Assembly (NCBI GenBank): GCA_000002445.1
Contig: CM000208.1
Location: 3,456,001 to 3,520,000 of the forward strand
Direction of reading: 5' to 3'
From: Trypanosoma brucei
Taxonomy: Eukaryota
DNA: 64,000 nt
In this document: positions 1 to 64,000 of the stretch, one piece after another
How positions within the stretch are numbered: the stretch's first letter is position 1
How the letters are laid out: each line of letters starts with the position of its first letter
The notes under the pieces: model-generated
The model's input: only the letters and a program-made list of their open reading frames with translations
Databases searched by the model: none
Told to the model about the DNA's origin: nothing
Program-made: the position numbers and the translations under genes

Positions 1-2313
1 AAACTCAACGACACGGAAGTTCGTTAAAGAGGGGAGAGCGGTTGTAGTGGTAGCTTTGCCCTTGTCAAAGGAGTGAGGCATAGGGGCATCACCATACCAA
101 CAAATGTCACCTGCTAGGATACAACTGTCCTCCGACGGACTGAAGGCGGACTGACTCTGTGTACTTTCCCCATATATCTGTGATTGATGTACACTACTAG
201 TGTAAAAGCACTCCATGCCAACATCACCATCCTCAGGAGTCTCCGCATTTTCCCCAGAGTCCTCCATATCACCGTATCTGTATGGTTGTGAGCTCGCACC
301 ATCTTTTTTTGTCTCGCTATTCCAAACACTAAAATCTTGATTTCCTCCTTCCGATCGCTCATACATTGGCATTTCTTCGCTTTCCGTGTCATTTCTACGC
401 ATTCTTCCTCTCCTCACATTACTTTGAAATTGTGACGATCCAATGTCATCCAACGTATCGGTACCGCACGGACTAAAAGAACCGTGCCCTCTCTGACTGC
501 GGCTGCTACCTTGAAGGCCCATTTGTTTCCAATAGCGGCTTAGCACTGTTTGAACGAAATGCGCCCGCACCGCCCCTTGTTCCTTCTTGTTTGCTGCTAT
601 AGGGTTTCCTATAAGTATTACCCGGGTTAGAGAATGCTGAAGCTCACTAAGCGCAACCACATCCTGCGCTCTCTCCACACGGTTATGACACAGCCCAATC
701 ACTTCAATGCTGGGAAAGCAGAGCCCATGACCATCTTTCACCGATATGGGAGGGACACGGCGCAGCTTGTTGTGGTTTAAATTGACCTCGATCAGGGCTG
801 GCATCGTTGACAAAGCTCTAAATACATTTTCACCATCACGAAACATATTCCCCTCAAGTGCGAAATGAGTAACGCTAGTAAGTCCTGCAAGGTCATCTGG
901 CAGCTTACATAATTTGTTTCCACTGAGATCCAATCGCTCTAATGAAGGAAAGTAACTCAAATGTAATATGTCTGACGGTGATATTCTGTTGAAAGAAAGA
1001 TTCAACGTATGAAGATTGGGCAATAAGACATCATGTGTGCTGCATTCCACGATTCGAGAAATGTGATCTAAAACTTTCCCGGGTGACCTTTCACGGACAT
1101 AGCCGCTAAATGTATTCCTTCCAGTGGTGACATTAGCAGGGGGTGGTTCGAATTCCTGACTACTAAATTTCCCAGAACCCGCGTCTGTGGAAGACGTTTC
1201 CGCCAGATTCTCCCTCGCGTAATAAGCTGCAGCGCTCCTAATTGATGAGTTTTCGGGCCCCGAACTATCGATCCCCTCACCACGCTGAGTACTTCCGGGA
1301 CCCATCTTCATCGAACTATCGTTGCCCATGCTTCTCTTCAAGGAGTTTTGCACCACCTCAGCCAACCCCGCCAGAGAAGTAATTTGGTTATAAGCGAGGT
1401 GCAGAACTTCAAGACCCGTGAGTACCAAAAGCTGCTCCAAAAGCAGCTTGTTCTCGCTCACATCAAGGAAAGAAAGATTACCAAAGTGGGCCATGTCATC
1501 TGATATAACACCAACCAGACTCGATCCCTGTAGCGTTGCCCCCTTCACTGCATCTGGCTCCGGGACACCGCCGGCGCACAGTAGCAGGAAACCATCAAGC
1601 ATCATATTAGGGGGGGTCACATTTGTTCTAATCTGCTGTGGTCTAAGCTTACCTTCCATAGCAGCGTGAAATACACGAGCATCCTCCTCATCATCTTTCA
1701 TATCGGATATGAGCAGCAACCGCTGGGACAAGACACGTTCCCGTTTAAGATGTTCGCTGGGTGCTGGTGGCAATCTGAAGTAACTACGCAGGGATCGCTC
1801 TATTGCACTGCGACCCTTCAGGATACGAAACCCCTGAGGATGAACCACACGGGCATCGAGGCGGGGTTGCGGCCGCGCTGACTGGCGAAATAAACCCCAT
1901 AAACTGTCGGCTTTTGGCGCCGGCTGCGGTAAAAAATCCTCGGGCACAACCCCACCCACACCGTTCGATGCTCTACCGCCCCTGCGAGCACCTGAGAGTA
2001 GTGAACCCATGGTGGGTCCATTGAACTCAGTGTTGTGCGGAAACTGTACGTTGCACCGCTTTGCCTTTGGAATAACGTATTGCAAAAATTCACCTGTGCG
2101 TAACAAGACACATTCATTCCCAAATGTTTGACCTCGTCCAAAGGAGTCCCAAAACCGGTGGTGACTGTATGTTGTCTCTCTTGAACTTTCCTCCCGTTGA
2201 GAATCACCATTTACTGAAATATCCCCTTCATCCTCCACTACCACTGATGGCGATCCCGGTGCAGGTTGGTGTGTGTCATCCACACCTTGCGGTGGATCTG
2301 TAGTCGCTTCCAT
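1..2313 (-). CDS. Leucine-rich repeat protein, partial; the C-terminus lies beyond the left edge of the window
   Basis: Hand translation of the minus strand gives one uninterrupted frame from ATG at 2313..2311 (MEATTDPPQGV...) down to position 1, with a stop just upstream of the ATG. Clear LRR units are present (FGNLSFLDVSENKL, LHTLNLSFNRISP, LERLDLSGNKLCKLP, LIEVNLNHNKLRRVP). It is absent from the ORF track only because there is no in-window stop. Confidence 0.6.
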   Translation of the reverse strand, partial: MEATTDPPQGVDDTHQPAPGSPSVVVEDEGDISVNGDSQREESSRETTYSHHRFWDSFGRGQTFGNECVLLRTGEFLQYVIPKAKRCNVQFPHNTEFNGPTMGSLLSGARRGGRASNGVGGVVPEDFLPQPAPKADSLWGLFRQSARPQPRLDARVVHPQGFRILKGRSAIERSLRSYFRLPPAPSEHLKRERVLSQRLLLISDMKDDEEDARVFHAAMEGKLRPQQIRTNVTPPNMMLDGFLLLCAGGVPEPDAVKGATLQGSSLVGVISDDMAHFGNLSFLDVSENKLLLEQLLVLTGLEVLHLAYNQITSLAGLAEVVQNSLKRSMGNDSSMKMGPGSTQRGEGIDSSGPENSSIRSAAAYYARENLAETSSTDAGSGKFSSQEFEPPPANVTTGRNTFSGYVRERSPGKVLDHISRIVECSTHDVLLPNLHTLNLSFNRISPSDILHLSYFPSLERLDLSGNKLCKLPDDLAGLTSVTHFALEGNMFRDGENVFRALSTMPALIEVNLNHNKLRRVPPISVKDGHGLCFPSIEVIGLCHNRVERAQDVVALSELQHSLTRVILIGNPIAANKKEQGAVRAHFVQTVLSRYWKQMGLQGSSRSQRGHGSFSPCGTDTLDDIGSSQFQSNVRRGRMRRNDTESEEMPMYERSEGGNQDFSVWNSETKKDGASSQPYRYGDMEDSGENAETPEDGDVGMECFYTSSVHQSQIYGESTQSQSAFSPSEDSCILAGDICWYGDAPMPHSFDKGKATTTTALPSLTNFRVVEF

Positions 2314-3298
2314 TATATCCTATCTGCAGCTATGATTCCTTTTAGGTGAGGTATACAGCATGCAAGTTTAATGCCGCGACCTCACACCTACGGTGGGAAG
2401 GGGAAGAAAATGTAACACTTAAATAAGGAGATGAAATCCAAAGGCAAAAAAGAGTAGGGATGGACAGCAACATCAATTATAGAAACAACAACAAACCTTT
2501 GCTTCAAACGAGTTAATGTAGGTGTCACGCAAATAAACACATGTATAACGACGGCTCGACACTCACGACCAACAGCAACATTCATTTGAAGTTCTGTGGC
2601 TACGCTTCGCTTCTCAAAACCCCAGGAGAGGATGTCACAAATGCAAACACACCGGTAACAACAACAGTTAACAGTAAATTCTCGGCTAAAACAAGGAAAA
2701 CGCAAGAAGCAAAAAATGGGATAGAAGGGAAGAAGAATATGTCAAAATTGAAACAGTAACAAATCAGCAAAAAAAAGAAAAGTACATACCTCGCCATCTA
2801 GGAGCACCACTGCACGTGCGGCATCACTCTATCGTGTATTTTACTTTGAAAAGAAAAGAACTTATCCTCTAGACGGAGTAGGCCGCATTTATATTATCGT
2901 GCGGTCTAACACATACGCATTTCACAGTTTCTTCCTGAGCCCCATGAACAGCTGTAATTTCCAAGCCGCTTTATACTCACCGGCGAAACCACATGCCTGA
3001 AAAAGGTTGAACGGAAACAGAAAAAATGAAAGCAATAACACCAAACAAGGAAAGGGACAGCGGGATAATTAAAAACAACAACAACAACAACAAACGAACA
3101 GACGAGCAAACGAAGGGTGCCGTTGAGCGCACAGGAAAAAATTGCCTCGGCCCCTAACACTCCCTTCTTCCACGGAAAAATATGTCCACAAACTTTGTGA
3201 CGCTTTGTATTTTAGTAATTATTTGTTTATATTCCTTCGTTTCTTTTGCGCCATACCACCGCCCTTCCCACAATACCCTCCTCCTTCATAGTACATCC

Positions 3299-6200
3299 TT
3301 AGATGCCCTCCATCTGACGACCTCCTTTAACACCGTCGTCCTTTGTATTATCGGTGATGTTGTCACCGCTGACAAATTCTGATAACCTCCTTCCATTGCT
3401 TTTACACACTGACTCAAGAAGATCACGTTCGACGAAGAACTGCGGTTCTGCGCCGTGCTTTACCATACTATCAATGACTCGCATCGCATCCGTTGACGCC
3501 TTCATGTTCTCATGATAGTGCCTTACTAGCAAGGCGAAGATGTCACCAATGCGAATGGAAGATGTTATGTCCGCATGGTCCTTGTGGCTCGGTCGGCTTC
3601 GCTTAACAAGATCAGAGCAGACTGCAATGAATTCCTTCGCCTGCTCCTCTCCCTTGCCGCTGTCAGCAAGAAGTTTCACCGCTTTTACCGCCTGTGCCAC
3701 GATATCACGGCGGACGCGCAACCCCTCCATCTTTCCTGTAATGTTAACATCACACATCGCATCTCGGTTACGCTCCACTTGGCCAATACACTCATCCAAG
3801 GCACACCATGCATCGTAGTAGTTCCGGTTTTCATCGATTTGCAACTGGGCGTACGAGTCTATATAAGAAATGAGGTTTGTGAACGCTTTTGAACGCGTAT
3901 AAAACAGCACAATATGTTTGTGAATGTTTGCGTCGGTGTGCCAGTTCTGTGACTGCAGGAAATTACCGGCGAGAGTGTAGATCTCCGTACTTCGTGAGTG
4001 GTTCGCGAAGAAAATAACCTTCTTTACGTCACCGCCGCGCATAAGCATTTTCATGGCCTTCACCCGCTCCCCTAATTGCGTATATTTTCTGCACGCAAGG
4101 TTCCAGTTGCCCTGATCCCTCGCAATACCAGCGATCTGCCGCTCCAATTCAGTCTTTTGATCATCCGAAAGCTGGCGCCTCTTCGCTTCAGCGGTGATGG
4201 CATCAGCCATTTCGTCGGTGAGGCCAACACCACGCTCCACACAAAGAGTGAGCGCAGAGGGGTATTCTCTCGCAAAAATATACATTTCTGCTGCTTTGGT
4301 GTAGTGGCCACTCTCTACAAAGTGAGAAGCCATTTGAAGAAAAACCTCTGCATCCTTTTCGGCGTTGAGAGTAGAGCTTATACGGTGCATAGCGTCATAC
4401 TGTTTCCCCTTAATGCACACGTCGATCGCCTTTTGTATGTCTCCTATACGATGATACAGATCCACTGACATTTCGTACACACCGTTATGTTCAAGGAATG
4501 CGGCACAGTCAAGCATTAGATGCGTGTCCTCACTGTTTTGAGCAATCGTTAACAACTCGCTGTGCCGCTCGTGCGACTTGGCCACTTTGGCAGCTGCCCG
4601 CCACGCACCAGCGTGTTGATAATATTTCAGCGCAGATGTTACGTCACCGTTACGTTCGTAGTGCTTGCCAACAAAGTACGCTGCACCAACTGGTTCGATG
4701 GATTGATTTGGCGATGACTGCATCAGCGGGGTCCTGGAACTCTCAGCTTCGCTGCGCCTCTTTTTAATCTCATTGTCTACAATATCAATGGCCTCCTGTG
4801 TTTTTGGTGGTGACTCGTTGAAAAGGAGTCGCACGGTGTTGAAGACATCCCCAGCGAGAGTGTAAAAGTTCGTTGCCTCGCTGAATTTCTTTCGACGCTC
4901 AGCCTGCCGCGCCCACCAATGCAGGAGCTCAGGGTTGTGCGCAAAGAGCTTCTGCAAGATGGGCTGCACTTGGTTGTCGTCATGACCTCTATCATCGCTT
5001 TTCGGATTTCCCCCGGCGCTTGCCGCTCGTACCTCTCCGTCACCTGCAATACCAACACTTTTTGGGTCGGTGAGACTGCTGGCGGGATTCGCTGGTGCTT
5101 CTGCCTCCGCGTTTGACCTGCCTTTGTCAACCGTTGCAACCTCCGCCGATTCTCTCTTCTTCTCAGGCGGTGTCACCAAAAGACGGAGATCAGAGAGGCG
5201 ACCGTTCTGGAAGTACAAACGTACAACGTCCGTGTCAAGGCACCTTGCATTGCAATACCACATCACCGCCGCATCAAAGTTGGAGAAGGACTCCATAAAC
5301 TGGGCGTACTTGTACGCGACTGGGTACACGCGAATGCGGTCGTGCTCACGTGCGTGACGTTGCGCCTGCTCAAACTTTCCACAAGCAATGAAGAGATCGG
5401 TAATCAAGTCGAACCGTTTTGCTTTTCGCAGTAGTTCCTCACATTCCCTCACAAGACCGAGGCTGCAAGCAAGTGTGGCAACCTGTACCTCCTTTTCACC
5501 AGGGTAGTTCGTTCGAGCAACACGAAGGGCGCTTGCAGCAACACCATCTTGCATTTGCGCCAAGCAAACACTAGCAACGTCCAATCGACCGGAGGCAACG
5601 CACATCTTTGCGAGGCTCTGCCAAACGGTGGCAGTCTTAATCGTCTTAACACATCGGTAGGCCTCATCCATATTCCCGACTGTTGAGTAATAGCTAAATT
5701 TCATGAGAGCCTCCAACACTGCCGCGTCCTTTTCAGTCTTCAATCCCTCAAAGTCCCGAAGCCGCTTCTGTTCAATCATGTAGTCCTCCGGATTGCCAGG
5801 GTCGCCGTTAATGCGAACCGAAGTAAGTAAGAAGTCAGGGATCGTTAGGCCAACCAGACATATGTGATATCGCTTCAGTTCCACGGAGTTGTGCACCACA
5901 AGACCTCTGTTGGTTGCGAAAAGTGTTACAAGGTTGTGCGAGCGGTGGGCAAGTGGGTTCACTGCGCTGAAGCCATTTTCAGCGTCCTCAGCGGCCGATT
6001 TGCCTTTTGCGTCCGCAAAGTTCTCCAGATCAGGCATCGCGCCATTAGTTGCCTCTTTGCTCTTAGATTCGGTCGGTTGAGATGTCCTTTTCGGAGAACG
6101 CACACCGCTTTCCCTGTGTTCTGGTGGGCTACAAGTGTCCCTGCCATCGACGTTCCCTTGAGGTCCCGTGGGTTTTTGTTCATCAGGCTGGGAAACGCCC

Positions 6201-8389
6201 TTCAACTGATGCGTTTCGCAGGCCAGTAAAAGGTATCCGGGCTCGCCAAGGGAGTTGCCATTCGGCTCAGGAGTGTTCCAGTATACAGCATGTGGAATTT
6301 CCATCCGTTCCATGAAATCATACGAAAACATCAGATCGGTATCAGCATCATACACCCAAACACGAGTGTCCGGCTGGTCGTTTGAGACGCACCGAGCCAT
6401 TAAGGCCACACGGCGACCTTCAGCATTAACTTTGATACTTGTCACAACCAAATCGTTTCCAAGCTTCGGAAGGAGCCGAGGAGGACCCAAGGGCGTCACC
6501 TCATTACTGTTCACAATGGCTAACCGCATTGCATTCTCAGACGATAGCGCCACGACAACATCTGACATCACATCAACTAATGTTGGTACACCCTCAGCTT
6601 CCGTAAATGCAATCTGCCCTATCATAATCATTTGGAAACTGGAGAACACAATCCGATGGGTGTCCCTCACGTAAAAGATTCCAGACTGGTGAATAGCGAA
6701 TGCCGGGTTCTTGGATGGGACGGAGCTAGTCAGTGTCGCCGTAGAGGTAGCCTCGTTGACGGTGTATAGGTCAATTTGATATCCGTTCCAAAGGCCGATG
6801 ATAGGAAAGGCGATGGACACACCGTATATCTTGCTGCTGCTCTTTAGTAAGCATTGGCAGCCGGTAACACTTTCAACCACCGCCACCTCCATCGAAATTT
6901 GTGTAGCAGCAGCAACACCATCCCATGCGCGTTTCCGAACTGTTTCCCGTAGCATCTGAAGTTTTCCGTTGGAAAGCGTAACATATATGTAGTTATTTCC
7001 ACTGAAACAGAGTCGCTCCACACGGTCCTCTACCTTGACAACCGTCAGCAGTTCCCACTCAGCAGCTGGGTCACCATTGCTCTCGAAAGCACCCGCTTTC
7101 TCTGTACCTTTATTGAACGCATTGGAGGAAGCTGCGGAACCACTTCTCATTCCTACGTCAAACGCACTCACTCCCATGGCATCGTACGGGCTGCTACTCC
7201 CCTGGCAAACAAAGGAAGGTTTCTGGAATACGGCAACTGATCCCTCAGCCGTTGCCATCACGAGGAGTCCCTTTTTCGTCAACGTCGCAATGTGTACGAC
7301 GTGCGCTGATGGAGCCGATGGATGCATTACAACGTACATTCTATCACTTTGCACATTGAAAAAACGCACCCGGTCATCCCCACATCCAAACACGAGTACA
7401 CCGGCAGAAACCCATTCCATCGCTAACGGGTTCCGATTGGCTGAGGCGCCAGGAACCGGTATGGAGAGCTTGCGCCTCATCACTAACTCCGCAACAATGG
7501 TGGGGGTAACACGGTACACAGTCAACATGTGCGTCAAACTGAGAGCAACAAGATAGCGCTCTACCGGGTCATACAAAACTGCGGCTGCAGTTTCTTCCAT
7601 GGTAGCGAGAGGAAACAGTTTCTGTTCCTCGCTGAGTCCAAAAATTGTCTTTCCCTTGCTGGACGCAAGTATGAACACGCACTCGCTTTCACCGTCATCA
7701 AGTCCAGCTGCCTGGAGATTTGCTGTTGTCGAGCCCTCAGCGTTTTCCCCCTCGGCTGCAGGTTTCCGCTGCTGGCGCTGCGACCGCTCCCGTGCCACCA
7801 CAGGCGGTGTCGACACACGCATGGCATGTGTTACGGTTTCGTCCGTAGTAACAGACCACTGTGGGGCCACTGTCGAATGCGAAGCTGGTTTCCCTGCCGA
7901 ATCAGCTTCGCCTTCAGCAGCTGTGGCGCCGCTATCGAATACCCACATAACCGCACGCTTTGAATCGGCCGCCGTCACTAGGTACGCGCCGGAACCGGAC
8001 CATTCACACGCTGTCACGGAGCCATTGACGTGCTGCACCCGGGCGCTTTCTACATCTACCGGTGGGTGTAATGTGAAGTTTGCATCCGTGGGTTTCGTGG
8101 GTGGAAGTGTCCAAACGAGCAACTTCCCACTTCTCGTCCCAATTGCCAAAACTGGCCGGGCTGGGTGCCATGCCAAGCAAGTCACATCATCAGTTGCCTT
8201 TGTACCATCCGACTGACTTTGCGGCTTGGGCGTGTGGTCGGCAACGCTTTCACCCTCCGAGTCTGTTACCAACACATGCAGCGGGTTTGTCCATACGGAA
8301 GCAACAAGTGGCAACTGGGGATGGGCCACAACGTGAGTTGCTGAGACGGCGCCACGACTCGCTATGTTATTCACGAAGTACAGAGACAT
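3299..8389 (-). CDS. IFT140: Intraflagellar transport protein IFT140 (IFT-A complex), 1696 aa; N-terminal WD40 propellers and C-terminal TPR-like solenoid
   Basis: ATG at 8389..8387 and TAA at 3301..3299. The C-terminal blocks VGNMDEAYRCVKTIKTATVWQSLAKMCV and KYTQLGERVKAMKMLMRGGDVKKVIFFANHSRSTEIYTLAGNFLQSQNW match remembered IFT140 signature regions. Length and WD/TPR architecture fit, and there are lineage-specific low-complexity inserts. Confidence 0.75.
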   Translation of the reverse strand: MSLYFVNNIASRGAVSATHVVAHPQLPLVASVWTNPLHVLVTDSEGESVADHTPKPQSQSDGTKATDDVTCLAWHPARPVLAIGTRSGKLLVWTLPPTKPTDANFTLHPPVDVESARVQHVNGSVTACEWSGSGAYLVTAADSKRAVMWVFDSGATAAEGEADSAGKPASHSTVAPQWSVTTDETVTHAMRVSTPPVVARERSQRQQRKPAAEGENAEGSTTANLQAAGLDDGESECVFILASSKGKTIFGLSEEQKLFPLATMEETAAAVLYDPVERYLVALSLTHMLTVYRVTPTIVAELVMRRKLSIPVPGASANRNPLAMEWVSAGVLVFGCGDDRVRFFNVQSDRMYVVMHPSAPSAHVVHIATLTKKGLLVMATAEGSVAVFQKPSFVCQGSSSPYDAMGVSAFDVGMRSGSAASSNAFNKGTEKAGAFESNGDPAAEWELLTVVKVEDRVERLCFSGNNYIYVTLSNGKLQMLRETVRKRAWDGVAAATQISMEVAVVESVTGCQCLLKSSSKIYGVSIAFPIIGLWNGYQIDLYTVNEATSTATLTSSVPSKNPAFAIHQSGIFYVRDTHRIVFSSFQMIMIGQIAFTEAEGVPTLVDVMSDVVVALSSENAMRLAIVNSNEVTPLGPPRLLPKLGNDLVVTSIKVNAEGRRVALMARCVSNDQPDTRVWVYDADTDLMFSYDFMERMEIPHAVYWNTPEPNGNSLGEPGYLLLACETHQLKGVSQPDEQKPTGPQGNVDGRDTCSPPEHRESGVRSPKRTSQPTESKSKEATNGAMPDLENFADAKGKSAAEDAENGFSAVNPLAHRSHNLVTLFATNRGLVVHNSVELKRYHICLVGLTIPDFLLTSVRINGDPGNPEDYMIEQKRLRDFEGLKTEKDAAVLEALMKFSYYSTVGNMDEAYRCVKTIKTATVWQSLAKMCVASGRLDVASVCLAQMQDGVAASALRVARTNYPGEKEVQVATLACSLGLVRECEELLRKAKRFDLITDLFIACGKFEQAQRHAREHDRIRVYPVAYKYAQFMESFSNFDAAVMWYCNARCLDTDVVRLYFQNGRLSDLRLLVTPPEKKRESAEVATVDKGRSNAEAEAPANPASSLTDPKSVGIAGDGEVRAASAGGNPKSDDRGHDDNQVQPILQKLFAHNPELLHWWARQAERRKKFSEATNFYTLAGDVFNTVRLLFNESPPKTQEAIDIVDNEIKKRRSEAESSRTPLMQSSPNQSIEPVGAAYFVGKHYERNGDVTSALKYYQHAGAWRAAAKVAKSHERHSELLTIAQNSEDTHLMLDCAAFLEHNGVYEMSVDLYHRIGDIQKAIDVCIKGKQYDAMHRISSTLNAEKDAEVFLQMASHFVESGHYTKAAEMYIFAREYPSALTLCVERGVGLTDEMADAITAEAKRRQLSDDQKTELERQIAGIARDQGNWNLACRKYTQLGERVKAMKMLMRGGDVKKVIFFANHSRSTEIYTLAGNFLQSQNWHTDANIHKHIVLFYTRSKAFTNLISYIDSYAQLQIDENRNYYDAWCALDECIGQVERNRDAMCDVNITGKMEGLRVRRDIVAQAVKAVKLLADSGKGEEQAKEFIAVCSDLVKRSRPSHKDHADITSSIRIGDIFALLVRHYHENMKASTDAMRVIDSMVKHGAEPQFFVERDLLESVCKSNGRRLSEFVSGDNITDNTKDDGVKGGRQMEGI

Positions 8390-10633
8390 GTCAACCTCCG
8401 CCTTTGACTGTCTTAATCTTTTCTTTCTTCTTCCCTTTTGTTTATTTTATTCCCCTTGTTTTTTTTCTTTTTACAATTTCTTTCCCTACACCCCTTTTGG
8501 GTTCCAACCAGCAAAAGGCCCTGCTATCTCTCAGTGCACGTACAGATGGGCAACAGCAGACAATATGCACGCTCACAGCCTGCTTGTTGTGAATTGCTGG
8601 GTTTGTGATAAGTTGTCTTGCTTCCTCTTGCTTCTTTTTTCCCCCTTTTCTTTGCTCTTAAGCTTCCCCCCTCGTAACTTCACACCACCCACAAGTCCCC
8701 AAGGAACAAAAAAAAAGGATAAGAATAAACGCCATTACTGCAAAGAAAGCACAAGTAGACCACACTTCAGCAAATTCTTACATCACCGCTTCCGAAGAAG
8801 TTGTGTGTAAAGAACACTATACGATACAACGCTGCGCTGCAGCTTATTTGCGTTCCTCTTCATATATATTTCTATCTATATATCTATAAACATATGAGTG
8901 TGTACATGCTTGAAGTTCACGATTACACACTATCACAAGCTTAATTACAAGAGATCCGCGTGGCTTCTAAAATACGGACAGGGGTAAAACATGGATATGT
9001 ACACACATAGACTTCTCTCACAACGATAGAATTCCCCTTCTTTTAATCCCGACCTGCAGCCACGACGGGCACAGGTGTGCGACATCTACACAATGTAAAT
9101 AAAAAAAGAAATATATATATGATTTCTGTATGTGAGCAAACCAACCGGAATGTAACGGAGAAAAAGGGAAAAGTTGAGAAACCCCATAGCCTCTCCGGAG
9201 TGACTTCTGGATGCTACAAACCTGTTCGTTGCACAAATGCAAGGGGAAATCACATTTAGTGTACAGATGAACCCGAGCCTAACGGGTTGTTCCCCAGTTA
9301 TACTAACAGTGACAAGTGGTCACAGTCAACGTGCCGCAACATGCGTTTGCAATTTACAAGCCAAGTCATACAGGTTACATTTCACAGTTTGCCTTATCTG
9401 CCTTCGTCATACATGGTCAATATCGCATGTAAAGTTACTTTCCATGCCAATTATATATAAAAAGGATGAAGGGAAAGGGGGAAAAAAAAGAGGAAAAAAG
9501 AGGAAAAAGGAAGTAATGCGCAGGAACACTTCTCTCTCCCTTGTACCACGGAGGCCTAAACAGCCAACACATAATCGGTCAGACATACAGAAAGAATTTA
9601 GTTTATTTTTATTGCAGTAAGCGGAGAAAGGATTTTAAAAAAACAAAGGGAAAACAAAAGATAGGGGAAAAAAGAGGGGGAGCACGCGTGGTAAAAAAAA
9701 AAACGCAAACGATACGAAAGTTAAAACAGAAGAAAAAAAAGCAAAAAGACAGGAGGAAGATATCACGAGCACCCATACACTAAAGTGGGGCTCGTACCTA
9801 CAACACACACACACACACGCAGCCGTACACGATCAAACGAAGTTGCACCAAGTTAGAAATGACAACTCCACGGGAAAAAAATTAATATAGTAACGAAACC
9901 TTGTATACTAAGTCTATGGGATAACTCGTGTTTCGAAAAAAAAAAAAGGTGATAACGGGATTAGAGAATTGGGATAACAAAAGCGAAGATTAAAAAAATG
10001 GAGAAAACGGAAACACTAGAACACGCACTGTTCGCTTTTGTCACATAGCGCAAACAAATGAAGAAAGCGATGCCAAGTCACTTCGCCTTCATGGCGTTTC
10101 TAGCGCTATTTGCTTTTCATGTCACAAAAAACTGACAAAAGTATGAGGGCACTGAAAACCGTGATAGTTCTAGCGGATTCAGGTAACCCGGTCTCGAAGG
10201 CTTCTCCTTAAGGCCACTGCAGCGAGATATAAAGAAAAAACAAAACTAAAACTAAAATAGGAACAAAGGTATAACGGATAAGTCCGAGAAAGAACAGCAG
10301 CGTGACGGTTGAACAGCGCCTCAGCCCTCCCCCGCAAACACGGACACACATAAATAAATATTTATTTATATCACAAGCACCTAAAACACCCCAGTTTCTT
10401 AATCTCATCTACCAATCCTATTAGTGATAATCAATCCTTCATGGGACGTCCCCCCTCCTTTCCGCTGTCCTCTTGTCGAACAGACCTCATGCACCCTGTA
10501 AAATATATAATAATGATAGTAGCTTCCAGTACACGAACTACTGGAGGAAAAAAAAAACAAAATCACACCGCCAAGAGAGCCAATTGCTGGCCGAAAAGTT
10601 ATGGTCGGATTAACACTCCTCTCATCATGTAGC

Positions 10634-13231
10634 TTACAACTTCTTACGCGTGAGACTCCTCGATTTCACTGGCGGAGTCGTTACGTTTTCATTGACTTCG
10701 CGTACACCTTGCGTGAAACTGCGGTTCCTGCGGTTGACACTAGCAACTTTGGGGTTGGAACCCGTACCTCTACCACTCCGTCCGCCTACCCCTGTTGCGG
10801 AATCAACGGTAAGCTTACAAGGAGGTGTTAGAGACGGCTTCATTTCACTTTTGATGGATCTCAATGATTCACATCCGTTTTGTTCCATCTCTTCTTCCCT
10901 TGATTGATCCGTCATCGACATCTCCTCCCTTTCGCTCGTATGGTCAAGGGGCGGCAACACTCGCCCGGGAACGGCATCTGGTCGACGTCTGTGGAGCCGT
11001 GGAAAGGACTGTACCGAGCTGGCGCTGCTGCGTTGCGGGTTTGCACAACAAGTGGGGGGTGTTGCCGGAGTTGTTGGTAGGAATGTTGAACCGGACAGTG
11101 AAACCGAAGCACTGAGGCGTGTACCACTAGCGGTTGGAACGGTATCAGACCGCACAATGTCCCTCTTCAGTGCCTGGGGCGTGGTTCCCTGAGATCGCTT
11201 GGTGGCAGCAAATGTATTACGAGTGAAGAGGTTGGGATCATTATCGCTGGCACCAGTTTCACTACGATGTACCTCCAGTGGACGGCCCGCAGTCTCGTCT
11301 GACCTTGCGAGAAGGGCACGGATTCCACGGGCTCCCGCCGCTACAACGACATCACTGGAAACCTGTTTATGAAAGGCCCTCACCTCAGCGCTCGTGCCGT
11401 TTCTTGGCTCGTGGCCATCAGCTTTACCATCGTCAGGACCCGTAACTACCCCGACACCATAAACTTCAGCAATGAAGTCATCCATGAAACTGCTGAACCC
11501 ATCAAAAGACGAAATGGATTGGAGAAGCCGCCACGCAGGATATGATAACACGTCTATTGACCGACAATGTGTTTGGTGTGTGTCACGTGAGCCGTCACTC
11601 CCACCCTCAGGGTATTCACCAGTACTGCTGCCCGCAAGATCAACATCGTAAAGCGTTAAAACAAATTCTTCCATGCTGAAGCTCGGTACTTGCCTCCTGA
11701 GCAACTGGAGAAGGAAGTTACTGACACAGCTGCTGTACCGCTCGTAGACGGAAAACGCCTCGTGAGGATACTCGCGGATCGAACTACTCGCGCCTCCACT
11801 GCCACCCCCCTGCAGAAACAGTTTGTGGTGCTCGAACAAAAAGTTACCCAGTTCGTCAACAACTTTGCGGTTTGACGCCGCCCGTTCCAATACACGCACG
11901 CTCATATGGAAACGATCAAGGGCCTGCTCCGCCGCAGTGGCAAGCAAGTCACCGTCCGCGGTGAATAAAGCCTCCAACCCGGGGCGGTGAGAGGGGGAAA
12001 TTCCCTCTTCCTGTTGCCGCTCAAGGGCTGATCTTGCGTTGTGCCGAGCCCGTTCCGCAGTTACAACATCCATAAGCGTAAGGGGCGCACCAAACGTGCA
12101 GGGTGCACTCGCTAAGCTAACTCCAGGGTCAGCGGTGCTGGGGAAGCTTGTGGTTGATAAGCTCGCGTGTATCGCGGGGATTGAGGTGTCCTTGTAGGCA
12201 CCCAAAGCCGCCAGTGTAAAGGCTTCACTCATGTGGTCCGTTGCGATAAAGTATTTGTTAGATGCGGTGGATGCACCAGCATCACCGTCGCCTTCGGCAC
12301 CGTCTCCCTCCTGGTATGCATCGTACAAACTTAGAAGCACCCGCTCTTGCAATTCAGAAAATGTGCGTGGAGGTTGAGCAAACATCCTGCGTGCCGTTTC
12401 CGGTTGACTTTGATTGTCACTGCCTTCGATGGGTAGGTGGTCCACGGATGATAACGACTGATACTCCTTCCGCTTCTCACCGACTTTTGATTCCTCGGCA
12501 AATATCTCAAGAAGGCGGTCAAATTCACGCCCTGTTTGACTTCCTTCTGATGCTCCTAACCCTTGCAGCGCCTCCCTCACAGCGAGAGGAGTTTCAACAG
12601 ATGCTAGGGGAGAACTTCTACCGCTGGAGTCACATCCGGTATTGCTTTGATCCTTAGTGCTGTTTATACTACAGCTTGTGACATCGTCTCGATGGTGTAG
12701 TGCGTACTTGGGACTCGTTGCGCCATGGGTACCGCCGACCTGCTGAGGTACAGACAACTGGGCCATTCCCAACAAAGGTGCCGAACCCACCGCACCTCTT
12801 CCTTCATTTTCTGTATGGGATTTCTCTCGGTTATTGTCCGCCTTCCCGGTGCCAGCAATCTCACTCCGCGGAAACAGCAGCTGTACAGTACGCTGACGTG
12901 CGACACGGTAAAGCTCCGGATCACTTGTAGACGACTCGGCATCACTTTTGGGAATTTGCGAGGAGGTCAACGACGCGTTACTGACGCTGTCCTTACAGGC
13001 GTTCGCGTTCCGAGGCCGAACTCCCCGCCAGTGCGAGGGATTTCTTACATTTGACCCACTGTCATCACTGCTACCGCTACTCGTGGCACTGTCACTACTG
13101 ATTGACCGCGCGCTTCCCACCGTCGGCTTCTTTGAAGGGTTGGTGCCGCTTCGCGCACTCGTCACCCCCCATTGGCCGCGAGCGGCACGACGGGCACGTT
13201 CAGGGTCAATACGCTTTGGTTTAATGGCCAT
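10634..13231 (-). CDS. Hypothetical Ser/Thr-rich low-complexity protein (865 aa)
   Basis: Long ORF with ATG at 13231, sitting in the same strand and polycistron as its neighbours. No recognisable domain; large disordered S/T/P-rich segments. Confidence 0.5.
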   Translation of the reverse strand: MAIKPKRIDPERARRAARGQWGVTSARSGTNPSKKPTVGSARSISSDSATSSGSSDDSGSNVRNPSHWRGVRPRNANACKDSVSNASLTSSQIPKSDAESSTSDPELYRVARQRTVQLLFPRSEIAGTGKADNNREKSHTENEGRGAVGSAPLLGMAQLSVPQQVGGTHGATSPKYALHHRDDVTSCSINSTKDQSNTGCDSSGRSSPLASVETPLAVREALQGLGASEGSQTGREFDRLLEIFAEESKVGEKRKEYQSLSSVDHLPIEGSDNQSQPETARRMFAQPPRTFSELQERVLLSLYDAYQEGDGAEGDGDAGASTASNKYFIATDHMSEAFTLAALGAYKDTSIPAIHASLSTTSFPSTADPGVSLASAPCTFGAPLTLMDVVTAERARHNARSALERQQEEGISPSHRPGLEALFTADGDLLATAAEQALDRFHMSVRVLERAASNRKVVDELGNFLFEHHKLFLQGGGSGGASSSIREYPHEAFSVYERYSSCVSNFLLQLLRRQVPSFSMEEFVLTLYDVDLAGSSTGEYPEGGSDGSRDTHQTHCRSIDVLSYPAWRLLQSISSFDGFSSFMDDFIAEVYGVGVVTGPDDGKADGHEPRNGTSAEVRAFHKQVSSDVVVAAGARGIRALLARSDETAGRPLEVHRSETGASDNDPNLFTRNTFAATKRSQGTTPQALKRDIVRSDTVPTASGTRLSASVSLSGSTFLPTTPATPPTCCANPQRSSASSVQSFPRLHRRRPDAVPGRVLPPLDHTSEREEMSMTDQSREEEMEQNGCESLRSIKSEMKPSLTPPCKLTVDSATGVGGRSGRGTGSNPKVASVNRRNRSFTQGVREVNENVTTPPVKSRSLTRKKL

Positions 13232-15156
13232 ATAACCCGGAGGAAAAAAAAAAATGGTTCTCAGTTACACACAGAGTCACCAATACACTCGTATATTTTT
13301 TTATGTATATATGTGTACACCAGTATTCTTGCTGATCTCCTTCCCGTGTCGTCAACAATTCGTCCACAATATAGTAACTGATAGCGGATGAAGAGGTAAC
13401 TCTATCCTTTAAGATAGCAGATAAAACAATGGGTAGGAGAGGAGGAAGCCATGTGCAGTGTGGTGCAGGAATAAAAACATTCTGTTGCGTAAATACTAAC
13501 ACAACTTCCAAAATTAACTTCACTATTACAAGAGATGGCACACAACATAAAGCGCAGGTTCCCTGTCGTACTTCTCTTCTGCTCACCCCCACTGATTTGT
13601 TAATTGGTGTACATTTGCACACCTTTCTTCTCTCTAGGTGCTCTTCATACAAAACAACGTTAAACCCAAACATGCAAACTAACAGGATAAATACATCTTT
13701 GTAAACAACACTTTGCCTGACAACATTCCTTTTTTTTGTGTGTGTGCATCCTCTCCCTTTCCCCTTCTCCCCAAAACACACGCACACTCCTTTTATTCAA
13801 CAGCTCGGAGTTTACGGGGGGCAACGCGCAGGTGGTGGATGCAACGGAGGAAATTAAAAGGAGGAAAAAAAAAAAGAAGGGCACAGGGGACGGGGAAGTT
13901 TATGTAACTTTTCCTCATCTAATAGGTGTTTGGGCTATCCACTAATTAAACAAGCGCCCCACACACAAACGAAAAAGGCAATCTCACATTCACTGTTTTT
14001 TTTTGTCCCCCGGCTGATTGCGCTGCAGTCTTTTTCTGAGGTCATAGATCCCTTTTACTTTCCCCTTCCCTCCACCATCACATATACATCAGTGTAAACA
14101 ATCCCCCCTCCCCAAACAATAACAACAACAAAAAAAAAAAAGAAATCCCCTAAGTAAATGAAAAAAAGAAAAAAAAGAGTGGGTGAAAAGAAAAAGGCCA
14201 AGTTCCTTCAGTTAAGGAAGGCAGCAACTACTGCACACACAATGGACTTGCTTCACTCCTGTCTCATTCCATATATGATAGCTAGTCAATACAACGTGAA
14301 CAAATCAAACCCATGGGTGCAAAGTAATCCTTCTTTTTTTCTTATTTTTCCCTCTCTTCTCAAGAAAAAAAAAATACATATATTAATACATATATGTTTA
14401 TATATATTTCTTGTTTCTTTTCCTTCGTGTGGCTCTTTAAGTATGTGTTCCCTCCATTCATCATAACGAATCGATAAAGAAGAAAGGTGGGGCCATCTGT
14501 GGCAGCATTTTGATGGCGAATTTGCTGCCAGATAAGTTAGTGACGCTTATGGCAAAAGAAACGAAGCAAAAAAAAAAAAGAAAAGAGAAAAAGTAACAAA
14601 TGATGACAGTTAATAATGTTATTATTAATTTCATGCGTGTTAGAAAGGCGTAGAGGAGGGATGGGGCGAAGGAAACGAGACAGAATGTTGTCATCACCGT
14701 AGAAAAAGTGTACAAGAATGAACATCATGGAGGAGATCGTGCATACAAATACACAGTGAACATAATTCATGTGAGAACCGTTTTAATTCTTCTACCCTGC
14801 CAATTTAACCAACTCTAACACACTTGAACGTACACATATATACGGCAGAGAGCCACATCAAATTTACGTATCCGATAGCTCCCGCTTTGTTGGTTACTTC
14901 GCTTTTTTTTCTTTTTTCTCTTTGGTTTTTTTTGTCTTGTCATTTCTCCTATAATTTTTTTCTTCAATTTAACATGCCGTACAGATCATGCAGCGCAACC
15001 ACAACAAGTGAGTCCGCTCCAGCACCCCAATAACATCATGAGCGACTCAGCAAAAGTGGTGACTGACACAGGTATACTTTACATATTGATGTGCACTGTG
15101 TATGTATGTAATCGATACAATTCACAACTAAGCACATATCAGAACATGCACAACTC

Positions 15157-16419
15157 CTAATTAGCTGCTGCGGGAAGGGTGCTTGCAGGCCGTCTAACGG
15201 CACTCTCTGCGTATACCTGCGCAGCTGCATCGTGAAGCTTCTTGAACTCAAGGTAACGGTTCATTTGCATGCTCGTCTCCTGATTGGTCGTGCGCCACAA
15301 CGCCGTGCCGCTCTTGAGTGCGGCACTTTCATCCTCCTTCGTTTGTTTTCCGGACTCATCTGCCTTGTTTGTGGATGGCGGGGTCCCACCCTTCTGAGCG
15401 TTAGGCTCTCCTGCTGCTGCTTCTCCGGATCCCGTAGAACCACTGCCATTTGTACGGTCGCTTCTGGCATCCTGAGCATCAAACGCGTCAACATCCTCAA
15501 CATTCCCCTGAGCTCCTGCGTTGCTGTTCGCGTAACTGTCCTTCAAGACACCACTTGCTTGGCTTGCTCCCTCCTTCAACGCCGTGCGATCCCCTGCAGT
15601 GTTGAGTGGGAGCCATACGACACCAGATCCGTAAGGGTGCGAACTGAAATTGAAGCGCTGTTGCTTGCCCCTGACGCTGGGAAGCAACGAATCACGTAGT
15701 ACATCAGCTGGAGGCACTTGGCACTCATGTTTACCCTGCGCATTCACGGCAAAACAGTGACCGCATAAGTGTTCGTCCTCGGGGCATTCAGCGACCATCT
15801 TCTTCGTCTTCTTGTCCTGCTTCCGCACAAGTTCCCTCAACATCTCGATGTGTCTTACCGAAAGTGGCCGAGGCCCACCAGACGCCTTGTGTCCGTCTGT
15901 CACATTCTTTATTGTTTGCAACGCCTCCCGTAAGTCTTCATCAGCCGAGCACACTGGCTGCTGCTCCGCAGAGGCGGATTTGCCTTCCACCACAAGCTCT
16001 TGCCCATCAGTCCCCACAGATTGATCATGCAGCCGAACATCTTCATCTGGAAGTGTGAGGCCGGAACGCAACCGCTCTCGACGGAGCTCCTGCTCTGTGC
16101 GCAGCCGCTCCCTATTTTCGAGTATCAGCAGCTCCTGTAGGCGGTCACGGCGGCGGACCGGTACTGTTAGAGCGGCACGGGCCATGTTACCCCGTGTTGA
16201 CAGCAGCATTTCATCGGGCTCAAATTTGTACGAATTCTTCATGCTCGCCTTTAGGCTTTTCCCACGCAAGGTGTCATTTAGGGCTTTCACGTAAAGCTCA
16301 TCTTTGGTGTGGCAGTTAGAGTGTGGGAGCGTGATATTAAAGGGCTGCGTACCATTGAATGAGCGCTTCTTCTCACAATAGGAGCAGCGGCAGAAGTCTT
16401 TGCACTGCTCACGGAGCAT
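15157..16419 (-). CDS. Hypothetical Cys/His-cluster protein (420 aa from the first ATG); a member of the local paralogous trio
   Basis: The track start 16425 is GTG, and the first in-frame ATG is 16419..16417 (MLREQCKDFCRCSYCEKK). It carries an N-terminal C-x-DFC-x-C cluster, an R/E/L coiled-coil (DRLQELLILENRERLR) and a C-terminal HLCGHCF...HPYGSGVVWLPLN motif. Confidence 0.5.
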   Translation of the reverse strand: MLREQCKDFCRCSYCEKKRSFNGTQPFNITLPHSNCHTKDELYVKALNDTLRGKSLKASMKNSYKFEPDEMLLSTRGNMARAALTVPVRRRDRLQELLILENRERLRTEQELRRERLRSGLTLPDEDVRLHDQSVGTDGQELVVEGKSASAEQQPVCSADEDLREALQTIKNVTDGHKASGGPRPLSVRHIEMLRELVRKQDKKTKKMVAECPEDEHLCGHCFAVNAQGKHECQVPPADVLRDSLLPSVRGKQQRFNFSSHPYGSGVVWLPLNTAGDRTALKEGASQASGVLKDSYANSNAGAQGNVEDVDAFDAQDARSDRTNGSGSTGSGEAAAGEPNAQKGGTPPSTNKADESGKQTKEDESAALKSGTALWRTTNQETSMQMNRYLEFKKLHDAAAQVYAESAVRRPASTLPAAAN

Positions 16420-18025
16420 CCCCACTGTGTTCTCACTCTTTTATTTGATGAAATGCAAAACAAGGAATTGGAACCTTGACTCTTTTCTCTTGAACCTTCC
16501 GCAATATCTAAAGCAAAAAAGGATATTACCAGGCGCACTGCTGCGAGCACCGGTCGTTATGAGAGGTAAAAGGGGAATAGATAAGAATATGAATATGTAT
16601 ATATATATATATTTGTATGTGTTCATTATTTTTCAAGTGGCAGAAGTGAAGTTGTTAGAGGGCGCCAAATCAAATCCTCATGCCTCTTGAGGAGATGTAG
16701 ACAACACTTTAAACACGCACGCACGCACACACGCACACGCAACGGTACCAGTGTTACAATCATACACCCACAAAATACACAAAAAAAGGACGGGGATGGC
16801 GAAACACTTGAGGTCTACATGCATGCGTATGCACCAACACATAGAGATGTGTTTAGATGCGTCTGTGTGTGCGTGTGATTGATGAAGAGAGAAGGAAGTG
16901 AGGAGAGTGGTGATTTGTTACATGCAACTCTCCTTTGCTCTTTGACTCTAAGGGTGGATACAATACATCTTGTGACAGAATGAGATGGCAAGAATAAAAA
17001 CGGACTCAATCCTGTTGCGTTACCACGTGGCGTTACAACTCACACGATGTGGAACGACCATTATCATCCTTGTAGACATTGCGTTGGTGAATGAAAATAT
17101 AAAAAGGGGAAAAGTGCACGAACCCCATCACCAACCACCTCGTGTACATCCCCCACCTCACCTCTCGTTGTTTCCATTATTTACCTCTTTTGCTCGTATT
17201 GCTCGGCTCGTTTGCTCGTTCAGTTTGTTTTTGCTCCCCTCCCTGTGCGTGTACGTGTACGCATCTAACTCACACTCGTAATTACGCGCACAATTGCGTG
17301 CTGCCTTTCCCTCATATTCGTTTCTTTCCGTCTCTTCTTGCTCTTTCTTTCCCTCCTTCGGCACTCCACATGGCGTTTAAGCGGTTATACCGCCTGCAGC
17401 TAACCACAGGTATACTCCCATTGGTATAAGCATGCACACACACATATATATACGCAAGCAGTCTAATGCGAGATTTAAAAGGAAATATATTTTTTTTAAA
17501 AAGCAACTAATTTGCGCGAATTGGGAAAAAAACAAGTTAAGACCCGAGCATAAACAAAAGGAAACAGCAACTTCCTCTCCCACCCGCACACCAGCAAGCC
17601 AAAAGGAGGGCCAATGGAAAAGTTCCACAGAAGGGACTAATCGCACAGAGATCCTATATACATGTATATCGCCCCCATCACTGCATTTACACAGTAAAGA
17701 AGAGGGTAAACCAAAACGGAAAACAACTCACCAGCAACACCAAAAATACGAATACATAAAGAACCAAAAAAGAAAAACGGTGCCAAGTTAACCATCGAAA
17801 ATACAAAGCGACTCGACGTCTGAGACACGCAGAGGCATCAATGACCTACGAGAGCAGCGACCAGGCGGAGGGGGGGGAGGGGTGAAACAAAGCCCACGGG
17901 GCCCACAACCACCCCTCATCGACACAACCAGCTTTTTTCACTCCACGACTACTTCAACCCCAGTAGTATGAAATTCAACAGAAATATGGGGCTAGATTCC
18001 AAGAAGGGGGTTATGTCACCAGTTC

Positions 18026-19039
18026 CTAATTAGTTGTGGTTGGTTGATTCTTCAGGAGTGTTGCTTTCCATAGGTCACGGTTGTCCGTGTTGCCCAACGC
18101 AGCTGAGGTGCCAATGCCGTCGTCAACCACGGCATTCAGGCCACGGCACCAAACCACACCAGCGCCTTCAGGACGGGGACCATACGTATTCAAAGTTCCG
18201 ATAGTCTTCATCCCTTCAATCGGGGGTGTTGCAACGCCTTCGCGAGAAACTGGAGGAGTGCCTGCTCCACACTGCCGATGCAGAACAGCGCCTAGCGCCG
18301 CCGCGTTATCCCGATTGGCGGGGTCGCGAGCAACCGTACGAACTTTTTCAATGACGTGCTGCAGGCGGTGCGAATCTTCGCAATGTGGAGGGGGTGTGAC
18401 GGAACAGCGGTGGGCAGCATCGTACGCTTCACGGACCGTACCCGGCATCACAATGGTGCCCTGCGGTGGTGTAGCACTCTTCACACGCACCTGTTCTTCC
18501 GGTGCATCGAATGGTATCGGGCGTGGCCCCTTTCCAGTTCTCTTCAAAGTTTCGAAGTTCTCTGCATCTGCAGCTGCCTTTACGCGGGATTTGTGCTCAA
18601 GTACGAGAAGGCGCTCGAGACGGTCGAGGTCATCCATCGCATCCTTTTCTTGTTCCTCACGAGTTTTTGCCATGCCATTACTGCCGTTTAGCAGACACTG
18701 TTGTGCGGCTCTTACACCAGGGGGAATCGTGTATTCGCCACCGTGTTGTAAACCGTTGCGGCCCATTTTTGCATTGAGCTCCGTTTGATTCGGGTGGTGC
18801 TCAGGGTCATCCAATTCAAAGGAAGGCTCCTGCGGCTTCCGGTCATAATTACGCTGTGACAGAGAATCGTGGCATTGGCAACAGCAGTTGTGCAGCGCCT
18901 GCTGCTCCCTCAAGTGACTCACAGTTGTCATGAGGGCACTCTTTTTCGCATTTAGATTACGGCGGCTATTGCAGAAGTCACACTGGCAGTGTTGGTGAGA
19001 CTGGTACTGCACCGATACGTGTGGCAACTTGACAGACAT
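18026..19039 (-). CDS. Hypothetical Cys/His-cluster protein (337 aa), paralogous to the 15157..16419 product
   Basis: ATG at 19039. It has an N-terminal HCQCDFC and CCCQCH cluster, a DRLERLLVLEHKSRVK segment that aligns to DRLQELLILENRERLR of the neighbour, and a C-terminal GAGVVWCRGLN motif. Confidence 0.5.
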   Translation of the reverse strand: MSVKLPHVSVQYQSHQHCQCDFCNSRRNLNAKKSALMTTVSHLREQQALHNCCCQCHDSLSQRNYDRKPQEPSFELDDPEHHPNQTELNAKMGRNGLQHGGEYTIPPGVRAAQQCLLNGSNGMAKTREEQEKDAMDDLDRLERLLVLEHKSRVKAAADAENFETLKRTGKGPRPIPFDAPEEQVRVKSATPPQGTIVMPGTVREAYDAAHRCSVTPPPHCEDSHRLQHVIEKVRTVARDPANRDNAAALGAVLHRQCGAGTPPVSREGVATPPIEGMKTIGTLNTYGPRPEGAGVVWCRGLNAVVDDGIGTSAALGNTDNRDLWKATLLKNQPTTTN

Positions 19040-19768
19040 CGTGCACGTTTCTCTCTCCCTTGCGTCACTGCTTTTACAAACACTTCTAGTTTATACTACT
19101 TTCCTCTTTTTTTAAAAAAAATATTGTTACGGCCGCTGTCTTACAGAATAGTAATAACGTCATTATTAATAACAAAGTAAAGGAGGAAAAAGTGAAGGTA
19201 TAAACCACATTCAGTGAAAAAAGAAGGTTAGCAACCGCAAGGAATTGCATTCAAGTGTATGTGTGAGAGAGATAGAGAGAGACACCACTACATACGTTCC
19301 CACGCAGCGCTCGTGGGTTAGACCTCGCACAGTACAAAGTCGACTTTCATGACCCCACTGCACTCCCGAAGTGGCAAAAACTTGCCTCTCAAAGTACTCG
19401 CGCGCACGCTGTAAACAATAAGTTGATGTTTACCTACAAGCGCAGGGAAACACCACCACCAACAAAAGGAAGATAAGAATATCAAATATGGGGTTTAAAA
19501 TATCTTTAAACATCCTTCTGTACCTGCGCATGACACACAAACTGTGCTCTGCATTCCCGATGCTTGTTTATTTACAGACTACATATCCCCCGCAATATCG
19601 TCGCGCACCTGCCGTCCCATTCACGGCAGTAAGCTTCGCAAACGAAAAAAAAAGAAAAAACATCCCTCTGCTGCCTTTCCGCGCCCTTAACTTCTCTCCC
19701 TTCACGGCAATGATCCCTTCCCTCACACCTCATTCACAGAAGCACAGCGGCATTCAACAAGAAGGTTA

Positions 19769-22333
19769 TTAGTCCTCCCCCTTGTCACGGCTCTCCCTAC
19801 AAACTCTGCGCCGAGGTGAAGCAGCTGAAGAGGACTCCGAACTCACCCCTGCAGATGCTCCGCTCACACTTGTGGCTTGCGTCGGATCACGAAACTGTGC
19901 TCCACCCCCGCCTCCTCTTACGGCTTCAGTTGGTGCGTATGCATTTTGTAGTGCCTGCGCTTGCTGAAGCAGAGCCTTTACAGACACTACTAACCACACA
20001 GGGCATTTCTCCTCCAGCACCTCCAACTGCGACTTGAGGAAGGTCTTAAAGAACAACACTGCAATGACAATTATTGCTATGAGCAGAATGGGCGAGGTGA
20101 GGAGATAGTACAACTCATTCCACCCCAACAGCAGCATCACCGGCAATACCCATGGTGGTAAACTTTGTTTCCCACTCTCAATATTACGGAGCTGCATCTG
20201 CAGTGTGAAGTCAGCTTTTTGTTTGTACAGATGGAAGGCGCACTGCAGAGCATTGTGGCTTAGAAGAACGTTGTCTGCATTAACGGTATCAGCGGTCGTA
20301 TCGCCAGAATCCACCACTGACGTGGGAGCATCCAATGGATAACGTGGGACATCTGATATATTGGTGAAGTGAAGAAAAAAATTCTTCTCTGTTCGATTAT
20401 CACGTACTTGGAACCTGCAGCGATCACGAACTAGACGCTGTAACGCACGGGTAGTTCCTTCCCCCTCGACTTCTCCAGCATCTACTTCAACAGGGACAAG
20501 CTTTAGGCGGTAGTACAGCAGGCAGCCCAACAGCACAAGTCCTGCTTGGCGGGCTTGCTTCTCCGCACCGAGGAGACCATCAGTGGTTCGGAAAAAACGC
20601 ACAGTCCCATCCGTCTTGCTAGTGAGAGCTTGTTCGAACACCTGGTGAACCGTTTCCGCCGCATTTTCCGCCATCGCCACAAAGCGATTGCGTAGCTTGT
20701 GTTGGGCTCCCTCCATTGCCGCATGGGCCACACCCTCGCGTACTGCCTGGTCATCCATGATAGCTGTGGCAAACTTTCCATAAAGGGATGACAGTGCGGC
20801 CTGATGGGATTTAGAACACCCATTCAGCATATCAAACGCCCCCTGCAAAGATAAACAAATCCTTTTCCAAAACTCCTCCACGAACAGCCGGCACCTCTTA
20901 TTGTCGACGAGGCCCTCGGCAGTGTCCAGAACGCCTTGTGCGAGTCCACCCCCATCTATTCTATCCCCTTTGTTATCCTTGCCTTCCAAAAGCAAGACAG
21001 ACCGGGCCTCATTTTGAAGCCAACGTACGGCCTCGTCCACACTACTTCCGATTACCCCATCCAACGCTGCAAGAACTGTCACAGCGATACTTTTTGCGTA
21101 CTGCTTGAGCAAATGAAGTTCCATGTCGCCCAGTTCCTCCTCGAGCGCTTCTGCCGTTTCGTGCACAACACTGACCTTATAAAGCTTAGTTTGGTCGGAG
21201 AAGTTTTTCAGTAGCCTCTCTATAGTCTCTTCCAAAGCACGCGTAAACTGAGGAATCACGTCACCGCGTTGTATCTTTTTCGTATATTCCTCGCAAACTT
21301 CTTTGAATTCTTCGATAGCAGCATGCTTCGCATCCGCGCACCGATGCCTTGCGAGCATATCACGCTGCGTAGGAATGTCAAGGTCCTTACTCGAGCAGAT
21401 AGCGTTCCAGCAGTTTGAGAGATATGATGGCATTCCATCGGCTGGGACACCGCGAAACATGCTGCAGTTACTGAAGAGAAAGTTCGAGTTTTTAGGTGAT
21501 ACAAACCACTCGCGGAACTCAGAGACTGCACTGTCAAACTCGGGGCGTTGAAGTTTGTAATGCGGGAGGACCCGATAGCGCAAGTCGAACACCACATCGA
21601 TGGTCGCATCCGTAAATGACTCCGGCTTCTGAATGTTGCCCCATATTTTATCGAAAGACTTCCGAACTGTTTCAAAAGATGGGGCAGGGTCATTCTCCGT
21701 GAAATCACGTAAAACAACCAAAAGCGTGGGTTTTTCCTCCTTCACATAACTACCGTGGGAAAATAGTTGTAAATTCACTTCGAATACCGTGCGAAGAAGG
21801 TTCATATTAGCGGCATTGAAACGACCAACATCGACAGCCCACATGTTAATTATTAGAATATCGGCAACACTGAGCGCAAAGAGGGAAAGTTGGCGCTCGA
21901 AGTTCTGATCTTCGCCTCGTTCAATACCATCGGTGCCTTCGAAGTCCAAAACAAACAGGGGTTGAGGTTTCTCTCTTTTCAATAAGTCTGCTCCTTCACC
22001 TTCCTCTCTTTCCTTCCGGTGAGTTTGTGCATCCAGAATGGCACGAGTCATAAAGGCCCCTTTTGTTGTCTGTCCGCGGTGATGTGCCTCATCCATTGTC
22101 ATAAACTCAGTTTGGAAAAGCGAATTAAGTAGCGTTGACTTACCGCTGCTCTGCCCGCCAAACACACCAACCACATGATAATTGACGCCCGTGCGGTACA
22201 AAATGTCACTGGAACCCTTTCCGGCGAGAGCTGAAATGAGAAAGTCGTTAATGTCAGCTTCTGGAAGTAGCTCACCGTCATCGTTGATGAGATGAATCCC
22301 CTTGACAGCCGTCTCCCCGCTGAAAGCAGCCAT
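19769..22333 (-). CDS. RHD3: RHD3/Sey1 dynamin-like GTPase (atlastin-type ER fusion GTPase), 854 aa
   Basis: ATG at 22333. The GVFGGQSSGKSTLLNSLF P-loop, RGQTTKG, DFEGTDGIERGEDQNFERQLSLFALSVADILIINMW and PTLLVVLRDFTEND blocks align well with what I recall of plant RHD3 and yeast Sey1. There is a C-terminal hydrophobic hairpin (ELYYLLTSPILLIAIIVIAVLFF). Confidence 0.88.
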   Translation of the reverse strand: MAAFSGETAVKGIHLINDDGELLPEADINDFLISALAGKGSSDILYRTGVNYHVVGVFGGQSSGKSTLLNSLFQTEFMTMDEAHHRGQTTKGAFMTRAILDAQTHRKEREEGEGADLLKREKPQPLFVLDFEGTDGIERGEDQNFERQLSLFALSVADILIINMWAVDVGRFNAANMNLLRTVFEVNLQLFSHGSYVKEEKPTLLVVLRDFTENDPAPSFETVRKSFDKIWGNIQKPESFTDATIDVVFDLRYRVLPHYKLQRPEFDSAVSEFREWFVSPKNSNFLFSNCSMFRGVPADGMPSYLSNCWNAICSSKDLDIPTQRDMLARHRCADAKHAAIEEFKEVCEEYTKKIQRGDVIPQFTRALEETIERLLKNFSDQTKLYKVSVVHETAEALEEELGDMELHLLKQYAKSIAVTVLAALDGVIGSSVDEAVRWLQNEARSVLLLEGKDNKGDRIDGGGLAQGVLDTAEGLVDNKRCRLFVEEFWKRICLSLQGAFDMLNGCSKSHQAALSSLYGKFATAIMDDQAVREGVAHAAMEGAQHKLRNRFVAMAENAAETVHQVFEQALTSKTDGTVRFFRTTDGLLGAEKQARQAGLVLLGCLLYYRLKLVPVEVDAGEVEGEGTTRALQRLVRDRCRFQVRDNRTEKNFFLHFTNISDVPRYPLDAPTSVVDSGDTTADTVNADNVLLSHNALQCAFHLYKQKADFTLQMQLRNIESGKQSLPPWVLPVMLLLGWNELYYLLTSPILLIAIIVIAVLFFKTFLKSQLEVLEEKCPVWLVVSVKALLQQAQALQNAYAPTEAVRGGGGGAQFRDPTQATSVSGASAGVSSESSSAASPRRRVCRESRDKGED

Positions 22334-23243
22334 AATGTCACGTAAATAAACGACTTGAGTTCAACTAATAATCCTCCTCCTCCTCCTCCTCTTTCCTGTA
22401 CCCCTTCGTACACGTATCCCAACCTCTACTGCCTTCTCAACCTCACAGTACTCCAAGCAAACCGCTTTCGCCTTTTTTTTCCTTCCGCCAATATCACACT
22501 CGCGATGTCACAACGGGGTGTGAGGCCGGGGAATATATTTAAATAGTAATGATGATAATATAAGCCTCAAGTATCCGAGTACGTGTATTGGTGAGCTCAC
22601 GCGTGTAGGCAGGTTTTTTTTTCTTTTTCCTTTCCCTGTTCCTCCCCCCTAAATGCTCTTTTCCCAGCGGTTTCGCTCCACGGAACCAAATTCTCCCACG
22701 GGGTGATAATTTCTTTTTTTTTAAAAAAAAAGAAACAAATATGCAATAAGCGGCACTGACGTGACTCTCTTACAAGTGCATCATCAAAATGCGAAAAGGT
22801 GGAACCCCCGAAAGGTAAAGAGAAGAGAGAGAGAGAGGAAAAATAAGATTCACCTAAGAACAACTGATGAAAAGGGACACATTGGCAGGACTCGTAGACC
22901 GTAGTAATACACACGAGCAAGCAGCATGTATGACCAAAGAAAGGAAAAGAAAAGAATGGATCGCAAACACTGTCCACCACATGTGCTCATGTGCGTACAA
23001 AAACACGTACATGGCACCGAAACGGCGATCACGTGTCACAGTAAATGACTCTGCGTTGAGGCAAAAAAAAAAAAGAGGAAACAAAAGTACATTAAGAAAA
23101 AAAACAACTTACAAATACAAATAGTGAACCAGAACGGTCAATACCCCCGTTCATGTTCAATTGTTAATGTAGTAGGGAAGTTGTGTTTGAATCTTCAAGG
23201 GCACCGAAAACAGTATGGAACCCCACCATCTAAATTTCTGTAA

Positions 23244-24644
23244 TTACAAATGGTGAGCGCTTGTGCTGCGTGTCGTTTCCCATTTCTTCGCCTTCTCTGC
23301 CAGTGGTGCACTTGGGCTGCGTGTCGTAGGTGGCACCGGACGCAAGTAGCCATCTTCCTCTAAGCGATTAATGACCTGAGAACGCCTATCTGAGTGAGCA
23401 TGATCTGTTATAAAGATTTTCCTGCCATGTTTTACGCTACTACTACGAGCCACAGGTGAGTTTGCGACGCTTTTCTTAAACTCATTTGTGGGACGGGGAG
23501 TTTTCGCCGCCGGGGGTTCCTCTTTTTCGCTTTTCGCAACGACGGCCGAGGGCGCCGTCCCAGGGTCCTTCGCAGGTACATTATTATTACAGCGGCACGG
23601 CGCAAAACACTTACAAGGCCGGCAACGGCAGACAGCATGGCAACAGCATTGCAACACTACTTGAGGGTGCTGGTTGGGTTCTGACCCTTTTTTAATAAAG
23701 GAAGTCGACCGGCTTACCTGAGCTGGCCGTGCATCCGTAGCCTTGGACTTCTTCGGCGGTTGTGTGTTCTCAGGAACGTTGTCCTCATTATTAGTTACAC
23801 GGGGTGCTGCCGCGCGCCTTTCCTTGTGCGCGGCTACACATTTCCCTTCCGCACGCGGAGCCACATGCGCTACTGTATTTCTCGCCAGAGAATGTTGCCT
23901 CATTTGACCAGTCCCACAGTGTGGTACAGGAGTATAGTAATAAGCCGGCGTTTCCTTTCGGGGGCGCGCCACAACCCGGGAAGTGCGTCTGTCTTCCACG
24001 GGGCCCACTAGTTGCCGATAACCGCGACCTCCCAGCTCCCGCCGTCGTTCTTCAACTTCGCGCCGAAGCTCTTGTCTCCGTCGCTGTTGCTCAGCCATAG
24101 CAGCTTGTTGGTGTATTGTCCCGCGAGCGTGGCGCATAAGGTGTGTCATATTGGATTTGTAATGCCCCCGTGATTCGCCGTGAGTACCCACCACCTTCCC
24201 ACCGAGTGCTTGAAGAAGGTTTTCCCGATCCGCCCGCACTGCGAGATATCGCTGCCTCTTCTCATGATGTTCATACTCCCTCAGCTGCTCCCTTTCAGGC
24301 ACGCAAAACGCACAGAGCCGCGACCCGTGAGCCACTGGGAGAACACCAACCCCTCCTCCAGAGTATGGCCGCCCCTGGTGGTGTTGGTATGGCACATTAT
24401 CACGCGAGCATCCAAAACAACAGTGGCAGCAACTGTGATCGGAAGCTGTCGCAGGGCAAACGTCGTGAGCCACTTCACAGCAACAAGGAACACGGTAGAG
24501 TGGGCCATTGTGACAAGGTGGAATCACATTACCGGCCACTCGAGTGGCAGCTCCAGCAATATAACCGGCGGGGCAGCCCGTCTGGCACGGCCTATCCTGG
24601 CTAGTTTGTGCGGCGTGGTCACGACAAATAGTGTCCGCGCTCAT
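23244..24644 (-). CDS. Hypothetical Cys-rich protein (466 aa from the first ATG); third member of the local Cys/His-cluster family, with permuted motif order
   Basis: The track start 24746 is GTG, and the first in-frame ATG is 24644..24642 (MSADTICRDH). The N-terminal half carries CCHCCFGC...RPYSGGGVGVLPVAHG, then an R/E coiled-coil (QQRRRQELRREVEERRREL), then a C-terminal CCCHAVCRCRPCKCFAPCRC cluster. Confidence 0.45.
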   Translation of the reverse strand: MSADTICRDHAAQTSQDRPCQTGCPAGYIAGAATRVAGNVIPPCHNGPLYRVPCCCEVAHDVCPATASDHSCCHCCFGCSRDNVPYQHHQGRPYSGGGVGVLPVAHGSRLCAFCVPEREQLREYEHHEKRQRYLAVRADRENLLQALGGKVVGTHGESRGHYKSNMTHLMRHARGTIHQQAAMAEQQRRRQELRREVEERRRELGGRGYRQLVGPVEDRRTSRVVARPRKETPAYYYTPVPHCGTGQMRQHSLARNTVAHVAPRAEGKCVAAHKERRAAAPRVTNNEDNVPENTQPPKKSKATDARPAQVSRSTSFIKKGSEPNQHPQVVLQCCCHAVCRCRPCKCFAPCRCNNNVPAKDPGTAPSAVVAKSEKEEPPAAKTPRPTNEFKKSVANSPVARSSSVKHGRKIFITDHAHSDRRSQVINRLEEDGYLRPVPPTTRSPSAPLAEKAKKWETTRSTSAHHL

Positions 24645-25395
24645 TTGTGTATATATATAGATATATACTGGCTCTGTGGAACCTACTTTTTCGCTCTCCT
24701 TTCCCTCAATAACTTCCACCACGTGAGCAATGCACACGCACCCCACCCTCTCTCTCCTCTATTTTTCTCTCCTCGCTCCAAACTCGTTCACTACTTTCAA
24801 ATGTTGTTTCTACTCTAAAATATATATATTCAGCCTTTGTCTCCTTTTTTTTTTTCAGATCCTTTTTTGCCCTTTTCCCTCCTCGCGCCACGGTGAGCCC
24901 TTCGACAGCGTTACCACCGCCACGAGTCACGAACGGCAGACACAATGCGTACGAAGGACAAATGTTTTGCCAAACAATGCCGATGGTAACGAAGGGTCGG
25001 CGAACTGATCGTACCGCTATCCCACCAGTAAATGATAAAAAAGGACCAAAGACTGGACCCGAAAGGAAAAGAAACAAAATAAATAACAAGAAAGAGGGGG
25101 GGAAAAAACAGATGAAATATGCGAAGTAATTACAGGAAGGGGGAAAGAAAAAAGCTCAAGGAGCGTGCGCTGTAGAGGGAGGAAGCGGCAAATCGACTTC
25201 TACCTTGAAGAAACAGAATGAAGACAGAGGGTAACGGATTTGGCACAGAGTAGCCAAGCACGAAAGGAAAAAAAAGATATGAGGAAACCGCCCATGTTGC
25301 AGCGAAGTGCAGCCAAAATGCACAGCGCGTAAAGGAAACGCGAACCCATGACCCACACCACCTGCGTGCATTACCCAGCCTTCATCCATATTCAG

Positions 25396-26541
25396 TTACT
25401 TCCCTTCTGAAGTTCCACCGTTATTCTTATTTTTCGCAGCACCTTCTTTTCTACTTTCCTCCGTGGCGGCCTCCTTCGCCTTGTGCTGTTCGTTTCCTAA
25501 CTTTTCCTTTAGTGACCGCTCCCGCCGCGCTCTCACTTCCTGTATTTCGCGAGCTATGCGCCGTCGGTTAGCAATAACGTCGTAGAGAGTGCAGACACAT
25601 CGCCCAATGGCGGCGATGAACATTGCAATCGCCTGATCATTTGCATGCCGCACCATGTCAGTTGATGTCTTCAAGTGATAAATGTGCGGCTGCAGGCTGA
25701 TAACTTCCTGCAAGACACTCAAAACATCCTCTGAGATGGGCATGGTACCCTCTGCAACGTCATTAAGATACTCCTCAATTGACTGCAGAACACGACCGAG
25801 GTGGTCAAGTGAAAGCTCACGCTCCTGGACCTGGGCGGAAAGTGTTGTGATGGTGGAATCGGTAAGGTCCCGCAAGAGATGTTCAATACCGATTTCCTCC
25901 GCCTCTTCCGCGCCGAGATGTGTGGGGATGTTGCGAAACTCCAACGATCGCGCCCCGTCTCGGCCATGCACCGTCGTATAAGCCAGCACGGGCACACCTT
26001 TGTTGTTAGGATCTGTATTCACAATGCAGTACACCGGATTCAGCGAGAAGCGATCTGCAATAAGGAGGTGCAAGAGCATGTCATTCGGCTGCACCGCGCA
26101 CGAGGGACCTGCAGAATACCACCCAACAATCCGCACCTTGGGGTGTACGCGACGAAACATTAGGAACATTTCCTCTGCATAGTTTGTATCGAGAAACCAG
26201 ACATCAGGATTCTGAGGGTCCTCATCAAACGGAACAGCGAAACTGTTGTTGATGTCAAGCACTTGTATTCCACCAGGGTGGCTGAGGTGACGGCCGAGAA
26301 GAAGCCCAGCGACACGCCGCTTTTGTGACACTTTTGCGTTAACACGGGCGTAGTGGTCGACAAGTGAGAGCAAAACAAGTGGGTGAACCTCTACTCGTGC
26401 CCCCGCAGGAGTAAATACCGGAACATCTTTTCCACCATCACGTTCCGCGTCGCCGTCGTCCCCATTGACGGATGTGTCCTGTTGGTCCACTTCAGGATTG
26501 AGTACCGCAGGTTGCGGTTCCTTGGGGTCATCATTGGCCAT
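25396..26541 (-). CDS. RPN8: 26S proteasome regulatory subunit Rpn8 (PSMD7, MPN/Mov34 domain), 381 aa
   Basis: ATG at 26541. VHPLVLLSLVDHYARV, NSFAVPFDEDP, RIVGWYSAGP and AEEAEEIGIEHLLRDL are near-identical to remembered Rpn8/PSMD7 MPN-domain blocks. There is a lysine-rich C-terminal tail. Confidence 0.88.
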   Translation of the reverse strand: MANDDPKEPQPAVLNPEVDQQDTSVNGDDGDAERDGGKDVPVFTPAGARVEVHPLVLLSLVDHYARVNAKVSQKRRVAGLLLGRHLSHPGGIQVLDINNSFAVPFDEDPQNPDVWFLDTNYAEEMFLMFRRVHPKVRIVGWYSAGPSCAVQPNDMLLHLLIADRFSLNPVYCIVNTDPNNKGVPVLAYTTVHGRDGARSLEFRNIPTHLGAEEAEEIGIEHLLRDLTDSTITTLSAQVQERELSLDHLGRVLQSIEEYLNDVAEGTMPISEDVLSVLQEVISLQPHIYHLKTSTDMVRHANDQAIAMFIAAIGRCVCTLYDVIANRRRIAREIQEVRARRERSLKEKLGNEQHKAKEAATEESRKEGAAKNKNNGGTSEGK

Positions 26542-26785
26542 TAGCTATAAGAGTATAGTATATGGGAAACCAAATAACAACAACAACGATGACGACTACG
26601 ACGACTAAAAGTGAAACACAGTCCTCACAAAAATAACAGTGCAAGTTCACCGCTCTCCTTTTGTTCCCTCACTAACCTAACTTCTGATCACTATTTTCCC
26701 CTCGCTCCCTTCCTTCCTTCTTTTTTTTTTTCAATGCGTCTCTCTGGCTCCTACTATTGATCCACACTCCGCAATCGAAGCGGTA

Positions 26786-26920
26786 GCAATGAATGAATGA
26801 ATGAAGGAGGGGAGAGGGGAGGGGGGTCGACAAAGAGAGGAAATCCGCAAGTAAAAAATATAAAAAAAAAAGAAAGGAGAAGAGAGGAGAGAAATAGATA
26901 AACAAGAAGGCAAAACCACA
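26786..26920 (-). promoter_or_regulatory. Candidate polypyrimidine tract and AG trans-splice acceptor region for Rpn8 (polypurine on the plus strand)
   Basis: The plus strand here is G/A-rich (gaatgaatgaaggaggggagaggggagg...aaaaaaaaaagaaaggagaagagaggagag), so the minus strand is pyrimidine-rich. It lies about 250 nt upstream of the Rpn8 ATG with AG dinucleotides following. Confidence 0.3.
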
Positions 26921-28629
26921 AAATTTTGAGCAACACAGCACCAAGTACAGCCAGTAATTAGCCAACAAAAAAAAACACAAACAAAATTGGGCAGTCAGTC
27001 GAAAGAAAAGAAAATAAATAAATAGAGTGTTCCCGGTGAGACACACTGCGATTTTCTCTTTTTTTAACCCATCAGATTTTTTTTGGGGGGGGAGTAGGGA
27101 CTCATTGTTTGTGATGGATGAGGGTTTTTTTTTTTATTTGTCACCCATACGCTACTTCATTTTTCTCTCAAAACCAAAAAAAAAAAAGAAATTTTCTCCC
27201 GATTTTTTTTCTTACTCCCTCCCTCTCGCACGCTTTTGGTATCGAATTTACTTTTAAGTGTACAAAAAAACCCAGACGCTTCATCTGCGACTCGAGCAAA
27301 CGGGGAAAGGGAGAAAAATTGAGTAAAAAGAAAAATAAGAAAGAAAATAACAATAATAACAATGACGATGATGATGATGATAACGATAATGGTAGGCAAC
27401 TATACTATAAAGAGACGAAACGGCAGCAGCAGGAAAAAAAAAAAGGCATGAACCATCCCTCAATTCCTTTCACTCACTCATTCATTTATTTATTCATTCT
27501 CACCCTCATCCTCCACACCCTTCTCTCCCCCTCTGTAAAAACATGCCTCCTCCTCCCTTATGTTCTCCTTCTTTCTTTCTTTCCTTCTTATTTTTTAAAA
27601 AAAATTTTCATCATGAAAAAAAAAAAACAAAGAAAGGAGTAGGAACAGTGGATAGATTTGAAGAAGAGAAAAGACAAAAAGAAAGAGAAAGAGAACAACT
27701 ACACGGTATGTGAAAAGAGTTGAAGATAAAATATTTGCATGGCATCTTGAAGTTGAAATGATCCCAAAGTTTGATGGCATAAGGGATCGCGAGCTGTACA
27801 CAAACACACATATTTTGCATGCATTTGCCTTTGTGTATTTTCCCCCATGCCTGCGCAAGTAATGGCTGAGGCAACTGTAACGATTATTATAATGGGATAA
27901 TGGCAACCCGATACGGTAACACACAGGCACACACACACACAAAAAAAAAAATAATAATAATAGTACTAATAATGTGCTCGCCGCATTATTCTCTTTTTCC
28001 TTTTTTTTTTCCTCTCCCGTTTAGGAACGGTGTGTGTTTCTCGTTCCATCATCTAATAATCGCATCTTTCCCAAAGTTTTTTTTTTCATTTTATCCTTCT
28101 TTTTCTTCACTCTCTCCTCCTTCCTCTGAAGAAACCTCCTCATTCACACAAAACCATCAACGCAAACAAAAGCACAAAATAGACAATAATCACACACCAC
28201 AAGAGAACAACAATAAATGTAATTTGTAGCATTGACGAACGCGCCTTTTTCTTTTTCTTTCTTTCTGTTTTTTTTTCCCCCTCCCCCTCTCATTATTTTA
28301 TTTGGTGTTATGCTGTTGCTGTTGCTGTTGCTGTTGTTGTTGTTTTCCTTCTCTTGACAGCTCCTTCGCCTTCCCTCCCAATGCCATCGTTCCGTGCCTT
28401 CTCATTACCCCTCATCATCATCATCATTATCATTACTATCACATAGAAACCCATATATAATTTCCAGCCAAAAAGAAAAAGAAAAAAGAAAGATTCTCCC
28501 CTTCCCCCCTGATCCTAAAAAAGAAAAAAGAAATTCCTTTTGATGTTTTCTTTTTCTTTCTTCTGCCCCACCACTTTTCATTTCCTTTTTTTTTTAAATT
28601 CGCGTTCTCCTCCTCCGGTCGCATGAATG

Positions 28630-28641
28630 CATATATATATG

Positions 28642-28672
<31 letters not shown>
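28630..28672. repeat. (TA)n microsatellite
   Basis: Direct read: atatatatatgtatatataatatatatatatatatatatata. Confidence 0.8.
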
Positions 28673-31047
28673 CATACATAATCTGTTTAATTTATTTTTT
28701 TTATTTTGCCTATTCCTTTTCTCTTTACCAACTTTGAAAAATATTGTAAAAGAAAAAAAAAAGAAAAAAGGTACAAAGCTGAAGACATACTTTGCTAAAC
28801 AGGTGTTCACCGCTTCGACACTCACCTTTTGCTTATGTTCTCATTTTTTCCTTCCATCCCTTCCTCATTTCTTTTTGTCTTTTTTTTTTCTTTTCTTCCT
28901 TTTCCCTTTCTTTATGCATTTCATATGATAAATAGAAATAAATAAGCATATGAATACGAATACGAATAAATAAACAATCTTTCTTCTTCCTTTCTGCCCA
29001 AACACTGAGTTGTTTACCTCATCTTGTTTGCGTTGCTTTCACACGCCCTTTTCTTTTCCTCTTTTCTCTTATTTTCTTTTTCCCATTTTCGCTTGATGAG
29101 AAAACAAATATCGACGACAACAAAAGAAAAAAAAATTGTGCTCTTTTCTCTTCTCTTCCCTTCACCTTCTTTTTTTTTTCTTTTCTTTCTTTCCTTCACT
29201 TGTACTGTTCAGGAAGTCATTCATTTTCACACCTTATGATTATCTCTTTCACCACGTGCAGATATGTACTAATAACCAAAGTAATAAAGACAATAACATG
29301 AAGCATATGATCGAGTAATGCGCCTCGGTTTTCCCCTTTCTTGCGCTTCTTTAATATATTTTTTTATGTTTTTTTTTTCCTCCTCCTCTTCCTGATCTCC
29401 ATTTTTTTTTTCTTTTTTTCCTTTTTCCTTTTTTCCTTTTTTTTTTTAACTTCCATTTTCATGAATCAGGCAATTGCGAAGAGAAATAATGAAAGAGAAA
29501 CACACAAACACACAAGGAAAGGGATAAACAAAAAAAACGAAAAAAAAAAAGAAGACAACAAAGTGAAACAGAAAAGAAAAAAGAAAAAAAAGGACAAGTG
29601 CAGATTTCATAATCTCAGTGGGTAAAAAAAAAAAAACTTTACCATTTCATCTCCCTTTTTCTGTTCCGACTTTTTCTTTTCATCCTGATTAGAACACAAA
29701 ACGTAAAAAGATATTAACTGTAGACGAAACAATATGAGAAAAAAAGAAAGAAAGAAAAAGGAAGAAAAAAAAAAGAGAAAAGGGATAAAACTTACATTTT
29801 GAAGAAAACAAAACATAGAAAGAGAAAAAAAAAAGAAACGAAAACAAGAAAAAAAAAAGAAGAGCTATGGCACATTCTTGTTTGTTTATTTGTTTGTGTG
29901 TGCGCTAAATCAATAACAAAACACAATAAAAGTGTTTCCACCACTTCAATCAACAGGCGAAAGGGAGACAGATGAGGGGAAAATATTTTAAAAAAAAAAC
30001 AAGGACAGAGAAGGAAAGGGAGCGAGGCAAAAAGAAAAAAAAAGACAAACAAACAATAATCAATCATTACAAGTCGTATTAACAATAATAAAAAGGTGAC
30101 ACCATTACTAATAAGTAATAATCATCATAATAATCTTAGTAGTAACAATAAAACATTAATACTAACAACAACAACATTAAACAATAGCAATAACAACAAC
30201 AATAATGATAATGATAATAACAATAACCATAGAAAACGTACTGTTACAAATTCATTTTCTCCCCTCCTCCCTTCCTTCTTCCTTCTCCATTGGTATCATT
30301 TGAAAAACAAATTGGAAGAGGAAAAAGAAAAATAAAAAGGGAAAACATATTGCGGTTGTTTCATTACTTCTGTCTATGTGCACCTTTTCCAAATCCCTTC
30401 AAACAAACATATTCTTCCGTTATTCTTTTGAGAATTGTCCCTTTTATTTGCCGTTTTCTTTACTTATTTCCCTTTCACTCCGTGTTTTACATTTCATATT
30501 ATTTTATTTTTATTTTTATTTTTTGCTTCATTACTTTTTTCTTTTTCTCTTCCTTCATTCTGTCCCGTTTTTTTTTTTGACAATTTTACAAAAAAAAAGA
30601 AAAAAAGAAAAAGTTTTCCTACATTGTCCCTTCTTCGTTTCTCCATTCGTTAACTCCAAGCCCTTTTCCTTCCCTTTTTTTGTTTGTTTTTCTCCCGCCG
30701 TGTCCCACAACATCTTCTTTTGTTTCTTCCACCGCGCTCCCCTCCTCTACAAAATATTTGTTATAAATCGTTGCATAAACAAAAACAAAACAACAAAAAA
30801 CAAACAAACAAACAACAACAACCAAAGAAAAAAAAGAAAGAAAAATGATTTTCCTCACACCATTCATCTCCCCTCATCAGCCCACCTCTCGCCTAAACAA
30901 AAAAAAAAACAGTAAAGTCATAAAATATCAACAACAGTAACAATAGTAGAAGTAATAGTAGAAGTAATAATAGAAGTAATAATAATAATAATGAGAGTAA
31001 TAATAGTACTAACAATATTAACACTGATATTTCTTAATAATAAAAAA

Positions 31048-31080
<33 letters not shown>
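31048..31080. repeat. (GAT)11 microsatellite
   Basis: Direct read: gatgatgatgatgatgatgatgatgatgatgat, flanked by (AGT/AAT)-rich repeats. Confidence 0.85.
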
Positions 31081-32489
31081 AATGATATATATATAAATAA
31101 AAAAAGAAGACAATAGTGGTAGTAGTAGTAATAATAACAATAACGAAATGATACGAGAGAAGTTACAAAATGCACCATTTTTTTTTTTAATCCCTTATTT
31201 CATTTTCATTTACTTGTGCATGAATACACATATATCCATATATTCATCCATGAATAAATAAATACCTAAACACATTCTTATGTTTAAATATAAATAAATA
31301 TATAAACACATGATTATACAAATATATATGTATATATAAATATAAGACGCGCACCTGCGTAGTTCACTTCATCTTTTTTTTTCTTAATTTCCCTCCTTTT
31401 CTTTCTCTTCTTCCTGTGTTTTTTGGTGCCGCTGATTTCATTTTAGTTTTAATTTTTGTTTCGTTAAATTGATCACTTCATTTGCAGCTGTTGAACCTAC
31501 GAACAAAATTTAAAAAAGCGCTAGCAATCGGAGCCTTCTTCGTCGTTGGGTGCTGATGTTATTTTGAATGAATGAATGAAAGAAAGAAAGAAGGGTAACT
31601 TATTTCATTTTATATTATATTATATTAATTTTGTATGAATTTATTCTACTTTGCATTACTTGCTTTTCTCTCTCTCTTTTTTCTTTCTCTTCTCTCTTTG
31701 TTGATCCATGCATGCATTTCTATTCTTTTCGCTTCATTTCCCCTCATCTTCATAACCATCATATTTACACCAAAACATATTTTTTTTCTTTTCTTTTTTA
31801 TTTTTCCTCGCTCTCATTAAATTCCATCACTAAACTTTCTCTCACCCCCATTCCCCTAATTGCGTTATTTCCGCAATCCCCATGAAGTCGCGGTCGCACA
31901 CTATCCTAAAAATATAAATATCTGTTATACATATACATATATATATATTTATATTTATTTATTTTTTTAAATACTCTGTTTTATTTCGTTTCCTTTTCTT
32001 TTTGTTCTTGTTGTTGTTATTGCTGTTGTCGCTTGTTTTGTTTCTTTTTAATTATTATTATTATTATTTTTTTTTCTTTTTACGTCCTCGTTTTCATTCA
32101 TTTTATTAACTTTCTTTGTTTTTATTTTTATTTTTTTCTTTTTAAAATACCGTTTCATTTTAGGAACTTCTCCTCTCTTATTTTATACCATATCATCGTT
32201 ATATCACCACCACCATTGCCATCGTATTATTATTATTATTATCATCATCATCATCATCAATATTGTTACCCCCTCCTGTTTGTTCGAGTACAAAAAGCAG
32301 AGAGATACAAACCAAACAACAACAACAAGGAAAAATAATAATAATAATAATAAAAAAACAAAAGATGGAAAAAAGGGGGAAAAACAAAAAAACAGAAGAA
32401 GAAAAAAACGAACACGTATTTAAAAACTTACAAGTAAAAGAGAAAAAGAGTAAAGAGAAAACGAAAAATAAGAAGCGGGAGAAATGAGA

Positions 32490-32558
32490 TTTATTTGATT
32501 CCTCATGTGGACTCCCTTCCCTGGTAGATGCAGGAATCCACATGAGGAATCAAATAAA
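32490..32558. repeat. Perfect 22-bp inverted repeat (stem-loop with a 25-nt loop)
   Basis: Left arm tttatttgattcctcatgtgga at 32490..32511. Right arm tccacatgaggaatcaaataaa at 32537..32558. The two arms are exact reverse complements, and the loop is ctcccttccctggtagatgcaggaa. Confidence 0.8.
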
Positions 32559-33232
32559 ACATATAAAAATCAAAACAATACAAAAAAAACAAAAAAAAGG
32601 AGGAGGTCGCAGAGGCGAAGCGACGTGCTGAAGAGTGTACTGAAAACAAATGAAAGGAACAAAAAAAAAAGGCAAAAAAAAAGAGAGAGGGGTGTTGAGA
32701 CCATTGAATGTTTTTGATTGCCAGCAAAGCGATAAAAACAAAAATAAAAGTAAAAAAAAACTATTCTACCGAAGGAGGGGGGAAGAAGGCTTTTTTTAAA
32801 AGGACAAACAAGGGGAATAGGGAAGAAATGAACAAAAAGCAAAAAAAAAAAACACCGCTATCGGAAGTGAGTCATAACACTACGCACGCTATATATATAT
32901 ATATATATATGCGCCTCTTTTTATACGGGTGTGCGCGTGCGCTTTCCTTTTTTTTTCTTTCTTTCTCCTCTTCATTCCTAAATATTTATTAGTTCGTGTG
33001 GCATCGAGTGAAATCCGTCGTTGCGTGCGGGGTCGCTAAAAAAAAAAAAACAAAAACAGAAAAGGGTAAAGGGTAAAAACTGTCAACCTCCATTATTCTT
33101 TTTCTTTTCCCTAATTATTTTACCTTCAATTTTATTTTGGCTCCTCTTCTTTTTTTTTAATTTCATTATTTCCTTTTACACCAAACACATTTACACTCCT
33201 TTTTCTTTTTATAAATATACTGCCGTTCTCAC

Positions 33233-33236
<4 letters not shown>

Positions 33237-33270
<34 letters not shown>
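33237..33270. repeat. (TA)n microsatellite
   Basis: Direct read: tatatatatatatatatatatatatatata followed by tttatataaatatatataaataaatat. Confidence 0.8.
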
Positions 33271-33276
<6 letters not shown>

Positions 33277-36200
33277 AATATATATAAATAAATATTTCTT
33301 TCTCTCACTGTACCTCTACCCTTTTAAACATTTCCCAACAACCACTGGGCTCAATAGAAAAAAAAAAAGTGACAACAACGGTATTATCACCGTGAAAAAG
33401 AGAAAGAAAAAGATATGGTAAAAAAAAACATAAATACAAATATAAATAGAAAGAAGGTGGGGAATAATTTAAAAAAAAACTGAAAGAAAAAAAGAAAAAA
33501 ACAAGGGGAAAGAAGTCAAATCCAAAAGACGTTAACGGTGAAATAACACAAATTGGAAGAAAAGATAAAAATGAAGATAAATGGGACTTTTATAATTTAA
33601 TAAAAGAAAAAAAACAACAAAGGAGACATTTTATTTTGCTTCACCGGCTTTCTTTTCTTTTTCCTGCTTTCATGGGAGAAGGAAGGACGAAGGAAAGAGA
33701 AACTTTACAAAAAAAAAAAAGAAACGAAAACGAAAAATTAAAAAAAACAAAAAAAAACAAAAAGCAAAAGGGAATGGAAAAAGTGACACCAGGCGACAAA
33801 GTGGAAAATGAGAAGAAGATAAAAGACAAAAAAACAGAAGGGAGAAGAGGAGGGGAACAAAAAGCAAAAACGTAATATCGCTCGAATAAAAATAAAAATA
33901 GAAACATAATTTTTTTTAAAAAAAAGAAGAGAGTCAACAAAGAGAAAAGTAGAAAAACAAAAAGTTAACAAAAACAAAAAAAATCATAGCGTGGACCCCA
34001 AGGGAAACTATTCTGTACTGTGCTTTTATTCATTTGGTTCACTTTCCTCCCTTGTCAAAGCGTCACCATAACGGTGACAACAAACGGTAGAACGCGATAA
34101 TAATAATAATAATAATAACAGTAATAATAATAATAATTGAACTCATATTTTAGTGCACGCGTGCGTGTGAGTGCAGGTTTAGGTTTGTGTACGCGTGAAC
34201 ACTTATTAATATTATATTTTAAAGGGTTGTTATTATTATCGTTGGTGTTAATATCGTTAGCATTATCATCATTATTATTAGGATCGAAGGAGCAAAACAA
34301 AAATATTTCGAAACATCAACAACAACAAAAAAAAAAAGGGAACTCTGGATAGGACCACGGGAGTTTAAACGGGGAGGATGGAAAAAAAACAAAAATAAAG
34401 AAGAAAAAGAGAGAAAACGGTGGATCTAGTGGAAATGGATGCCAAATAAACAAACAAATATATATATATATTGGTAATGGTATTGATATTGATATTGATA
34501 TATTGATATATTTAATAAAATGGAAAAAGCAAATAACAAGAAAGAGCAAAAGTGAAGACTATCAGACAACAACGACAACAAATGAAAGAATGAAATAAAA
34601 TCAAAAACTATAAAATTTTTAAAAAATTAAAAAAAGGAACTACAGAGACTTATGTGACGAATGAAGGAGCGAAGTGGGCGAACAGGAGCAGCATTAGCTG
34701 GCATACACACATACACATATGTTAATATGTAAATATGTAAATATATAAATTAAATACTAACCTAATATATAAACATATATGTACTTACCGGCACGTAAGC
34801 GTAGACATAGTTCCCTCACGCCCACAGCCCCTACTTCAAACATAAACATATATCCGTAGCACATATAATATTATATTTATATATACAAACATACATATAT
34901 ACGAAATAAGGTCATCCATCACCACTTCCATCAATATCTTTTTTTCTTTTCTTTTCTTATTTCATTGTGCTTTTGAGTTTCTCTCCCCCTCGCTTTTTTT
35001 TTCTTTTTTAACCTTTTGATTTGTTCGTTTGTTTCTCATTCTTTTTTTTTTCCTCCTACTCCCCCCCCCCTCTCCCTTTTTCCCGTAGTAAAGATTATTA
35101 TTATTATTATTTCTTTTTTTTTCCTCTCCCTCTCTCTCTCTCTTCACAGAAAATACAGTAAGGCACACATCTCCCCACTCACAGCACTAAACACAAAAGA
35201 GAGATTTTTCCTTTTTTTTTTGTTTTTTTGTAAAAGGAAAAAAAATGTACATACCAAAAACTAAAACAAAAAGAACAATAATAAAGAAAAAGTGAACGAA
35301 AACGAAAACAATGAGCGACAAGCGTAAACTTAATAAATAAAAAAAATGAAAAAAAATGAAAAATGAAAAAACAGACAAAAACCTCTTCGTGTTATTCCCC
35401 GTCCTCAGACCTCATTCTCATCATCTCACCACACAAATTTTCGCCACTTAAACGCCAGCTGTACTTTCGCCCCCTCCCCCCCCCCCAAAGAAAAAAATAT
35501 AAATATAAATATAAATAAAAATATTAATATTAATATTAACTTCGCGGTGTCACAAACTTCCCTTCTTCCTTTTCTCTCCTTTTCGTATCGAATACCTTCG
35601 CACAAACACACACATATAAATACATATAAAAAAAACGAAAAAAAAAAAATATATATATATATGTATATTTCGTACACGGTGGCATCCCTACTACAAATAT
35701 TTGAGAAGAACAAAACAAGAAAAAAACCTTTGTGTATTCCTCTTTTTTCCTTCTTGGTTATTTTAATTTTTTTAAAAAAAAATTATTTATTTATCGATCT
35801 CTGCATTGTCTTCACCGAATCGCGCACGCTTCATTCTTTTCCTTTGAAATCATTTTAAAAAAAAAACTCGAAATTGTTTCGTATGCGCTTGCGGGCTCTC
35901 ACGCCCCTCCCCCCAAACAGAGAAACCAACTAAAGTTTAAAACAAATGACAATAGTTTCTGTGCATATTTTCCCTCTCCTTAACAAGTACAAGAAAAAAC
36001 AAAAAAAAAAAAAGAAAAGCACACATTCACACACTTTGGTCGCCGCAAATGTGATTTCCATCCCCTTCGTTCTCCTTCCTTTCCCCCTTCTCTCCTTTTC
36101 TATCTTGGAAAAAAAAAATAATAATAAAACAAAATAAAGTAAAATAAAGTAAACAGTTTAATTATCTTCCCCCTTTTCACCCCACACACCCACACCGCAC

Positions 36201-37510
36201 GCACGCACGAACGTAAATTTTTATGCGTTGAGACTCTTCCTTTTCTTTCTTTATTTCTTTACTAATTTATTCATCTCTTGAGTGTTTTGTCATAGTTTTA
36301 TCATTATTTTTTTTTTTTTGCGTCTCCTTCCTTGATGCCGCTCAGCCGCTACACATGCCTTTTCTCGCCTTCCCTTCGTTTCTCTTCGGTGTTTTCTTTT
36401 TGCTTTCCTCCTTCTTCTTTTTCCCCCCTTTTTTCTCTCTTTTCTTTTTCTTGTTTTAGTTTTAATTTTAGTTTTAGTTCTATTTTTATTATTGTTGTTG
36501 CTTTCCCCTTGTTTTGCTCCTCCATTTCCTTCATTCCTTCCCTTGTTTTAATGTTGCGGTTTTTTGTTCTGTTCTCTCCTTCAATGCTTCTTCCTTCTCC
36601 GAAATCGTGTTCGGTACGGGTTCAGATGAGAAGTCACACACACACACAAAAAAAAAAAAAAGAGATTCGGCCTCCTCCCGCTCCCCCTTTAGGTTCCAAA
36701 AAAAAAAAAAAAGAGGCGTAACAGCACTCACAGCACTGTTTCTCCATGTTTCTTTTCCTTCTTCTTCTTTCTTCCTCTTCTTTTGTTCGTTTAACATCAA
36801 TGATATGTTTCGGTGAAAAGATAAAACGAACTGTAGAAGAAAATGGGAGAAGGAGGAAGACCGATGCAGTGGCACACCATCTGCCAAAAGCGCATCTTTC
36901 TTCTGCTCTTCTTTTCTTTTTATTTCTATTCCTTCTCCTTCCTTTCCCATTTTAGTCACTTCCCCTTCACCTTCCCATAACGCCACACGCCACATGCCGT
37001 CCAAAGACAGTTTGGTGACGGTAGAAAAGGTTTTTTTTTCCCCATCCCACCACTTTAAATACCCCTCAAACATAAATAAATAAATTTATATTTATATATA
37101 TATATATATACTTTTTTTTTCGTTTCTCTGTGCGCGAGCGGCTCCACGGCTGACGGTCAAGAATTTCTGAAACTCTGCTCCCTTCCCCTCCCTTCCCTTC
37201 CTCCTTCAGTAACAACACAAAAAGACGCTCCCTCGTCCTCCTCTAAGCGGAAGAGGAGTTCTGGGGTGAAACGAACTTCGAAACAAGAAAAAAAAAAAGG
37301 TCTCGCAACACTCCCCACCTCCTAACCAATAAACACACACTTACAATCATTCCGCTACCAACCAACTCACTATCCTATACCTACGTGTTGAACTGCACGG
37401 AGCACAATTTATCTTTCCAGTCACGCAAAGACAAAAAGGAAGCGTCAAACCTCAGCGTCACTTTCTTCCACAAAGTGTAGTTCTGCAGCCGTTAACACTT
37501 TCACACACAC

Positions 37511-39367
37511 TTACATGGTGGGGCCTCCTCCTCCTCCTCCAAACATCCCGCGCATATTTCCTCCCGATGCTCCAAATCCCCCGCTGCCGAAACCGCCACC
37601 ACCGCCACCACCACCGCCGCCGCGACCACCGCCCATTCCAAAACCACCGCTGTTGCCGCCACGCCCGAAAACGTTGCTCATTCCAAAACCACCGCTGTTG
37701 CCACCCCGACCGCCGCGATAACCACCGCCACCACCGCCGCCACCGCGACCACCGCCCATTCCAAAACCACCGCTGTTGCCACCACGCCCGAAACCGCGAT
37801 AACCGCCGCCACCACCTCCGCGGTTATTGTTGTTGTTATTATTGTTGGGGCGCTTGGCCAGTGCACGAACTTCAGGAGAAATGACCTGATTGGTCTCATT
37901 GAGAAGTGGAATGAGATCATCCACAATGTTGCGGTTCTTCTCGTTAAAAAATGAAATGGCGACGCCCACTTTGCCAGCACGGCCTGTGCGGCCGATGCGA
38001 TGCACGTAATCGTCAATATTGCTCGGCATGTCATATTGGATCACAACCCCGACATTGGGGATGTCGAGTCCGCGAGAAGCTACGTCTGTTGCGACAAGAA
38101 CTTGACAAGCGCCTGACTTAAACAGCCTGAGAGCCTCTTCGCGCTCACGCTGCACACGATCGCCGTGGATAGAAACGCACGCCAACTCGCTATTGCGCAG
38201 GAAACGCTCCAAATAATCGGCATCACGCTTCTTTTCGACAAAAACGAGAACAAGCTTGCCTTCATTTTCACGAAGTAACGTGAGTAGCGCCTGACGCTTG
38301 TCCGGGTCCTCAATCCAGCGAACGTCCTGAGTGATATTCTCCGTTGTGGAGCCCACGCGTCCAACCTGAAGGAACGAGTGGCGGCACATAAACTCCCTGG
38401 CGAGCCGCTGAATCTCAACGGGAAAAGTGGCAGAATAGAGCAGAGTTTGGCGCTGACCTGCCCTTGGCATATCACTGTCTGGACCTTGAACAATCATCCG
38501 AATTTGCGGTTCAAATCCCATATCCAGCATTCGATCAGCTTCATCCAATATCAGGAAGCGGATTTCAGAGAAGCGGACGTATCCACGAGAGAACATATCC
38601 ATAAGTCGTCCAGGGGTCGCAACAAGCAATTTACACCCGCGGGAGAGCTCATGTACCTGGTGGCGTGGATCAGCACCGCCATAGACGACTACACAGCGGA
38701 CAGGCGTATGGTAGGTGAACTTGCGGGCTTCTCCATAGATCTGAAGGGAAAGCTCCCTCGTTGGTGCAAGGATAAGGGCTTGGGGGCTGGAGTGGCTGCC
38801 CGGGCTGTACGGAGGGCGGTTCGAAATATTCAACAGTATCTCGTTGATAGCAGGAATAAGGTACGAAGCTGTTTTCCCCGAACCAGTTTGTGCACACGCC
38901 ATAAGATCCCGATGATTGAGCGCTGTTGGAATACCCAAGCTCTGCACAGGCGTTGGCTTGGTGTACCCACAGCGTTTCACATTTTCCAGCAGCACCGGAA
39001 CCATGTTCATTTCACTGAACGATAACACTGGCGCAATGTCGTTTGGCGTGATAGTCATATTCACCTCTCCGTGTTGGTCAAAGTTGATGCCCGGAGTGTG
39101 ATCCTTAAATATGTCCTCATCGGCTGGCTCCTCACGGTGGTAGCCATGGCCGGAGGTTTCCCCTTGGTACGGCACGTTGCGACGGATAAATTCGCCACGA
39201 CCACGGGAGGGGCCATCAAAACCTTCGCGCGGCCTTTGCTGATAACCACCATAGTTGTTGTACCCAACCTGGTGGCCGGCTTCGCCAAATGCTGGGGCGC
39301 GTGCCCACGGGTTGGCGTTGGGGTTGAACTGCTGATGGCCGCCCTGGCCGAAATTCATGCCGTGCAT
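37511..39367 (-). CDS. HEL67: DDX3/Ded1-family DEAD-box RNA helicase (trypanosomatid HEL67-like) with a C-terminal Gly/Arg-rich tail
   Basis: Motifs Q (TKPTPVQ), I (AQTGSGKT), Ia (PTRELS), DEAD (LDEADRMLDMGF), SAT and HRIGRTGRAG are present. The track ORF begins at TTG 39568 with a hydrophobic, pyrimidine-tract-derived extension. I place the start at ATG 39367..39365 (MHGMNFGQGG), directly downstream of a PPT-like stretch. Confidence 0.85.
   Translation of the reverse strand: MHGMNFGQGGHQQFNPNANPWARAPAFGEAGHQVGYNNYGGYQQRPREGFDGPSRGRGEFIRRNVPYQGETSGHGYHREEPADEDIFKDHTPGINFDQHGEVNMTITPNDIAPVLSFSEMNMVPVLLENVKRCGYTKPTPVQSLGIPTALNHRDLMACAQTGSGKTASYLIPAINEILLNISNRPPYSPGSHSSPQALILAPTRELSLQIYGEARKFTYHTPVRCVVVYGGADPRHQVHELSRGCKLLVATPGRLMDMFSRGYVRFSEIRFLILDEADRMLDMGFEPQIRMIVQGPDSDMPRAGQRQTLLYSATFPVEIQRLAREFMCRHSFLQVGRVGSTTENITQDVRWIEDPDKRQALLTLLRENEGKLVLVFVEKKRDADYLERFLRNSELACVSIHGDRVQREREEALRLFKSGACQVLVATDVASRGLDIPNVGVVIQYDMPSNIDDYVHRIGRTGRAGKVGVAISFFNEKNRNIVDDLIPLLNETNQVISPEVRALAKRPNNNNNNNNRGGGGGGYRGFGRGGNSGGFGMGGGRGGGGGGGGYRGGRGGNSGGFGMSNVFGRGGNSGGFGMGGGRGGGGGGGGGGFGSGGFGASGGNMRGMFGGGGGGPTM
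37560..37860. repeat. Internal tandem repeats encoding the RGG/GGFGM tail of the helicase
   Basis: The core cattccaaaaccaccgctgttgcc[g/a]cc[a/c]cgcccgaaa occurs three times on the plus strand, which gives GRGGNSGGFGM three times on the minus strand. Long (ccgccacc)n Gly-codon runs separate the copies. Confidence 0.7.
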
Positions 39368-40811
39368 TTTCAAATATCTTTTTTTTTTTGTGAGGGGCAA
39401 GATGGGTGCACAAGGTGGTGAAAGACGTGTCAAAGATTTAAAGCAAACAAGTAACGCTCGTGTAAAGAAGGACAGAGGACAAACAGTTAGCATAAACACG
39501 AAAACGGAGCAAAAAAGCAGCGGACCAAAGCATGGATACGCATGTGAGCAGTACGCAAAACAAAACAAAAAGGAATAAAAAATAGATCACGTTAAAAAAG
39601 CATTGAGGTGATCACACGAATGGCTTGGGCTCACCTCAAACAATACTCACATCACTCACGAACACATAATTCGATGTTGGTGTGCCTCATCCAACGTTCC
39701 CTTGAGTGTTTTTGCACACAATATTCAGTGGAAGGGAAAAGTAACAAGATGTAGCAGCAAAGGGGGAAAACAATGGAATACAACAAAACAAAGTAAGCAA
39801 TATAACAAGCTTCAACGGCCCAACATTACACAAAACATGTTTTGCAACCACGTCACTGCACAAAAGCCTCAATCTTTTTTTCCCCACCACCACCAGCATA
39901 AATAAGGGGTCTCATATAATATGCCTGAGATAACCTCTTTTCCTCACAGCAACAGCCCAGTAATTGCATCACCCCACCCCCACCCGTTAAAAATAAAAAA
40001 ATAAAAAGGACAAGGGCAACACCATCGCGTTTGTTTTTGGAACAAATTATGCACGTCCGCGCGCGGATGTACGCACGGAAACTAACAATGAAACTAAACC
40101 TTATGTCTCTCAGCCTCCCGTGAGAATATACGCTGCGTACACTTACACAGAAATTCGGTGAGGCCACGGCAGTGCAAGTAGTCCGCTTTGTAATGGGGCA
40201 CAACATCAGTGACAACTCTTTGGCACGAATTGCAGTGTTGCCTGAGGAAAGAAATCGAGAAAAAAAAGTGTTTACACTTTGATCCTTCCGTCAATATCGT
40301 AAGGTTGCAGCATAAACCCTCCATGCTGTTCATATCTCAGTGCAAGCGCAGATGCAACAGCCGCCGTTCACTATTCCACGGATGGCATAATCATCGGCGG
40401 CATTAAGTTCCTGTCTGTCCTTACCTACAAATAATGATCTCAACAATAAACAAATAGCAAATACACGAAGGAAAAACAAAACGCAGGAGAAGGACACATG
40501 TGAAATGTTACAAGTGAGGCCGACGAAACCTCCGAAACCACAGGTTACACCACTTCTGCGCGGCGAATCCAAACATGCAGAACAACCTACACATTACATA
40601 TCCCTCATTCTTTTCTAGTTCCCACAAGAATCCTTCCCACAACGCACGTAAACGAACTCCACCACAGGTGGTAAACACGTGGCAGTATAACGGACGCTGA
40701 GGAAGTAAAAAAAAAAAAATGTACATATATTGGTCTGTATAGATATGTTTGCGTACGCATAAATTAATACAAGGAAGCGTCTTACACCGGGGTCGATTCA
40801 CTGCCTCCGCC

Positions 40812-42821
40812 TTATCTCCGTTTAACCTTCTTTCCGCTTCTTGTCAACATGAGGTCCTCCCGCAGCCGTTCCACATCGGTCCTGTACGGCTCCCAGAGTT
40901 CCATGAATTCGTATTGGAGAGAAGAGAAGACGGTTGGCTCAAGCGCACGCAGCCCCTGGAAATGTGATTCCACCATTTGATAACCGACAGCCGGAACGGC
41001 AACCAACGGCTTCTCGGCCTCTTTCTTATCGGTAGTTTTTGCCTTCTTGGGTTCTGCCGCCACGGGGGCCACTGGTTTTTCTCGTGCTTCATACGACACC
41101 TTGAACATCTCTTCATTCACTGGGTGTTTGGAAATTACGACATGTGCGATGGAGATGGTCATTTTCGTCAGCAGATCCGTCTCTGTGGCCGCTGCAAACG
41201 ACACCACGGCTGAGGAGGTGGTTCTCTTCCTTCGTTTTGAGCTTTTTGGAAGAGGTTCACGGGGTTTCCAACCACGAACAACAGCACGTGAAAAGAAATT
41301 GGCCGCAACGTCAAACTTCCTCTCCTCAAATGCACCATCGGCCAAGATCAACATCGCTTCCGTAATGCTCTCAGGCGGAATCGATGGTCCCTGAGGAGAG
41401 GAAAGAGATACCTCTACAAACTTTTCGTAATCACGCAGCGCCGCTGCACGATCCTCGTGTGAATTTGATGGATACCTTTCACTGCGCTGGTAGAACGCGT
41501 TGGCTCGTTGCAGGTACGCCATAGCTCTGCAATAATGTTCCCCATGCATACTTAACAGAAGTGATAAGTCTACAATCGCATTATTGAAATTCTCCAGCTT
41601 CGATGCGTACACAGAAGCACGGCGCAAAAGCGTTTGTTGCCGCTCCAGCGCCGTCTGCCGGCGATCGAGGGCTTTAGAAAGTTCCTCCAACTCCGACTGC
41701 GTATCATTCATCATAGCACACACATCGGCTGCACGAAAGTGATACCTTGCGCAGTTGCTGCGCAGATGCTGAAGATTGCGAAGGTTCTCAAGAGCCAGCG
41801 GCACATCACCTGCTGCAATGGCACCTTCGGCGGCCTCCTCGAAGGCATTTACGTATTCTACATTTGAGGCAGCCAGTTTGTAGAACTCGCGCGCCTGCCT
41901 CATCCGCTCGTCTGCTACGCTACAACACACGTGCACTTTTTCAGGGGAAGATTCGGCCGAAGCTTGTGAAAGTGACTCCTCTGCCTGCCGGTCCCTCACA
42001 AGACCCAAACAATAATACGCATGAGACTCATAAAAACTTGGTGAATCAAAGAATTTTGGACTCTTCGATGAAGGGGAAAGTATGGTAGAGTTTGACTCCT
42101 TTGCAAACCGCAACAACTCACGCAAGTGGTGTTCGGCACCCTCATAATGACCTGCCTTCAGAGCACATTGACCGGTGTGAGCCAGCATGGCCATGCTGGG
42201 CTCGTTAATGAAAAGGTACTTTTTGTACTCGTTGTACGCGTCGTTGTAATTTCCTAGATGTTCTTGACAGGAGGCTCGCAAGGCATATGTGGCCGATGTG
42301 AGAGGATCTAAACGGCTGCTTAGTAGAAAGAAATTGAGGGCCTTCTGGTAGTCGCTCTGCCGCATCGCTACCTTCCCTAAGCGAGAGAGAATCCCCGCAA
42401 CACAACTGTGGTTCTGCTCCGCCATGCCTTCGGGTACAATTGCTCCGCTTTGAGTGTCACCCACTGGATGGTTTCCACCCCGCTGCAACTGCTCTAAAGC
42501 AATCTGCAGGTAATTGTTCGCTTCGGTGAGTTTACCCTCATTCTCCAGTGCATCAGCACGGTCAATACACCATTGGACGGAAACTGCAAAATTCCACGCC
42601 GACGACGAGGCACCTTTAATGGTGGCTTCACGACGTGTGGCGAAAGGTACACCACACGTTCCACCGTAGCGGTCGGAGAAGGTGTGATACGCCGGGGGTT
42701 CCCGGCCGGACTCAACTACCGACCGATGGTACTCCTCAACAAGACGCCGCCTGAAAGCCGGGCAATCGTTTTTTGGCGGCACCACTTTGACGGCGGCGGC
42801 CTTTTTCTTTGAATCGCTCAT
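40812..42821 (-). CDS. TPR-repeat protein, hypothetical (669 aa)
   Basis: ATG at 42821. There are multiple TPR-like helical pairs (AYNEYKKYLFINEPSMAMLAHTGQCALKAGHYEGAEHHLRELL and similar). There is no match to IFT70/BBS TPR proteins that I can recall. Confidence 0.55.
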   Translation of the reverse strand: MSDSKKKAAAVKVVPPKNDCPAFRRRLVEEYHRSVVESGREPPAYHTFSDRYGGTCGVPFATRREATIKGASSSAWNFAVSVQWCIDRADALENEGKLTEANNYLQIALEQLQRGGNHPVGDTQSGAIVPEGMAEQNHSCVAGILSRLGKVAMRQSDYQKALNFFLLSSRLDPLTSATYALRASCQEHLGNYNDAYNEYKKYLFINEPSMAMLAHTGQCALKAGHYEGAEHHLRELLRFAKESNSTILSPSSKSPKFFDSPSFYESHAYYCLGLVRDRQAEESLSQASAESSPEKVHVCCSVADERMRQAREFYKLAASNVEYVNAFEEAAEGAIAAGDVPLALENLRNLQHLRSNCARYHFRAADVCAMMNDTQSELEELSKALDRRQTALERQQTLLRRASVYASKLENFNNAIVDLSLLLSMHGEHYCRAMAYLQRANAFYQRSERYPSNSHEDRAAALRDYEKFVEVSLSSPQGPSIPPESITEAMLILADGAFEERKFDVAANFFSRAVVRGWKPREPLPKSSKRRKRTTSSAVVSFAAATETDLLTKMTISIAHVVISKHPVNEEMFKVSYEAREKPVAPVAAEPKKAKTTDKKEAEKPLVAVPAVGYQMVESHFQGLRALEPTVFSSLQYEFMELWEPYRTDVERLREDLMLTRSGKKVKRR

Positions 42822-43186
42822 CCTAAGGAAAATAATGACAATAGTAACACCAATAGCAGGTTATGAACGGAGTCAACCCTTTTTTTTCACTTTTTTTTCT
42901 CCTTCACGATTCTCAGACCCACCTGAGTAACACCTACACTACACACAGACTCAGGCTAGTGTTCATATGGTAAAAAAAAATAAAGAAAAAAAGCATAACA
43001 TATCAGGCAAGAATCACCAACTGTAATAGTACAAGCAAAGTTAACCTGGCCCTAAGAAGGCCAACCGAGAGGGCACAACAACAGAATCATAGTGGTAGTC
43101 AAACATTCAAGACGAAAAAAAAAAAAGATGCAGATGTACAAACAAGCGAAATCTACACATAACAAAAGGGCGGAAACCCAACAACT

Positions 43187-45343
43187 CTACTCTACATCCA
43201 AGCCCCATCCCTCGGCAACATTCGTCCCAACTGATTCCTCCCCGTCTCTGCTGCTGTTTCCAGCGTCCAAATCATCGCCGCCGCCACTAGTGCTATCAAC
43301 GTTCTTGGAGAGAGCCCCAAGGGGTGCAGAAACAAGAGGCGTCCGCCACTCTACATTCATTTCTGGGTACTCTTGAGCACGGCGATCACGTAATTTCAAT
43401 TGCTCTAGTTCAAGTACCTCATCACAGCGAAGAAGACCCAATCGCGGAATGAAACGGCTGTTTTCATTCGTAGTTTTATCAGGCATATCCAGCATCGTAC
43501 CACATTTGCAGATACCCTTCGACCACTCTCCAACAAAATACTGCTGCTTCTGCGTATAGCACCACAAGCCCGGACCTTCGCGAAGACCAAGGGCCCAGTA
43601 ACCGTCATACCAGTCCCCGCTTGTTAAACGTAAGATCCCCCTACCGTAGTGCTGATCATCACGGAACTCACCCTTGTAGATATCTCCATTAGCGAAGAAC
43701 AACCTCCCAAACCCATCCCGCTTACCCCCGGACCACCCACCCTCGTAAACATCGCCATTCTCCTCCCACGATATTCCTACACCATCGCGCTTTCCTGCGA
43801 GCCATTCCCCACGATAGACACGTACCCACGGTGACTTCACATCTTTTCGCAACCAGAGTGTTCCCTCGCCTTCACGTAATCCGTTGCGGAACTCACCCCG
43901 GTATTTGCTAAGTTTTTTTAGTAGTTCACCGAAGCCGCCAAACTTCCCGTCCTCCCACTGACCTTCGTATGATTCGGTCTTACGAGGCGTAAGAAAGATC
44001 CGTTTACGCATTCCGTGTGTGTCCACTTTTCCATGGAGGCGTTGGGCTCGAGTCTTGCAACGCTCAATGATGGCCGCCTCGGGATCCACCGCTGGGGATT
44101 TCACGGCCCCACGCCGTGGGTCAAACCCGTGTAATTTCCGATATATTTGCAATAATTTCTCCTCTGCCTCATTCAGGGGACAGCCATTAGCATCCGAGCC
44201 ATACAACTCCGCCACAGCTTCAGCACCGAGTAGCTCCTCTTGCCGGCGCAGCTCTTTCAGCAATAGGCCGCGTTCAGACACAACGACTATCGCCTTCAGG
44301 GCACAGCGCAACCGGCGGAAGTACTGCAAGTTTTCAAGCGTGTCAATTGACTCCTTAAACTGCAATGGATTTGTGCATCCAACAACAAAGGAGGCCTCAA
44401 GTCCAGAGATGAACTGGGACATTAATCGTGAAAACTTACACTCCATGAAAAATGACTGACTACTGCAGATGAGGTCATGGTGACCCTCTGGGGTTGTCGC
44501 CCGCGACCTACGCTTCTCACGGTAATTAATAGAATGAATGACTGCTGCTCGAAGAAGAGTTACACTTACGTTGATACCACAACCCTCCTTCAGCTGATCA
44601 CCTGCAACGCCCTTCAAACCGAGGCAGTCTGTCCCTTTGAGATGTACAAATGTCATTGAGCGTATTACAGTCTTTCCCGAATCCACTTTGGGAGTTGTGG
44701 AAACCATAAGCTGCAGGAAACCATGCCAACGACTCTGCCGTTGCTTGGTGCGACGGACACGATTCCTGTTTCCACGTTCAAGTTGTTCGAGAAAATCCTC
44801 AAATGTTGGCACCCTAACTGCCATCAGATTTGGTATGACGAGACGGTCGAAAGTGTCACGGGTAACCGTATACGCTCTCTCTGATCCATCTTCGTCCAGC
44901 AAGTTGTCCTCCACGGAGTCGCGGTTCATCTCCCAATAACGCAGCACAATATCCGTCTCAAATTCCCCCGCAACAGCCCCGAGTCGTTGATAAAGTCCCC
45001 CCACCGTGTCATAAATAAGACCAACAGATTCGTTGTCCCCGAATAAGGTGTGAGTCTTACCTGTAACAGCAAACCCCATGACAACCACGTTGGAGCTGAG
45101 ACCTTGAGCAACCAGATCAATCATCTCCAAGCCTATCGCATGGTATAGCTCCTCCTGCTTTGCAGAGCAGGGGAAGAAATAGTCACAGTCGTACATCAAA
45201 CCTTCTGTGGCATCGGGAGAGTAGGCAAAAAGTTTTCCCTCGCTCTGCCTGACGTGTAATTTCACGCCAAGTATATCCTCTTCCGCAATGGGCCGCTCCC
45301 GCACAGCGATACGGACCCGGTCGAACGAACTGGAATTCTCCAT
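43187..45343 (-). CDS. Kinesin-like protein with a degenerate motor domain and C-terminal MORN repeats (718 aa from MENSSS)
   Basis: The track start 45490 is GTG; the first ATG is 45343. It has a kinesin-type N-terminus (VRIAVRERP) and a P-loop GFAVTGKT. Switch I is weakened (SRWHGF versus SSRSH), and switch II is HLKGTD instead of DLAGSE. The C-terminus carries at least six Y-x-G-x-W-x-x-G-x-x-x-G MORN units (YEGQWEDGKFGGFG, YRGEWLAGKRDGVG, YEGGWSGGKRDGFG and others). Confidence 0.6.
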   Translation of the reverse strand: MENSSSFDRVRIAVRERPIAEEDILGVKLHVRQSEGKLFAYSPDATEGLMYDCDYFFPCSAKQEELYHAIGLEMIDLVAQGLSSNVVVMGFAVTGKTHTLFGDNESVGLIYDTVGGLYQRLGAVAGEFETDIVLRYWEMNRDSVEDNLLDEDGSERAYTVTRDTFDRLVIPNLMAVRVPTFEDFLEQLERGNRNRVRRTKQRQSRWHGFLQLMVSTTPKVDSGKTVIRSMTFVHLKGTDCLGLKGVAGDQLKEGCGINVSVTLLRAAVIHSINYREKRRSRATTPEGHHDLICSSQSFFMECKFSRLMSQFISGLEASFVVGCTNPLQFKESIDTLENLQYFRRLRCALKAIVVVSERGLLLKELRRQEELLGAEAVAELYGSDANGCPLNEAEEKLLQIYRKLHGFDPRRGAVKSPAVDPEAAIIERCKTRAQRLHGKVDTHGMRKRIFLTPRKTESYEGQWEDGKFGGFGELLKKLSKYRGEFRNGLREGEGTLWLRKDVKSPWVRVYRGEWLAGKRDGVGISWEENGDVYEGGWSGGKRDGFGRLFFANGDIYKGEFRDDQHYGRGILRLTSGDWYDGYWALGLREGPGLWCYTQKQQYFVGEWSKGICKCGTMLDMPDKTTNENSRFIPRLGLLRCDEVLELEQLKLRDRRAQEYPEMNVEWRTPLVSAPLGALSKNVDSTSGGGDDLDAGNSSRDGEESVGTNVAEGWGLDVE

Positions 45344-45674
45344 ATAGTAACGACCCAATGTGCCTCCTTCCAAATTTGATATAACTAAAATGAGCTTGAT
45401 GCCCACGCAGACAGCGAGAAAGGTAGTTAACAATTTTAAAAGAAAAAGACGGAGAAGAAGAGAGAAATTACCTGTTGAAAAACGTTTCACTCTTTTTCGG
45501 TAGTGTGCGGAAGCTCATGTCGCCTCTTTGTCTTCACAAGAGCCTGTGAAACAAAAGGGCCTCATTGAAGGAAAAAAAAACCGAATTCCTCTGTGCATTA
45601 GCAAAAACAAGCAATAATAACAGAAGAGAAATTAATTCAAAGAAAAATAATTGAAACCACCGTTGACCGCCGAT

Positions 45675-46175
45675 TTACTTCTTCGGCTTGCTCTTGGGGA
45701 CGGGCACACGCTCCTGGGGCTGCGTCATAAAAAGTTGCACGTGGCACGGACTGCGCATGTACGGTGTGATACGACCATGTGCACGGAACGTACGGCGACG
45801 CACGCGAGGGGCCTGATCCACCTGAACGTGTTTAATGACCATTTTGCCGGGGTCAAGCCCCTTCTCGATGGCGTTCGCCTCGGCGTTCTTCAACAGCGAC
45901 AGCATTGCCACAACGGACTTGCGCGGCCAGCGTCCCTTCGTCTGCCCCCATTCCTTCGCTTGTGCTGTGTTACCAATCTTTCCATTGTAGCGCTTGAAGG
46001 GAATGCAGCGGGTTTTGGCCAGGACTTGACGGTACAGCTGCTGCGCTTTGCGGAGCTTCATACCGTTGATCACATTAGCCGTCTCGAAGGTATTCTTGTA
46101 GTGGCACCGGAGGTCGGCGATCTTCGCCTTGGCCGTCTTCGAGGAAACCTGTGGCTTGCGGGAGTAATGCACCAT
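45675..46175 (-). CDS. RPL17: 60S ribosomal protein L17 (uL22), 166 aa
   Basis: ATG at 46175. MVHYSRKP...CIPFKRYNGKIGNTAQAKEWGQTKGRWPRKS...RRRTFRAHGRITPYMRSPCHV aligns along its whole length with eukaryotic RPL17. Confidence 0.92.
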   Translation of the reverse strand: MVHYSRKPQVSSKTAKAKIADLRCHYKNTFETANVINGMKLRKAQQLYRQVLAKTRCIPFKRYNGKIGNTAQAKEWGQTKGRWPRKSVVAMLSLLKNAEANAIEKGLDPGKMVIKHVQVDQAPRVRRRTFRAHGRITPYMRSPCHVQLFMTQPQERVPVPKSKPKK

Positions 46176-46512
46176 GGCTTGGCGGTAAAGTTCCTATTAT
46201 ATATATATATATATTGGTGTGGCAGTGGAGAAGCGCGGTGCAAAACAGAGCAAAATCGGACAACGAGTATACGAGCAAATAAGAAACAGTGAAAACAAGC
46301 AGAAGCACAGGAATAGAGATCACAAAAAGAGGCACAAAAAATCCACTGCAGCAGAAAATTGGCAGAGCTATGCAAGGGAAAAAAAAAATGCCATCTACAA
46401 CTTACGAGGCGGCCTGCTGTATACAAACGACTGTCAAGGGCATGATGTCCAATCCCACCCACTGAATCCGGTATATTAGTTTGTATCAGATATGTATAAT
46501 ATATATATATAC

Positions 46513-47448
46513 TTACTTTCCCGCCTTACAACCTGCAATAATAGATTTCACGCGCGGAATGACTCTCGCGGCGATCGGTTGCAACCGTGGAACAAGACGT
46601 GGGGCCAGCACCACGGTGACAGCCACCTCCAAAGGCACAAGAAGCTTGTTCAGTAGAATTGAAAGAGCCAAAGCAGTCCAAAATGAGGGATATTTCTTCT
46701 CTCCCTTCCCGTTGCCGCTATCCACATCTGTAGATGGTGCCTCGGAAGTACCGTCCTCTTTTCCAACTTTGAACCCGTACGACCGAGCGTAAGCAACAAC
46801 GTCGATGTGAAGAAAGTACAAGGTAAAGAAAATAATAGCCAATAAAATGTTGTGAACGATGAGGTAAAGGAGCAAACCACCCGCGCCGTAAGCGGCCAGT
46901 TTATGTTTTAAACCAGAAACCCCGTGCGGCGACGGCCCCGATGGCGGAGGAGGATTAACGTCCGGTGGAAAACCGCTACACGAGGACGAGGATGAACCGA
47001 AGCCATCCGTATTCCCTACTATTCCGTTGGTCTTCACACCTAGGGAACCACTGTTTCTAAAAACACGATTCGCTTCGTCAACGAAAAGTTTTTGGCGTCG
47101 GTGATACGTTGGGAAGCGGGTCGTGAACCCCTCAGGGACTTCGAACGTTGTTACATTGGTTACAAGATGATGGTAGTACGGCTTACGGTACTGCAATGAA
47201 AAATATTCACGCCAAACTACACACGGATCGTCATAATGGGGAATCTCATTGCTTGTTATTGTAGCAGCAAACATCGGGCAAGGACGAGCCACACACATCG
47301 CGGCTCTAACCGCCGGTAGGACAACGCCTCTTCCAACAGCATGCTGATCCTTCACACCGTTCGACGGCGGGGCTACGCCGCTTGCCGCGTCATGTGCAAG
47401 ATATCGGCATAAACCTACGTTTAACCTCACACAAGCTATCCGCCGCAT
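46513..47448 (-). CDS. WW-domain protein with a C-terminal DUF1279/FAM210-like two-helix membrane domain (311 aa)
   Basis: The track start 47451 is TTG; the ATG is at 47448. The WW-like segment is VVWREYFSLQYRKPYYHHLVTNVTTFEVP. The C-terminal LKHKLAAYGAGGLLLYLIVHNILLAIIFFTLYFLHIDVVAYARSYGF resembles DUF1279. Confidence 0.45.
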   Translation of the reverse strand: MRRIACVRLNVGLCRYLAHDAASGVAPPSNGVKDQHAVGRGVVLPAVRAAMCVARPCPMFAATITSNEIPHYDDPCVVWREYFSLQYRKPYYHHLVTNVTTFEVPEGFTTRFPTYHRRQKLFVDEANRVFRNSGSLGVKTNGIVGNTDGFGSSSSSCSGFPPDVNPPPPSGPSPHGVSGLKHKLAAYGAGGLLLYLIVHNILLAIIFFTLYFLHIDVVAYARSYGFKVGKEDGTSEAPSTDVDSGNGKGEKKYPSFWTALALSILLNKLLVPLEVAVTVVLAPRLVPRLQPIAARVIPRVKSIIAGCKAGK

Positions 47449-47685
47449 CAAGTCCTTCTACGCAGTAATATGGAAGAAGATCTTCAAAAAAAAAATTATG
47501 AAGGGAAAGAGTCACTACAGTAGTCACAAAACGGGTAAACGAAACGAACGAAACAGACATGGAAGCACAGACAAGATGCTTTCCAATCGAAGACCTCCTT
47601 AGCAGAGGGGAGCACGTTGTCAAAAAAAAAGAAAATAACAAAAACAGTTGCCGTCCATCGGGCTTTTGCAGTGAGCACCAATGCT

Positions 47686-48486
47686 TTAAGCAGCCACCAT
47701 CTTCCTTCCCATAGAGAGGAACTCGGAGTGCTCGTCGGTGGGGTCGCGCGACACCTCCGTCTCCGCCCAGAGGTCGGGGGTAAGGAAGCCGTATGTCTTG
47801 CGCAGTGCATAGAATGTGGCCATGATGAAATTACCACGCGTACGCGTCTTACCACATGAGCTAGTATATACGTCCTCAACGCCGGCAAACTCAAGAATCT
47901 TCTTCGGCACAGGCGCAGCAACGATACCAGCACCACGTGGAGCAGGGATCAAGCGAACGGCAACGGAGCCGCACTTCCCGGTTACCTTGATAGGGATTGT
48001 ATGCGGTTCACCGATCTTGTTACCCCAGTAGCCACGGCGCACAGGCACAATACTCAGCTTCGCAGCGATCATTGACGCACGGATGGCCAGGGACACCTCC
48101 TTGCCGACGCGGGCGCCGACACCAATGTGGCCGTTACCGTCACCAACAACATTGAAGGCCTTGAAGCGTGTGCGCTGTCCGGCAGACGTTGCCTTCTGCA
48201 CGGGGAAAACAAGCATCATCTCATCACGGAGGTCGCCTTCGCGGATCAGTTGGTCCACGATCTGATGCTCTTTGATGGGCATCGAGAAGAGGAAGATTTC
48301 CTCCAGCGAGGTGATCTTTTGATCCTTCACAAGGCGGCCAAGTTTTGTGCATGGCACCCATTCCTTCTCATCACCACCACCGCCACGACCGCCACGACCA
48401 CCGCGACCGCCGCGACCGCCACGTCCGCCACGGCCACGACCGAAGCCGCGCTGCTCGCCACCTGTACCGCGTGGTGCGTCAGCCAT
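47686..48486 (-). CDS. RPS2: 40S ribosomal protein S2 (uS5) with an N-terminal (GRG)n tract, 266 aa
   Basis: ATG at 48486. N-terminal [16 protein letters not shown], followed by a conserved S5 domain ([31 protein letters not shown]...[15 protein letters not shown]...[38 protein letters not shown]). Confidence 0.92.
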
Positions 48487-48968
48487 TCTCGGTTCAACTA
48501 TGACAGCTTATCGTTTCAAATAACGGAGGAAAAAGCAATAAAAAGAGCAAAGACAAATTTTTTAAAAAAAAAACGAAAGAAGGTGCTGCAGTGATCAAGG
48601 GAAAGGGAACCTCAAAAAGGGAATGAAGTACGCCGACGCCCACAGACAAACATACGTAGTCAAAAATTAATCAGAACGCCTTCTAATCGCAGAGATCGCT
48701 CGGTGAAAGCCACCCGAGTAGCTAGCAGCATGCTAGAAGATATTGTACATCTGTCTCCCCGCGAAAGGGAAAAAAAAACATACAAATAAACATATATACA
48801 CGCTATAATACAGTTCCTTCGACCTCGTCTATTCCCCTGAACTCTATTACCACTACAGTTCCACTCTCTCAATTTTTCCAACACTTAATTTGTGATAATG
48901 AAAAAGTTGGGGAACCCTAACTTCAGGAATATATATGTATGAGTATTTTCACCGGCGTGCCCTCACTC

Positions 48969-51900
48969 CTACACCGTTGCGACTACCTGCGTTAGATGCT
49001 CCATGCGGCGAGCGGTGAGTGTGGCCTCCAGTTGGCCGAGGGCATCCTCGGCATCTACAGCGCCATCGAAGCGCAAAAGCACACCGAGGTCGACAAACAA
49101 CAAACTCTTTATTTGCCGTATAACCTCCGCCAACACCGGAAGGTGCGACTCCATTTCCAGCTTGCGGCTCCACAAGGAGAGTAGCTCTAATCTAGTGGCA
49201 TTGGAACGCAACAACTCAGCGAAATTCAGCAACTCACCCGCAGTAAAAGGGTTGTCAGACACAATAAGTTCCTGCAGAGACGCCAGTACTTCGTCTGGGA
49301 AAGCTTTAGCATCAGCCACTTCGGCATTCTTAATACTAAGAAACCTGAGGCCTGACGGCTTGAGGAACTTAAAGGCTGCCGATACACCCACTGCCCCGAG
49401 AGGTATTTGATCAAGCGACAATCTCTCCAGTGTTCCCTTACACCGAGATAGTAGGCATCCGAGTGCACCACCACCTTCAGCACCACCCAGGTTGTTACGG
49501 GACAACTGTAACTCCCGCAACACAAAGTTGCCTTCCGGGGATGCTCCGGACCACTTCAGAATGTGCTCTGGTCCCAATTCATTGCCATTAAGATGAAGGA
49601 TATCCAAACGGCTGCATAATCTACCCAGTGCCTCGACTTCATCGTCACCCCAACACTGGGAGAGGTCGTTAAAACCTAATAACAGTGTTGTGATATTACC
49701 AGCAGCAACTGCAGACAAAAGTTCAAAAAAACAGGAAGACTTGGAACCCTCTTGGTTGACGTCCGGGCACTCCGATGAATCGGGTAGTCCCTCCCCCAAT
49801 ACCTCCGTACCCGCTTCATGAGACAGCTCGACAAACCCAATGCGATTACCCTCAAGTGAAAGCGAAGTAATCGTCTTGTTGGTACACAAACTCTCAGCCA
49901 GTGCGCGGATGGTTTCCGGGTACATGTCATTGTACGCTAGATCAAGCACCTTAAGCGTGTTATTGCGACGAAGAGCCGCGAAGAGAGAAGAACAACCGGG
50001 CGTAACACCGCTGGGCACATCCACGACACTCGGCGCAACTGCCTCATCCCCATCGCTTGCAACATCTTCAACTACCTTTGCCGCGCGCTTCCTCCCGAAG
50101 ACATTGCGGCGCAAAAGAAGGCACTCTACCGTCTTATTTTCCGCGAGGACGTTTCCGATATGCTTCATTCCGTGGCTTCCAATCTGGCAACTTCCAAGGT
50201 CCAGTACTCGAAGGAAAGGAACGCAGCGTTTTTGTGAAGTAACGGGTATACTCCATTTTCCGAGAACATCCAGAAGCGCCGATATTTCCTCCTCTATGTT
50301 ATTGACATCCCCTTCTCCATCCGGGCTGGGTATGTGCTGATCATCTTCGTGCACCACCGGTTCCTGTTCTTCGTCCCCCCCGTGCTGGTCCTCGTCAAAT
50401 TCCCCACCATAATCACTTGCTGCGCCAAAAGTGGCTGTTTCGTCAATAGCCAAGACGTCTGCACTTGCCCTTGAGTTCCCTGTAATCCACGCCTTAAAGG
50501 TTTGTAACCACAAGAGGTACTCAGATTGCATCCGGTCACGCTCGCGCGACTCCTCAACCAGCGTCCTCTTGTAATCTACTGTCAATTTGTTGAGCAGTCG
50601 GTCCGCATCGTTCGACAAATCCTTTTGGATACGCTCTTCCTCCTCCTCCTCAAGCTGTAACTCGTGCCGTAACGCAGAGGCTAAAGCAACAGCACCTTTA
50701 TTCCCAATGGGGTTGCCACGCAGACGAAGGACCTGTATGTGTGACCACCCGCTCCGGCGCCTGCAGTACTTGTCAATCTCAACACGTTTTTCTTCAGCCA
50801 ATTCCTCACGGATGATGGCGTGCTCCTCCATCAGCAATGAAGCCTCACGTACATATTGATTAGCACAACCCCGGCGTAACTCCCTCTCCTCCTTGTATAA
50901 CCTACGAAATAGGCGGTTGAACTTCCTCTCTAGATGTGGTGGAAGGGGTTTGGGCTTCCCTTCTCCCTCTTCATCCTCCTCCTCTTCTTCTTCCTCCTCC
51001 CCTTCCTCTTCCGCATCCCCGTCAGCCGCGTCCTCCTGCTGCTCCTCATTCCCTTCATCCTCTTCATCCTCCTCGTCGTCATTTTCATTATCCGACCCAT
51101 CTTTCATTAGTGGTGAACCACCTTCCTGTGTGCCATCTTGGTCGGTGCCCTCTTCCTCCACGGGGTCCTCTACTTCCTCGTCATCTTCAAAATCATCCCC
51201 TTCATCCTCTTCTTCATCCTGGCCAATAAAAAAGGAAACGGATTCAAGACCAACACCATCATCCTCCTCGTCCACAACAGCATCTTCCTCCCCATCTTGC
51301 ACATCCTGAGGATAGAGCCGTGTGTCAGACTTCACGAGGGCTTCCAGCAGCTGCTGCGCCGTTATCCCATTGATGTTATTATTATTAAGGTTCAGGTCGA
51401 CAACGAACTTATTAAACTTAATAAATTCGACAAGTTGCGCTAACGCATCGCTGTCATCCTTCGTCAGACCTAAGTCATTGCCTTCAAGATCCAGAACGCG
51501 AATCATCGTATCCTTCAGCATCGGCAGCAGTGACTCAGCAACCCGACCAAACTTTGTGTTGGGCAAACCCAACACCTCAAGCTCCTTTGCTCCATGAAAA
51601 AAATTCTGGAAATCGTCAATTGAAGAACCTTCAACGAACTCACCGGAAACTGTAAGGGAACGAAGATGCCCCAACATACGGTGGTTTGCACATATAACGG
51701 TAAAAATGTCATGAATCGCAACAGTTTTCGCCGGTGCTAACATGAGAGTGACATGTCGCATATTATCCGATGTCCTGTAGTCTTTGGATTGCGCCTCCGT
51801 TCGTACAATGTGATTAAGAAAATCCACTATTTGATCTGAGGGAAGCTGAACATTCGAAAGAGCTTCGGGTGACGGAAACGCATTCCATATGTGTGAGGTA

Positions 51901-52280
51901 TGGTAACCTACAAGTGGCTGACCTCTTGGAGTCGTACAGCGGACCTCATCCTCAACATTCGCAACAAGTGGTTGGGTACCGTTAGAAAAAACGCGCGCGG
52001 CAGAACAACTACTGCATGGCCACCATGCCAAATTAGATCTAGAACATACAATAGACGCGTTGAACCGTAAAATTGAACACTCCACTTCCCGCGCCACCTC
52101 CGCCTCAAGAGCCTTGGCTGCAATGCCGTGTTGGGCCGCGATATCACCCTTTACTTTCGCACTGTTTACCCGTGGAGGAGCAGCAGCAACTCCACTTTCT
52201 GCGGCACAACTCCCCAAATGCAAACTATCAAACTGCACAGCATCGTCGGCGGAGGAAAATGTACACCATGATCGTGACAT
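48969..52280 (-). CDS. Leucine-rich repeat (RNI/ribonuclease-inhibitor-like) protein with a long acidic E/D tract (1103 aa)
   Basis: The track start 52283 is GTG; the ATG is at 52280. There are many LxxLxLxxNxIG units (LRVLDLEGNDLG, LKVLDLAYNDMYPETIRALAESLCTNKTITSLSLEGNRIG, LDILHLNGNELG and others). A poly-E/D block sits at about 50950-51300. Confidence 0.6.
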   Translation of the reverse strand: MSRSWCTFSSADDAVQFDSLHLGSCAAESGVAAAPPRVNSAKVKGDIAAQHGIAAKALEAEVAREVECSILRFNASIVCSRSNLAWWPCSSCSAARVFSNGTQPLVANVEDEVRCTTPRGQPLVGYHTSHIWNAFPSPEALSNVQLPSDQIVDFLNHIVRTEAQSKDYRTSDNMRHVTLMLAPAKTVAIHDIFTVICANHRMLGHLRSLTVSGEFVEGSSIDDFQNFFHGAKELEVLGLPNTKFGRVAESLLPMLKDTMIRVLDLEGNDLGLTKDDSDALAQLVEFIKFNKFVVDLNLNNNNINGITAQQLLEALVKSDTRLYPQDVQDGEEDAVVDEEDDGVGLESVSFFIGQDEEEDEGDDFEDDEEVEDPVEEEGTDQDGTQEGGSPLMKDGSDNENDDEEDEEDEGNEEQQEDAADGDAEEEGEEEEEEEEDEEGEGKPKPLPPHLERKFNRLFRRLYKEERELRRGCANQYVREASLLMEEHAIIREELAEEKRVEIDKYCRRRSGWSHIQVLRLRGNPIGNKGAVALASALRHELQLEEEEEERIQKDLSNDADRLLNKLTVDYKRTLVEESRERDRMQSEYLLWLQTFKAWITGNSRASADVLAIDETATFGAASDYGGEFDEDQHGGDEEQEPVVHEDDQHIPSPDGEGDVNNIEEEISALLDVLGKWSIPVTSQKRCVPFLRVLDLGSCQIGSHGMKHIGNVLAENKTVECLLLRRNVFGRKRAAKVVEDVASDGDEAVAPSVVDVPSGVTPGCSSLFAALRRNNTLKVLDLAYNDMYPETIRALAESLCTNKTITSLSLEGNRIGFVELSHEAGTEVLGEGLPDSSECPDVNQEGSKSSCFFELLSAVAAGNITTLLLGFNDLSQCWGDDEVEALGRLCSRLDILHLNGNELGPEHILKWSGASPEGNFVLRELQLSRNNLGGAEGGGALGCLLSRCKGTLERLSLDQIPLGAVGVSAAFKFLKPSGLRFLSIKNAEVADAKAFPDEVLASLQELIVSDNPFTAGELLNFAELLRSNATRLELLSLWSRKLEMESHLPVLAEVIRQIKSLLFVDLGVLLRFDGAVDAEDALGQLEATLTARRMEHLTQVVATV

Positions 52281-52570
52281 CACAAATATATTTACTCCTA
52301 TCTTACACAGGTAACAATCAGGTCACAACAAGGTAAAAAAGAAAAAGAAAAATAACTAAACTACCAACAAACACACCAAAGTACAAACCGTACATAACTC
52401 TGATTAACATATGCTACGAACCTTCATGCATCACCAAATAAAAAAAATAACAAACAAAAAGACACATTAACCAGAATTTTTAAAAAAAAACAAAAATAAA
52501 AATATACATAAACTAGGATCACCAACAAAAAAAATTATCATACAAAGCAACAACACAACATCTAAACTAT

Positions 52571-52726
52571 TTACCATGAATTAACGACCAACTTAAATAT
52601 TGCCTCCCCTTCGGGATTCTTGTCAGGATGTAACTCGAGCGCCTTCAGTTTGTAAGCCTCTCGTATTCCGTCCTTAGACGCAGTCCTTGGAACCCCCAGG
52701 ATCGCATAATAGTCCGCCTGCTGCAT
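52571..52726 (-). pseudogene. Orphan J-domain fragment (51 codons with intact HPD, truncated in helix III)
   Basis: Minus-strand ATG at 52726 gives [51 protein letters not shown] and then TAA at 52573..52571. This is the canonical J-domain helix I-II plus the HPD loop. It is too short for the ORF track cutoff. There is no continuation in any frame downstream. Confidence 0.4.
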
Positions 52727-53275
52727 ACCGTACTTTTTCCCTTCCCTTTCTCAGCAGTAATAAGGGAGAAGTGCAGTGGTAAAAGAAGTAGAAATAAAAT
52801 AAGAGACAGCGACTTTAAGAAGCAGCAACAGACTCATAGATCCAACAAGACAATCAATAGCGAGCTCGGCAAGCACGTAAGCACCGCCCCCATTTACACA
52901 CAAGAAAAAGGAAACATATACTCCGTTGCTTACACGGTCAAGGGGGAAGGATCATAGGGAAACCAGGCAAGCAAAGCCACAATACGTTTCGCCCCACTAT
53001 CGGCAGGGTAAACCACCACATATTAAAGACGAACAGGAAGACATGGAGACAACACGCCACGCACAGAAGCCACACCCAACGTATATAAGTGCGCGAGTCC
53101 CATCTTCTCACACTAGCCATCTATTACATTCAATACTGCATAGGACAAGGGCGTACAGAGAAAATTCAAGCAACCATTCTGAACCGGTTATCCAACAAAT
53201 AAAAATATGCTGCATTCCCTTAACCATCCACACCACAGCATCCTAAAAGGAATGACGGTAACGCACTACGTATGT

Positions 53276-54433
53276 CTATTCACCGTTCCGCCGTCTCTCC
53301 TCCTCTATCGCATCTTCCCATTCAAGATCCTCCATTATGCTCTCCGACTGCCGCAGTGCAGCTGGAAGGCGCGAAAGGACGAAGCCTACTGCGCAAAGTA
53401 ACACAATGGTCTCACCCCACAGTCCAATATATTCCTGCATGAAGTCCAGCCACGAAATTATCACACGGTATTTAAACGTTCCAAGCGTCATCTCCTGTCC
53501 CCATCCACCACTGCGAGCACTGGTATACCGCATATGCTCTGGAGGCTTTATCCCATAGAGAAGATAGTAATTACGTGCCTCAGGGTTCACAAGAATGTCG
53601 TATGCATCCTTCAGCTCCTCAAGAACCATCGACCGGTCTTCCTCATTCTTCTCCGTCTCTTCCACTAATTTCTTTTTTGTTTCGTATGCTCTCTTCAGTT
53701 CAGTGGGGTCGACTGAGCGTGCGTCCTTCGTATCCTTCGTGTCCAGCAAAACACTGAAAAGTTCACGGTCTACCTGAGAGGCAAGGCGATTGTACGCAAG
53801 CTCCACCTGTTGATTATTGGCTTCGCACGCACGACCACAGTGAACCAGCTGCCCTCGCGCATCCTGATGTTCTTTATACGCCTTACGGATTTCCTGCCGG
53901 ATGCGGTAGTTCTCCCGCCGTCGTTCCTTGTCAAGGTCCTCTCCACCTGCCTCATCAGCAGCAGCTCCGGTAGATTTCGGACGGATTCTCCCCTTCACAC
54001 CCAATATTTCGTAATAGCTCTCCGCTTCACTTGGAGTGACGGCACCATCATGAGTCGGATTGACCTCACCGAACCCTTTGCCACTCTCAATCTGAGGTGG
54101 CTCCAGGTTAAACTCCACGTCATACTTCGCTAACGCAAGCAACGAAATGGCAATCACTACCGCTACGGAGAAAAAAATGCGAAACATAGAGCCAGAATTT
54201 TCATGCTCGCCTACGACAGCATCCCACTCGGCTTGAGTGATTATACCACGGTTGGGGTCCCGTCGAGAGTAGCGGTTGGTATTAGCAAACCGTGAATTGG
54301 GCCGCTGCACACCATACATGGCGTTGTGCCGTGCAAACACATCCTCCCGAGCAGCACGAGCCGCGCTCTCCTCCAGCTTGTTACGCCGCTCCTGAGCCTG
54401 CTGCTGCCGTATTTGCGCTGCTCGAGGTATCAT
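53276..54433 (-). CDS. J-like (degenerate DnaJ domain) membrane protein, hypothetical (385 aa)
   Basis: The track start 54442 is TTG; the ATG is at 54433. It carries ESYYEILGV...IRKAYKEHQDA (HPD replaced by HQD), then LEELKDAYDILVNPEARNYYLLYG (J helix III/IV-like) after an insertion. There are two hydrophobic segments (FFSVAVVIAISLLALA and IVLLCAVGFVLSRL). Confidence 0.5.
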   Translation of the reverse strand: MIPRAAQIRQQQAQERRNKLEESAARAAREDVFARHNAMYGVQRPNSRFANTNRYSRRDPNRGIITQAEWDAVVGEHENSGSMFRIFFSVAVVIAISLLALAKYDVEFNLEPPQIESGKGFGEVNPTHDGAVTPSEAESYYEILGVKGRIRPKSTGAAADEAGGEDLDKERRRENYRIRQEIRKAYKEHQDARGQLVHCGRACEANNQQVELAYNRLASQVDRELFSVLLDTKDTKDARSVDPTELKRAYETKKKLVEETEKNEEDRSMVLEELKDAYDILVNPEARNYYLLYGIKPPEHMRYTSARSGGWGQEMTLGTFKYRVIISWLDFMQEYIGLWGETIVLLCAVGFVLSRLPAALRQSESIMEDLEWEDAIEEERRRNGE

Positions 54434-54943
54434 ACTTAGCAACTTAGAGCTACACTCCCCATTAGTAACAAATTAAAAACAGGATTCAAGGAAGAAGAGG
54501 GGGAAAAAAAAAAGAAACGGTGATACGACGGGGAAAATAATCGAAGGAAAGCAGTTTGGTGCGGAAATAGGATTGCGCAAACAATCGCAATGTAGTCGCC
54601 CACATACCACACAGTCAGTTACGTCCCTGTTATTACGTAAAATGATTAACGTCGATCATATAAATGATTTCATTATTCTTTTATTTTCCCCCACTCATAC
54701 AGAAAACTTCCATTTACTTCCGTTGCATATTCATCTTTCTTCTCTTGCCTTATAATAGTTTTTCTCGCTGTTATTCGCTGGTCCCTTCTTAATGTTCGTT
54801 TCCCCTCCCCACTCCAACCCGGGCGTAGGAAACGTGAAACACAAACATATAATCTCAGATCACACAGTCAGACAAAGAGCTCCCCACGCAGCCTCTCCCA
54901 CCAAACGTGGCTTTCCTACATCCTTTTGTCCACATTCCTATTC

Positions 54944-55663
54944 CTATTGCGGGGGGGATTTGTAGTAACCTGTAACCACAGCGTGGTCACGCTCGAACGG
55001 TTCCAGCGAGGCCTGTTCCTTCGGTCTCAGCCCTGAGTCCTTCAGCTTCTGCACCTCCGATGCAAAAACAGTAGCAGAGTCCGCTGTCGAATCAATGCAA
55101 TTGGCCTTTATCGAAATAACAAAACCACCGTTCTGTTTCAAAAAGTGTTGTGCATTCAGAGCTAATATTCGCGCCTGGTCGGGTTGAGCAACATCCATAA
55201 AGATGCAGTCTACCAAACGCGGTATCAGCATCCGATATTTCTGCGGGTAGCGGGCATCCTCAAGGATCGGGACAATATTACTCCGACGTTTCGACATCTC
55301 CTCCAGGTCACGCCCGCTACGGTGTGAGAACTCCACAGCGTACACAACACCCTCCGGACCCACCAAATCAGACACATGACTAACAGTTGTCCCACTGGCA
55401 GCACCCAGGTATAACACTGTTGAGCCCGGTTCCATGTATATCTGAGCAACACCAGCGTAAATCGCCGCCGCAAGTTTCGACCGGTATGGATTCCACACGC
55501 GGAACTCGCAGGACTCGGTCTCTCCGGCAATTGTACCGCTTACGCGCTTCTCACCGTATATGGAGACACCAGGTACGAGTGACTTTGTGGCAAGAGTGTC
55601 TTTACCCGCAAGGAGGTAGCAGCCACGCATACGAGCATGGGGTTGAAATATGTTGCCCTTCAC
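54944..55663 (-). CDS. NOP1: Fibrillarin (NOP1) methyltransferase domain. The N-terminal GAR domain is absent or interrupted, and the start codon is uncertain
   Basis: There is a strong full-length match of the C-terminal two-thirds to fibrillarin ([65 protein letters not shown]...[39 protein letters not shown]). The track start 55663 is GTG, and the first ATG is at 55630 (MRGCYLL). Upstream in frame are the remnant GAR codons [12 protein letters not shown], preceded immediately by TAA at 55702..55700. Confidence 0.8.
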
Positions 55664-55817
55664 CCCACCGCCGGCTTTGCCTCCGCCTCGTCCGCCAAAT
55701 TATTATACTACCAGTTAATGAAAACATTAACAATTTCGGTGCTACAACATTGTTCTTACGATATCTTATTATTTTCTGATGGGCGATTGTACTGTACAGG
55801 AGTCGTGGGGGGTATAT

Positions 55818-55890
55818 ATGAGAAAAAAGAGAGAGGAAAAAGGATAGGGTGTCGACCGCAACAAAAAAAAAAAGCAAAAGCCGTCCAAAA
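55818..55890 (-). promoter_or_regulatory. Candidate polypyrimidine tract upstream of fibrillarin (polypurine on the plus strand)
   Basis: Plus strand reads gagaaaaaagagagaggaaaaaggatagg...acaaaaaaaaaaagcaaaag, so the minus strand is T/C-rich. It lies about 150-220 nt upstream of the fibrillarin ORF. Confidence 0.3.
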
Positions 55891-56060
55891 ATTATGAGCG
55901 TGTACAAAAATGATCCAAATCCTTTGGCAACCGAAGTATGTAAAAGAAATAGCTGAGGCGATAGGTAAACCCCCGAGCCATACCGATGTATTGTCTGCAA
56001 CACATTCGTAATGTTCGGTGACGATATGGACCCTTTCCCGTTACTCAGCATACTTCTACG

Positions 56061-56723
56061 TCACGTGTTTGAGCGCCCACGCTTCCTAAACACTCGGTGA
56101 AGGGAACGAAGTCTTCTATACTGTTTAACTTCATCACTTTCCTGATCCAGAATCAGGTGGACGGCGAAACTGGTTGCTCCACAAAACGGGCAAACCGATG
56201 CGGGATCGTCATCCACGGGGCAATCCTTTTTTGCAGCAGCTGGTTTCCCAACAGACTCATTCACCGCAGCGCAAGCCACAACGTGCCCGCAAGACCAAAA
56301 CCCAAGAAATTGGTGAAGACCTGAGGCAGAGTCATAACCTGTTACTGGGCACCGAATAAGCACCTTTCTGTCCTTCCCCTCCTCTACGTTCGACACCTCA
56401 CACACATCAGATAGTTTCGATATTTTCATATCGCTGTTCAAATCGCTACTGCTCTGCTTATGGAGTGAACGTTTCTCCAATATGTTATCCAACACCGCCT
56501 TCTTTGAATACAGGCGTCCATAAAGATCAAAAACAACCGGAAGCTGCAGCGGCTCCAGTGACAGACCACAATGCGACCACCGCAAAACCTTTTCCTCCTT
56601 TAATTTTCGCGTCGTTTCTCCTCCACCATTGTCCCCTTTCCGCAGCTCATCAGCGGTGAGGAACACACGTGACTTTTCTAATATCCGCCGCTTGTTTGAG
56701 AGTGCTTGGCCATCGCCGCCCAT
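56061..56723 (-). CDS. Rtf2-domain (replication termination factor 2-like RING-type zinc finger) protein, 220 aa
   Basis: ATG at 56723. WSHCGLSLEPLQLPVVFDLYGRLYSKKAVLDNILEK, then CPVTG...CGHVVACAAVNE...CPFCG, which matches the Rtf2 C2HC2 arrangement. Confidence 0.6.
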   Translation of the reverse strand: MGGDGQALSNKRRILEKSRVFLTADELRKGDNGGGETTRKLKEEKVLRWSHCGLSLEPLQLPVVFDLYGRLYSKKAVLDNILEKRSLHKQSSSDLNSDMKISKLSDVCEVSNVEEGKDRKVLIRCPVTGYDSASGLHQFLGFWSCGHVVACAAVNESVGKPAAAKKDCPVDDDPASVCPFCGATSFAVHLILDQESDEVKQYRRLRSLHRVFRKRGRSNT

Positions 56724-57112
56724 CGGGGTATAACTTCATAATCATGCATCAGGGGAAACCAATGCCAAATTAAAAAAAAACAAAGATGGCAACGGTGGAG
56801 AGCAGTTTTGTTTGGCAGTGACGGTAGGACAATCAAAGGGGCACGGCGTCCCGAAAACGACTAAGAGCATCCACCGGTACAAAATGTTGCAGAGGGTACA
56901 CGAATAACAAGAAGGTTTGGCTAAACACATGCATACACAGAGAAGGGGAGAAATACATAAAGGTAAGGGAGGCGAGAGATCCATCAACGTTGGCACTGGA
57001 TGGTCGCCACTCACTATGCTCAAAAACAAACAAAAAACTTACTGAGGGCCCCACTACAATCTTTCTTCCATTCCGGCAGTTGATTCCTCACACCTACCGT
57101 CACTTCGCCAAC

Positions 57113-57487
57113 TCATTCACCAAGACGAATATTCAATAACGGAAAACGCAAAGCTGCCGGTTCAAAGTCGTAGTAAACCGTCACCTCATGATGCGGAATA
57201 TCCTCCTCAGAGGTCATTAGTAGTGCCGACGGAGGGGTTAACCCGAACGCCTCACGCAGCGACTGTTTGAAGTTGCGCACGATAAACCCAGGCTCGACAC
57301 GGTTGAGCCACATTCGAAAACCGTCACTTATTGCCCCTCCATGGTGCTCCTTGATTCTCTCCGCCACTCCGTAAAGTTCAAAATTCCAGTCACAGTTAAA
57401 CTGGTCATCAAAGGCGGACACGCCCACCATTCTGTGGTGAACCACAACATTTGTATATTCTCCCCTCGGCACCGTAAGTCCAGTCAT
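57113..57487 (-). CDS. Hypothetical small protein (124 aa from the first ATG)
   Basis: The track start 57508 is TTG; the ATG is at 57487 (MTGLTVPRGEY). The sequence is compositionally normal and lies in the same polycistron. I recognise no domain. Confidence 0.4.
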   Translation of the reverse strand: MTGLTVPRGEYTNVVVHHRMVGVSAFDDQFNCDWNFELYGVAERIKEHHGGAISDGFRMWLNRVEPGFIVRNFKQSLREAFGLTPPSALLMTSEEDIPHHEVTVYYDFEPAALRFPLLNIRLGE

Positions 57488-57770
57488 TCTATGAACGCGA
57501 TCCAACAAGCATACACGTATGGCAGCCAGTCGCTAAAACGCTAGCCTACCTCAATAATACTAACGCTAACAGCAAAAACAATGTTCATACACACCATTAA
57601 ATGAGGGAAAGTTGAGAGAAATTTTTCACTCGGATGCATAGCAGGTTCCACATCTGGCACTACTTATTAGTACACGTATATACGGTACGATACATACAGA
57701 GAGGCACGCATATAAGGCAAGCACAACAAAAGGTGGAGGGTGAAAAGATAATAAAAATCAGACTGCGCCA

Positions 57771-58946
57771 TCATCTGTCTTCAGTTCTCTGCTTGTCATC
57801 AACTGCCCCAAGCAACTTTGACTCCAAAAACGAAAACCGCGCCTCCAACGCGTCAAACCGCCCCGATATCTTTTTGTCCATGTTCTCCAGCATCGTCATG
57901 ATGTTTATCATAGTGGCTGAGATAAGCGGTTGCTCTGGCTCCGTATTCCCCTTCCCGCACGACGTCTGGTAGCTTACACTCGAGCCGGCTATGGGCATGG
58001 CCTCGGAGGAGGAATGCTGCGACAAAGCGGAACGGTCGAGCGGGAGGGGTTCCAGGTATACAACAGGGTCCCAAATAACTCGAACCAAATAGAGTGAATC
58101 CACAGAACTTGTGTACACGCACAGCCGCCACCGCTCATGCCGTCCTCTGTATTGGCACTCGTCAGTACAAAAAAATGTCGCTCGGTGATACGCGCTTCCC
58201 TCGTGAACTAATACCTTTTTGCTGCCGAGGGTAAAGGTCCACTTGTGGCCTAAAAAGGTTTCCTCATTGGGGGTAAATATCTCCGCTCGCGTGACGTATG
58301 TCATGCCGTTCCAGGAAGACGTGGGATGCTGGGCAGATGGACCGATGTAACACTTCTGAAGCTCCACATTGGCCGTCTCGAGACTAGACAGTAGCCCCAA
58401 TATGTCACGCTCGCCAATAAGGGGCGAGTTCCCCCAGTAAGGTGTTTCACAGTCCGTGTTACCCTGCTGGGGGGTAACCACTGTCGGTATCCTGTAGCGC
58501 TTGCCGGAAAAATGCATAACCGAATCATCTCCACTGCAACAAGAAAGATTCGTTTGCGGTCCGCGATCGACGGGCTCGGGACCATACTTCCCAACGAGTA
58601 TTGCCATCAATTGTTCTTCCTTCCCCTTATATGCAGCCAAATATTCCGATATTCTGCTCAGATTCTTTGGGTTGTACTGCTCGTAAAAGCGATGAAGTCG
58701 TTGATAGTACCTCGTGCAAGCGTCCCCATCCACACCAGATTGCTTCTCGTGGGCATAGCCGGAGTTACTCTCCCGCGACTCCCAAGCACTCTCAGTTAAA
58801 TTCGAGTGCATCCCTGATCGCACGCTGCACAGCAGTTGCTGAGGAGGAATATTTGAAGGGGGAGAACCACTTGAAGGAGTTGTGTTGCACTCCCGGTTAT
58901 GCGGCTTCGCACACTCGTCTGTTTCGGGGGGCGACAGGCCCTCCAT
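57771..58946 (-). CDS. Hypothetical protein (391 aa) with a conserved-looking helical motif RYYQRLHRFYEQYNPKNLSRISEYLAAYKGKEEQLMAILVGKYGPEP
   Basis: ATG at 58946. The long ORF has non-biased composition. The domain is not identified. Confidence 0.5.
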   Translation of the reverse strand: MEGLSPPETDECAKPHNRECNTTPSSGSPPSNIPPQQLLCSVRSGMHSNLTESAWESRESNSGYAHEKQSGVDGDACTRYYQRLHRFYEQYNPKNLSRISEYLAAYKGKEEQLMAILVGKYGPEPVDRGPQTNLSCCSGDDSVMHFSGKRYRIPTVVTPQQGNTDCETPYWGNSPLIGERDILGLLSSLETANVELQKCYIGPSAQHPTSSWNGMTYVTRAEIFTPNEETFLGHKWTFTLGSKKVLVHEGSAYHRATFFCTDECQYRGRHERWRLCVYTSSVDSLYLVRVIWDPVVYLEPLPLDRSALSQHSSSEAMPIAGSSVSYQTSCGKGNTEPEQPLISATMINIMTMLENMDKKISGRFDALEARFSFLESKLLGAVDDKQRTEDR

Positions 58947-60511
58947 GGAGGTAAGGTTTTCTTTCCCTCAGGTTTCAAAAGGGTCAGCCTCCCCCTCATG
59001 CACATATTCCAAGTAGCACCCAGTAACCAAAGTAAAAAAAAAAGAAATTAGCGGTACCGGCATGCATGCAAAGGAGATGAACAACCGATGCAAAGCGGCA
59101 GTTCAGATACGACCGTACAAATATGAGGCCAGAGAGTTATGACAACGCACAAATGCACGGGGGCGAAGCATTGGCCACCTTCGCTGCCCCGGTAGAGCCT
59201 CCAAGTGGAAACCAGCATATTATTCGACCCACACAACCCCAATCGAAGAAAAGGAATCAAAAAGAGGGACAACGGGAAATAGAAAACCAGAAGACAAAAT
59301 GCAATTCCAGTATCCGTCAAGGATTTAAAATCCATGAATCGGCGCATAAAGGGCAGCACCTCACCGAGGGAAACGGAAAAAAAAAGTCCATCATGGCATG
59401 GAACTGAGCGATTTTCCAGTTTTTTTTTTATTTTTATTCTGCACAGCGCATGGTGGCTGAGTTCATTGCTGTCACGTTCTTCAAACCGGCCTGAGTCAAT
59501 CCCCCTCCTGAGAAAACAACAGCAGGACCTCTCCAATACCCCACGGCCGCTAAACCGTATACTCCACTTCGTGTTAGACATATTGTTGCTACTAAAACAT
59601 TAGACGCATAACCGCTTGTAGAATCCGCTACCTCACTTGGTGGGCCCGAAAATGTGAAATCATTCCAGTGGCCGTCCCATTGCTCAAACTGCGCTTAACC
59701 TCACACACTCCTCCACCGGGCGAAACCGCGTGGAGAGATACAGATAATCCATTAACATCCGTCATCGGCTTAATCCACCTCGTGAAAGCACTGCGCTGGT
59801 CTGCGTATCGGGCAAAGACTCAACAAAGAAGGTAACTCAATCACCTCCTTCCACCTGCTGCGGCAAAACACAAGCAAGACGCATCAACACTTAAGCAAAT
59901 GAACAGAGAGATGAAAAAAAAATTTTTAAAAAAGAAAGAAGAAACGTGAAGACATATCGAGTTAATAAATTTTTTTTTTTAAAGTCAAACTCATTTATCC
60001 TCAACCGCGCCTCCCCCTCCAGCCCCGCGACTTTCCCCTCGCGAAGTCAACAACCGTTGGGGGGAGAAAGAAAAACGCTGCGGAATTGGCGCAAGTTGCC
60101 AAGGTGCAGAAATGAGAATTAAGGTGGTGAACACATGTTAATTTTACTCGGTAATTATTCCGCGCTTCAAAAAGAAAATAAACCTTCTCGCCTTACTCCC
60201 ATCATCATTCTTAGCCCCCCTCGCATGAAACACCGCTGCAACCCACCGACCCTCCCCCAACTATTCAGATGTTGGAATACGGAGAACTGGTTAGGAGAGG
60301 GAAGATCTCGGTTTTTTTTCTCAATTCCCCACACTCCTGTCATGCGTCTTCACCCTTCTTAGGAATTCTCAAATGCATCCACTCTCTCGTCACTCTTTTT
60401 GTGTCTTATTGCAGGCTCACAATGGCCTCGACGCTTACACCACCAGGCCCCCTGAGTTGCACAATGAGACAAGCCAAGAAGGTACGAAATGCAACAGCCG
60501 AACCACAATTA

Positions 60512-61435
60512 TCAATCGCGGAATACTGAGTCCAATGGGTTCGGTTCCGGCGCGGGATTTAGCGCCTTGTGAATCTTTGATTTCGCTTTAACGGCCTCGT
60601 TCATGTGTACCTTCTCCAGCCGCCGCGTCTTCCTGTCGCGACGCTGCTCCGTGGGGGTCCTGGCCAGCGCATTTTTCCAAATGACGTTCCCCTTGAAGCA
60701 CCCGTTGAATATGGACGTCGGCTCCAACGTAAAACGTGGTCCAATTTCCATCAATGACTTTGGCTCCGTGTCAATTATCTGGTAGTGACGGAACCATATG
60801 TGTCCATCAAGGTAGAAAAAGCACAAAATGTGGTCAACAAACGGCTTAGATCTTGGGTGATACCGTGGGGTATTGAATGTCATTTGGAGAAGCGACTTCA
60901 CGACCCGTAGGTGTGGTTGGGTCTCAAAATCCCTGTCAAAGTGGAGGAGCGGCCTACTATACTTCAAGCAGTTTCCAGCCATGCGTAGTTCATCTGCCGT
61001 GTGAACATTTGTTAATTGCATCTTCACACTGGGACCCCGCGGAGCCTGAGCAATCCAAAGGTAACTGATATCCTGGCGGTGAGCCTCAATAAAGAGTGAA
61101 CTATTGCACTGGTGAAGCTCGCAAAGTTCAATCACACTATCTCCTAGGCCACCAGTACGACCAAGCTTCGGGTGCTCCCGAGCGTGCGGCATTAAATTCC
61201 GAATGTCAAGAAGAAGATGGCGGTCTCGACTAGATATATTACGGGAGCCCAAAACTAGGCACTTCTGCCGGTTTGTCATCCGCTTATCCGTTGTTGCGCG
61301 TTTCAACTGCATTTCGCCGATCATTGACTCCTCCACCACACCCCTTTCCCCATGAACTTCTTGCTTTGTTTCCTGGGTCCCTCCATGTTCCTCACTTGAA
61401 TCGGCGAGCCGCTGACGTTTCTCCCTCTTAACCAT
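60512..61435 (-). CDS. BRX1: Ribosome biogenesis protein BRX1 (Brix domain), 307 aa
   Basis: ATG at 61435. The Brix-domain blocks are KCLVLGSRNISSRDRHLLLDIRNLMPHAREHPKL, LRVVKSLLQMTFNTPRYHPRSKPFVDHILCFFYLDGHIWFRHYQII and GPRFTLEP. Confidence 0.8.
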   Translation of the reverse strand: MVKREKRQRLADSSEEHGGTQETKQEVHGERGVVEESMIGEMQLKRATTDKRMTNRQKCLVLGSRNISSRDRHLLLDIRNLMPHAREHPKLGRTGGLGDSVIELCELHQCNSSLFIEAHRQDISYLWIAQAPRGPSVKMQLTNVHTADELRMAGNCLKYSRPLLHFDRDFETQPHLRVVKSLLQMTFNTPRYHPRSKPFVDHILCFFYLDGHIWFRHYQIIDTEPKSLMEIGPRFTLEPTSIFNGCFKGNVIWKNALARTPTEQRRDRKTRRLEKVHMNEAVKAKSKIHKALNPAPEPNPLDSVFRD

Positions 61436-61788
61436 TGACTACTTCCTTCTTTGCAAACAACCTTTTCCACCGCAACACTTTCACAAGTCAATTTAGAAGA
61501 GATAAGATACAATATGAAAGAGACCTGAAACCTCTTTAAACAAATATGGACACGCATTTGCATTATGTGGGCGCAACCCCTGTGCATCAAAAGCCGATAT
61601 TCATCACCAGTCCTCCCAGAGCAAAAAGTTTTTTATTCCTTTTAAAAAAGGCACTGCGCTCATAACAGTAAGAGGAAGAAAAAGCTGGTCTGAGAAGCAA
61701 AGAACAAACCGAACAGGGTTGTGCAACTATTACGGTAGCAAGCATCACCACCCTCTACGTGCCTCCGTATACACAGGGGACAACATTT

Positions 61789-62760
61789 TCATATGACGTC
61801 AAACTGCATGAGAAAAAAACCTACTAAGGACATAATGAGTAAGATGCAACAAACGTATAAGAAAACACTCATTGGCTTCATTTCCTTAACGAGCTTCTTC
61901 AGGCGTACGTTCAGAGTGTGCAGCTGCTCGGTTTGTTTATTCATGACCTGTTCCGTGTTATCTAAATGCTTATTTTGCATATCAATCTGCCCGCCAATCT
62001 CCAGTGCTAGGGTATGCAACCTAGACACTCCCTTTGAAACTACTTCAAGAGAATTTTGTATTTTCTTGTCCTGGGCCGCAATTGTCTTCATCGCCTCCGC
62101 CGTGTCCTCGTGATCCTCCAAGCGGCCTCCACCCACCGTGTCGTCTTCAAGGTTAGCCCCCGCGTACGGATCAACATGACCACCACCGTCCTTTTTGTCT
62201 CGCCACAATGAGCCAAGTTCGCCACGAAGTTGAGCCCTACGACCGACAAGCAATTCCTGACCCACATTCACCCCGCTCGTTGCAGCAATTCGCTGGTGAT
62301 CAGACTCCTTTACCAGCTCCAGAGTAGCAAGACAATCCTTATATTGTCCAGATTTGGCAGAATGTGCCTTCTCCAACAAAGCAATCTTGTGTGGTTTCGC
62401 TTTCTTCCTTCTGGTTTCCTTTTCAAGGGCAGCACCGGACTTATTCACTTCTTGCTTCATTTCTTCCAGTATAGTTTCAAGGTTTCTTATGTCTTTATGT
62501 ATGGCAAGTGATTGTTCCACAGCTATTCGGTCCTGACCGTGGCGCGCAGCGCCCTCATTGCGTTCCTTAATATTTTCCTTAACTCGCTCGACGCAGCGAA
62601 TGAACGCTAACGTCAAATCACGAAAGGGGTCGCCGGTCGTTTCTATCTCTTTGGGCTCATCCGTACGGCCCGCACGCTCACGCACACGGCGGATCCTCTT
62701 TATTGTCTCCCGCAGCATGGCACGCATGAAGCCATCCCTGTTGGGTAAGTAATTAGGCAT
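61789..62760 (-). CDS. Qc-SNARE (syntaxin 6/8-like t-SNARE) with a C-terminal transmembrane anchor, 323 aa
   Basis: ATG at 62760. The SNARE heptad motif is IQNSLEVVSKGVSRLHTLALEIGGQIDMQNKHLDNTEQVMNKQTEQLHTLNVRLKKL with a central Q. The C-terminal anchor is VFLYVCCILLIMSLVGFFLMQF. Confidence 0.7.
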   Translation of the reverse strand: MPNYLPNRDGFMRAMLRETIKRIRRVRERAGRTDEPKEIETTGDPFRDLTLAFIRCVERVKENIKERNEGAARHGQDRIAVEQSLAIHKDIRNLETILEEMKQEVNKSGAALEKETRRKKAKPHKIALLEKAHSAKSGQYKDCLATLELVKESDHQRIAATSGVNVGQELLVGRRAQLRGELGSLWRDKKDGGGHVDPYAGANLEDDTVGGGRLEDHEDTAEAMKTIAAQDKKIQNSLEVVSKGVSRLHTLALEIGGQIDMQNKHLDNTEQVMNKQTEQLHTLNVRLKKLVKEMKPMSVFLYVCCILLIMSLVGFFLMQFDVI

Positions 62761-63236
62761 TTCCTGCTCTCAATAAACCCCTACACAACCAACTGCAGAA
62801 CAAGAATATATATATATATATATATATAGTTAAAAGCAAAAATGATAAAGCGTTTGCACGGGTGAATGGAGCGGAAATGTACCACACAAAAAACTGCCGA
62901 GCCTCCAACAAGAAAACAGCACACCACCTACACACTTATCGCTGTAACCAATCGACAGATATATTAACACTGTAAACCGCGAGGTGTTGTAAAGAACCTT
63001 TCTTATTAGATATACAGAGAAAAAAAACGGGAACCGCAAAGGGAAAAGAAAGTAAAACGCCCGCGTCGTTCGATTCATTCCTTGGATTGCCCATCACTTT
63101 TCTCTCCTTAAGGTGGAACATTCTTCCCTCACTCCTTTCATTGGCCTTTTTCTCTTTCGTCTCCCCATTCCTTTACTATTTCCCCTCTCCCTTGCTCGTG
63201 CGGACCCGCGCCCCCAGCTCCCATACTGGAAAACGA

Positions 63237-64000
63237 TTACCATACACCCTCACCGTTGCCAAGCTGACGGTTGATGGTTGTAGAATCGCGAAGGGAACGA
63301 AGAGGGTGTTCTCCCAAATCGGGTTGACGCACTCTGTTCATTGTGGGGCCGAAGTTCCGCTGCGGGAGTTGCGAGGGAGGGCCATAAGAATTGTATTGCA
63401 TTCCTTGGTGAAAAGGTCTTGTACTGCTCTCCAGTGGCCGCCAACCCATTGACGACAAGTCGACACCATGGTTAGGCTGCGGATTCCAGTGCGTATTTCG
63501 AGTGATATCCGACACTGCGACCGGATTCGGGAAAATACGAGCTGCAGCCGACGGTTCCGCCCGGTAGAAATGCTGGGACTGCGTGGTGGGCAAACCCAGC
63601 TGTGGTGGTTGTTCACCCGGTTGTCCAGAAAAGGTAAACGTGCATAAATTCTCTGACGCCACAGCTGTCACTCGTGGAGGCAGCACAGTTTGCTCCTCAA
63701 AGATACGGTCAATCTCAAGCACATAATACTTCACTGGAGGTGCCTGTTCCATTTCCTCTTCCTGTGGTTCGATGGGTACGTCCACAACGGGAATCTCTTC
63801 CTGTATAGTAATGTACGGAGGTTCTTCGTTGTTGCTCGGTGGTTCCATAGTTATAGGAACCTCATCCTGAACCTCAGCTGGTGAGTCTACAGCATCCTCC
63901 GTCACCGCAATCGTATCACCTCCATTCAAAAAGGTTACGGGTTCGGGTTCGGGTTCCGACTCCGGCTCCGGGGCCGGTAGAGCAACCACAACTTCGTTCT
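63237..64000 (-). CDS. Hypothetical Pro/Glu-rich protein, partial; the N-terminus lies beyond the right edge of the window
   Basis: The track start 63989 is GTG, and the frame stays open through position 64000 (…NEVVVALPAPEPESEPEP…). The stop is at 63239..63237. Confidence 0.45.
   Translation of the reverse strand, partial: NEVVVALPAPEPESEPEPEPVTFLNGGDTIAVTEDAVDSPAEVQDEVPITMEPPSNNEEPPYITIQEEIPVVDVPIEPQEEEMEQAPPVKYYVLEIDRIFEEQTVLPPRVTAVASENLCTFTFSGQPGEQPPQLGLPTTQSQHFYRAEPSAAARIFPNPVAVSDITRNTHWNPQPNHGVDLSSMGWRPLESSTRPFHQGMQYNSYGPPSQLPQRNFGPTMNRVRQPDLGEHPLRSLRDSTTINRQLGNGEGVW

What the first reader, a model, noticed from the sequence alone, without database searches (positions are those of the whole stretch)
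15157..24644. Local trio of apparently paralogous Cys/His-cluster proteins, one with circularly permuted module order
The products of 15157-16419, 18026-19039 and 23244-24644 share three short modules. The first is a Cys cluster with CxC-DFC / CCC[QH] motifs (CKDFCRCSYC; HCQCDFC...CCCQCH; CCCHAVCRCRPCKC). The second is an R/E/L coiled-coil; DRLQELLILENRERLR aligns with DRLERLLVLEHKSRVK. The third is an H-x-C...PYG-x-G-VVW-LP-LN motif (HPYGSGVVWLPLNTAG; GAGVVWCRGLNAV; RPYSGGGVGVLPVAHG). In the first two proteins the order is Cys-cluster, then coiled-coil, then the PYG motif. In the third the PYG motif and coiled-coil come first and the Cys cluster is C-terminal. Three such genes within 10 kb suggest local duplication of a kinetoplastid-specific metal-binding family, with domain shuffling.
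Basis: inference. Interest (0 to 1): 0.55.

Follow-up and report, generated by a model that had tools for sequence, protein, structure and literature searches.

The report
Two flagellar paralogs, one unrelated neighbour
Two of the three genes are an ancient tandem duplicate pair that encode already-solved structural proteins inside the trypanosome flagellar microtubules (PON3 and PON4), while the third is an unrelated, already-named basal-body protein (TbBBP52), so there is no trio and no circular permutation.

Summary
The window is Trypanosoma brucei chromosome 10, and all three ORFs and all quoted motifs exist as described. Genes 1 and 2 (15157-16419 and 18026-19039, minus strand) are true but very old paralogs. 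Profile-profile comparison gives 98.6% probability, E=1e-15. Five motifs are collinear and are the most conserved columns in both families. The two genes are adjacent throughout the Trypanosomatidae. Both are already known: they are 100% identical to chains PON3 and PON4 of the T. brucei doublet-microtubule cryo-EM structure (PDB 9e2g/9e5c). Their Leishmania orthologues are DMIP22, a subunit of the B-tubule ponticulus, and DMIP24. Gene 3 (23244-24644) is TbBBP52 (Tb927.10.14520), a protein at the distal end of the basal body. A published tagging primer matches its 3' end exactly. Its family profile scores no better against genes 1 and 2 than shuffled or reversed controls. Its supposed "PYG" motif is not conserved even in T. 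congolense or T. vivax. The trio and circular-permutation reading is therefore refuted, and the pair is real but ordinary. Two leads remain. The conserved N-terminal C-x-C-x2-C cluster weakly resembles part of the CDCA7 zinc-binding domain. The shared G-x-G-V-V-W motif lies outside the parts of the Leishmania orthologues that were built into the cryo-EM maps.

The parts
15157..16419 (-). P1 = PON3 (by gene order and motif match, Tb927.10.14490). 420 aa, 46.2 kDa. Microtubule inner protein. Orthologue of Leishmania DMIP22, a ponticulus subunit.
   Evidence: 100% identical over 1-420 to PDB 9e2g/9e5c chain 'PON3'; DMIP22 hit at E=5e-53. Leishmania members carry the CHAYCRCSYC and CGHC motifs described for LtaP32.0380, the stated homologue of Tb927.10.14490. 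MW.
16375..16407 (-). P1 N-terminal Cys cluster QCKDFCRCSYC (residues 5-15). C10, C12 and C15 are invariant in both families.
   Evidence: Not among the residues built for Leishmania DMIP22, which start at residue 28. Borderline match to the CDCA7 zinc-binding domain.
16066..16164 (-). P1 long helix carrying VPVRRRDRLQELLILENRER (residues 86-118). D-R-L is invariant across both families.
   Evidence: AF2 helix 90-118 with pLDDT about 80-89. Lies within the built DMIP22 segment 28-130.
15787..15954 (-). P1 helical hairpin starting at the conserved Cys157 (residues 156-211). Homologous to P2 residues 209-256.
   Evidence: hhalign alignment. AF2 pLDDT about 90. Corresponds to the built DMIP22 segment 175-226.
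15721..15786 (-). P1-family-specific Cys/His cluster CPEDEHLCGHCFAVNAQGKHEC (residues 212-233), containing the 'CGHC' discussed in the Erv paper.
   Evidence: Degenerate in T. cruzi and in two Logan sequences. No counterpart in the P2 family.
15604..15639 (-). P1 HPYGSGVVWLPL motif (residues 261-272), shared with P2.
   Evidence: P262 is invariant and G264, G266, V267, V268 are nearly invariant across 30 sequences. AF2 pLDDT <50. Outside the built DMIP22 residues.
15196..15306 (-). P1 C-terminal helix ALWRTTNQ...VYAES (residues 372-408).
   Evidence: AF2 helix 370-408. Corresponds to the built DMIP22 segment 423-451.
18026..19039 (-). P2 = PON4 (by gene order, Tb927.10.14500). 337 aa, 37.0 kDa. 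Microtubule inner protein. Orthologue of Leishmania DMIP24.
   Evidence: 100% identical over 1-337 to PDB 9e2g/9e5c chain 'PON4'; DMIP24 hit at E=6e-34. TrypTag class 'Distal Strong' flagellum subdomain for Tb927.10.14500.
18959..19003 (-). P2 N-terminal cluster QSHQHCQCDFCNSRR (residues 13-27), homologous to the P1 cluster.
   Evidence: The equivalent Leishmania DMIP24 residues 128-152 are built in the cryo-EM model.
18869..18886 (-). P2-specific CCCQCH (residues 52-57).
   Evidence: Present in most P2-family members but absent in T. rangeli, T. conorhini and P0031. No counterpart in the P1 family.
18536..18631 (-). P2 long helix DLDRLERLLVLEHKSRVK... (residues 137-168).
   Evidence: AF2 helix 127-168 with pLDDT about 90.
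18272..18415 (-). P2 RCSVTPPPHCEDSHRLQH... helical hairpin (residues 209-256).
   Evidence: Aligned to the P1 hairpin by hhalign. AF2 helices 220-256.
18149..18175 (-). P2 RPEGAGVVW motif (residues 289-297).
   Evidence: Invariant P290, G292, G294, V295, V296, W297 in the P2 family. Aligned with the P1 motif. Predicted disordered.
23244..24644 (-). P3 = TbBBP52 (Tb927.10.14520). 466 aa, 51.6 kDa. Basal-body distal-end protein. NOT a member of the P1/P2 family.
   Evidence: The published TbBBP52 tagging primer matches 23247-23332(-) with 0 mismatches. MW of 51.6 kDa equals the Table S1 value. Profile comparisons are at null level.

Best explanation
The region holds one genuine paralog pair and one unrelated gene.

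P1 (15157-16419) and P2 (18026-19039) arose by tandem duplication of a single gene before the sampled trypanosomatids diverged. They have stayed adjacent ever since. Both are elongated proteins, mostly alpha-helical or disordered, that sit inside the lumen of the axonemal doublet microtubules. They are named PON3 and PON4 in T. brucei, and DMIP22 and DMIP24 in Leishmania and Crithidia.

From the literature: DMIP22 (the PON3 orthologue) joins DMIP4 and DMIP5 in a heterotrimer. This heterotrimer forms each ponticulus, the "little bridge" across the B-tubule, every 16 nm. DMIP24 (the PON4 orthologue) binds with 48-nm periodicity.

Inferred: the shared collinear motifs are retained contact or structural elements. 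They are the N-terminal C-x-C-x2-C cluster, F-x2-D, the DRLxxLLxLE helix, the PxC-helical hairpin and [HR]PxGxGVVW. The family-specific parts let the two copies occupy different luminal sites and periodicities, which is subfunctionalisation after duplication.

P3 (23244-24644) is TbBBP52, a coiled-coil protein at the distal ends of the basal bodies. It has its own conserved motifs: RxPCCCE, CxxC[VI]PE, and a C-terminal GRK[IV][FY]ITD...RSPSAPLPEK..KW.TT block. Its Cys-rich and Arg/Glu-rich stretches resemble P1 and P2 only in composition.
For: Paralogy of P1 and P2:
- hhalign gives probability 98.6%, E=1.1e-15. This score of 121 compares with a null maximum of 26-30, obtained by scoring the same P1- and P2-family query profiles against shuffled P3-family profiles.
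- HMM cross-hits fall in three collinear pieces.
- The merged alignment places the invariant columns of both families on the same motifs.
- AF2 models show the same order of elements.

Age and tandem state:
- The genes are adjacent in T. brucei, T. cruzi and L. donovani.
- Locus tags or accessions are consecutive in T. theileri, T. rangeli and T. cruzi marinkellei, and in Phytomonas and Angomonas.

Identity:
- P1 is 100% identical to PDB 'PON3' and P2 to 'PON4' in 9e2g/9e5c.
- 9e2g is the 48-nm repeat of the T. brucei flagellar doublet microtubule.
- Leishmania DMIP22 and DMIP24 are the next-best hits.

Function (literature):
- The ponticulus is a DMIP4/DMIP5/DMIP22 heterotrimer (PMC7617938).
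- Periodicities and built residues are given in the supplement.
- P1 is in the DRC1-APEX2 axonemal proximity proteome.
- P2 has a TrypTag distal-flagellum localisation.

P3:
- The tagging primer matches exactly.
- The molecular weight matches.
- Basal-body localisation is reported in two studies.
- It has its own syntenic orthologues.
Against: - Pairwise identity of P1 and P2 is only about 17% over the aligned region, so the homology rests on profiles.
- hhalign's single reported alignment stops before the GVVW motif. That motif is linked only by the merged MAFFT alignment and by weak HMM domain hits, with independent E of 0.001-0.03.
- I could not read the T. brucei structure paper or open any coordinates. 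The placement of PON4 in the ponticulus is therefore inferred from its name only.
- The subfunctionalisation step is inference.
- The gene IDs for P1 and P2 rest on gene order between two anchored genes plus a motif description, not on a direct database look-up.
- A P3-family HMM gives weak hits on the P2-family 'TPPPHC..HRLQH' region, best E 2.7e-5 at Z=1. The hhalign shuffles do not support these hits, but they are not fully explained.
Confidence: 0.9

Rival explanations
1. All three genes are paralogs of one Cys/His-cluster family, and gene 3 carries the same three modules in circularly permuted order.
For: The quoted strings exist. P3 is Cys-rich (5.6% Cys) and has an Arg/Glu coiled coil. 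A P3-family HMM weakly touches the P2-family 'TPPPHC' region.
Against: BLASTP E is 0.4-0.5. hhalign probability is <1% with 3- and 5-sequence P3 profiles. Observed scores lie inside the shuffled and reversed null. The 'PYG' string is not conserved in any P3 orthologue, and the C-terminal Cys cluster is missing in Leishmania. P2's CCCxCH is itself dispensable in several Trypanosoma species. P3 has a distinct, conserved orthologue in the same syntenic slot.
Confidence: 0.02
2. The P1-P2 resemblance is convergent or compositional (Cys bias plus generic Arg/Glu/Leu helices). The two genes are unrelated neighbours.
For: Pairwise BLASTP is only marginal. Both proteins are largely low-complexity or disordered.
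Against: Five motifs occur in the same order and coincide with the invariant columns of both families. hhalign E=1e-15 over 191 columns, against a null maximum score of about 30. Adjacency is conserved across the family. Both proteins reside in the same macromolecular structure.
Confidence: 0.03
3. P1 is primarily a thiol-disulfide oxidoreductase, possibly a Mia40 substitute acting with Erv in the mitochondrial intermembrane space. This was proposed for its Leishmania tarentolae orthologue UF1/LtaP32.0380. The flagellar association would then be secondary.
For: UF1 was moderately enriched in the LtErv-deltaKISS redox interactome. It has an N-terminal CHAYCRCSYC motif and an internal CGHC motif. 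RNAi of Tb927.10.14490 is reported to cause strong loss of fitness (PMC8557897).
Against: The protein is modelled in the doublet-microtubule lumen in two independent cryo-EM studies, and it is in an axonemal proximity proteome. The C-x-H-C motif is lost in T. cruzi and in two other members. There is no thioredoxin or any other Pfam domain, and AF2 shows no Trx-like fold around it. Cys-rich proteins can be trapped non-specifically in a disulfide pull-down (inference).
Confidence: 0.05

Closest known systems
PON3 / PON4 of the T. brucei doublet microtubule (PDB 9e2g, 9e5c; Xia et al. 2025, Science adr3314)
   Same: Identical sequences. P1 equals PON3 (420/420 aa) and P2 equals PON4 (337/337 aa).
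   Different: Nothing at sequence level. I could not read the paper, so I do not know whether it states that the two are paralogs or which residues are modelled.
DMIP22 and DMIP24 of Leishmania tarentolae / Crithidia fasciculata doublet microtubules (PDB 9e78, 9y6s; Doran et al. 2025, PMC7617938)
   Same: These are orthologues (E=5e-53 and 6e-34). DMIP22 is one of the three ponticulus subunits, with 16-nm periodicity. DMIP24 is a 48-nm MIP. The built DMIP22 segments coincide with the confident AF2 helices of P1.
   Different: The main text describes DMIP4/DMIP5 as adjacent paralogs but does not mention DMIP24 at all. None of the passages I retrieved relates DMIP22 to DMIP24. The deposited DMIP24 sequence starts about 110-120 residues upstream of the T. 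brucei and L. donovani start.
Paralogous MIP sets that create complex repeat patterns (RIB72A-D, CFAP106A/B, PACRGA/B, CFAP67A/B, DMIP4/5) as described by Doran et al.
   Same: The evolutionary logic is the same. Duplicated MIPs are retained together in one doublet and occupy different sites or periodicities.
   Different: PON3 and PON4 are far more diverged (about 17% identity) and differ in length and C-terminal content. Whether they contact each other is unknown to me.
TbBBP52 (Tb927.10.14520), a trypanosome-specific basal-body protein (Dang et al. 2017, PMC5210500)
   Same: P3 is this protein.
   Different: It has no detectable relationship to P1 or P2 and no PDB relative.
CDCA7 zf-4CXXC_R1 zinc-binding domain (PDB 8tle, 8yv8)
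   Same: The N-terminal profile of PON3/PON4 aligns with the last about 40 residues of the domain. C-x3-C-x-C-S-[FY]-C-[RK]-x-[RK] is followed about 25 residues later by Y-L-[KR]-[AS]-L. E is 0.002-0.05.
   Different: Only a fragment matches. The upstream CXXC pairs of the domain are absent. Single sequences give no Pfam hit. The statistics are borderline and the segment is Cys-biased. This is a lead, not membership.

Membership tests
PON3/PON4 (DMIP22/DMIP24) trypanosomatid microtubule inner proteins | Sequence identity or orthology to the chains modelled in the doublet-microtubule cryo-EM structures | tested here: met
   P1 is 100% identical to PON3 and P2 is 100% identical to PON4. DMIP22 and DMIP24 match at E=5e-53 and 6e-34.
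PON3/PON4 (DMIP22/DMIP24) trypanosomatid microtubule inner proteins | Physical location in the B-tubule lumen or ponticulus | not testable with these tools
   Taken from the literature (PMC7617938) and from the PDB entry title. Flagellar proteomics and TrypTag data are consistent with it.
One paralogous family comprising P1 and P2 | Significant profile-profile similarity with the same motif order | tested here: met
   hhalign 98.6%, E=1.1e-15. Collinear HMM domains. Shared invariant columns.
One paralogous family comprising P1 and P2 | Tandem arrangement conserved in other trypanosomatids, showing that the duplication predates their divergence | tested here: met
   T. cruzi and L. donovani loci. 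Consecutive locus tags or accessions in five further species.
Trio family including P3 (circular permutant) | P3 modules significantly similar to P1/P2 modules in any order | tested here: not met
   hhalign probability <1%. Observed scores lie within the shuffled and reversed null.
Trio family including P3 (circular permutant) | The putative shared motifs are conserved in P3 orthologues | tested here: not met
   The 'RPYSGGGVGVLP' region is unconserved in all four orthologues. The C-terminal Cys cluster is absent in L. donovani.
PDI-like or thioredoxin-fold oxidoreductase (suggested for the Leishmania orthologue of P1) | Thioredoxin fold around a conserved CxxC active site | tested here: not met
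   No Pfam thioredoxin hit. The AF2 region 212-233 has low-to-medium confidence and no Trx fold. C-x-H-C is lost in T. cruzi and in two other members.
Zinc-binding Cys cluster (zf-4CXXC_R1-like) | Full complement of zinc ligands and significant match to the domain | tested here: inconclusive
   Only the C-terminal fragment matches, at E=0.002-0.05. No Pfam hit. The paper says four DMIPs bind zinc but the text I could read does not say which.
CCCH zinc-finger proteins ZC3H39/ZC3H40 (Tb927.10.14930/14950) | Gene identity | tested here: not met
   This was a false lead from a misremembered IFT140 gene ID. IFT140 is Tb927.10.14470, so the window lies about 45 gene numbers away. There is no U-box or CCCH Pfam hit.

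The most novel reading that the evidence does not exclude
Two segments are the most strongly conserved parts shared by both paralogs: the N-terminal C-x-C-x2-C cluster and the [HR]P-x-G-x-G-V-V-W motif. Both lie outside the residues built into the Leishmania maps for DMIP22, and GVVW also lies outside those built for DMIP24. They could therefore serve a function that the static lattice model does not explain.

One possibility is a zinc- or disulfide-based latch, hinted at by the weak match to the CDCA7 zinc-binding domain and by capture in the Erv disulfide interactome. Another is an assembly or import signal that controls the late, maturation-dependent appearance of ponticuli in old flagella.
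Probability: 0.12. Interest if true: 0.5.

Novelty: already known. Interest (0 to 1): 0.2.

Why it matters
It matters little beyond annotation. The three proteins are already characterised: PON3 and PON4 in 2025 cryo-EM structures, and TbBBP52 in a 2017 basal-body survey.

The one modest addition is that PON3/DMIP22 and PON4/DMIP24 are an ancient tandem paralog pair with five shared motifs. This extends the published theme that trypanosomatid doublet microtubules gained complexity through duplicated MIPs, and I did not find it stated in the text I could read.

The analysis also flags conserved Cys and GVVW segments whose role the structures may not yet explain.

Finally, it cautions against reading Cys-rich and Arg/Glu-rich strings as homology, and against the PDI-like interpretation of the Leishmania orthologue.

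Tried and rejected
- Pfam scans of the three proteins, and of all 30 members of the two families, found nothing above threshold.
- Foldseek of the P1 AF2 model against the PDB gave no match with E<2. It did not even recover PON3 itself, presumably because the extended bound conformation differs from the low-pTM model.
- ZC3H39/ZC3H40 was a false lead. I misremembered IFT140 as Tb927.10.14980, which made the adjacent related pair Tb927.10.14930/14950 look like P2 and P1. This was corrected once IFT140 was shown to be Tb927.10.14470.
- A weak hit of the P3-family HMM on the P2 'TPPPHC..HRLQH' region suggested a possible collinear relationship. Column-shuffle and reversal controls with hhalign showed no signal above null.
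- Literature searches by UniProt accession and by Sey1/RHD3 name found nothing.
- The T. brucei doublet paper (Science adr3314 / PMC12165780) is not held.
- The first hhalign shuffle run timed out and was repeated with fewer shuffles.
- I could not determine which four DMIPs bind zinc.

Full report
**Source and gene map.** The window is Trypanosoma brucei TREU927 chromosome 10. P1 is identical to XP_827929.1, which lies on a 4.05-Mb contig. All genes in the region are on the minus strand. Reading from high to low coordinates, which is the direction of transcription, the order is as follows:

- an MPN/JAB proteasome-lid-like gene, 25396-26541;
- P3, 23244-24644;
- a SEY1/RHD3 GTPase, 19769-22333;
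- P2, 18026-19039;
- P1, 15157-16419;
- an 865-aa ORF with no Pfam match;
- IFT140, 3299-8389.

**Observation check.** Pairwise BLASTP shows two collinear but weak HSPs between P1 and P2, with E 0.006 for DRLQELLILENRERLR/DRLERLLVLEHKSRVK and E 0.013 for the N-terminal Cys motif. It shows nothing for P3 against either protein, with best E of 0.51 and 0.42.

**Families.** Each gene has its own orthologue set.

- P1 has 21 hits across Trypanosoma and the Leishmaniinae.
- P2 has 15 hits.
- P3 gave only T. brucei, T. congolense and T. vivax in the word-indexed search.

Synteny recovers the missing orthologues. In T. cruzi and L. donovani the order [P3-like]-SEY1-[P2-like]-[P1-like]-x-IFT140 is preserved. 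The translated neighbours carry the diagnostic motifs of the P2 and P3 families.

**P1 and P2 are paralogs.**

- Profile-profile comparison of the two families gives probability 98.6%, E=1.1e-15, over 191 columns.
- A P1-family HMM hits P2-family members in three collinear pieces and vice versa.
- In a merged 30-sequence alignment the columns invariant across both families are Q5, C10, C12, C15, F66, D92-R93-L94 and P262 (P1 numbering). Near-invariant columns include C157, G264, G266, V267 and V268.
- AF2 models are of low overall confidence, with pLDDT 61 for P1 and 55 for P2. They nevertheless show the same order of elements: Cys cluster, helix, long DRL helix (pLDDT 80-93), helical hairpin, then a disordered tail carrying GVVW.
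- The pair is adjacent or consecutively numbered in T. theileri, T. rangeli, T. cruzi marinkellei, Phytomonas and Angomonas. The duplication therefore predates the divergence of the sampled Trypanosomatidae.
- A full hmmsearch of 1.84 billion representatives with the merged profile found only 25 proteins. All resemble one family or the other by inspection, and every one that carries a source name is a trypanosomatid.

**P3 is unrelated.**

- hhalign probabilities are 0.3-0.9% with both a 3-sequence and a 5-sequence P3 profile.
- As an empirical null I shuffled P3-profile columns within 25-column windows. The observed scores of 21.2 and 18.8 were reached by 9/40 and 14/40 shuffles. The reversed profile scored higher, at 26.1 and 22.0. 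The P1-P2 score is 121.4.
The C-terminal Cys cluster is missing in Leishmania.
- The conserved features of the P3 family are different: RxPCCCE, RxCxxC[VI]PE, two Arg/Glu helices, and a C-terminal GRK[IV][FY]ITD...RSPSAPLPEK..KW.TT block.

**What the genes are.**

*P1 and P2.* P1 is 100% identical over its full length to chain "PON3", and P2 to chain "PON4", of PDB 9e2g/9e5c. Entry 9e2g is the cryo-EM structure of the 48-nm repeat of the T. brucei flagellar doublet microtubule. The next-best PDB hits are Leishmania DMIP22 and DMIP24 in 9e78/9y6s.

Doran et al. 2025 (PMC7617938) report that each B-tubule ponticulus (Pa, Pb, Pc, spaced 16 nm apart) is a DMIP4/DMIP5/DMIP22 heterotrimer. Their supplement lists two sets of built residues:

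- DMIP22: 16-nm periodicity; residues 28-130, 175-226 and 423-451.
- DMIP24: 48-nm periodicity; residues 128-152 and 177-215.

Mapped through the HMMER alignments, these correspond to P1 residues of about 26-121, 158-210 and 372-400. Those are the confident AF2 helices. For P2 they correspond to about 18-42, which is the Cys cluster and what follows it, and about 74-110.

Independent support comes from two sources. Tb927.10.14490 is in the DRC1-APEX2 axonemal proximity proteome. Tb927.10.14500 is in TrypTag's "Distal Strong" flagellum subdomain list.

*Gene IDs.* IFT140 is Tb927.10.14470. P3 is anchored to Tb927.10.14520 by primer match. P1 fits the description of the Tb927.10.14490 homologue LtaP32.0380, with an N-terminal CHAYCRCSYC and an internal CGHC. 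P2 is therefore Tb927.10.14500 by gene order.

*P3.* P3 is TbBBP52. The published C-terminal tagging primer matches window 23247-23332(-) with no mismatch. The computed mass of 51.6 kDa equals the Table S1 value. It localises to the distal ends of the mature and pro-basal bodies, and it was a TbPLK BioID hit scored "BB".

**Mechanism.**

- Shown: sequence identity to modelled MIPs, and paralogy.
- From the literature: ponticulus composition, periodicities and localisation.
- Inferred: after tandem duplication the two copies kept a common scaffold of short contact motifs. They diverged elsewhere so that they occupy different luminal sites and periodicities. This parallels the paralogous MIP sets that Doran et al. 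describe.

The alternative idea that the P1 orthologue is a PDI-like Mia40 substitute is weakened in three ways. The protein sits in the microtubule lumen. There is no thioredoxin fold. The C-x-H-C motif is lost in T. cruzi.

**Residual leads.**

- The N-terminal profile of the family aligns with the last about 40 residues of the CDCA7 zf-4CXXC_R1 zinc-binding domain, at E=0.002-0.05. This is the only non-family PDB hit below 0.01, but it is borderline and Cys-biased.
- The GVVW motif is invariant in both paralogs. It lies in predicted disorder and outside the residues built for DMIP22 and DMIP24.

**Verdict.** The pair is real but already known. The trio and the circular permutation are not real. 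Interest is low.

Noticed in passing
window 16270-16407 (P1 residues 5-50) and 18890-19003 (P2 residues 13-50): The N-terminal profile of PON3/PON4 gives a borderline match to the C-terminal part of the CDCA7 zf-4CXXC_R1 zinc-binding domain (PDB 8yv8_K E=0.0024; 8tle_A E=0.0023 with the full profile). The matched pattern is CRGICNCSFCRQR...YLKSL against QCKDFCRCSYCEKKR...LYVKAL. It is the only non-family PDB hit below 0.01, and there is no single-sequence Pfam hit.
   Followed up: partly
window 15604-15639 and 18149-18175: The [HR]P-x-G-x-G-V-V-W motif is invariant in both paralog families. It lies in AF2-disordered regions and outside the residues built for Leishmania DMIP22 and DMIP24. Its function is unexplained.
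   Followed up: partly
window 15787-15954 (P1 hairpin): The merged profile (positions 177-224) weakly hits the ponticulus partner DMIP5 (9e78_0z, E=0.038) and the T. brucei 'Enkurin domain-containing protein' 9e2g_3V (E=0.88). This could be a generic helical similarity or a distant link between ponticulus subunits.
   Followed up: no
window ~28000-37000: A gap of about 9 kb has 29-32% G+C, strong negative GC skew and long A/T and purine/pyrimidine tracts. It has no ORF above 180 aa and no high-scoring tandem repeat. It lies between the MPN/JAB gene and a DEAD-box helicase gene, inside an otherwise uniform minus-strand gene array.
   Followed up: partly
window 3299-8389, 15157-19039, 23244-24644, 43187-45490: Several cilium-related genes lie within about 45 kb: IFT140, PON3, PON4, TbBBP52 and a kinesin with MORN repeats. 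[quoted passage not shown] 7 legend), so this is probably coincidence.
   Followed up: no
window 10634-13231: An 865-aa ORF between IFT140 and PON3 has no Pfam match. ORFs of similar size (855 and 893 aa) sit in the same slot in T. cruzi and L. donovani.
   Followed up: no
L001:7819-8919 versus PDB 9y6s_3S: The deposited L. tarentolae DMIP24 sequence (484 aa) begins about 110-120 residues upstream of the start used in T. brucei PON4 and in the L. donovani ORF (MQSNYPKQNCGCDFC...). This suggests a difference in start-codon annotation.
   Followed up: no
literature, Leishmania chromosome 31/32 numbering: LmxM31.0380 is called the orthologue of Tb927.10.14520 (BBP52) in bioRxiv 2020.04.29.068445. 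LtaP32.0380 is called the homologue of Tb927.10.14490 (PON3) in PMC8557897. If numbering is syntenic, one assignment may be wrong, so the KHARON BioID hit could be the PON3 orthologue rather than BBP52.
   Followed up: no
window 23889-23939 versus 18272-18415: A P3-family HMM gives repeated weak hits (best E 2.7e-5 at Z=1) on the P2-family 'VTPPPHCE.SHRLQH' region, which resembles P3's 'YTPVPHCGTGQMRQH'. hhalign shuffles show no significance, so it is probably chance.
   Followed up: yes

What the first reader, a model, noticed from the sequence alone, without database searches (positions are those of the whole stretch)
26542..37510. An ~11 kb gene-free microsatellite tract with alternating purine/pyrimidine blocks, embedded inside a same-strand polycistron
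All other intergenic spacers in the window are 0.25-2.2 kb. This one is 11 kb with no credible ORF on either strand, yet the flanking genes (the DDX3-like helicase and Rpn8) are on the same strand. The composition flips between C/T-rich and G/A-rich blocks every 0.3-1 kb. The tract is packed with (GAT)n, (TA)n, (AAT)n, (GCTGTT)n, (CT)n and (GAAT)n arrays plus a perfect hairpin. One candidate explanation is an exceptionally long regulatory 3'UTR of the helicase. A second is an unannotated long non-coding RNA or small-RNA locus. A third is an internal head-to-tail Pol II termination/re-initiation site of the kind marked by H3.V/base J and H2A.Z in trypanosomes, though no tRNA is present here. 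A fourth is repeat expansion or a mis-assembly. There are no centromere-type 147-bp AT repeats and no retroelement ORFs.
Basis: partly seen in the sequence, partly recalled or inferred. Interest (0 to 1): 0.6.

Follow-up and report, generated by a model that had tools for sequence, protein, structure and literature searches.

The report
Giant 3'UTR of trypanosome DDX3 helicase
The 11 kb gene-free, repeat-rich stretch is real. It is almost certainly the unusually long, variably ended untranslated tail of a Trypanosoma brucei RNA-helicase messenger RNA, which a 2010 transcriptome study had already mapped.

Summary
Window 26542-37510 is 10,969 bp with no credible ORF, about 15 times the median spacer in the window. 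It has low GC (0.33), 17 alternating purine/pyrimidine blocks, 22 short tandem arrays and one strong hairpin. An independent long-read assembly (Lister 427) is colinear with it, so it is not a mis-assembly.

The window is T. brucei TREU927 chromosome 10 (v4 coordinate = window + 3,456,000). Kolev et al. 2010 list the upstream helicase (Tb10.61.2130 = Tb927.10.14550, HEL67/DDX3-like) as a transcript ending at window 26960. That gives a 10,551-nt 3'UTR, with a major poly(A) site at 7,814 nt and a mean length of 5,961 nt, which sits at the top of that study's range. The same study calls no novel transcript inside the tract and places helicase and Rpn8 in one Pol II unit.

The termination/re-initiation and mis-assembly candidates are not. 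Internal processing into UTR-derived RNAs remains possible.

My addition is comparative. An exceptionally long spacer follows the orthologous helicase in T. melophagium, Leishmania, Leptomonas and Phytomonas, whatever the next gene is, and with no sequence conservation.

This is an extreme example of a known kind, and of modest interest.

The parts
37511..39367 (-). CDS of the DDX3/Ded1-type DEAD-box helicase (Tb927.10.14550 = Tb10.61.2130, HEL67/DBP1), 618 aa.
   Evidence: Pfam DEAD + Helicase_C. 616/618 identical to the T. b. gambiense / Lister 427 protein. The old GeneDB ORF began at 39493.
39368..39387 (-). Short 5'UTR, up to the published transcript 5' end (v4 3495387).
   Evidence: Kolev 2010 Table S1. 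No AG lies immediately upstream of this position, so the coordinate may be approximate.
26960..37510 (-). Mapped 3'UTR of the helicase mRNA at its longest form, 10,551 nt.
   Evidence: Kolev 2010 Table S1 gives a transcript 3' end at v4 3482960. The offset of 3,456,000 was checked at three positions.
29697..29697 (-). Most-used poly(A) site in procyclic forms (3'UTR of 7,814 nt).
   Evidence: Kolev 2010 Table S13: major PAS at 3485697, mean 3'UTR 5,961 nt, dispersion 2,564.
29530..29637 (-). Sense-strand polypyrimidine tracts just downstream of the major poly(A) site. They are the likely internal splice-type signal that positions it.
   Evidence: Tracts at 29594-29560 and 29555-29530, plus a U-run at 29635-29622. 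The published median distance from poly(A) site to splice site is 142 nt.
26803..26894 (-). Polypyrimidine tract and splice signal for Rpn8 trans-splicing. It lies 66 nt downstream of the distal poly(A) site.
25396..26541 (-). Rpn8 (PSMD7) CDS, the next gene in the polycistron (Tb10.61.2180).
   Evidence: Pfam JAB + MitMem_reg. PDB best hits are Rpn8/PSMD7, E = 5e-63. Its poly(A) site arithmetic matches.
32352..34417 (-). Cluster of 14 long, mostly accessible sense-strand polypyrimidine tracts, 3.1-5.2 kb past the stop. They are candidate sites for the shorter UTR isoforms.
35479..37412 (-). Proximal block that is purine-rich in the RNA (C/T-rich on the + strand). Its few polypyrimidine tracts are mostly predicted to be paired.
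32490..32558 (-). 27-bp stem-loop. The stems are identical in three T. brucei strains.
31048..31086 (.). (GAT)13 microsatellite, one of 22 short tandem arrays in the tract.
28631..28680 (.). (AT)25 microsatellite.
33238..33295 (.). (AT)n / (ATAT) array.
34097..34137 (.). (ATA)13 array.

Best explanation
The tract is the 3' untranslated region of the mRNA for the T. brucei DDX3/Ded1-type helicase Tb927.10.14550 (HEL67).

**Proposed mechanism**
- RNA polymerase II reads through it as part of one long minus-strand polycistron.
- The pre-mRNA is polyadenylated at several alternative places. Each of the two individually mapped poly(A) sites lies roughly 60-100 nt upstream of a sense-strand polypyrimidine tract.
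- The farthest site lies 10,551 nt past the stop codon and is coupled to trans-splicing of the next gene, Rpn8.
- The most-used site in procyclic cells lies at 7,814 nt.
- The mean and spread of the mapped sites imply that some sites lie closer to the stop codon.

**What is shown**
- The lack of coding capacity.
- The same-strand context.
- The real length.
- The published transcript-end coordinates.
- The absence of a published internal transcription start.
- The position of polypyrimidine tracts next to the mapped poly(A) sites.

**What is inferred**
- Single RNA molecules physically span the helicase CDS and several kb of tract.
- The roughly 33 internal polypyrimidine tracts are mostly kept silent by polypyrimidine-binding proteins. 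DRBD18 and DRBD3 do this at other long UTRs.
- The long tail serves as a platform for many RNA-binding proteins that tune helicase expression.
For: **Identity and published mapping**
- The window is T. brucei chromosome 10, and the helicase is the DAL972/427 protein.
- Coordinates map exactly onto Tb927_10_v4.
- Kolev 2010 Table S1 gives the transcript as 3495387 to 3482960, which is a 10,551-nt 3'UTR.
- Table S13 gives a major PAS at 7,814 nt, a mean of 5,961 nt and a dispersion of 2,564.
- That mean sits at the top of the paper's stated 3'UTR range of 10 to about 6,000 nt, against a median of 388 nt.

**No competing transcript or transcription start**
- No novel transcript in Table S7 has coordinates in 3,482,000-3,493,999.
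- One PTU spans Tb10.61.1810 to Tb10.61.2745.

**Sequence context**
- The distal PAS is 66 nt upstream of the Rpn8 polypyrimidine tract. The major PAS is about 100 nt upstream of tracts at 29594-29530.
- There are no credible ORFs, tRNAs or Rfam families.
- The length is reproduced in the Lister 427 long-read assembly.

**Fit with what is known**
- Long 3'UTRs of 5-8.5 kb are documented in T. brucei, preferentially on mRNAs for RNA-binding proteins (RBP10, DRBD12).
- In a DRBD3-depletion differential-expression table, Tb927.10.14540 ('hypothetical protein') and the helicase both show positive fold changes (logFC 1.64 and 1.22). I infer that Tb927.10.14540 lies inside the tract.

**Comparative evidence**
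- A 3.5-13 kb spacer, 6-16 times the local median, follows the orthologous helicase in four other trypanosomatid genera, even where the next gene differs.
Against: - The published poly(A) sites were assigned to the helicase by position, from short reads in procyclic forms only. Physical continuity of a 9.7-12.4 kb mRNA is not shown by anything I could read.
- A nanopore direct-RNA study found only five transcripts longer than 10 kb, and the helicase was not one of them, although its depth was low.
- The tract carries 33 internal sense-strand polypyrimidine tracts of at least 20 nt. Many are predicted to be accessible, so internal trans-splicing is plausible.
- The tract evolves fast: 1.6% substitutions and 8.4 indel events per kb between strains. 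There is no detectable sequence conservation between species. Any regulatory content is therefore not visible as conserved sequence.
Confidence: 0.78

Rival explanations
1. Most of the tract is not UTR. It is a string of separate non-coding RNAs, each spliced-leader-capped and polyadenylated at internal polypyrimidine tracts, and the helicase mRNA itself is much shorter.
For: - There are 33 internal sense polypyrimidine tracts, many of them long and predicted to be unpaired.
- Poly(A) site dispersion is very high (2,564) and the mean is well below the maximum.
- Polyadenylation in trypanosomes is coupled to downstream trans-splicing.
- In current T. brucei annotation, lncRNAs are embedded in other long 3'UTRs and can be processed either way.
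- No full-length helicase transcript longer than 10 kb appeared in the nanopore data.
Against: - Kolev et al. defined 'novel transcripts' wherever spliced-leader sites marked them. They list none in this 11 kb.
- They drew a single transcript to 26960.
- The most-used poly(A) site is already 7.8 kb out.
Confidence: 0.17
2. The tract is an internal head-to-tail boundary where Pol II terminates and re-initiates. It would be marked by H3.V/base J and H2A.Z/H4K10ac.
For: - The spacer is unusually long and AT-rich.
- It carries sense-strand G-runs (C-runs on the + strand at 35064-35073 and 35466-35486, read directly) and GT-rich stretches. I recall such features being reported near trypanosome start regions; this is from memory and was not tested.
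- Long spacers at the same position in other genera could reflect a conserved chromosomal landmark.
Against: - Kolev Table S14 includes the internal sites suggested by histone marks and by 5'-triphosphate reads. It puts helicase and Rpn8 in one unit.
- There is no tRNA or snRNA gene here.
- A transcript is mapped across the tract.
- In other genera the long spacer stays with the helicase even when the next gene is not Rpn8.
Confidence: 0.05
3. The length is an assembly artefact or a recent strain-specific repeat expansion.
For: - Short-read assemblies break here. DAL972 has a 100-N gap replacing about 5 kb. T. equiperdum, T. vivax and T. rangeli contigs end inside the spacer.
- Indel events between strains run at 8.4 per kb.
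Against: - The Lister 427 long-read assembly is colinear over 9.8-10.0 kb of the tract, with no large gap.
- Only 9.9% of the tract is tandem array, and no array exceeds 82 bp.
- Long spacers exist at the same place in four other genera.
Confidence: 0.02
4. The DNA itself is the functional unit, for example a replication origin, an R-loop or triplex-prone region, or a scaffold site. Transcription through it would be incidental.
For: - Homopurine/homopyrimidine tracts are 2-3.5 times denser than in the other spacers, on both strands.
- There is an excess of local self-complementarity. The mean folding z is -1.77, against -0.16 in the other spacers.
- Length is conserved without sequence conservation.
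Against: - There is no positive evidence for this reading.
- The features are equally expected from slippage-prone, weakly constrained UTR sequence.
- There is no centromere-type array.
- It lies inside a transcription unit rather than at a boundary. From memory, trypanosome origins were reported to map at unit boundaries; I did not test this.
Confidence: 0.04

Closest known systems
RBP10 (Tb927.8.2780) 3'UTR of T. brucei, 7.3-8.5 kb
   Same: - It is a very long, non-coding, polypyrimidine-tract-rich 3'UTR inside a polycistron, on an mRNA for an RNA-binding protein.
- Alternative internal processing gives shorter mRNAs and UTR-derived RNAs.
- lncRNAs are annotated inside it.
   Different: - The helicase UTR is longer (up to 10.55 kb).
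- It has not, to my knowledge, been dissected experimentally.
- The RBP10-binding motif UAUUUUUU is not enriched in it.
- Nothing I read indicates stage-specific expression of the helicase.
DRBD12 mRNA (about 8.4 kb) and other DRBD18/DRBD3-dependent long-UTR mRNAs
   Same: These long UTRs have internal polypyrimidine tracts that must be ignored by the splicing machinery. In a DRBD3-depletion differential-expression table, the helicase and the small ORF that I infer lies in its UTR both show positive fold changes.
   Different: I found no direct evidence that DRBD18 or DRBD3 binds this UTR or alters its processing. The supplementary tables that would show it were not available.
UTR-internal or UTR-derived transcripts (Kolev 2010: Tb927.4.4370, Tb927.4.4490; Guegan 2022 KS17gene lncRNAs)
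   Same: Alternative poly(A) sites within a long 3'UTR could release a downstream non-coding fragment.
   Different: The helicase is not in Kolev Table S3 (alternative 3'UTR processing). No novel transcript is listed in the tract.
Internal Pol II transcription start/termination regions of T. brucei
   Same: Both lie in a head-to-tail gene arrangement, and the spacer here is unusually long.
   Different: This site is not listed as a unit boundary, has no tRNA gene, and has a transcript mapped across it.

Membership tests
Trypanosomatid long 3'UTR within a Pol II polycistron | Lies between a stop codon and the splice signal of the next same-strand gene. | tested here: met
   The helicase stop is at 37511 and the Rpn8 ATG at 26541. 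All genes are on the minus strand.
Trypanosomatid long 3'UTR within a Pol II polycistron | No protein-coding or structured-RNA gene inside. | tested here: met
   - ORFs are low-complexity and none reaches a Pfam gathering score.
- There is no tRNA.
- There is no Rfam hit at gathering score. Only generic sub-threshold hairpin matches appear.
Trypanosomatid long 3'UTR within a Pol II polycistron | Mapped poly(A) sites of the upstream gene reach the distal end, about 100-200 nt upstream of the next splice signal. | tested here: met
   Published 3' end at window 26960 and major PAS at 29697. Polypyrimidine tracts lie 66 nt and about 100 nt downstream of them.
Trypanosomatid long 3'UTR within a Pol II polycistron | Single RNA molecules join the CDS to the distal UTR (Northern blot or long read). 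| not testable with these tools
   No read data were available. The nanopore study does not list this gene among its transcripts longer than 10 kb.
Internal Pol II termination/re-initiation site | Listed transcription start or unit boundary (5'-triphosphate reads, H4K10ac/H2A.Z sites). | tested here: not met
   Kolev Table S14 shows one unit, Tb10.61.1810 to Tb10.61.2745, containing both genes. This is literature data from procyclic forms.
Internal Pol II termination/re-initiation site | Adjacent tRNA, snRNA or rRNA gene (common at non-divergent starts). | tested here: not met
Internal Pol II termination/re-initiation site | H3.V / base J enrichment. | not testable with these tools
   No chromatin data are accessible.
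Centromere of T. brucei | Large AT-rich tandem arrays (about 147-bp class), usually with retroelements at a strand switch. | tested here: not met
   The longest repeat period in the tract is 36 and the longest array is 82 bp. The context is same-strand. Degenerate retroelement remnants were not searched exhaustively.
Endogenous siRNA locus (long inverted repeat or convergent transcription) | Inverted repeat of hundreds of bp, or converging units. | tested here: not met
   There is only a 26-nt-arm hairpin and imperfect low-complexity arms. The locus is not among the seven IR loci of Tschudi 2012. That paper's supplementary 'miscellaneous' list was not checked.
Independent lncRNA gene(s) | Own spliced-leader addition site and poly(A) site inside the tract. 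| tested here: inconclusive
   Internal poly(A) sites exist. No novel transcript was called in 2010. The later lncRNA catalogues could not be queried by coordinate.
Assembly artefact | Length not reproduced in an independent long-read assembly. | tested here: not met
   Lister 427 is colinear: 9,797 bp here against 10,000 bp there over the part held.

The most novel reading that the evidence does not exclude
The giant spacer is a conserved, helicase-linked functional module of trypanosomatids.
- Its length is maintained at 3.5-13 kb in Trypanosoma, Leishmania, Leptomonas and Phytomonas, despite complete sequence turnover and changes in the downstream gene.
- It might be kept for feedback control of the DDX3-type helicase on its own mRNA, or as a source of regulated UTR-derived non-coding RNAs produced by switching internal splice/poly(A) sites.
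- It would then be more than neutral, slippage-inflated UTR.
Probability: 0.2. Interest if true: 0.5.

Novelty: already known. Interest (0 to 1): 0.25.

Why it matters
At up to 10.5 kb, this is longer than any other trypanosome 3'UTR I found described. It exceeds the intensively studied RBP10 UTR, and it belongs to a central translation and stress-granule helicase.

It shows in extreme form a problem that the DRBD18 study I read (PMC9380746) describes as previously unexplained, and for which that study proposes DRBD18 binding as a partial answer. The question is how the splicing machinery ignores dozens of good polypyrimidine tracts inside a UTR.

The long spacer travels with the helicase across genera. 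That suggests length itself may be selected, which could be tested by truncation.

Practically, the tract breaks short-read assemblies. It has also attracted spurious small 'hypothetical protein' calls: two in the DAL972 annotation and, by inference, Tb927.10.14540 in TREU927.

Tried and rejected
1. **RNA 'self-masking'.** The idea was that adjacent purine blocks pair with internal polypyrimidine tracts and hide them.
   - The tract does fold better than shuffles: mean z is -1.77, against -0.16 in other spacers.
   - But internal tracts are not significantly more paired than functional ones (0.51 vs 0.62 unpaired, Mann-Whitney p = 0.33).
   - The idea is not supported.
2. **Known regulatory motifs.** The RBP10 UAUUUUUU motif, PUF cores, AUUUA and the CAUAGAA cell-cycle element are not enriched. 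The apparent UAUUUAU and UAUUAU excess comes from microsatellites.
3. **Cross-species sequence conservation of the spacer.** There is none beyond low-complexity matches.
4. **Hidden genes.**
   - ORFs of at least 100 aa give no Pfam family above its cutoff.
   - An exact-sequence look-up of six ORFs found nothing.
   - The Leptomonas ELO gene has no remnant in T. brucei, T. melophagium or L. donovani.
6. **Rfam at a permissive E-value.** It gave only generic miRNA-precursor look-alikes for the hairpin and the (AT)n array, far below gathering scores.
7. **Supplements not held or uninformative.**
   - The DRBD18 paper, the Guegan lncRNA catalogue and the Siegel 2010 UTR tables are not held as text.
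   - The one nanopore supplement that is held does not list these gene IDs.
8. **T. congolense orthologue locus.** It is not on record.


Full report
**What the sequence is**

The window is Trypanosoma brucei chromosome 10.
- The ORF at 37511-39367 (minus) is a DEAD-box helicase of the DDX3/Ded1 type (Pfam DEAD + Helicase_C).
- It is 616/618 identical to the T. b. gambiense DAL972 / Lister 427 protein.
- The ORF at 25396-26541 (minus) is Rpn8/PSMD7. Its best solved-structure matches are Rpn8/PSMD7, E = 5e-63.
- Every credible gene in the 64 kb is on the minus strand. Transcription therefore runs helicase, then tract, then Rpn8.

**Checking the observation**

The tract at 26542-37510 is 10,969 bp. 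The other 17 spacers are 234-2,244 bp, with a median of about 730 bp.

It contains no credible gene.
- The 13 ORFs of at least 100 aa are low-complexity peptides with no Pfam family above its cutoff.
- The frames tested hold 138-194 stops each.
- There are no tRNAs and no Rfam family at gathering score.
- A permissive Rfam scan gave only generic hairpin look-alikes.

Its composition is distinctive.
- GC is 0.328, against 0.38-0.48 in the other spacers.
- Purine and pyrimidine richness alternates in 17 blocks of 0.14-1.9 kb.
- The sd of the 200-nt purine fraction is 0.158. Shuffles give 0.035, other spacers 0.092 and CDS 0.050.
- Tandem Repeats Finder gives 22 arrays (1,088 bp, 9.9%). The other 16.9 kb of spacers hold one array.

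The hairpin has 26-nt arms, 96% complementarity and a 17-nt loop. It folds at -44.5 kcal/mol, z = -7.1.
- About 90% of the tract is low-complexity homopurine/homopyrimidine and A/T-rich sequence rather than microsatellite proper.
- The hairpin is near-perfect, not perfect.

**Is the length real?**

Yes.
- The Lister 427 long-read assembly (GCA_003543875.1, L001) is colinear with window 41000 to 27714, with no large gap.
- Over the part held, the tract is 9,797 bp here and 10,000 bp there.
- DAL972 looks 5 kb shorter only because a 100-N assembly gap replaces window 27135-32140.
- T. equiperdum, T. vivax and T. rangeli contigs simply end inside the spacer.

The tract is the fastest-evolving part of the locus.

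| Region | Substitutions | Indel events per kb |
|---|---|---|
| Tract | 1.6% | 8.4 |
| Neighbouring spacer | 0.9% | 1.4 |
| CDS | 0.4-0.5% | not compared here |

**What it is**

Searching the supplements of Kolev et al. 2010 (PMC2936537) for the old-style gene ID found the locus. Tb10.61.2130 is 'ATP-dependent DEAD/H RNA helicase', on Tb927_10_v4, minus strand.
- Its ORF runs from 3495493 to 3493511.
- The transcript 5' end is at 3495387.
- The transcript 3' end is at 3482960.

The offset to window coordinates is exactly 3,456,000. I verified this at the helicase stop, at the old start codon at 39493 and at the Rpn8 stop.

The published transcript therefore ends at window 26960, which makes the 3'UTR 10,551 nt. 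Table S13 gives a most-used poly(A) site at 3485697 (window 29697, 7,814 nt), a weighted mean UTR of 5,961 nt and a dispersion of 2,564 nt. The column meanings follow from the arithmetic. The paper states a median 3'UTR of 388 nt and a range of 10 to about 6,000 nt, so this gene sits at the top of that data set.

Both mapped poly(A) sites have the expected context.
- The distal site is 66 nt upstream of the polypyrimidine tract at 26894-26803 that precedes Rpn8.
- The major site is about 100 nt upstream of tracts at 29594-29530.
- The published median distance from poly(A) site to splice site is 142 nt.

**Testing the other candidates**

*Termination/re-initiation.*
- Kolev Table S14 lists transcription units from 5'-triphosphate reads at all sites suggested by histone marks.
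- It has one minus-strand unit, Tb10.61.1810 to Tb10.61.2745, which contains both genes.
- No tRNA or snRNA gene is present.

*Separate non-coding RNAs.*
- Table S7 (novel transcripts) has no entry with coordinates 3,482,000-3,493,999.
- The gene is not in Table S3 (alternative UTR processing).
- Even so, the tract carries 33 internal sense-strand polypyrimidine tracts of at least 20 nt. That is 3.2 per kb counting all 35 sense tracts, against 1.7 per kb in other spacers, and many are long and predicted to be accessible.
- Internal poly(A) sites imply that some coupled processing occurs.
- A small non-conserved 'hypothetical protein', Tb927.10.14540, shows a positive fold change together with the helicase in a DRBD3-depletion differential-expression table. 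From its ID number and its annotation I infer that it lies in the tract.
- Recent work shows that annotated lncRNAs inside long T. brucei 3'UTRs can be processed either as part of the UTR or independently.
- UTR-derived RNAs therefore remain possible alongside the long mRNA.

*Small RNAs.* The locus is not among the inverted-repeat siRNA loci of Tschudi et al. 2012. Its only inverted repeat of note is the 26-nt-arm hairpin.

**A caveat on the main conclusion**

The 2010 mapping used short reads from procyclic cells and assigned poly(A) sites by position. It does not prove that single molecules span the CDS and the distal UTR. A nanopore direct-RNA study found only five transcripts longer than 10 kb, and the helicase was not one of them, although its depth was low.

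**How it probably works**

Shown:
- The same-strand polycistronic context.
- The absence of genes.
- The mapped RNA ends.
- The polypyrimidine tracts positioned next to those ends.

Inferred from established trypanosome biology:
- Pol II reads through the tract.
- Polypyrimidine-tract-binding proteins, such as DRBD18 and DRBD3 at other long UTRs, keep most internal tracts from being used. Processing therefore happens mainly at about 7.8 kb and at the Rpn8 signal.
- The long tail offers binding room for many regulators. Long 3'UTRs in T. brucei are known to be concentrated on mRNAs for RNA-binding proteins and kinases, and this helicase is one such protein. It has been reported in stress granules and in eIF4F-related pull-downs.

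I tested one mechanistic idea of my own: that purine blocks pair with and hide internal polypyrimidine tracts.
- The tract does fold better than shuffles. The mean z is -1.77, against -0.16 in other spacers and +0.20 in CDS.
- Internal tracts are not significantly more paired than functional ones (p = 0.33).
- The idea is therefore not supported.

Known 3'UTR motifs are not enriched.

**Comparative result (my addition)**

The orthologous helicase is followed by an exceptionally long spacer in every trypanosomatid locus I could retrieve.

| Species | Spacer after helicase | Local median spacer | Next gene |
|---|---|---|---|
| T. melophagium | 7.0 kb | about 0.45 kb | a 209-aa membrane protein |
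| Leishmania donovani | 13.2 kb | about 1.1 kb | Rpn8 |
| Leptomonas pyrrhocoris | 6.1 kb | about 1.0 kb | an ELO elongase |
| Phytomonas Hart1 | 3.5 kb | about 0.55 kb | an ELO-like ORF |

- The long spacer stays with the helicase whatever follows it. That fits a property of the helicase transcript rather than of Rpn8 or of a fixed chromosomal boundary.
- There is no sequence conservation between species.
- Microsatellite richness is mainly a T. brucei and T. melophagium trait.
- All four spacers are lower in GC than the 10 kb upstream of them. The purine/pyrimidine block pattern is clear in T. melophagium and L. donovani and weaker in Leptomonas and Phytomonas.
- Whether these spacers are UTRs in the other species is untested.

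**Comparison with what is known, and verdict**

This is the same kind of object as the RBP10 (7.3-8.5 kb) and DRBD12 long 3'UTRs, only longer. Its ends were already recorded in a published supplement, so I rate it as already known.

One of the four offered interpretations is right, two are contradicted, and one (UTR-derived RNAs) stays open.

Interest is modest. It is an extreme and possibly conserved example that would make a good test case for how trypanosomes ignore internal splice signals. It is not a new kind of element.

Noticed in passing
window 39368-39493: The original GeneDB ORF of the helicase started at 39493. The mapped transcript 5' end (39387) lies inside it, so the real start is the ATG at 39367 (618 aa). 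The published 5' end falls in an A-run with no AG immediately upstream; the nearest AG is at 39379-39378. The coordinate may therefore be off by about 10 nt.
   Followed up: partly
window 37592-37816: The helicase C-terminus is a Gly/Arg-rich (RGG-like) region encoded by imperfect tandem repeats (78-nt unit x2, 9- and 15-nt units). It differs by two Gly residues between TREU927 and the DAL972/427 protein.
   Followed up: partly
window 32490-32558: A 27-bp stem-loop sits in the middle of the tract. Its stems are identical in TREU927, Lister 427 and DAL972, and 427 has only a 2-nt loop deletion. A spurious 114-aa ORF (32199-32543, minus) starts inside it. The equivalent ORF is annotated in DAL972. 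Function unknown.
   Followed up: partly
window 35064-35073 and 35466-35486: Runs of 10-16 C on the + strand, which are G-runs in the transcript sense. From memory, G-runs were reported near trypanosome transcription start regions. No start is mapped here.
   Followed up: no
L002 17259-17358 (T. b. gambiense DAL972, FN554973.1): A 100-N assembly gap stands in for about 5 kb of the tract (window 27135-32140). Two small hypothetical ORFs are annotated in the remaining part.
   Followed up: yes
L008 17973-18839 and L009 15485-16324: An ELO fatty-acid elongase gene lies between the helicase and Rpn8 in Leptomonas pyrrhocoris, and Phytomonas has an ELO-like match at the same position that the gene caller did not call as ELO (it places a 107-aa gene of unknown function at 16127-16450, overlapping the match). 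No remnant is detectable at this position in T. brucei, T. melophagium or L. donovani.
   Followed up: partly
L005 18972-19601 and 21656-21925: T. melophagium has a 209-aa multi-pass hydrophobic protein gene just upstream of Rpn8. A 51%-identical paralogue lies just downstream. It has no Pfam family and no counterpart in the T. brucei window.
   Followed up: no
L006 10001-15993: The L. donovani gene call for the helicase is an odd model: a 505-aa product spread over 6 kb. The uninterrupted helicase ORF is 9914-11758 (614 aa).
   Followed up: partly
window 26542-37510, both strands: Pyrimidine tracts are as dense on the antisense strand (41) as on the sense strand (35). In ordinary spacers the sense strand dominates (27 vs 17). 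The transcript therefore carries unusually many long purine tracts, which no explanation above requires.
   Followed up: partly

What the first reader, a model, noticed from the sequence alone, without database searches (positions are those of the whole stretch)
32490..32558. Perfect 22-bp stem / 25-nt loop hairpin, isolated in the low-complexity tract
tttatttgattcctcatgtgga at 32490-32511 is the exact reverse complement of tccacatgaggaatcaaataaa at 32537-32558. A 22/22 stem is very unlikely by chance and sits in otherwise simple sequence. In an RNAi-competent trypanosome such a hairpin could be a Dicer substrate, giving an siRNA or miRNA-like locus. It could also be a structured ncRNA, a processing or termination signal, or a cruciform-forming site in DNA.
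Basis: seen in the sequence. Interest (0 to 1): 0.5.

Follow-up and report, generated by a model that had tools for sequence, protein, structure and literature searches.

The report
Lone perfect hairpin in trypanosome spacer
A real, far-beyond-chance 22-bp perfect inverted repeat sits in an 11-kb gene-free spacer on Trypanosoma brucei chromosome 10, but it looks most like a recent copying accident (an inverted mini-duplication) and nothing shows it to be a small-RNA gene or regulatory signal.

Summary
Bases 32490-32511 and 32537-32558 are exact reverse complements (22/22) with a 25-nt spacer. This is the longest local inverted repeat in the window; chance expectation is 1e-6 or less. It is the most stable local fold in AT-rich sequence.

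The window is Trypanosoma brucei-group chromosome 10. The hairpin lies about 5 kb downstream of the DDX3-type helicase HEL67 and about 6 kb upstream of RPN8. Both genes are on the minus strand, separated by an 11-kb ORF-free low-complexity gap.

It is single-copy in the window. It is present with identical arms in four Trypanozoon assemblies, but their flanks are equally conserved. It was not found in the T. vivax or T. melophagium sequence I could reach.

The left arm is a pyrimidine-rich island in a 73% purine tract. That fits an inverted copy made by template switching.

No Rfam family is reached. There is no target-site duplication. Published Argonaute-bound small-RNA surveys list no locus in this part of chromosome 10 and report no miRNAs.

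Best reading: a neutral, lineage-restricted inverted duplication that is passively transcribed and forms a 27-bp RNA stem on the minus strand. The Dicer-substrate reading is not excluded but unsupported. Interest is low.

The parts
32490..32511 (.). Left arm of the inverted repeat (TTTATTTGATTCCTCATGTGGA). It is T- and pyrimidine-rich against an A- and purine-rich context, so it is probably the inverted copy.
   Evidence: exact match; 11 T in 22 nt against a tract mean of 3.1. The block 32490-32524 has 25/35 pyrimidines, the highest of all 35-mers in the 581-nt tract (mean 9.2).
32512..32536 (.). 25-nt spacer or loop (CTCCCTTCCCTGGTAGATGCAGGAA). Its outer 5 nt on each side add T-A, C-G, C-G plus two G-U pairs in the minus-strand RNA. 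It carries the only polymorphism seen, a CA deletion in T. b. equiperdum IVM-t1.
32537..32558 (.). Right arm (TCCACATGAGGAATCAAATAAA). It is A-rich like its surroundings, so it is probably the template copy.
32290..32860 (-). About 570-nt U/C-rich tract on the minus (gene-sense) strand in which the hairpin is embedded. It ends at the first AG near 32276, after which the minus strand turns purine-rich. It looks like a polypyrimidine and splice-acceptor region, but this is inferred and not mapped.
   Evidence: minus-strand read; skew profile; 73% purine on the + strand.
26542..37510 (-). 11-kb ORF-free, low-complexity intergenic gap between the HEL67/DDX3-type helicase (37511-39358, stop at 37511) and RPN8 (25396-26541, ATG at 26541). 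Both genes are on the minus strand. This is the context of the hairpin.
   Evidence: Assemblies break or carry N-gaps here.

Best explanation
The hairpin is a young, lineage-restricted inverted mini-duplication (a quasi-palindrome made perfect) in fast-evolving non-coding DNA of the T. brucei group. During replication or repair synthesis, a 3' end most likely switched template to the nearby complementary or nascent strand. This could be intramolecular 'snap-back' or fork template switching, as in microhomology-mediated repair. The end copied about 22 nt of the A-rich sequence now at 32537-32558 in reverse orientation and then rejoined. That left the T-rich left arm 25 nt away from its template. 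The element has no dedicated function. Because it lies inside the minus-strand polycistronic transcription unit, downstream of HEL67 and upstream of RPN8, it is passively transcribed. In the precursor, or in a long 3'UTR or non-coding RNA, it would fold into a very stable 27-bp stem-loop. What is shown: the existence, uniqueness and stability of the repeat, the strand-composition asymmetry of its arms, its presence across Trypanozoon, and the absence of any family match. What is inferred: the template-switch mechanism, transcription of the minus strand, and neutrality.
For: 1. The repeat is perfect and far beyond chance, yet single-copy in the window. A one-off mutational event fits that better than a repeated element or gene family.
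2. The left arm plus adjacent loop (32490-32524) is the most pyrimidine-rich 35-mer in a 581-nt tract that is 73% purine. The right arm matches the context. This is the expected footprint when a local sequence is re-copied in inverted orientation.
3. The copy lies only 25 nt from its template, and a 3-bp complementarity (TCC/GGA) sits next to the arms. That is compatible with microhomology-primed switching.
4. Arms are identical in four Trypanozoon assemblies, but the +/-300-nt flanks are equally conserved, with differences mostly in homopolymer lengths. No extra constraint is visible. The single change is an indel in the loop.
5. There is no counterpart, and no comparable complex hairpin, in the homologous gap of T. 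melophagium or in the 2.35 kb available downstream of the T. vivax helicase.
6. No Rfam family reaches threshold and no tRNA is present. No siRNA locus is reported for this part of chromosome 10, and no miRNAs are reported in T. brucei (PMC3447711, PMC3683921).
Against: No outgroup that aligns across this spacer and lacks the left arm was available, so the ancestral state is unknown and the template-switch event is not demonstrated. The nucleotide immediately next to the arms is a mismatch (C-A on the + strand, G-U on the minus strand), so the microhomology junction is not clean. The pyrimidine-rich island extends 13 nt beyond the perfect arm into the loop, which a single 22-nt switch does not explain. 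The minus strand, which is the strand expected to be transcribed, folds better than the plus strand through two G-U pairs. The one polymorphism seen, in L002, strengthens the helix to -47.6 kcal/mol. Both are weak hints of RNA-level selection. Neutrality is an absence-of-evidence argument, because the four genomes are too close to show constraint.
Confidence: 0.6

Rival explanations
1. It is a cis-acting RNA stem-loop. The 27-bp minus-strand hairpin would be a functional element of a very long HEL67 3'UTR or of an unannotated non-coding RNA. It could act as a protein-binding or stability element, or as a structure that positions polyadenylation or trans-splicing in the adjacent polypyrimidine tract.
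For: The minus (sense) strand gives the better fold: -44.5 against -37.0 kcal/mol, with two G-U pairs that would be C-A on the other strand. It is the strongest AT-rich local structure in 64 kb. It sits about 215-285 nt upstream of the first AG after a roughly 570-nt U/C-rich tract, the zone where trypanosome polyadenylation and trans-splicing are coupled (established knowledge of coupled processing). The only variant seen keeps and slightly strengthens the helix. A long ORF-free gap after this helicase is also present in T. melophagium, about 7 kb.
Against: No transcript ends could be mapped here. No homologous hairpin exists in T. melophagium or in the T. vivax sequence available. There is no covariation, because the arms are invariant among near-identical genomes. 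There is no Rfam match. Perfect 22-bp complementarity is typical of recent duplication rather than of old selected RNA helices, which accumulate G-U pairs and bulges.
Confidence: 0.17
2. It is a Dicer substrate. The hairpin RNA would be cleaved by TbDCL1 or TbDCL2 into one duplex of about 23-25 nt that loads into TbAGO1, making it an miRNA-like or hairpin-siRNA locus.
For: The organism is RNAi-competent. The minus-strand helix of 27 bp is just long enough for one T. brucei-size siRNA of 22-25 nt (PMC3447711). Generic miRNA-precursor covariance models give E-values of 3e-6 and 2e-5.
Against: Those Rfam hits are far below the gathering score (38 against 95 bits) and are equal on both strands, so they reflect shape only. 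TbAGO1-IP sequencing lists seven long inverted repeats (422 bp to 10 kb), convergent units and 15 miscellaneous loci. None of these is on chromosome 10 beyond 3.19 Mb, and the authors state that no miRNAs were revealed. A second survey of slender and procyclic forms found no typical miRNAs. Known trypanosome Dicer sources are long dsRNAs. There is no conservation outside Trypanozoon.
Confidence: 0.05
3. It is a remnant or miniature of a mobile element with terminal inverted repeats (a MITE or foldback element).
For: It has two perfect 22-bp terminal inverted repeats around a short core.
Against: It is single-copy in the 64-kb window and, apart from the orthologous site, in the other loci fetched. 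No target-site duplication is visible: the flanks are ...AAATGAGA and ACATATAA.... At 69 bp it is shorter than typical MITEs. From general knowledge, trypanosomatid genomes are described as carrying retroposons (ingi/RIME, SLACS, VIPER, SIDER) but no class II DNA transposons.
Confidence: 0.03
4. It is a DNA-level signal: a cruciform or hairpin-forming site that marks a replication origin, a transcription termination or re-initiation boundary, or a fragile site within the 11-kb gap.
For: The single-stranded DNA hairpin is stable (-24.3 kcal/mol, z -9.1). The hairpin sits in an unusually long gene-free gap between two same-strand genes, and this gap is long in T. melophagium too. Such gaps could be head-to-tail transcription-unit boundaries. 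Strand composition flips about 220 nt away, near 32270.
Against: A 25-nt spacer strongly disfavours cruciform extrusion from duplex DNA (general knowledge). No chromatin, base J or origin data could be tied to this site. No equivalent palindrome exists in the T. melophagium gap apart from (TA)n. I know of no described trypanosome boundary element that is a unique palindrome.
Confidence: 0.05

Closest known systems
Quasi-palindrome or template-switch mutations and 'snap-back' templated insertions of microhomology-mediated (polymerase-theta-type) end joining
   Same: A short inverted copy lies a few tens of nucleotides from its template. Complementarity is perfect over the copied stretch. One arm has the 'wrong' strand composition. 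Short complementarity sits next to the switch point. The event is single-copy in non-coding DNA.
   Different: The event itself is not observed. No ancestral allele without the copy was found. The junction has a mismatch. The composition island is 13 nt longer than the perfect arm.
Long inverted repeats that produce TbAGO1-bound siRNAs in T. brucei (IR1-IR7 of Tschudi et al. 2012, PMC3447711)
   Same: Same organism, near-perfect arm identity, and potential to form fold-back RNA.
   Different: Those arms are 422-10,011 bp and give abundant siRNAs. This one is 22 bp (27 bp as RNA), is not among the listed loci, and could give at most one siRNA duplex.
Animal and plant miRNA precursors, including palindromic ones such as Rfam mir-3910
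   Same: A roughly 70-nt stem-loop with a stem of about 22 bp or more. It gets a sub-threshold covariance-model match.
   Different: The score is 38 against a gathering score of 95. Both strands match equally. No miRNAs have been found in T. brucei small-RNA surveys. Real precursors usually carry bulges and are conserved.
MITEs and foldback transposons
   Same: Terminal inverted repeats flank a short core.
   Different: Not repeated in the sequence available here, no target-site duplication, too short, and the host lineage has no known DNA transposons.

Membership tests
miRNA-like / hairpin-siRNA locus | Stem-loop precursor with at least about 21 bp of duplex | tested here: met
   22 bp perfect; 27 bp on the minus-strand RNA including two G-U pairs.
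miRNA-like / hairpin-siRNA locus | Discrete 22-25-nt Dicer-dependent, Argonaute-bound small RNAs from the arms | not testable with these tools
   Reads cannot be mapped here. Published lists (PMC3447711 Tables 2-3 and Additional files 3 and 5) show no locus on chromosome 10 beyond 3.19 Mb and report no miRNAs. PMC3683921 agrees.
miRNA-like / hairpin-siRNA locus | Match to a curated precursor family at its gathering score | tested here: not met
   Best hit is mir-3910 at 37.9 bits against 95, with equal hits on both strands. There were no hits at the gathering threshold.
miRNA-like / hairpin-siRNA locus | Conservation of the hairpin beyond flank level in related species | tested here: inconclusive
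   Arms are identical in four Trypanozoon genomes, but the flanks are equally conserved. It is absent from the T. melophagium gap and from 2.35 kb of T. vivax.
MITE / foldback transposon | Terminal inverted repeats | tested here: met
   22/22 arms.
MITE / foldback transposon | Target-site duplication flanking the repeats | tested here: not met
   The flanks GAAATGAGA and ACATATAAA share no direct repeat.
MITE / foldback transposon | Multiple dispersed copies in the genome | tested here: inconclusive
   There is a single copy in 64 kb, and only the orthologous site appears in the other loci. The whole genome was not searchable. An ORF-based protein search found nothing.
Template-switch inverted duplication (quasi-palindrome) | Inverted copy close to its template | tested here: met
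   25-nt spacing.
Template-switch inverted duplication (quasi-palindrome) | One arm carries the opposite-strand composition of its surroundings | tested here: met
   The left block has 25/35 pyrimidines in a 73% purine tract, the top-ranked of 547 windows. The right arm matches the context.
Template-switch inverted duplication (quasi-palindrome) | Microhomology at the switch junction | tested here: inconclusive
   3 bp (TCC/GGA) lie next to the arms but are separated from them by one mismatched position.
Template-switch inverted duplication (quasi-palindrome) | An ancestral or outgroup allele lacking the inverted copy | not testable with these tools
   All four reachable Trypanozoon assemblies carry it. 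More distant species do not align in this spacer.

The most novel reading that the evidence does not exclude
The minus-strand 27-bp hairpin is a genuine Dicer-processed precursor that yields one AGO1-loaded small RNA of about 23-25 nt. It would be the first miRNA-like, single-hairpin small-RNA gene in Trypanosoma brucei, born recently by inverted duplication in an intergenic spacer. It could have been missed by published surveys because of low abundance or stage-specific expression.
Probability: 0.04. Interest if true: 0.7.

Novelty: new member of a known kind. Interest (0 to 1): 0.2.

Why it matters
If it is what it appears to be, it matters little. It would be one more example of how template switching creates perfect hairpins in non-coding DNA, and a reminder that a statistically striking palindrome need not be a gene. 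It has some practical value as a marker of a hard-to-assemble 11-kb spacer on T. brucei chromosome 10, and as a natural test case for one question. T. brucei has active Dicers, so a stable 27-bp hairpin inside a Pol II polycistron is either processed or ignored, and existing small-RNA data can decide which. Processing would bear on the long-standing question of whether kinetoplastids can evolve miRNA-like genes.

Tried and rejected
1. Rfam at gathering threshold over the whole window and a tRNA scan found nothing. In E-value mode only shape-level miRNA hits appeared.
2. A search for further copies of the arm with up to 3 mismatches, and a word-7 BLAST of 32400-32650 against the window, found only the element itself.
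3. Exact-protein look-ups failed for two helicase starts, the TREU927 660-aa form and the 114-aa ORF overlapping the hairpin; none is on record.
4. A homology search with that ORF, as a proxy for other genomic copies, gave no hit.
5. T. congolense has a helicase orthologue in the protein set but no contig, so the nearest outgroup could not be examined.
6. The T. vivax contig ends 2.35 kb after the helicase. The T. melophagium gap has only (TA)n palindromes and low-complexity similarity.
7. I tried to anchor the window to Tb927_10_v5.1 coordinates, so as to test whether the nanopore lncRNA cluster at 3,616,215-3,619,154 (PMC10048164 Table S5) lies in this gap. I scanned offsets for AG/polypyrimidine signatures. 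No consistent offset emerged, and the attempt was abandoned.
8. Logan contigs carrying RPN8 are about 1.5 kb, stop at low complexity and carry no spliced leader, so they say nothing about transcripts over the hairpin.
9. Literature searches by gene ID for chromatin or transcript data at this locus returned nothing site-specific.
10. A search for a second template for the loop's pyrimidine block CTCCCTTCCCTGG found only chance-level matches.
11. A large-scale palindrome spanning the gap was rejected, because self-BLAST of 26500-37600 shows only the hairpin.
12. An assembly artefact was rejected, because four independent assemblies of different strains carry the repeat.

Full report
**1. Observation.**
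The sequence read shows tttatttgattcctcatgtgga at 32490-32511 and tccacatgaggaatcaaataaa at 32537-32558. These are exact reverse complements, separated by the 25-nt spacer ctcccttccctggtagatgcaggaa. A pattern search allowing three mismatches finds only these two sites in 64 kb, against 0.00 expected from shuffles.

A full scan for perfect local inverted repeats with loops up to 60 nt ranks this stem first at 22 bp. All other stems of 12 bp or more are (TA)n or homopolymer pairings, and the next complex-sequence stem is 11 bp. The expected number of such stems in 64 kb is 1.6e-7 to 1.9e-9, depending on the composition used. Block shuffles that keep local composition give longest stems of 7-14 bp.

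Folding energies:
- + strand RNA: -37.0 kcal/mol, z -6.1.
- - strand RNA: -44.5 kcal/mol, z -7.1. Five extra pairs (U-A, C-G, C-G and two G-U) extend the helix to 27 bp.
- Single-stranded DNA: -24.3 kcal/mol, z -9.1.

In a sliding 90-nt fold of both strands of the window, the minus-strand hairpin is second overall. The only better window is 77% GC. Among windows with GC of 0.42 or less it is best by 15 kcal/mol.

**2. Where it is.**
The 381-aa ORF at 25396-26541 (-) is identical to proteasome regulatory subunit RPN8 of T. b. brucei TREU927 and T. equiperdum. The ORF at 37511-39358 (-) is the DDX3/Ded1-type DEAD-box helicase (HEL67), 100% identical to the T. b. gambiense protein. The TREU927 annotation is the same ORF started 45 codons upstream.

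Nearly all long ORFs in the window are on the minus strand. Between the two genes lie 11 kb (26542-37510) with no credible ORF, 25-37% GC, and alternating purine-rich and pyrimidine-rich low-complexity blocks. The hairpin is 4.95 kb downstream of the helicase stop codon and 5.95 kb upstream of the RPN8 start codon.

The gap is hard to assemble:
- T. b. gambiense DAL972 has a 100-N gap replacing window 27135-32140.
- Two T. equiperdum OVI contigs both end near window 29.85 kb.
- The T. vivax contig ends 2.35 kb after the helicase.

T. melophagium also has a gap of about 7 kb with no called genes after the helicase.

**3. Copies and conservation.**
The element is single-copy in the window. It is present at the orthologous site with identical arms in four assemblies: the window, T. 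b. gambiense DAL972 (L003), T. equiperdum OVI (L004) and T. b. equiperdum IVM-t1 (L002). The only difference is a 2-nt CA deletion in the loop of L002. That deletion turns a U-G pair into C-G and lowers the energy to -47.6 kcal/mol.

The +/-300-nt flanks are just as conserved, with differences mostly in homopolymer lengths. These genomes are therefore too close to reveal constraint. Neither a sequence homologue nor any comparable complex hairpin is found in the T. melophagium gap or the available T. vivax sequence. T. congolense could not be reached.

**4. Anatomy that points to origin.**
The hairpin lies in a 581-nt tract (32280-32860) that is 73% purine and 53% A on the + strand. The right arm is A-rich like this context. 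The left arm has 11 T in 22 nt against a tract mean of 3.1. The 35-nt block 32490-32524 has 25 pyrimidines, the maximum of all 547 windows (mean 9.2).

So the left arm looks like local sequence re-copied in inverted orientation, 25 nt from its template. This is the footprint of intramolecular or fork template switching, or of 'snap-back' synthesis in microhomology-mediated repair. That mechanism comes from general knowledge and was not observed here. A 3-bp complementarity adjoins the arms, but one mismatch separates it from them. The composition island also overshoots the perfect arm by 13 nt, and no second template was found for that stretch. The mechanism is plausible but not proven.

**5. 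Tests of functional readings.**
- *Dicer substrate.* Only sub-threshold, strand-symmetric Rfam hits to palindromic miRNA precursors were found: 37.9 and 35.1 bits against a gathering score of 95. The TbAGO1-IP study catalogues retroposons, CIR147 repeats, seven long inverted repeats (422 bp to 10 kb), 50 convergent units and 15 miscellaneous loci. Nothing is listed on chromosome 10 beyond 3.19 Mb, whereas this locus lies at about 3.44 Mb in the T. b. gambiense chromosome and 3.56 Mb in the T. b. equiperdum chromosome. The authors state that no miRNAs were revealed. A second survey of slender and procyclic forms reached the same conclusion. This is indirect, because I could not map reads.
- *Mobile element.* There is no target-site duplication and no second copy in the sequence available, and the lineage is known for retroposons only.
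- *RNA cis-element.* The sense (minus) strand folds better. The hairpin sits inside a roughly 570-nt U/C-rich tract, 215-285 nt upstream of the first AG (near 32276), after which the strand turns purine-rich. That layout resembles a polyadenylation and trans-splicing zone. No transcript ends could be tied to the window, and there is no covariation.
- *DNA signal.* The long same-strand gap could be a transcription-unit boundary or an origin, but I could not link any chromatin data to it. A 25-nt spacer also disfavours cruciform extrusion.

**6. Verdict.**
The feature is real, exceptional by chance statistics and structurally very stable. It is also single-copy, restricted to one shallow clade as far as can be seen, unmatched in curated RNA families, and marked by the compositional scar of an inverted duplication.

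The best-supported explanation is a neutral template-switch product that is passively transcribed (confidence about 0.6). A functional RNA stem-loop comes second (about 0.17). The Dicer-substrate, DNA-signal and mobile-element readings are each at or below 0.05. This is a new example of a known kind of mutational product, and interest is low unless small-RNA mapping shows processing.

Noticed in passing
window 26542-37510: There is an 11-kb ORF-free, low-complexity gap between two same-strand genes (HEL67 helicase and RPN8), which is unusually long for T. brucei. T. melophagium has a gap of about 7 kb with no called genes at the same place (L006 11939-18971). The gap breaks or holds N-gaps in three short-read assemblies. 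It could be a very long 3'UTR, a lncRNA cluster or a head-to-tail transcription-unit boundary.
   Followed up: partly
L003 16844-17194 (+), equal to window 32199-32543 (-): The gene calls returned for the T. b. gambiense DAL972 record include a 116-aa ORF whose start codon lies inside the hairpin. The product is F/L/S-rich low complexity, has no Pfam hit and no homologues, and is almost certainly spurious.
   Followed up: partly
window ~32270: Strand composition flips sharply here. The + strand is T/C-rich from about 31200 to 32270, then A/G-rich from 32280 to 32860. (ATT)n/(AAT)n and (ATC)n/(GAT)n tracts face each other across the switch (inverted-repeat pairs I6 and I14). The hairpin lies about 220 nt from this switch.
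   Followed up: no
window 48386-48475 (-): This is the most stable 90-nt local fold in the whole window (-50.8 kcal/mol, 77% GC). It lies where ORFs 47686-48486 (-) and 48127-48594 (+) overlap.
   Followed up: no
window 37511-37900 (-), and proteins P0001, P0121 and P0122: The glycine-rich RGG/GGF repeat tail of the helicase differs in length between assemblies and annotations (515, 616 and 660 aa). Exact-sequence look-ups failed for several start choices.
   Followed up: partly
Tb927_10_v5.1:3,616,215-3,619,154 (-), from PMC10048164 Table S5: Nanopore direct RNA sequencing reports four novel minus-strand lncRNA isoforms in a 3-kb stretch of chromosome 10, in the general region where this locus should lie. 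I could not anchor the window to v5.1 coordinates, so overlap with the gap is unknown.
   Followed up: partly
window 32890-32912, 33238-33270 and 31924-31962: (TA)n and (TATA-rich) microsatellites flank the hairpin region. They account for all the other long 'palindromes' in the scan.
   Followed up: yes

What the first reader, a model, noticed from the sequence alone, without database searches (positions are those of the whole stretch)
43187..45343. Kinesin-like protein with a degenerate nucleotide switch, fused to MORN repeats
The motor-like N-terminus keeps the kinesin start (VRIAVRERP) and a P-loop (GFAVTGKT). Switch II, however, reads HLKGTD instead of DLAGSE, and switch I is weakened. 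That predicts loss of ATP hydrolysis and microtubule gating, as in a pseudokinesin. The C-terminus carries at least six MORN units, which are membrane or cytoskeleton tethering repeats. This domain combination is unusual and could mark a cytoskeletal scaffold, for example one linked to the flagellar pocket or hook complex, rather than a motor.
Basis: partly seen in the sequence, partly recalled or inferred. Interest (0 to 1): 0.5.

Follow-up and report, generated by a model that had tools for sequence, protein, structure and literature searches.

The report
Known radial-spoke pseudokinesin (Kinesin-MORN) gene
This is the Trypanosoma brucei gene for "Kinesin-MORN", a protein with a catalytically degenerate kinesin-like head fused to a MORN3-type repeat domain; cryo-EM has already placed it as a fixed part of radial spoke 2 in the flagellar axoneme, so the sequence observation is correct but not new.

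Summary
A minus-strand CDS at 43187-45343 encodes 718 aa, with a kinesin motor-domain match (Pfam E=1.6e-28) followed by seven MORN repeats. The P-loop GFAVTGKT is intact. Switch I reads KQRQSRWH against NxxSSRSH. Switch II reads HLKGTD against DLAGSE.

The protein is already known. It is 100% identical over 718/718 residues to chain 4y of PDB 9E5C, the T. brucei 96-nm axonemal repeat. It is the orthologue of chain 8a, "Kinesin-MORN", in 9Y6S from Leishmania tarentolae. A 2025 preprint lists it (Tb927.10.14570) as a radial spoke 2 (RS2) component and reports slow swimming after deletion in L. mexicana. A 2017 paper shows axonemal localisation.

Its C-terminal half is the orthologue of MORN3/FAP207, the conserved spoke-base protein. 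So "pseudokinesin scaffold, not a motor" fits the evidence. The suggested flagellar pocket or hook complex location is wrong.

What I add: the fusion and its altered pocket motifs (GKT, RWH, x-LKG) are conserved across Discoba (kinetoplastids, euglenids, Heterolobosea, a jakobid). The pocket motifs are the most conserved part of the head. What the head does at RS2 remains untested here. Novelty: already known. Interest is low.

The parts
43187..45343 (-). Complete CDS of Kinesin-MORN (Tb927.10.14570 orthologue), 718 aa plus stop
   Evidence: ORF list. 100% identity over 718/718 to PDB 9e5c chain 4y. An identical protein is encoded with the same neighbours on two NCBI Trypanosoma-group assemblies.
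44315..45322 (-). Kinesin-like head (aa 8-343)
   Evidence: Pfam PF00225 E=1.6e-28. AF2 model with pLDDT mostly above 90 in this part. Foldseek TM-score (target-normalised) 0.80-0.87 to CENP-E, Kif15 and kinesin-1 motor domains.
45290..45301 (-). N4 adenine-binding motif RxRP (RERP, aa 15-18), retained
   Evidence: Aligned with the RVRP of CENP-E. It reads R-x-(R/K)-P in nearly all Euglenozoa orthologues (T. cruzi RERA) and is degenerate in the Heterolobosea-type sequences.
45053..45076 (-). P-loop / Walker A GFAVTGKT (aa 90-97), intact
   Evidence: G90, G95, K96 and T97 are invariant in 28 orthologues.
44723..44746 (-). Degenerate switch I KQRQSRWH (aa 200-207), against NxxSSRSH
   Evidence: R202, R205, W206, H207 and G208 are invariant in 28 orthologues.
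44627..44644 (-). Degenerate switch II HLKGTD (aa 234-239), against DLAGSE
   Evidence: K236 and G237 are invariant. The first residue is H or Q in all Euglenozoa, N or H in Heterolobosea-type sequences, and D in the jakobid and one unassigned sequence.
44456..44536 (-). End of helix alpha4 plus an extended L12 with a basic cluster (HSINYREKRRSRA..., aa 270-296), at the K-loop position
   Evidence: This is an insertion relative to canonical kinesins in the phmmer alignments. H270 is invariant and R275 nearly so. The basic cluster recurs in orthologues, but the rest of the loop is poorly conserved.
43979..44314 (-). Neck-like strand and helical linker (aa 344-455), with the conserved G-x-P-L-T-E-x-E-E element (P389, E392, E395)
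   Evidence: AF2 secondary structure. Invariant columns.
43484..43978 (-). Seven MORN repeats (aa 456-620), MORN3/FAP207-type
   Evidence: Pfam MORN E=1e-15. One-stretch match of aa 438-646 to residues 19-228 of a 241-aa MORN3 chain (9fqr_MS, E=2.5e-34), to the 240-aa MORN3 of 8j07 (E=5.4e-33) and to Chlamydomonas FAP207 (7jts_m, E=2.3e-31). Translation. Seven hairpins in the model.
43364..43483 (-). Post-MORN segment shared with MORN3 (CGTM-D...IPR-GLL...VLE) and a helix (aa 621-660)
   Evidence: Aligned with MORN3 residues up to 228. P633 and R634 are nearly invariant.
43187..43363 (-). Acidic, poorly conserved tail predicted disordered (aa 661-718) plus stop
   Evidence: pLDDT about 30. Consensus fraction 0.24. 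Only 661 of 718 residues are modelled in 9e5c_4y.

Best explanation
The gene encodes Kinesin-MORN, the Trypanosoma brucei-group orthologue of the radial-spoke base protein MORN3/FAP207. It carries an N-terminal kinesin-fold head whose catalytic switches are degenerate. It is a stationary structural subunit of radial spoke 2 (RS2), present once per 96-nm axonemal repeat.

Shown:
- Sequence identity to the chain modelled in the T. brucei axoneme cryo-EM structure.
- Assignment to RS2 in the Leishmania structure table.
- Axonemal localisation of an eYFP fusion.
- A slow-swimming phenotype after deletion in L. mexicana.

Inferred:
- The seven-repeat MORN sheet sits in the RS2 base/stalk as MORN3/FAP207 does in other eukaryotes.
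- The head does not cycle ATP, because the switch II Asp is His and the switch I SSRSH is QSRWH.
- The head probably still holds a nucleotide or uses the remodelled pocket structurally. RxRP is retained in Euglenozoa, and the GKT, RWH and LKG residues are the best conserved part of the head across Discoba.
- The head therefore acts as a rigid add-on module of the RS2 base, either attaching to the doublet or to neighbouring regulators, and helps the spoke transmit regulatory signals needed for normal beat.
For: Identity and placement:
- 100% identity over 718/718 to 9e5c_4y, and E=8e-177 to 9y6s_8a "Kinesin-MORN".
- Entry titles are the 96-nm doublet repeats of T. brucei and L. tarentolae.
- Preprint Table S1 lists Kinesin-MORN (T. 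brucei orthologue Tb927.10.14570) under RS2, with 96-nm periodicity and "appears in model: Yes".
- Table S3 for the L. mexicana deletion: speed 4.44 um/s and directionality 0.169, scored growth "Slow" and motility "Slow". Lines scored "Normal" in the same table run about 7-9 um/s with directionality about 0.3. Flagellum length was normal.
- The eYFP fusion localises to the 9+2 axoneme.

MORN3/FAP207 relationship:
- One-stretch match to MORN3 and FAP207.
[quoted passage not shown] FAP207 is at the base of RS1 and RS2 in Chlamydomonas.

Head:
- Motif register.
- Conservation of the altered motifs across 28 orthologues and across Discoba.
- The pocket motifs are the most conserved head segments: switch I 0.78 and switch II 0.80, against a head mean of 0.61.
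- Kinesin fold confirmed.
Against: - No ATPase, nucleotide-binding or microtubule-binding data were available to me.
- I could not read the T. brucei structure paper (Xia et al. 2025, not held) or the coordinates. I therefore do not know what the head touches, or whether nucleotide density is present.
- The knockout phenotype comes from a screen table in a preprint, without add-back data that I saw.
- The Walker A lysine, the switch II glycine and the switch I arginine are intact, so residual hydrolysis cannot be excluded from sequence alone.
Confidence: 0.85

Rival explanations
1. The head is a rigor-type microtubule anchor. Having lost turnover, it stays bound to the A-tubule lattice in the canonical kinesin footprint and bolts the RS2 base to the doublet. 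This is a sub-mechanism of the best explanation.
For: The kinesin fold is preserved, with helix alpha4 and a conserved basic cluster (YREKRRSR / YRAKRR / MRRRK) at the alpha4/L12 K-loop position. Part of the L12/alpha5 motif is kept (FMECKFSRLM against YRDSKLTRLL). The protein sits at a spoke whose base lies on the doublet. ATPase-dead kinesins that bind microtubules statically are known (KIF26; my own knowledge).
Against: The main beta-tubulin contact loop L8/beta5 and most of L12 are the least conserved parts of the head (0.47 and 0.42). The L12 Arg of YRDSK is Met here. I could not inspect contacts in 9E5C or 9Y6S.
Confidence: 0.3
2. The head is a protein-docking or nucleotide-sensing module, not a tubulin binder. 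It occupies the RS2-base position where FAP207 docks inner dynein arm c in other organisms. It contacts neighbours such as CFAP206, and its remodelled pocket may bind ATP or ADP without hydrolysing it.
For: In Chlamydomonas, IDAc docks to RS2 through FAP207 and p28. In Leishmania, IDAc is not RS2-associated, and T. brucei lacks IDAc altogether. So the ancestral FAP207 docking role is absent or changed exactly where the extra head exists. The pocket motifs are the most conserved head elements, while the tubulin-contact loops are not.
Against: The correlation may be coincidental. The fusion also exists in Heterolobosea and a jakobid, whose IDAc arrangement is unknown to me. No binding data exist.
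Confidence: 0.3
3. It is still an active, perhaps slow, kinesin ATPase that uses non-canonical catalytic residues.
For: GxxxxGKT, the switch I Arg, the switch II Gly and an acidic residue at the E position (D239; E in Leishmania) are kept.
Against: The switch II Asp is replaced in all Euglenozoa and the switch I serines are lost. The Asp corresponds to the DxxG / Walker B Asp of the kinesin/myosin/G-protein class (established knowledge). The protein is fixed at one copy per 96-nm repeat in two cryo-EM structures.
Confidence: 0.05
4. One reading: a scaffold of the flagellar pocket or hook complex.
For: MORN repeats also build TbMORN1 of the hook complex, and the MORN array gives secondary matches to MORN1 structures (E about 2e-25).
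Against: The best MORN match is MORN3/FAP207, not MORN1. The protein localises to the axoneme. It is modelled in RS2.
Confidence: 0.02

Closest known systems
Kinesin-MORN of trypanosomatids (Tb927.10.14570; LtaP32.0450; LmxM.31.0420), PDB 9E5C chain 4y and 9Y6S chain 8a
   Same: It is the same protein: 100% identical to the T. brucei chain and 43-44% identical to the Leishmania orthologue over the full length. It is an RS2 component with 96-nm periodicity.
   Different: Nothing. The window simply carries this gene.
MORN3 (mammals) / FAP207 (Chlamydomonas, Tetrahymena Cfap207)
   Same: The seven-MORN domain plus the post-MORN segment align end to end (E=2.5e-34 to 2.3e-31). Both are radial-spoke proteins of RS2.
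   Different: MORN3 and FAP207 are about 240-256 aa with no kinesin head. FAP207 docks IDAc at RS2 and is also at RS1. In Leishmania IDAc is not RS2-associated, T. brucei has no IDAc, and Kinesin-MORN is listed only under RS2.
Catalytically inactive kinesin-fold proteins (KIF26A/B; Vik1/Cik1 motor-homology domains) - recalled from my own knowledge, not tested here
   Same: A kinesin fold kept for binding or scaffolding rather than stepping.
   Different: Vik1 lacks a nucleotide site altogether. Here Walker A and RxRP are intact and the altered switches are themselves strongly conserved. The location is axonemal, with a fused MORN domain.
Axonemal kinesin-9 (KIF9/KLP1) of the central apparatus - my own knowledge
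   Same: A kinesin-family protein built into the axoneme as a resident component that affects beating. Two chains of a mouse sperm central-apparatus structure (9ijj_c, 9ijj_d) appear among the fold matches, but I did not identify which proteins they are.
   Different: Kinesin-9 has canonical switches and sits on the central pair. Kinesin-MORN has degenerate switches and sits at RS2 on the doublet.
TbMORN1 (hook complex)
   Same: MORN repeats.
   Different: MORN1 gives a weaker, partial match, and it has a different localisation. My own knowledge: it is built of MORN repeats only.

Membership tests
Kinesin superfamily (motor domain PF00225) | Significant profile match and kinesin fold | tested here: met
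   Pfam E=1.6e-28, 100.1 bits against a cutoff of 29.3. Foldseek TM 0.80-0.87 to motor domains.
Kinesin superfamily (motor domain PF00225) | N1 P-loop GxxxxGK[ST] | tested here: met
   GFAVTGKT, aa 90-97. Invariant G/G/K/T.
Kinesin superfamily (motor domain PF00225) | N2 switch I NxxSSRSH | tested here: not met
   KQRQSRWH. Only S204, R205 and H207 are kept, and Trp replaces the last Ser in nearly all family members.
Kinesin superfamily (motor domain PF00225) | N3 switch II DxxGxE | tested here: not met
   HLKGTD. Asp is replaced by His (H or Q in all Euglenozoa) and Ala by Lys in nearly every family member.
Kinesin superfamily (motor domain PF00225) | Microtubule-stimulated ATPase / motility | not testable with these tools
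   Needs recombinant protein assays.
MORN3 / FAP207 radial-spoke base proteins | Seven MORN repeats followed by the MORN3-type C-terminal segment, alignable over nearly the whole of MORN3 | tested here: met
   aa 438-646 align with residues 19-228 of a 241-aa MORN3 chain, E=2.5e-34. FAP207 E=2.3e-31. Seven hairpins.
MORN3 / FAP207 radial-spoke base proteins | Resident of the radial spoke base/stalk in the 96-nm repeat | tested here: met
   An identical sequence is a chain of the T. brucei 96-nm repeat structure. It is listed under RS2 in the Leishmania model table. Placement within RS2 is taken from the table, not from coordinates.
MORN3 / FAP207 radial-spoke base proteins | Docks inner dynein arm c through p28 (Chlamydomonas / Tetrahymena) | not testable with these tools
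   The literature says IDAc is not RS2-associated in Leishmania and is absent in T. brucei. This function is therefore probably not shared.
   MORN1 matches are weaker and partial (E about 2e-25, two stretches) than the MORN3 match. The protein localises to the axoneme.

The most novel reading that the evidence does not exclude
The remodelled nucleotide pocket is not decay but a conserved new function. The pocket keeps Walker A GKT and carries RWH in place of RSH and x-LKG in place of DLAG; RxRP is also kept in Euglenozoa. This state is held across Discoba from a jakobid to trypanosomes. On this reading the head binds ATP or ADP without turnover and acts as a nucleotide-state or mechanical sensor at the RS2 base. 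It would have taken over, or displaced, the ancestral FAP207 role of docking inner dynein arm c. I did not find this idea in the papers I could read.
Probability: 0.15. Interest if true: 0.55.

Novelty: already known. Interest (0 to 1): 0.15.

Why it matters
As a genome-scan finding it adds nothing new. The gene is annotated and named, it has been localised to the axoneme, resolved by cryo-EM in two species, and deleted in Leishmania with a motility defect.

Its residual interest is mechanistic. It is a clear case of a kinesin fold recruited as a fixed building block of the axonemal regulatory apparatus. The altered active-site residues are more conserved than the rest of the head over a very deep phylogenetic range. 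That makes the question "what does a dead kinesin pocket do in a radial spoke?" directly testable with the existing structures and knockout lines. Flagellar motility is needed for trypanosomatid transmission, so lineage-specific spoke parts have some applied interest.

Tried and rejected
- The plus-strand reading of the given coordinates is full of stops; the gene is on the minus strand.
- The longer GTG ORF to 45490 is rejected as the start, because the deposited chain and the orthologues begin at or near MENSSS.
- A literature search for "9E5C" as a word returned only irrelevant papers.
- The T. brucei structure paper (Xia et al., Science 2025) is not held under its DOI or PMC id. I therefore could not learn what its authors say about the head.
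- The Doran et al. 48-nm paper does not mention the protein.
- A search for "kinesin-17"/"MORN", meant to place the head in a named kinesin family, was swamped by "morning" and gave nothing useful. The kinesin family assignment is left open.
- A search for LmxM.31.0420 in main texts found nothing.
- An Rfam scan of the whole window found nothing.
- The source organism of the GC-rich outlier P0063 could not be named; only the run id SRR2000255 was returned.
- I considered the hook-complex/MORN1 reading and an active-motor reading, and rejected both for the reasons given under the rivals.

Full report
**What is at the coordinates**

The interval 43187-45343 is one open reading frame with its stop codon on the minus strand. 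It encodes 718 aa beginning MENSSSF. All large ORFs in the 64-kb window lie on the minus strand, which is the pattern of a trypanosomatid polycistronic unit. The immediate neighbours are a TPR protein, ribosomal protein L17 (L22p/L17e family), a WW/FAM210-domain protein and ribosomal protein S2 (S5 family). The identical protein, with the same neighbours, is encoded on NCBI assemblies GCA_000210295.1 (record FN554973.1, 3.9 Mb) and GCA_001457755.2. Protein databases carry it under Trypanosoma equiperdum and UniRef "MORN repeat-containing protein 3".

**Checking the observation**

- Pfam gives Kinesin PF00225 at E=1.6e-28 (aa 46-342) and MORN PF02493 at E=1e-15.
- phmmer alignments against solved kinesins fix the register of the motifs:
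  - P-loop GFAVTGKT against GQTASGKT of CENP-E;
  - switch I KQRQSRWH against NQRSSRSH;
  - switch II VHLKGTD against VDLAGSE.
- Direct translation of the corresponding window coordinates returns exactly these strings.
- The N-terminal RxRP motif (RERP) is present.
- The L12/alpha5 motif is partly kept (FMECKFSRLM against YRDSKLTRLL). It is preceded by an insertion carrying a basic cluster (YREKRRSR).
- The MORN part has seven periods. These appear as seven beta-hairpins in an AlphaFold2 model with mean pLDDT 82.
- Foldseek places the head on kinesin motor domains with target-normalised TM-scores of 0.80-0.87.

**What it is**

The protein is 100% identical over all 718 residues to chain 4y of PDB 9E5C. 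It matches chain 8a of 9Y6S, named "Kinesin-MORN", at E=8e-177. Foldseek reports these entries as the 96-nm repeat of the T. brucei flagellar doublet microtubule (released 2025-03-12) and of the Leishmania tarentolae doublet (released 2025-12-17). 661 and 620 residues are modelled, respectively.

The preprint that describes 9Y6S (bioRxiv 10.1101/2025.11.06.687033) lists Kinesin-MORN in its Table S1. The entry (LtaP32.0450, LmxM.31.0420, T. brucei orthologue Tb927.10.14570) sits under radial spoke 2 together with CFAP206, RSP8 and RSP15. It has 96-nm periodicity and "appears in model: Yes".

Table S3 of the same preprint reports the L. mexicana deletion. Swimming speed was 4.44 um/s and directionality 0.169, with growth scored "Slow" and motility scored "Slow". 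Flagellum length was normal. Lines scored "Normal" in that table run about 7-9 um/s with directionality about 0.3.

An earlier paper (PMC5540225) used Tb927.10.14570 "kinesin-MORN"::eYFP as an axoneme marker in live T. brucei.

**The MORN half**

Residues 438-646 align in one stretch with almost the whole of MORN3 (E=2.5e-34 and 5.4e-33) and with Chlamydomonas FAP207 (E=2.3e-31). Matches to MORN1 are weaker and partial.

- FAP207 is at the base of RS1 and RS2 in Chlamydomonas, where it docks inner dynein arm c (IDAc) through p28.

The protein is thus the MORN3/FAP207 orthologue with an added kinesin-like head. In Leishmania IDAc is not RS2-associated, and T. brucei has no IDAc. The ancestral docking role is therefore probably not retained.

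**How old and how constrained the degenerate head is**

A word-indexed search found 47 close relatives. All are kinesin+MORN fusions except one N-terminally short Angomonas sequence carrying MORN only.

An exhaustive HMMER search of 1.84 billion representatives found further, more divergent full-length fusions. Source names place the family in:

- Trypanosoma, Leishmania and other trypanosomatids;
- Bodo saltans;
- the prokinetoplastid Papus;
- the euglenids Keelungia, Urceolus, Ploeotia, Euglena and Eutreptiella;
- the heteroloboseans Percolomonas and Pharyngomonas;
- the jakobid Stygiella.

In an alignment of 28 orthologues, G90, G95, K96, T97, R202, R205, W206, H207, G208, K236 and G237 are invariant. 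Across the wider set nearly all members share "GK[TS]", "(R/K)W(H/N)" and "x-L-K-G". The residue at the switch II Asp position is D in Stygiella and one unassigned sequence, N or H in the Heterolobosea-type sequences, and H or Q in all Euglenozoa.

Per-segment conservation shows that switch I (0.78) and switch II (0.80) are the most conserved parts of the head, whose mean is 0.61. The tubulin-contact loops L8/beta5 (0.47) and L12 (0.42) are the least conserved. The altered pocket is therefore under purifying selection in its altered form.

**How it most likely works**

- Shown: it is a fixed, periodic RS2 subunit that is needed for normal swimming.
- Inferred from the motifs: the head cannot run the normal hydrolysis cycle, because the switch II Asp and two of the three switch I serines are gone. 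It may still bind nucleotide, because Walker A and RxRP are intact and the switch I Arg and switch II Gly are kept.
- Open: I could not determine whether the head anchors the spoke to the A-tubule like a rigor kinesin, or serves as a docking or sensing module for neighbouring complexes. The conserved basic cluster at the K-loop position favours tubulin-tail binding. The poor conservation of L8 and L12, and the strong conservation of the pocket, favour the second view. Inspection of the deposited coordinates would settle this.

**Comparison and novelty**

This is the already named, localised, structurally resolved and genetically tested Kinesin-MORN. The proposed pocket or hook-complex location is wrong.

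My additions were not found in the papers I could read: the Discoba-wide distribution, the graded change at the switch II Asp position, and the finding that the remodelled pocket is the most conserved part of the head. They are incremental. I rate novelty as already known and interest as low.

Noticed in passing
window 26600-37400: A stretch of about 10 kb that is AT-rich (25-36% GC, against about 50% elsewhere). It has no ORF of 200 aa or more, only low-complexity ORFs and short microsatellite-like repeats. It interrupts an otherwise continuous minus-strand gene array between an ORF ending at 26541 and a DEAD-box helicase gene (37511-39568). It has no long tandem arrays and no Rfam hit. Its nature is unexplained.
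   Followed up: partly
window 43187-45343 and proteins P0062, P0072, P0076 and others: The kinesin+MORN3 fusion is not restricted to trypanosomatids. It occurs in euglenids, a prokinetoplastid, Heterolobosea (Percolomonas, Pharyngomonas) and a jakobid (Stygiella). The residue at the switch II Asp position is D in the jakobid, N or H in Heterolobosea-type sequences, and H or Q in Euglenozoa. The LKG and RWH substitutions are shared by nearly all.
   Followed up: partly
window 44456-44536 (aa 270-296): An insertion at the kinesin L12 (K-loop) position that starts with a conserved basic cluster (YREKRRSR; YRAKRR in Leishmania; MRRRK in euglenids). Euglenids carry a further extension of 10-20 aa here.
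   Followed up: partly
window 45344-45490: The mechanical ORF extends 49 codons upstream to a GTG, adding a hydrophobic leader (MKRFSTGNFSLLLRLFLL...). Neither the deposited protein nor the Trypanosoma orthologues support this extension, so it is probably not translated.
   Followed up: yes
window 1-64000: Every ORF of 200 aa or more for which I found a Pfam domain is on the minus strand, consistent with a single polycistronic transcription unit. Ribosomal protein genes L17 (45675-46175) and S2 (47686-48486) lie immediately upstream of the Kinesin-MORN gene in the direction of transcription.
   Followed up: partly
protein P0063 / locus L001: A GC-rich, divergent kinesin-MORN relative from sequencing run SRR2000255. 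It keeps the switch II Asp (FCDLKG) but lacks the family-typical Trp in switch I (GLASHAF). Its source organism is not identified.
   Followed up: partly
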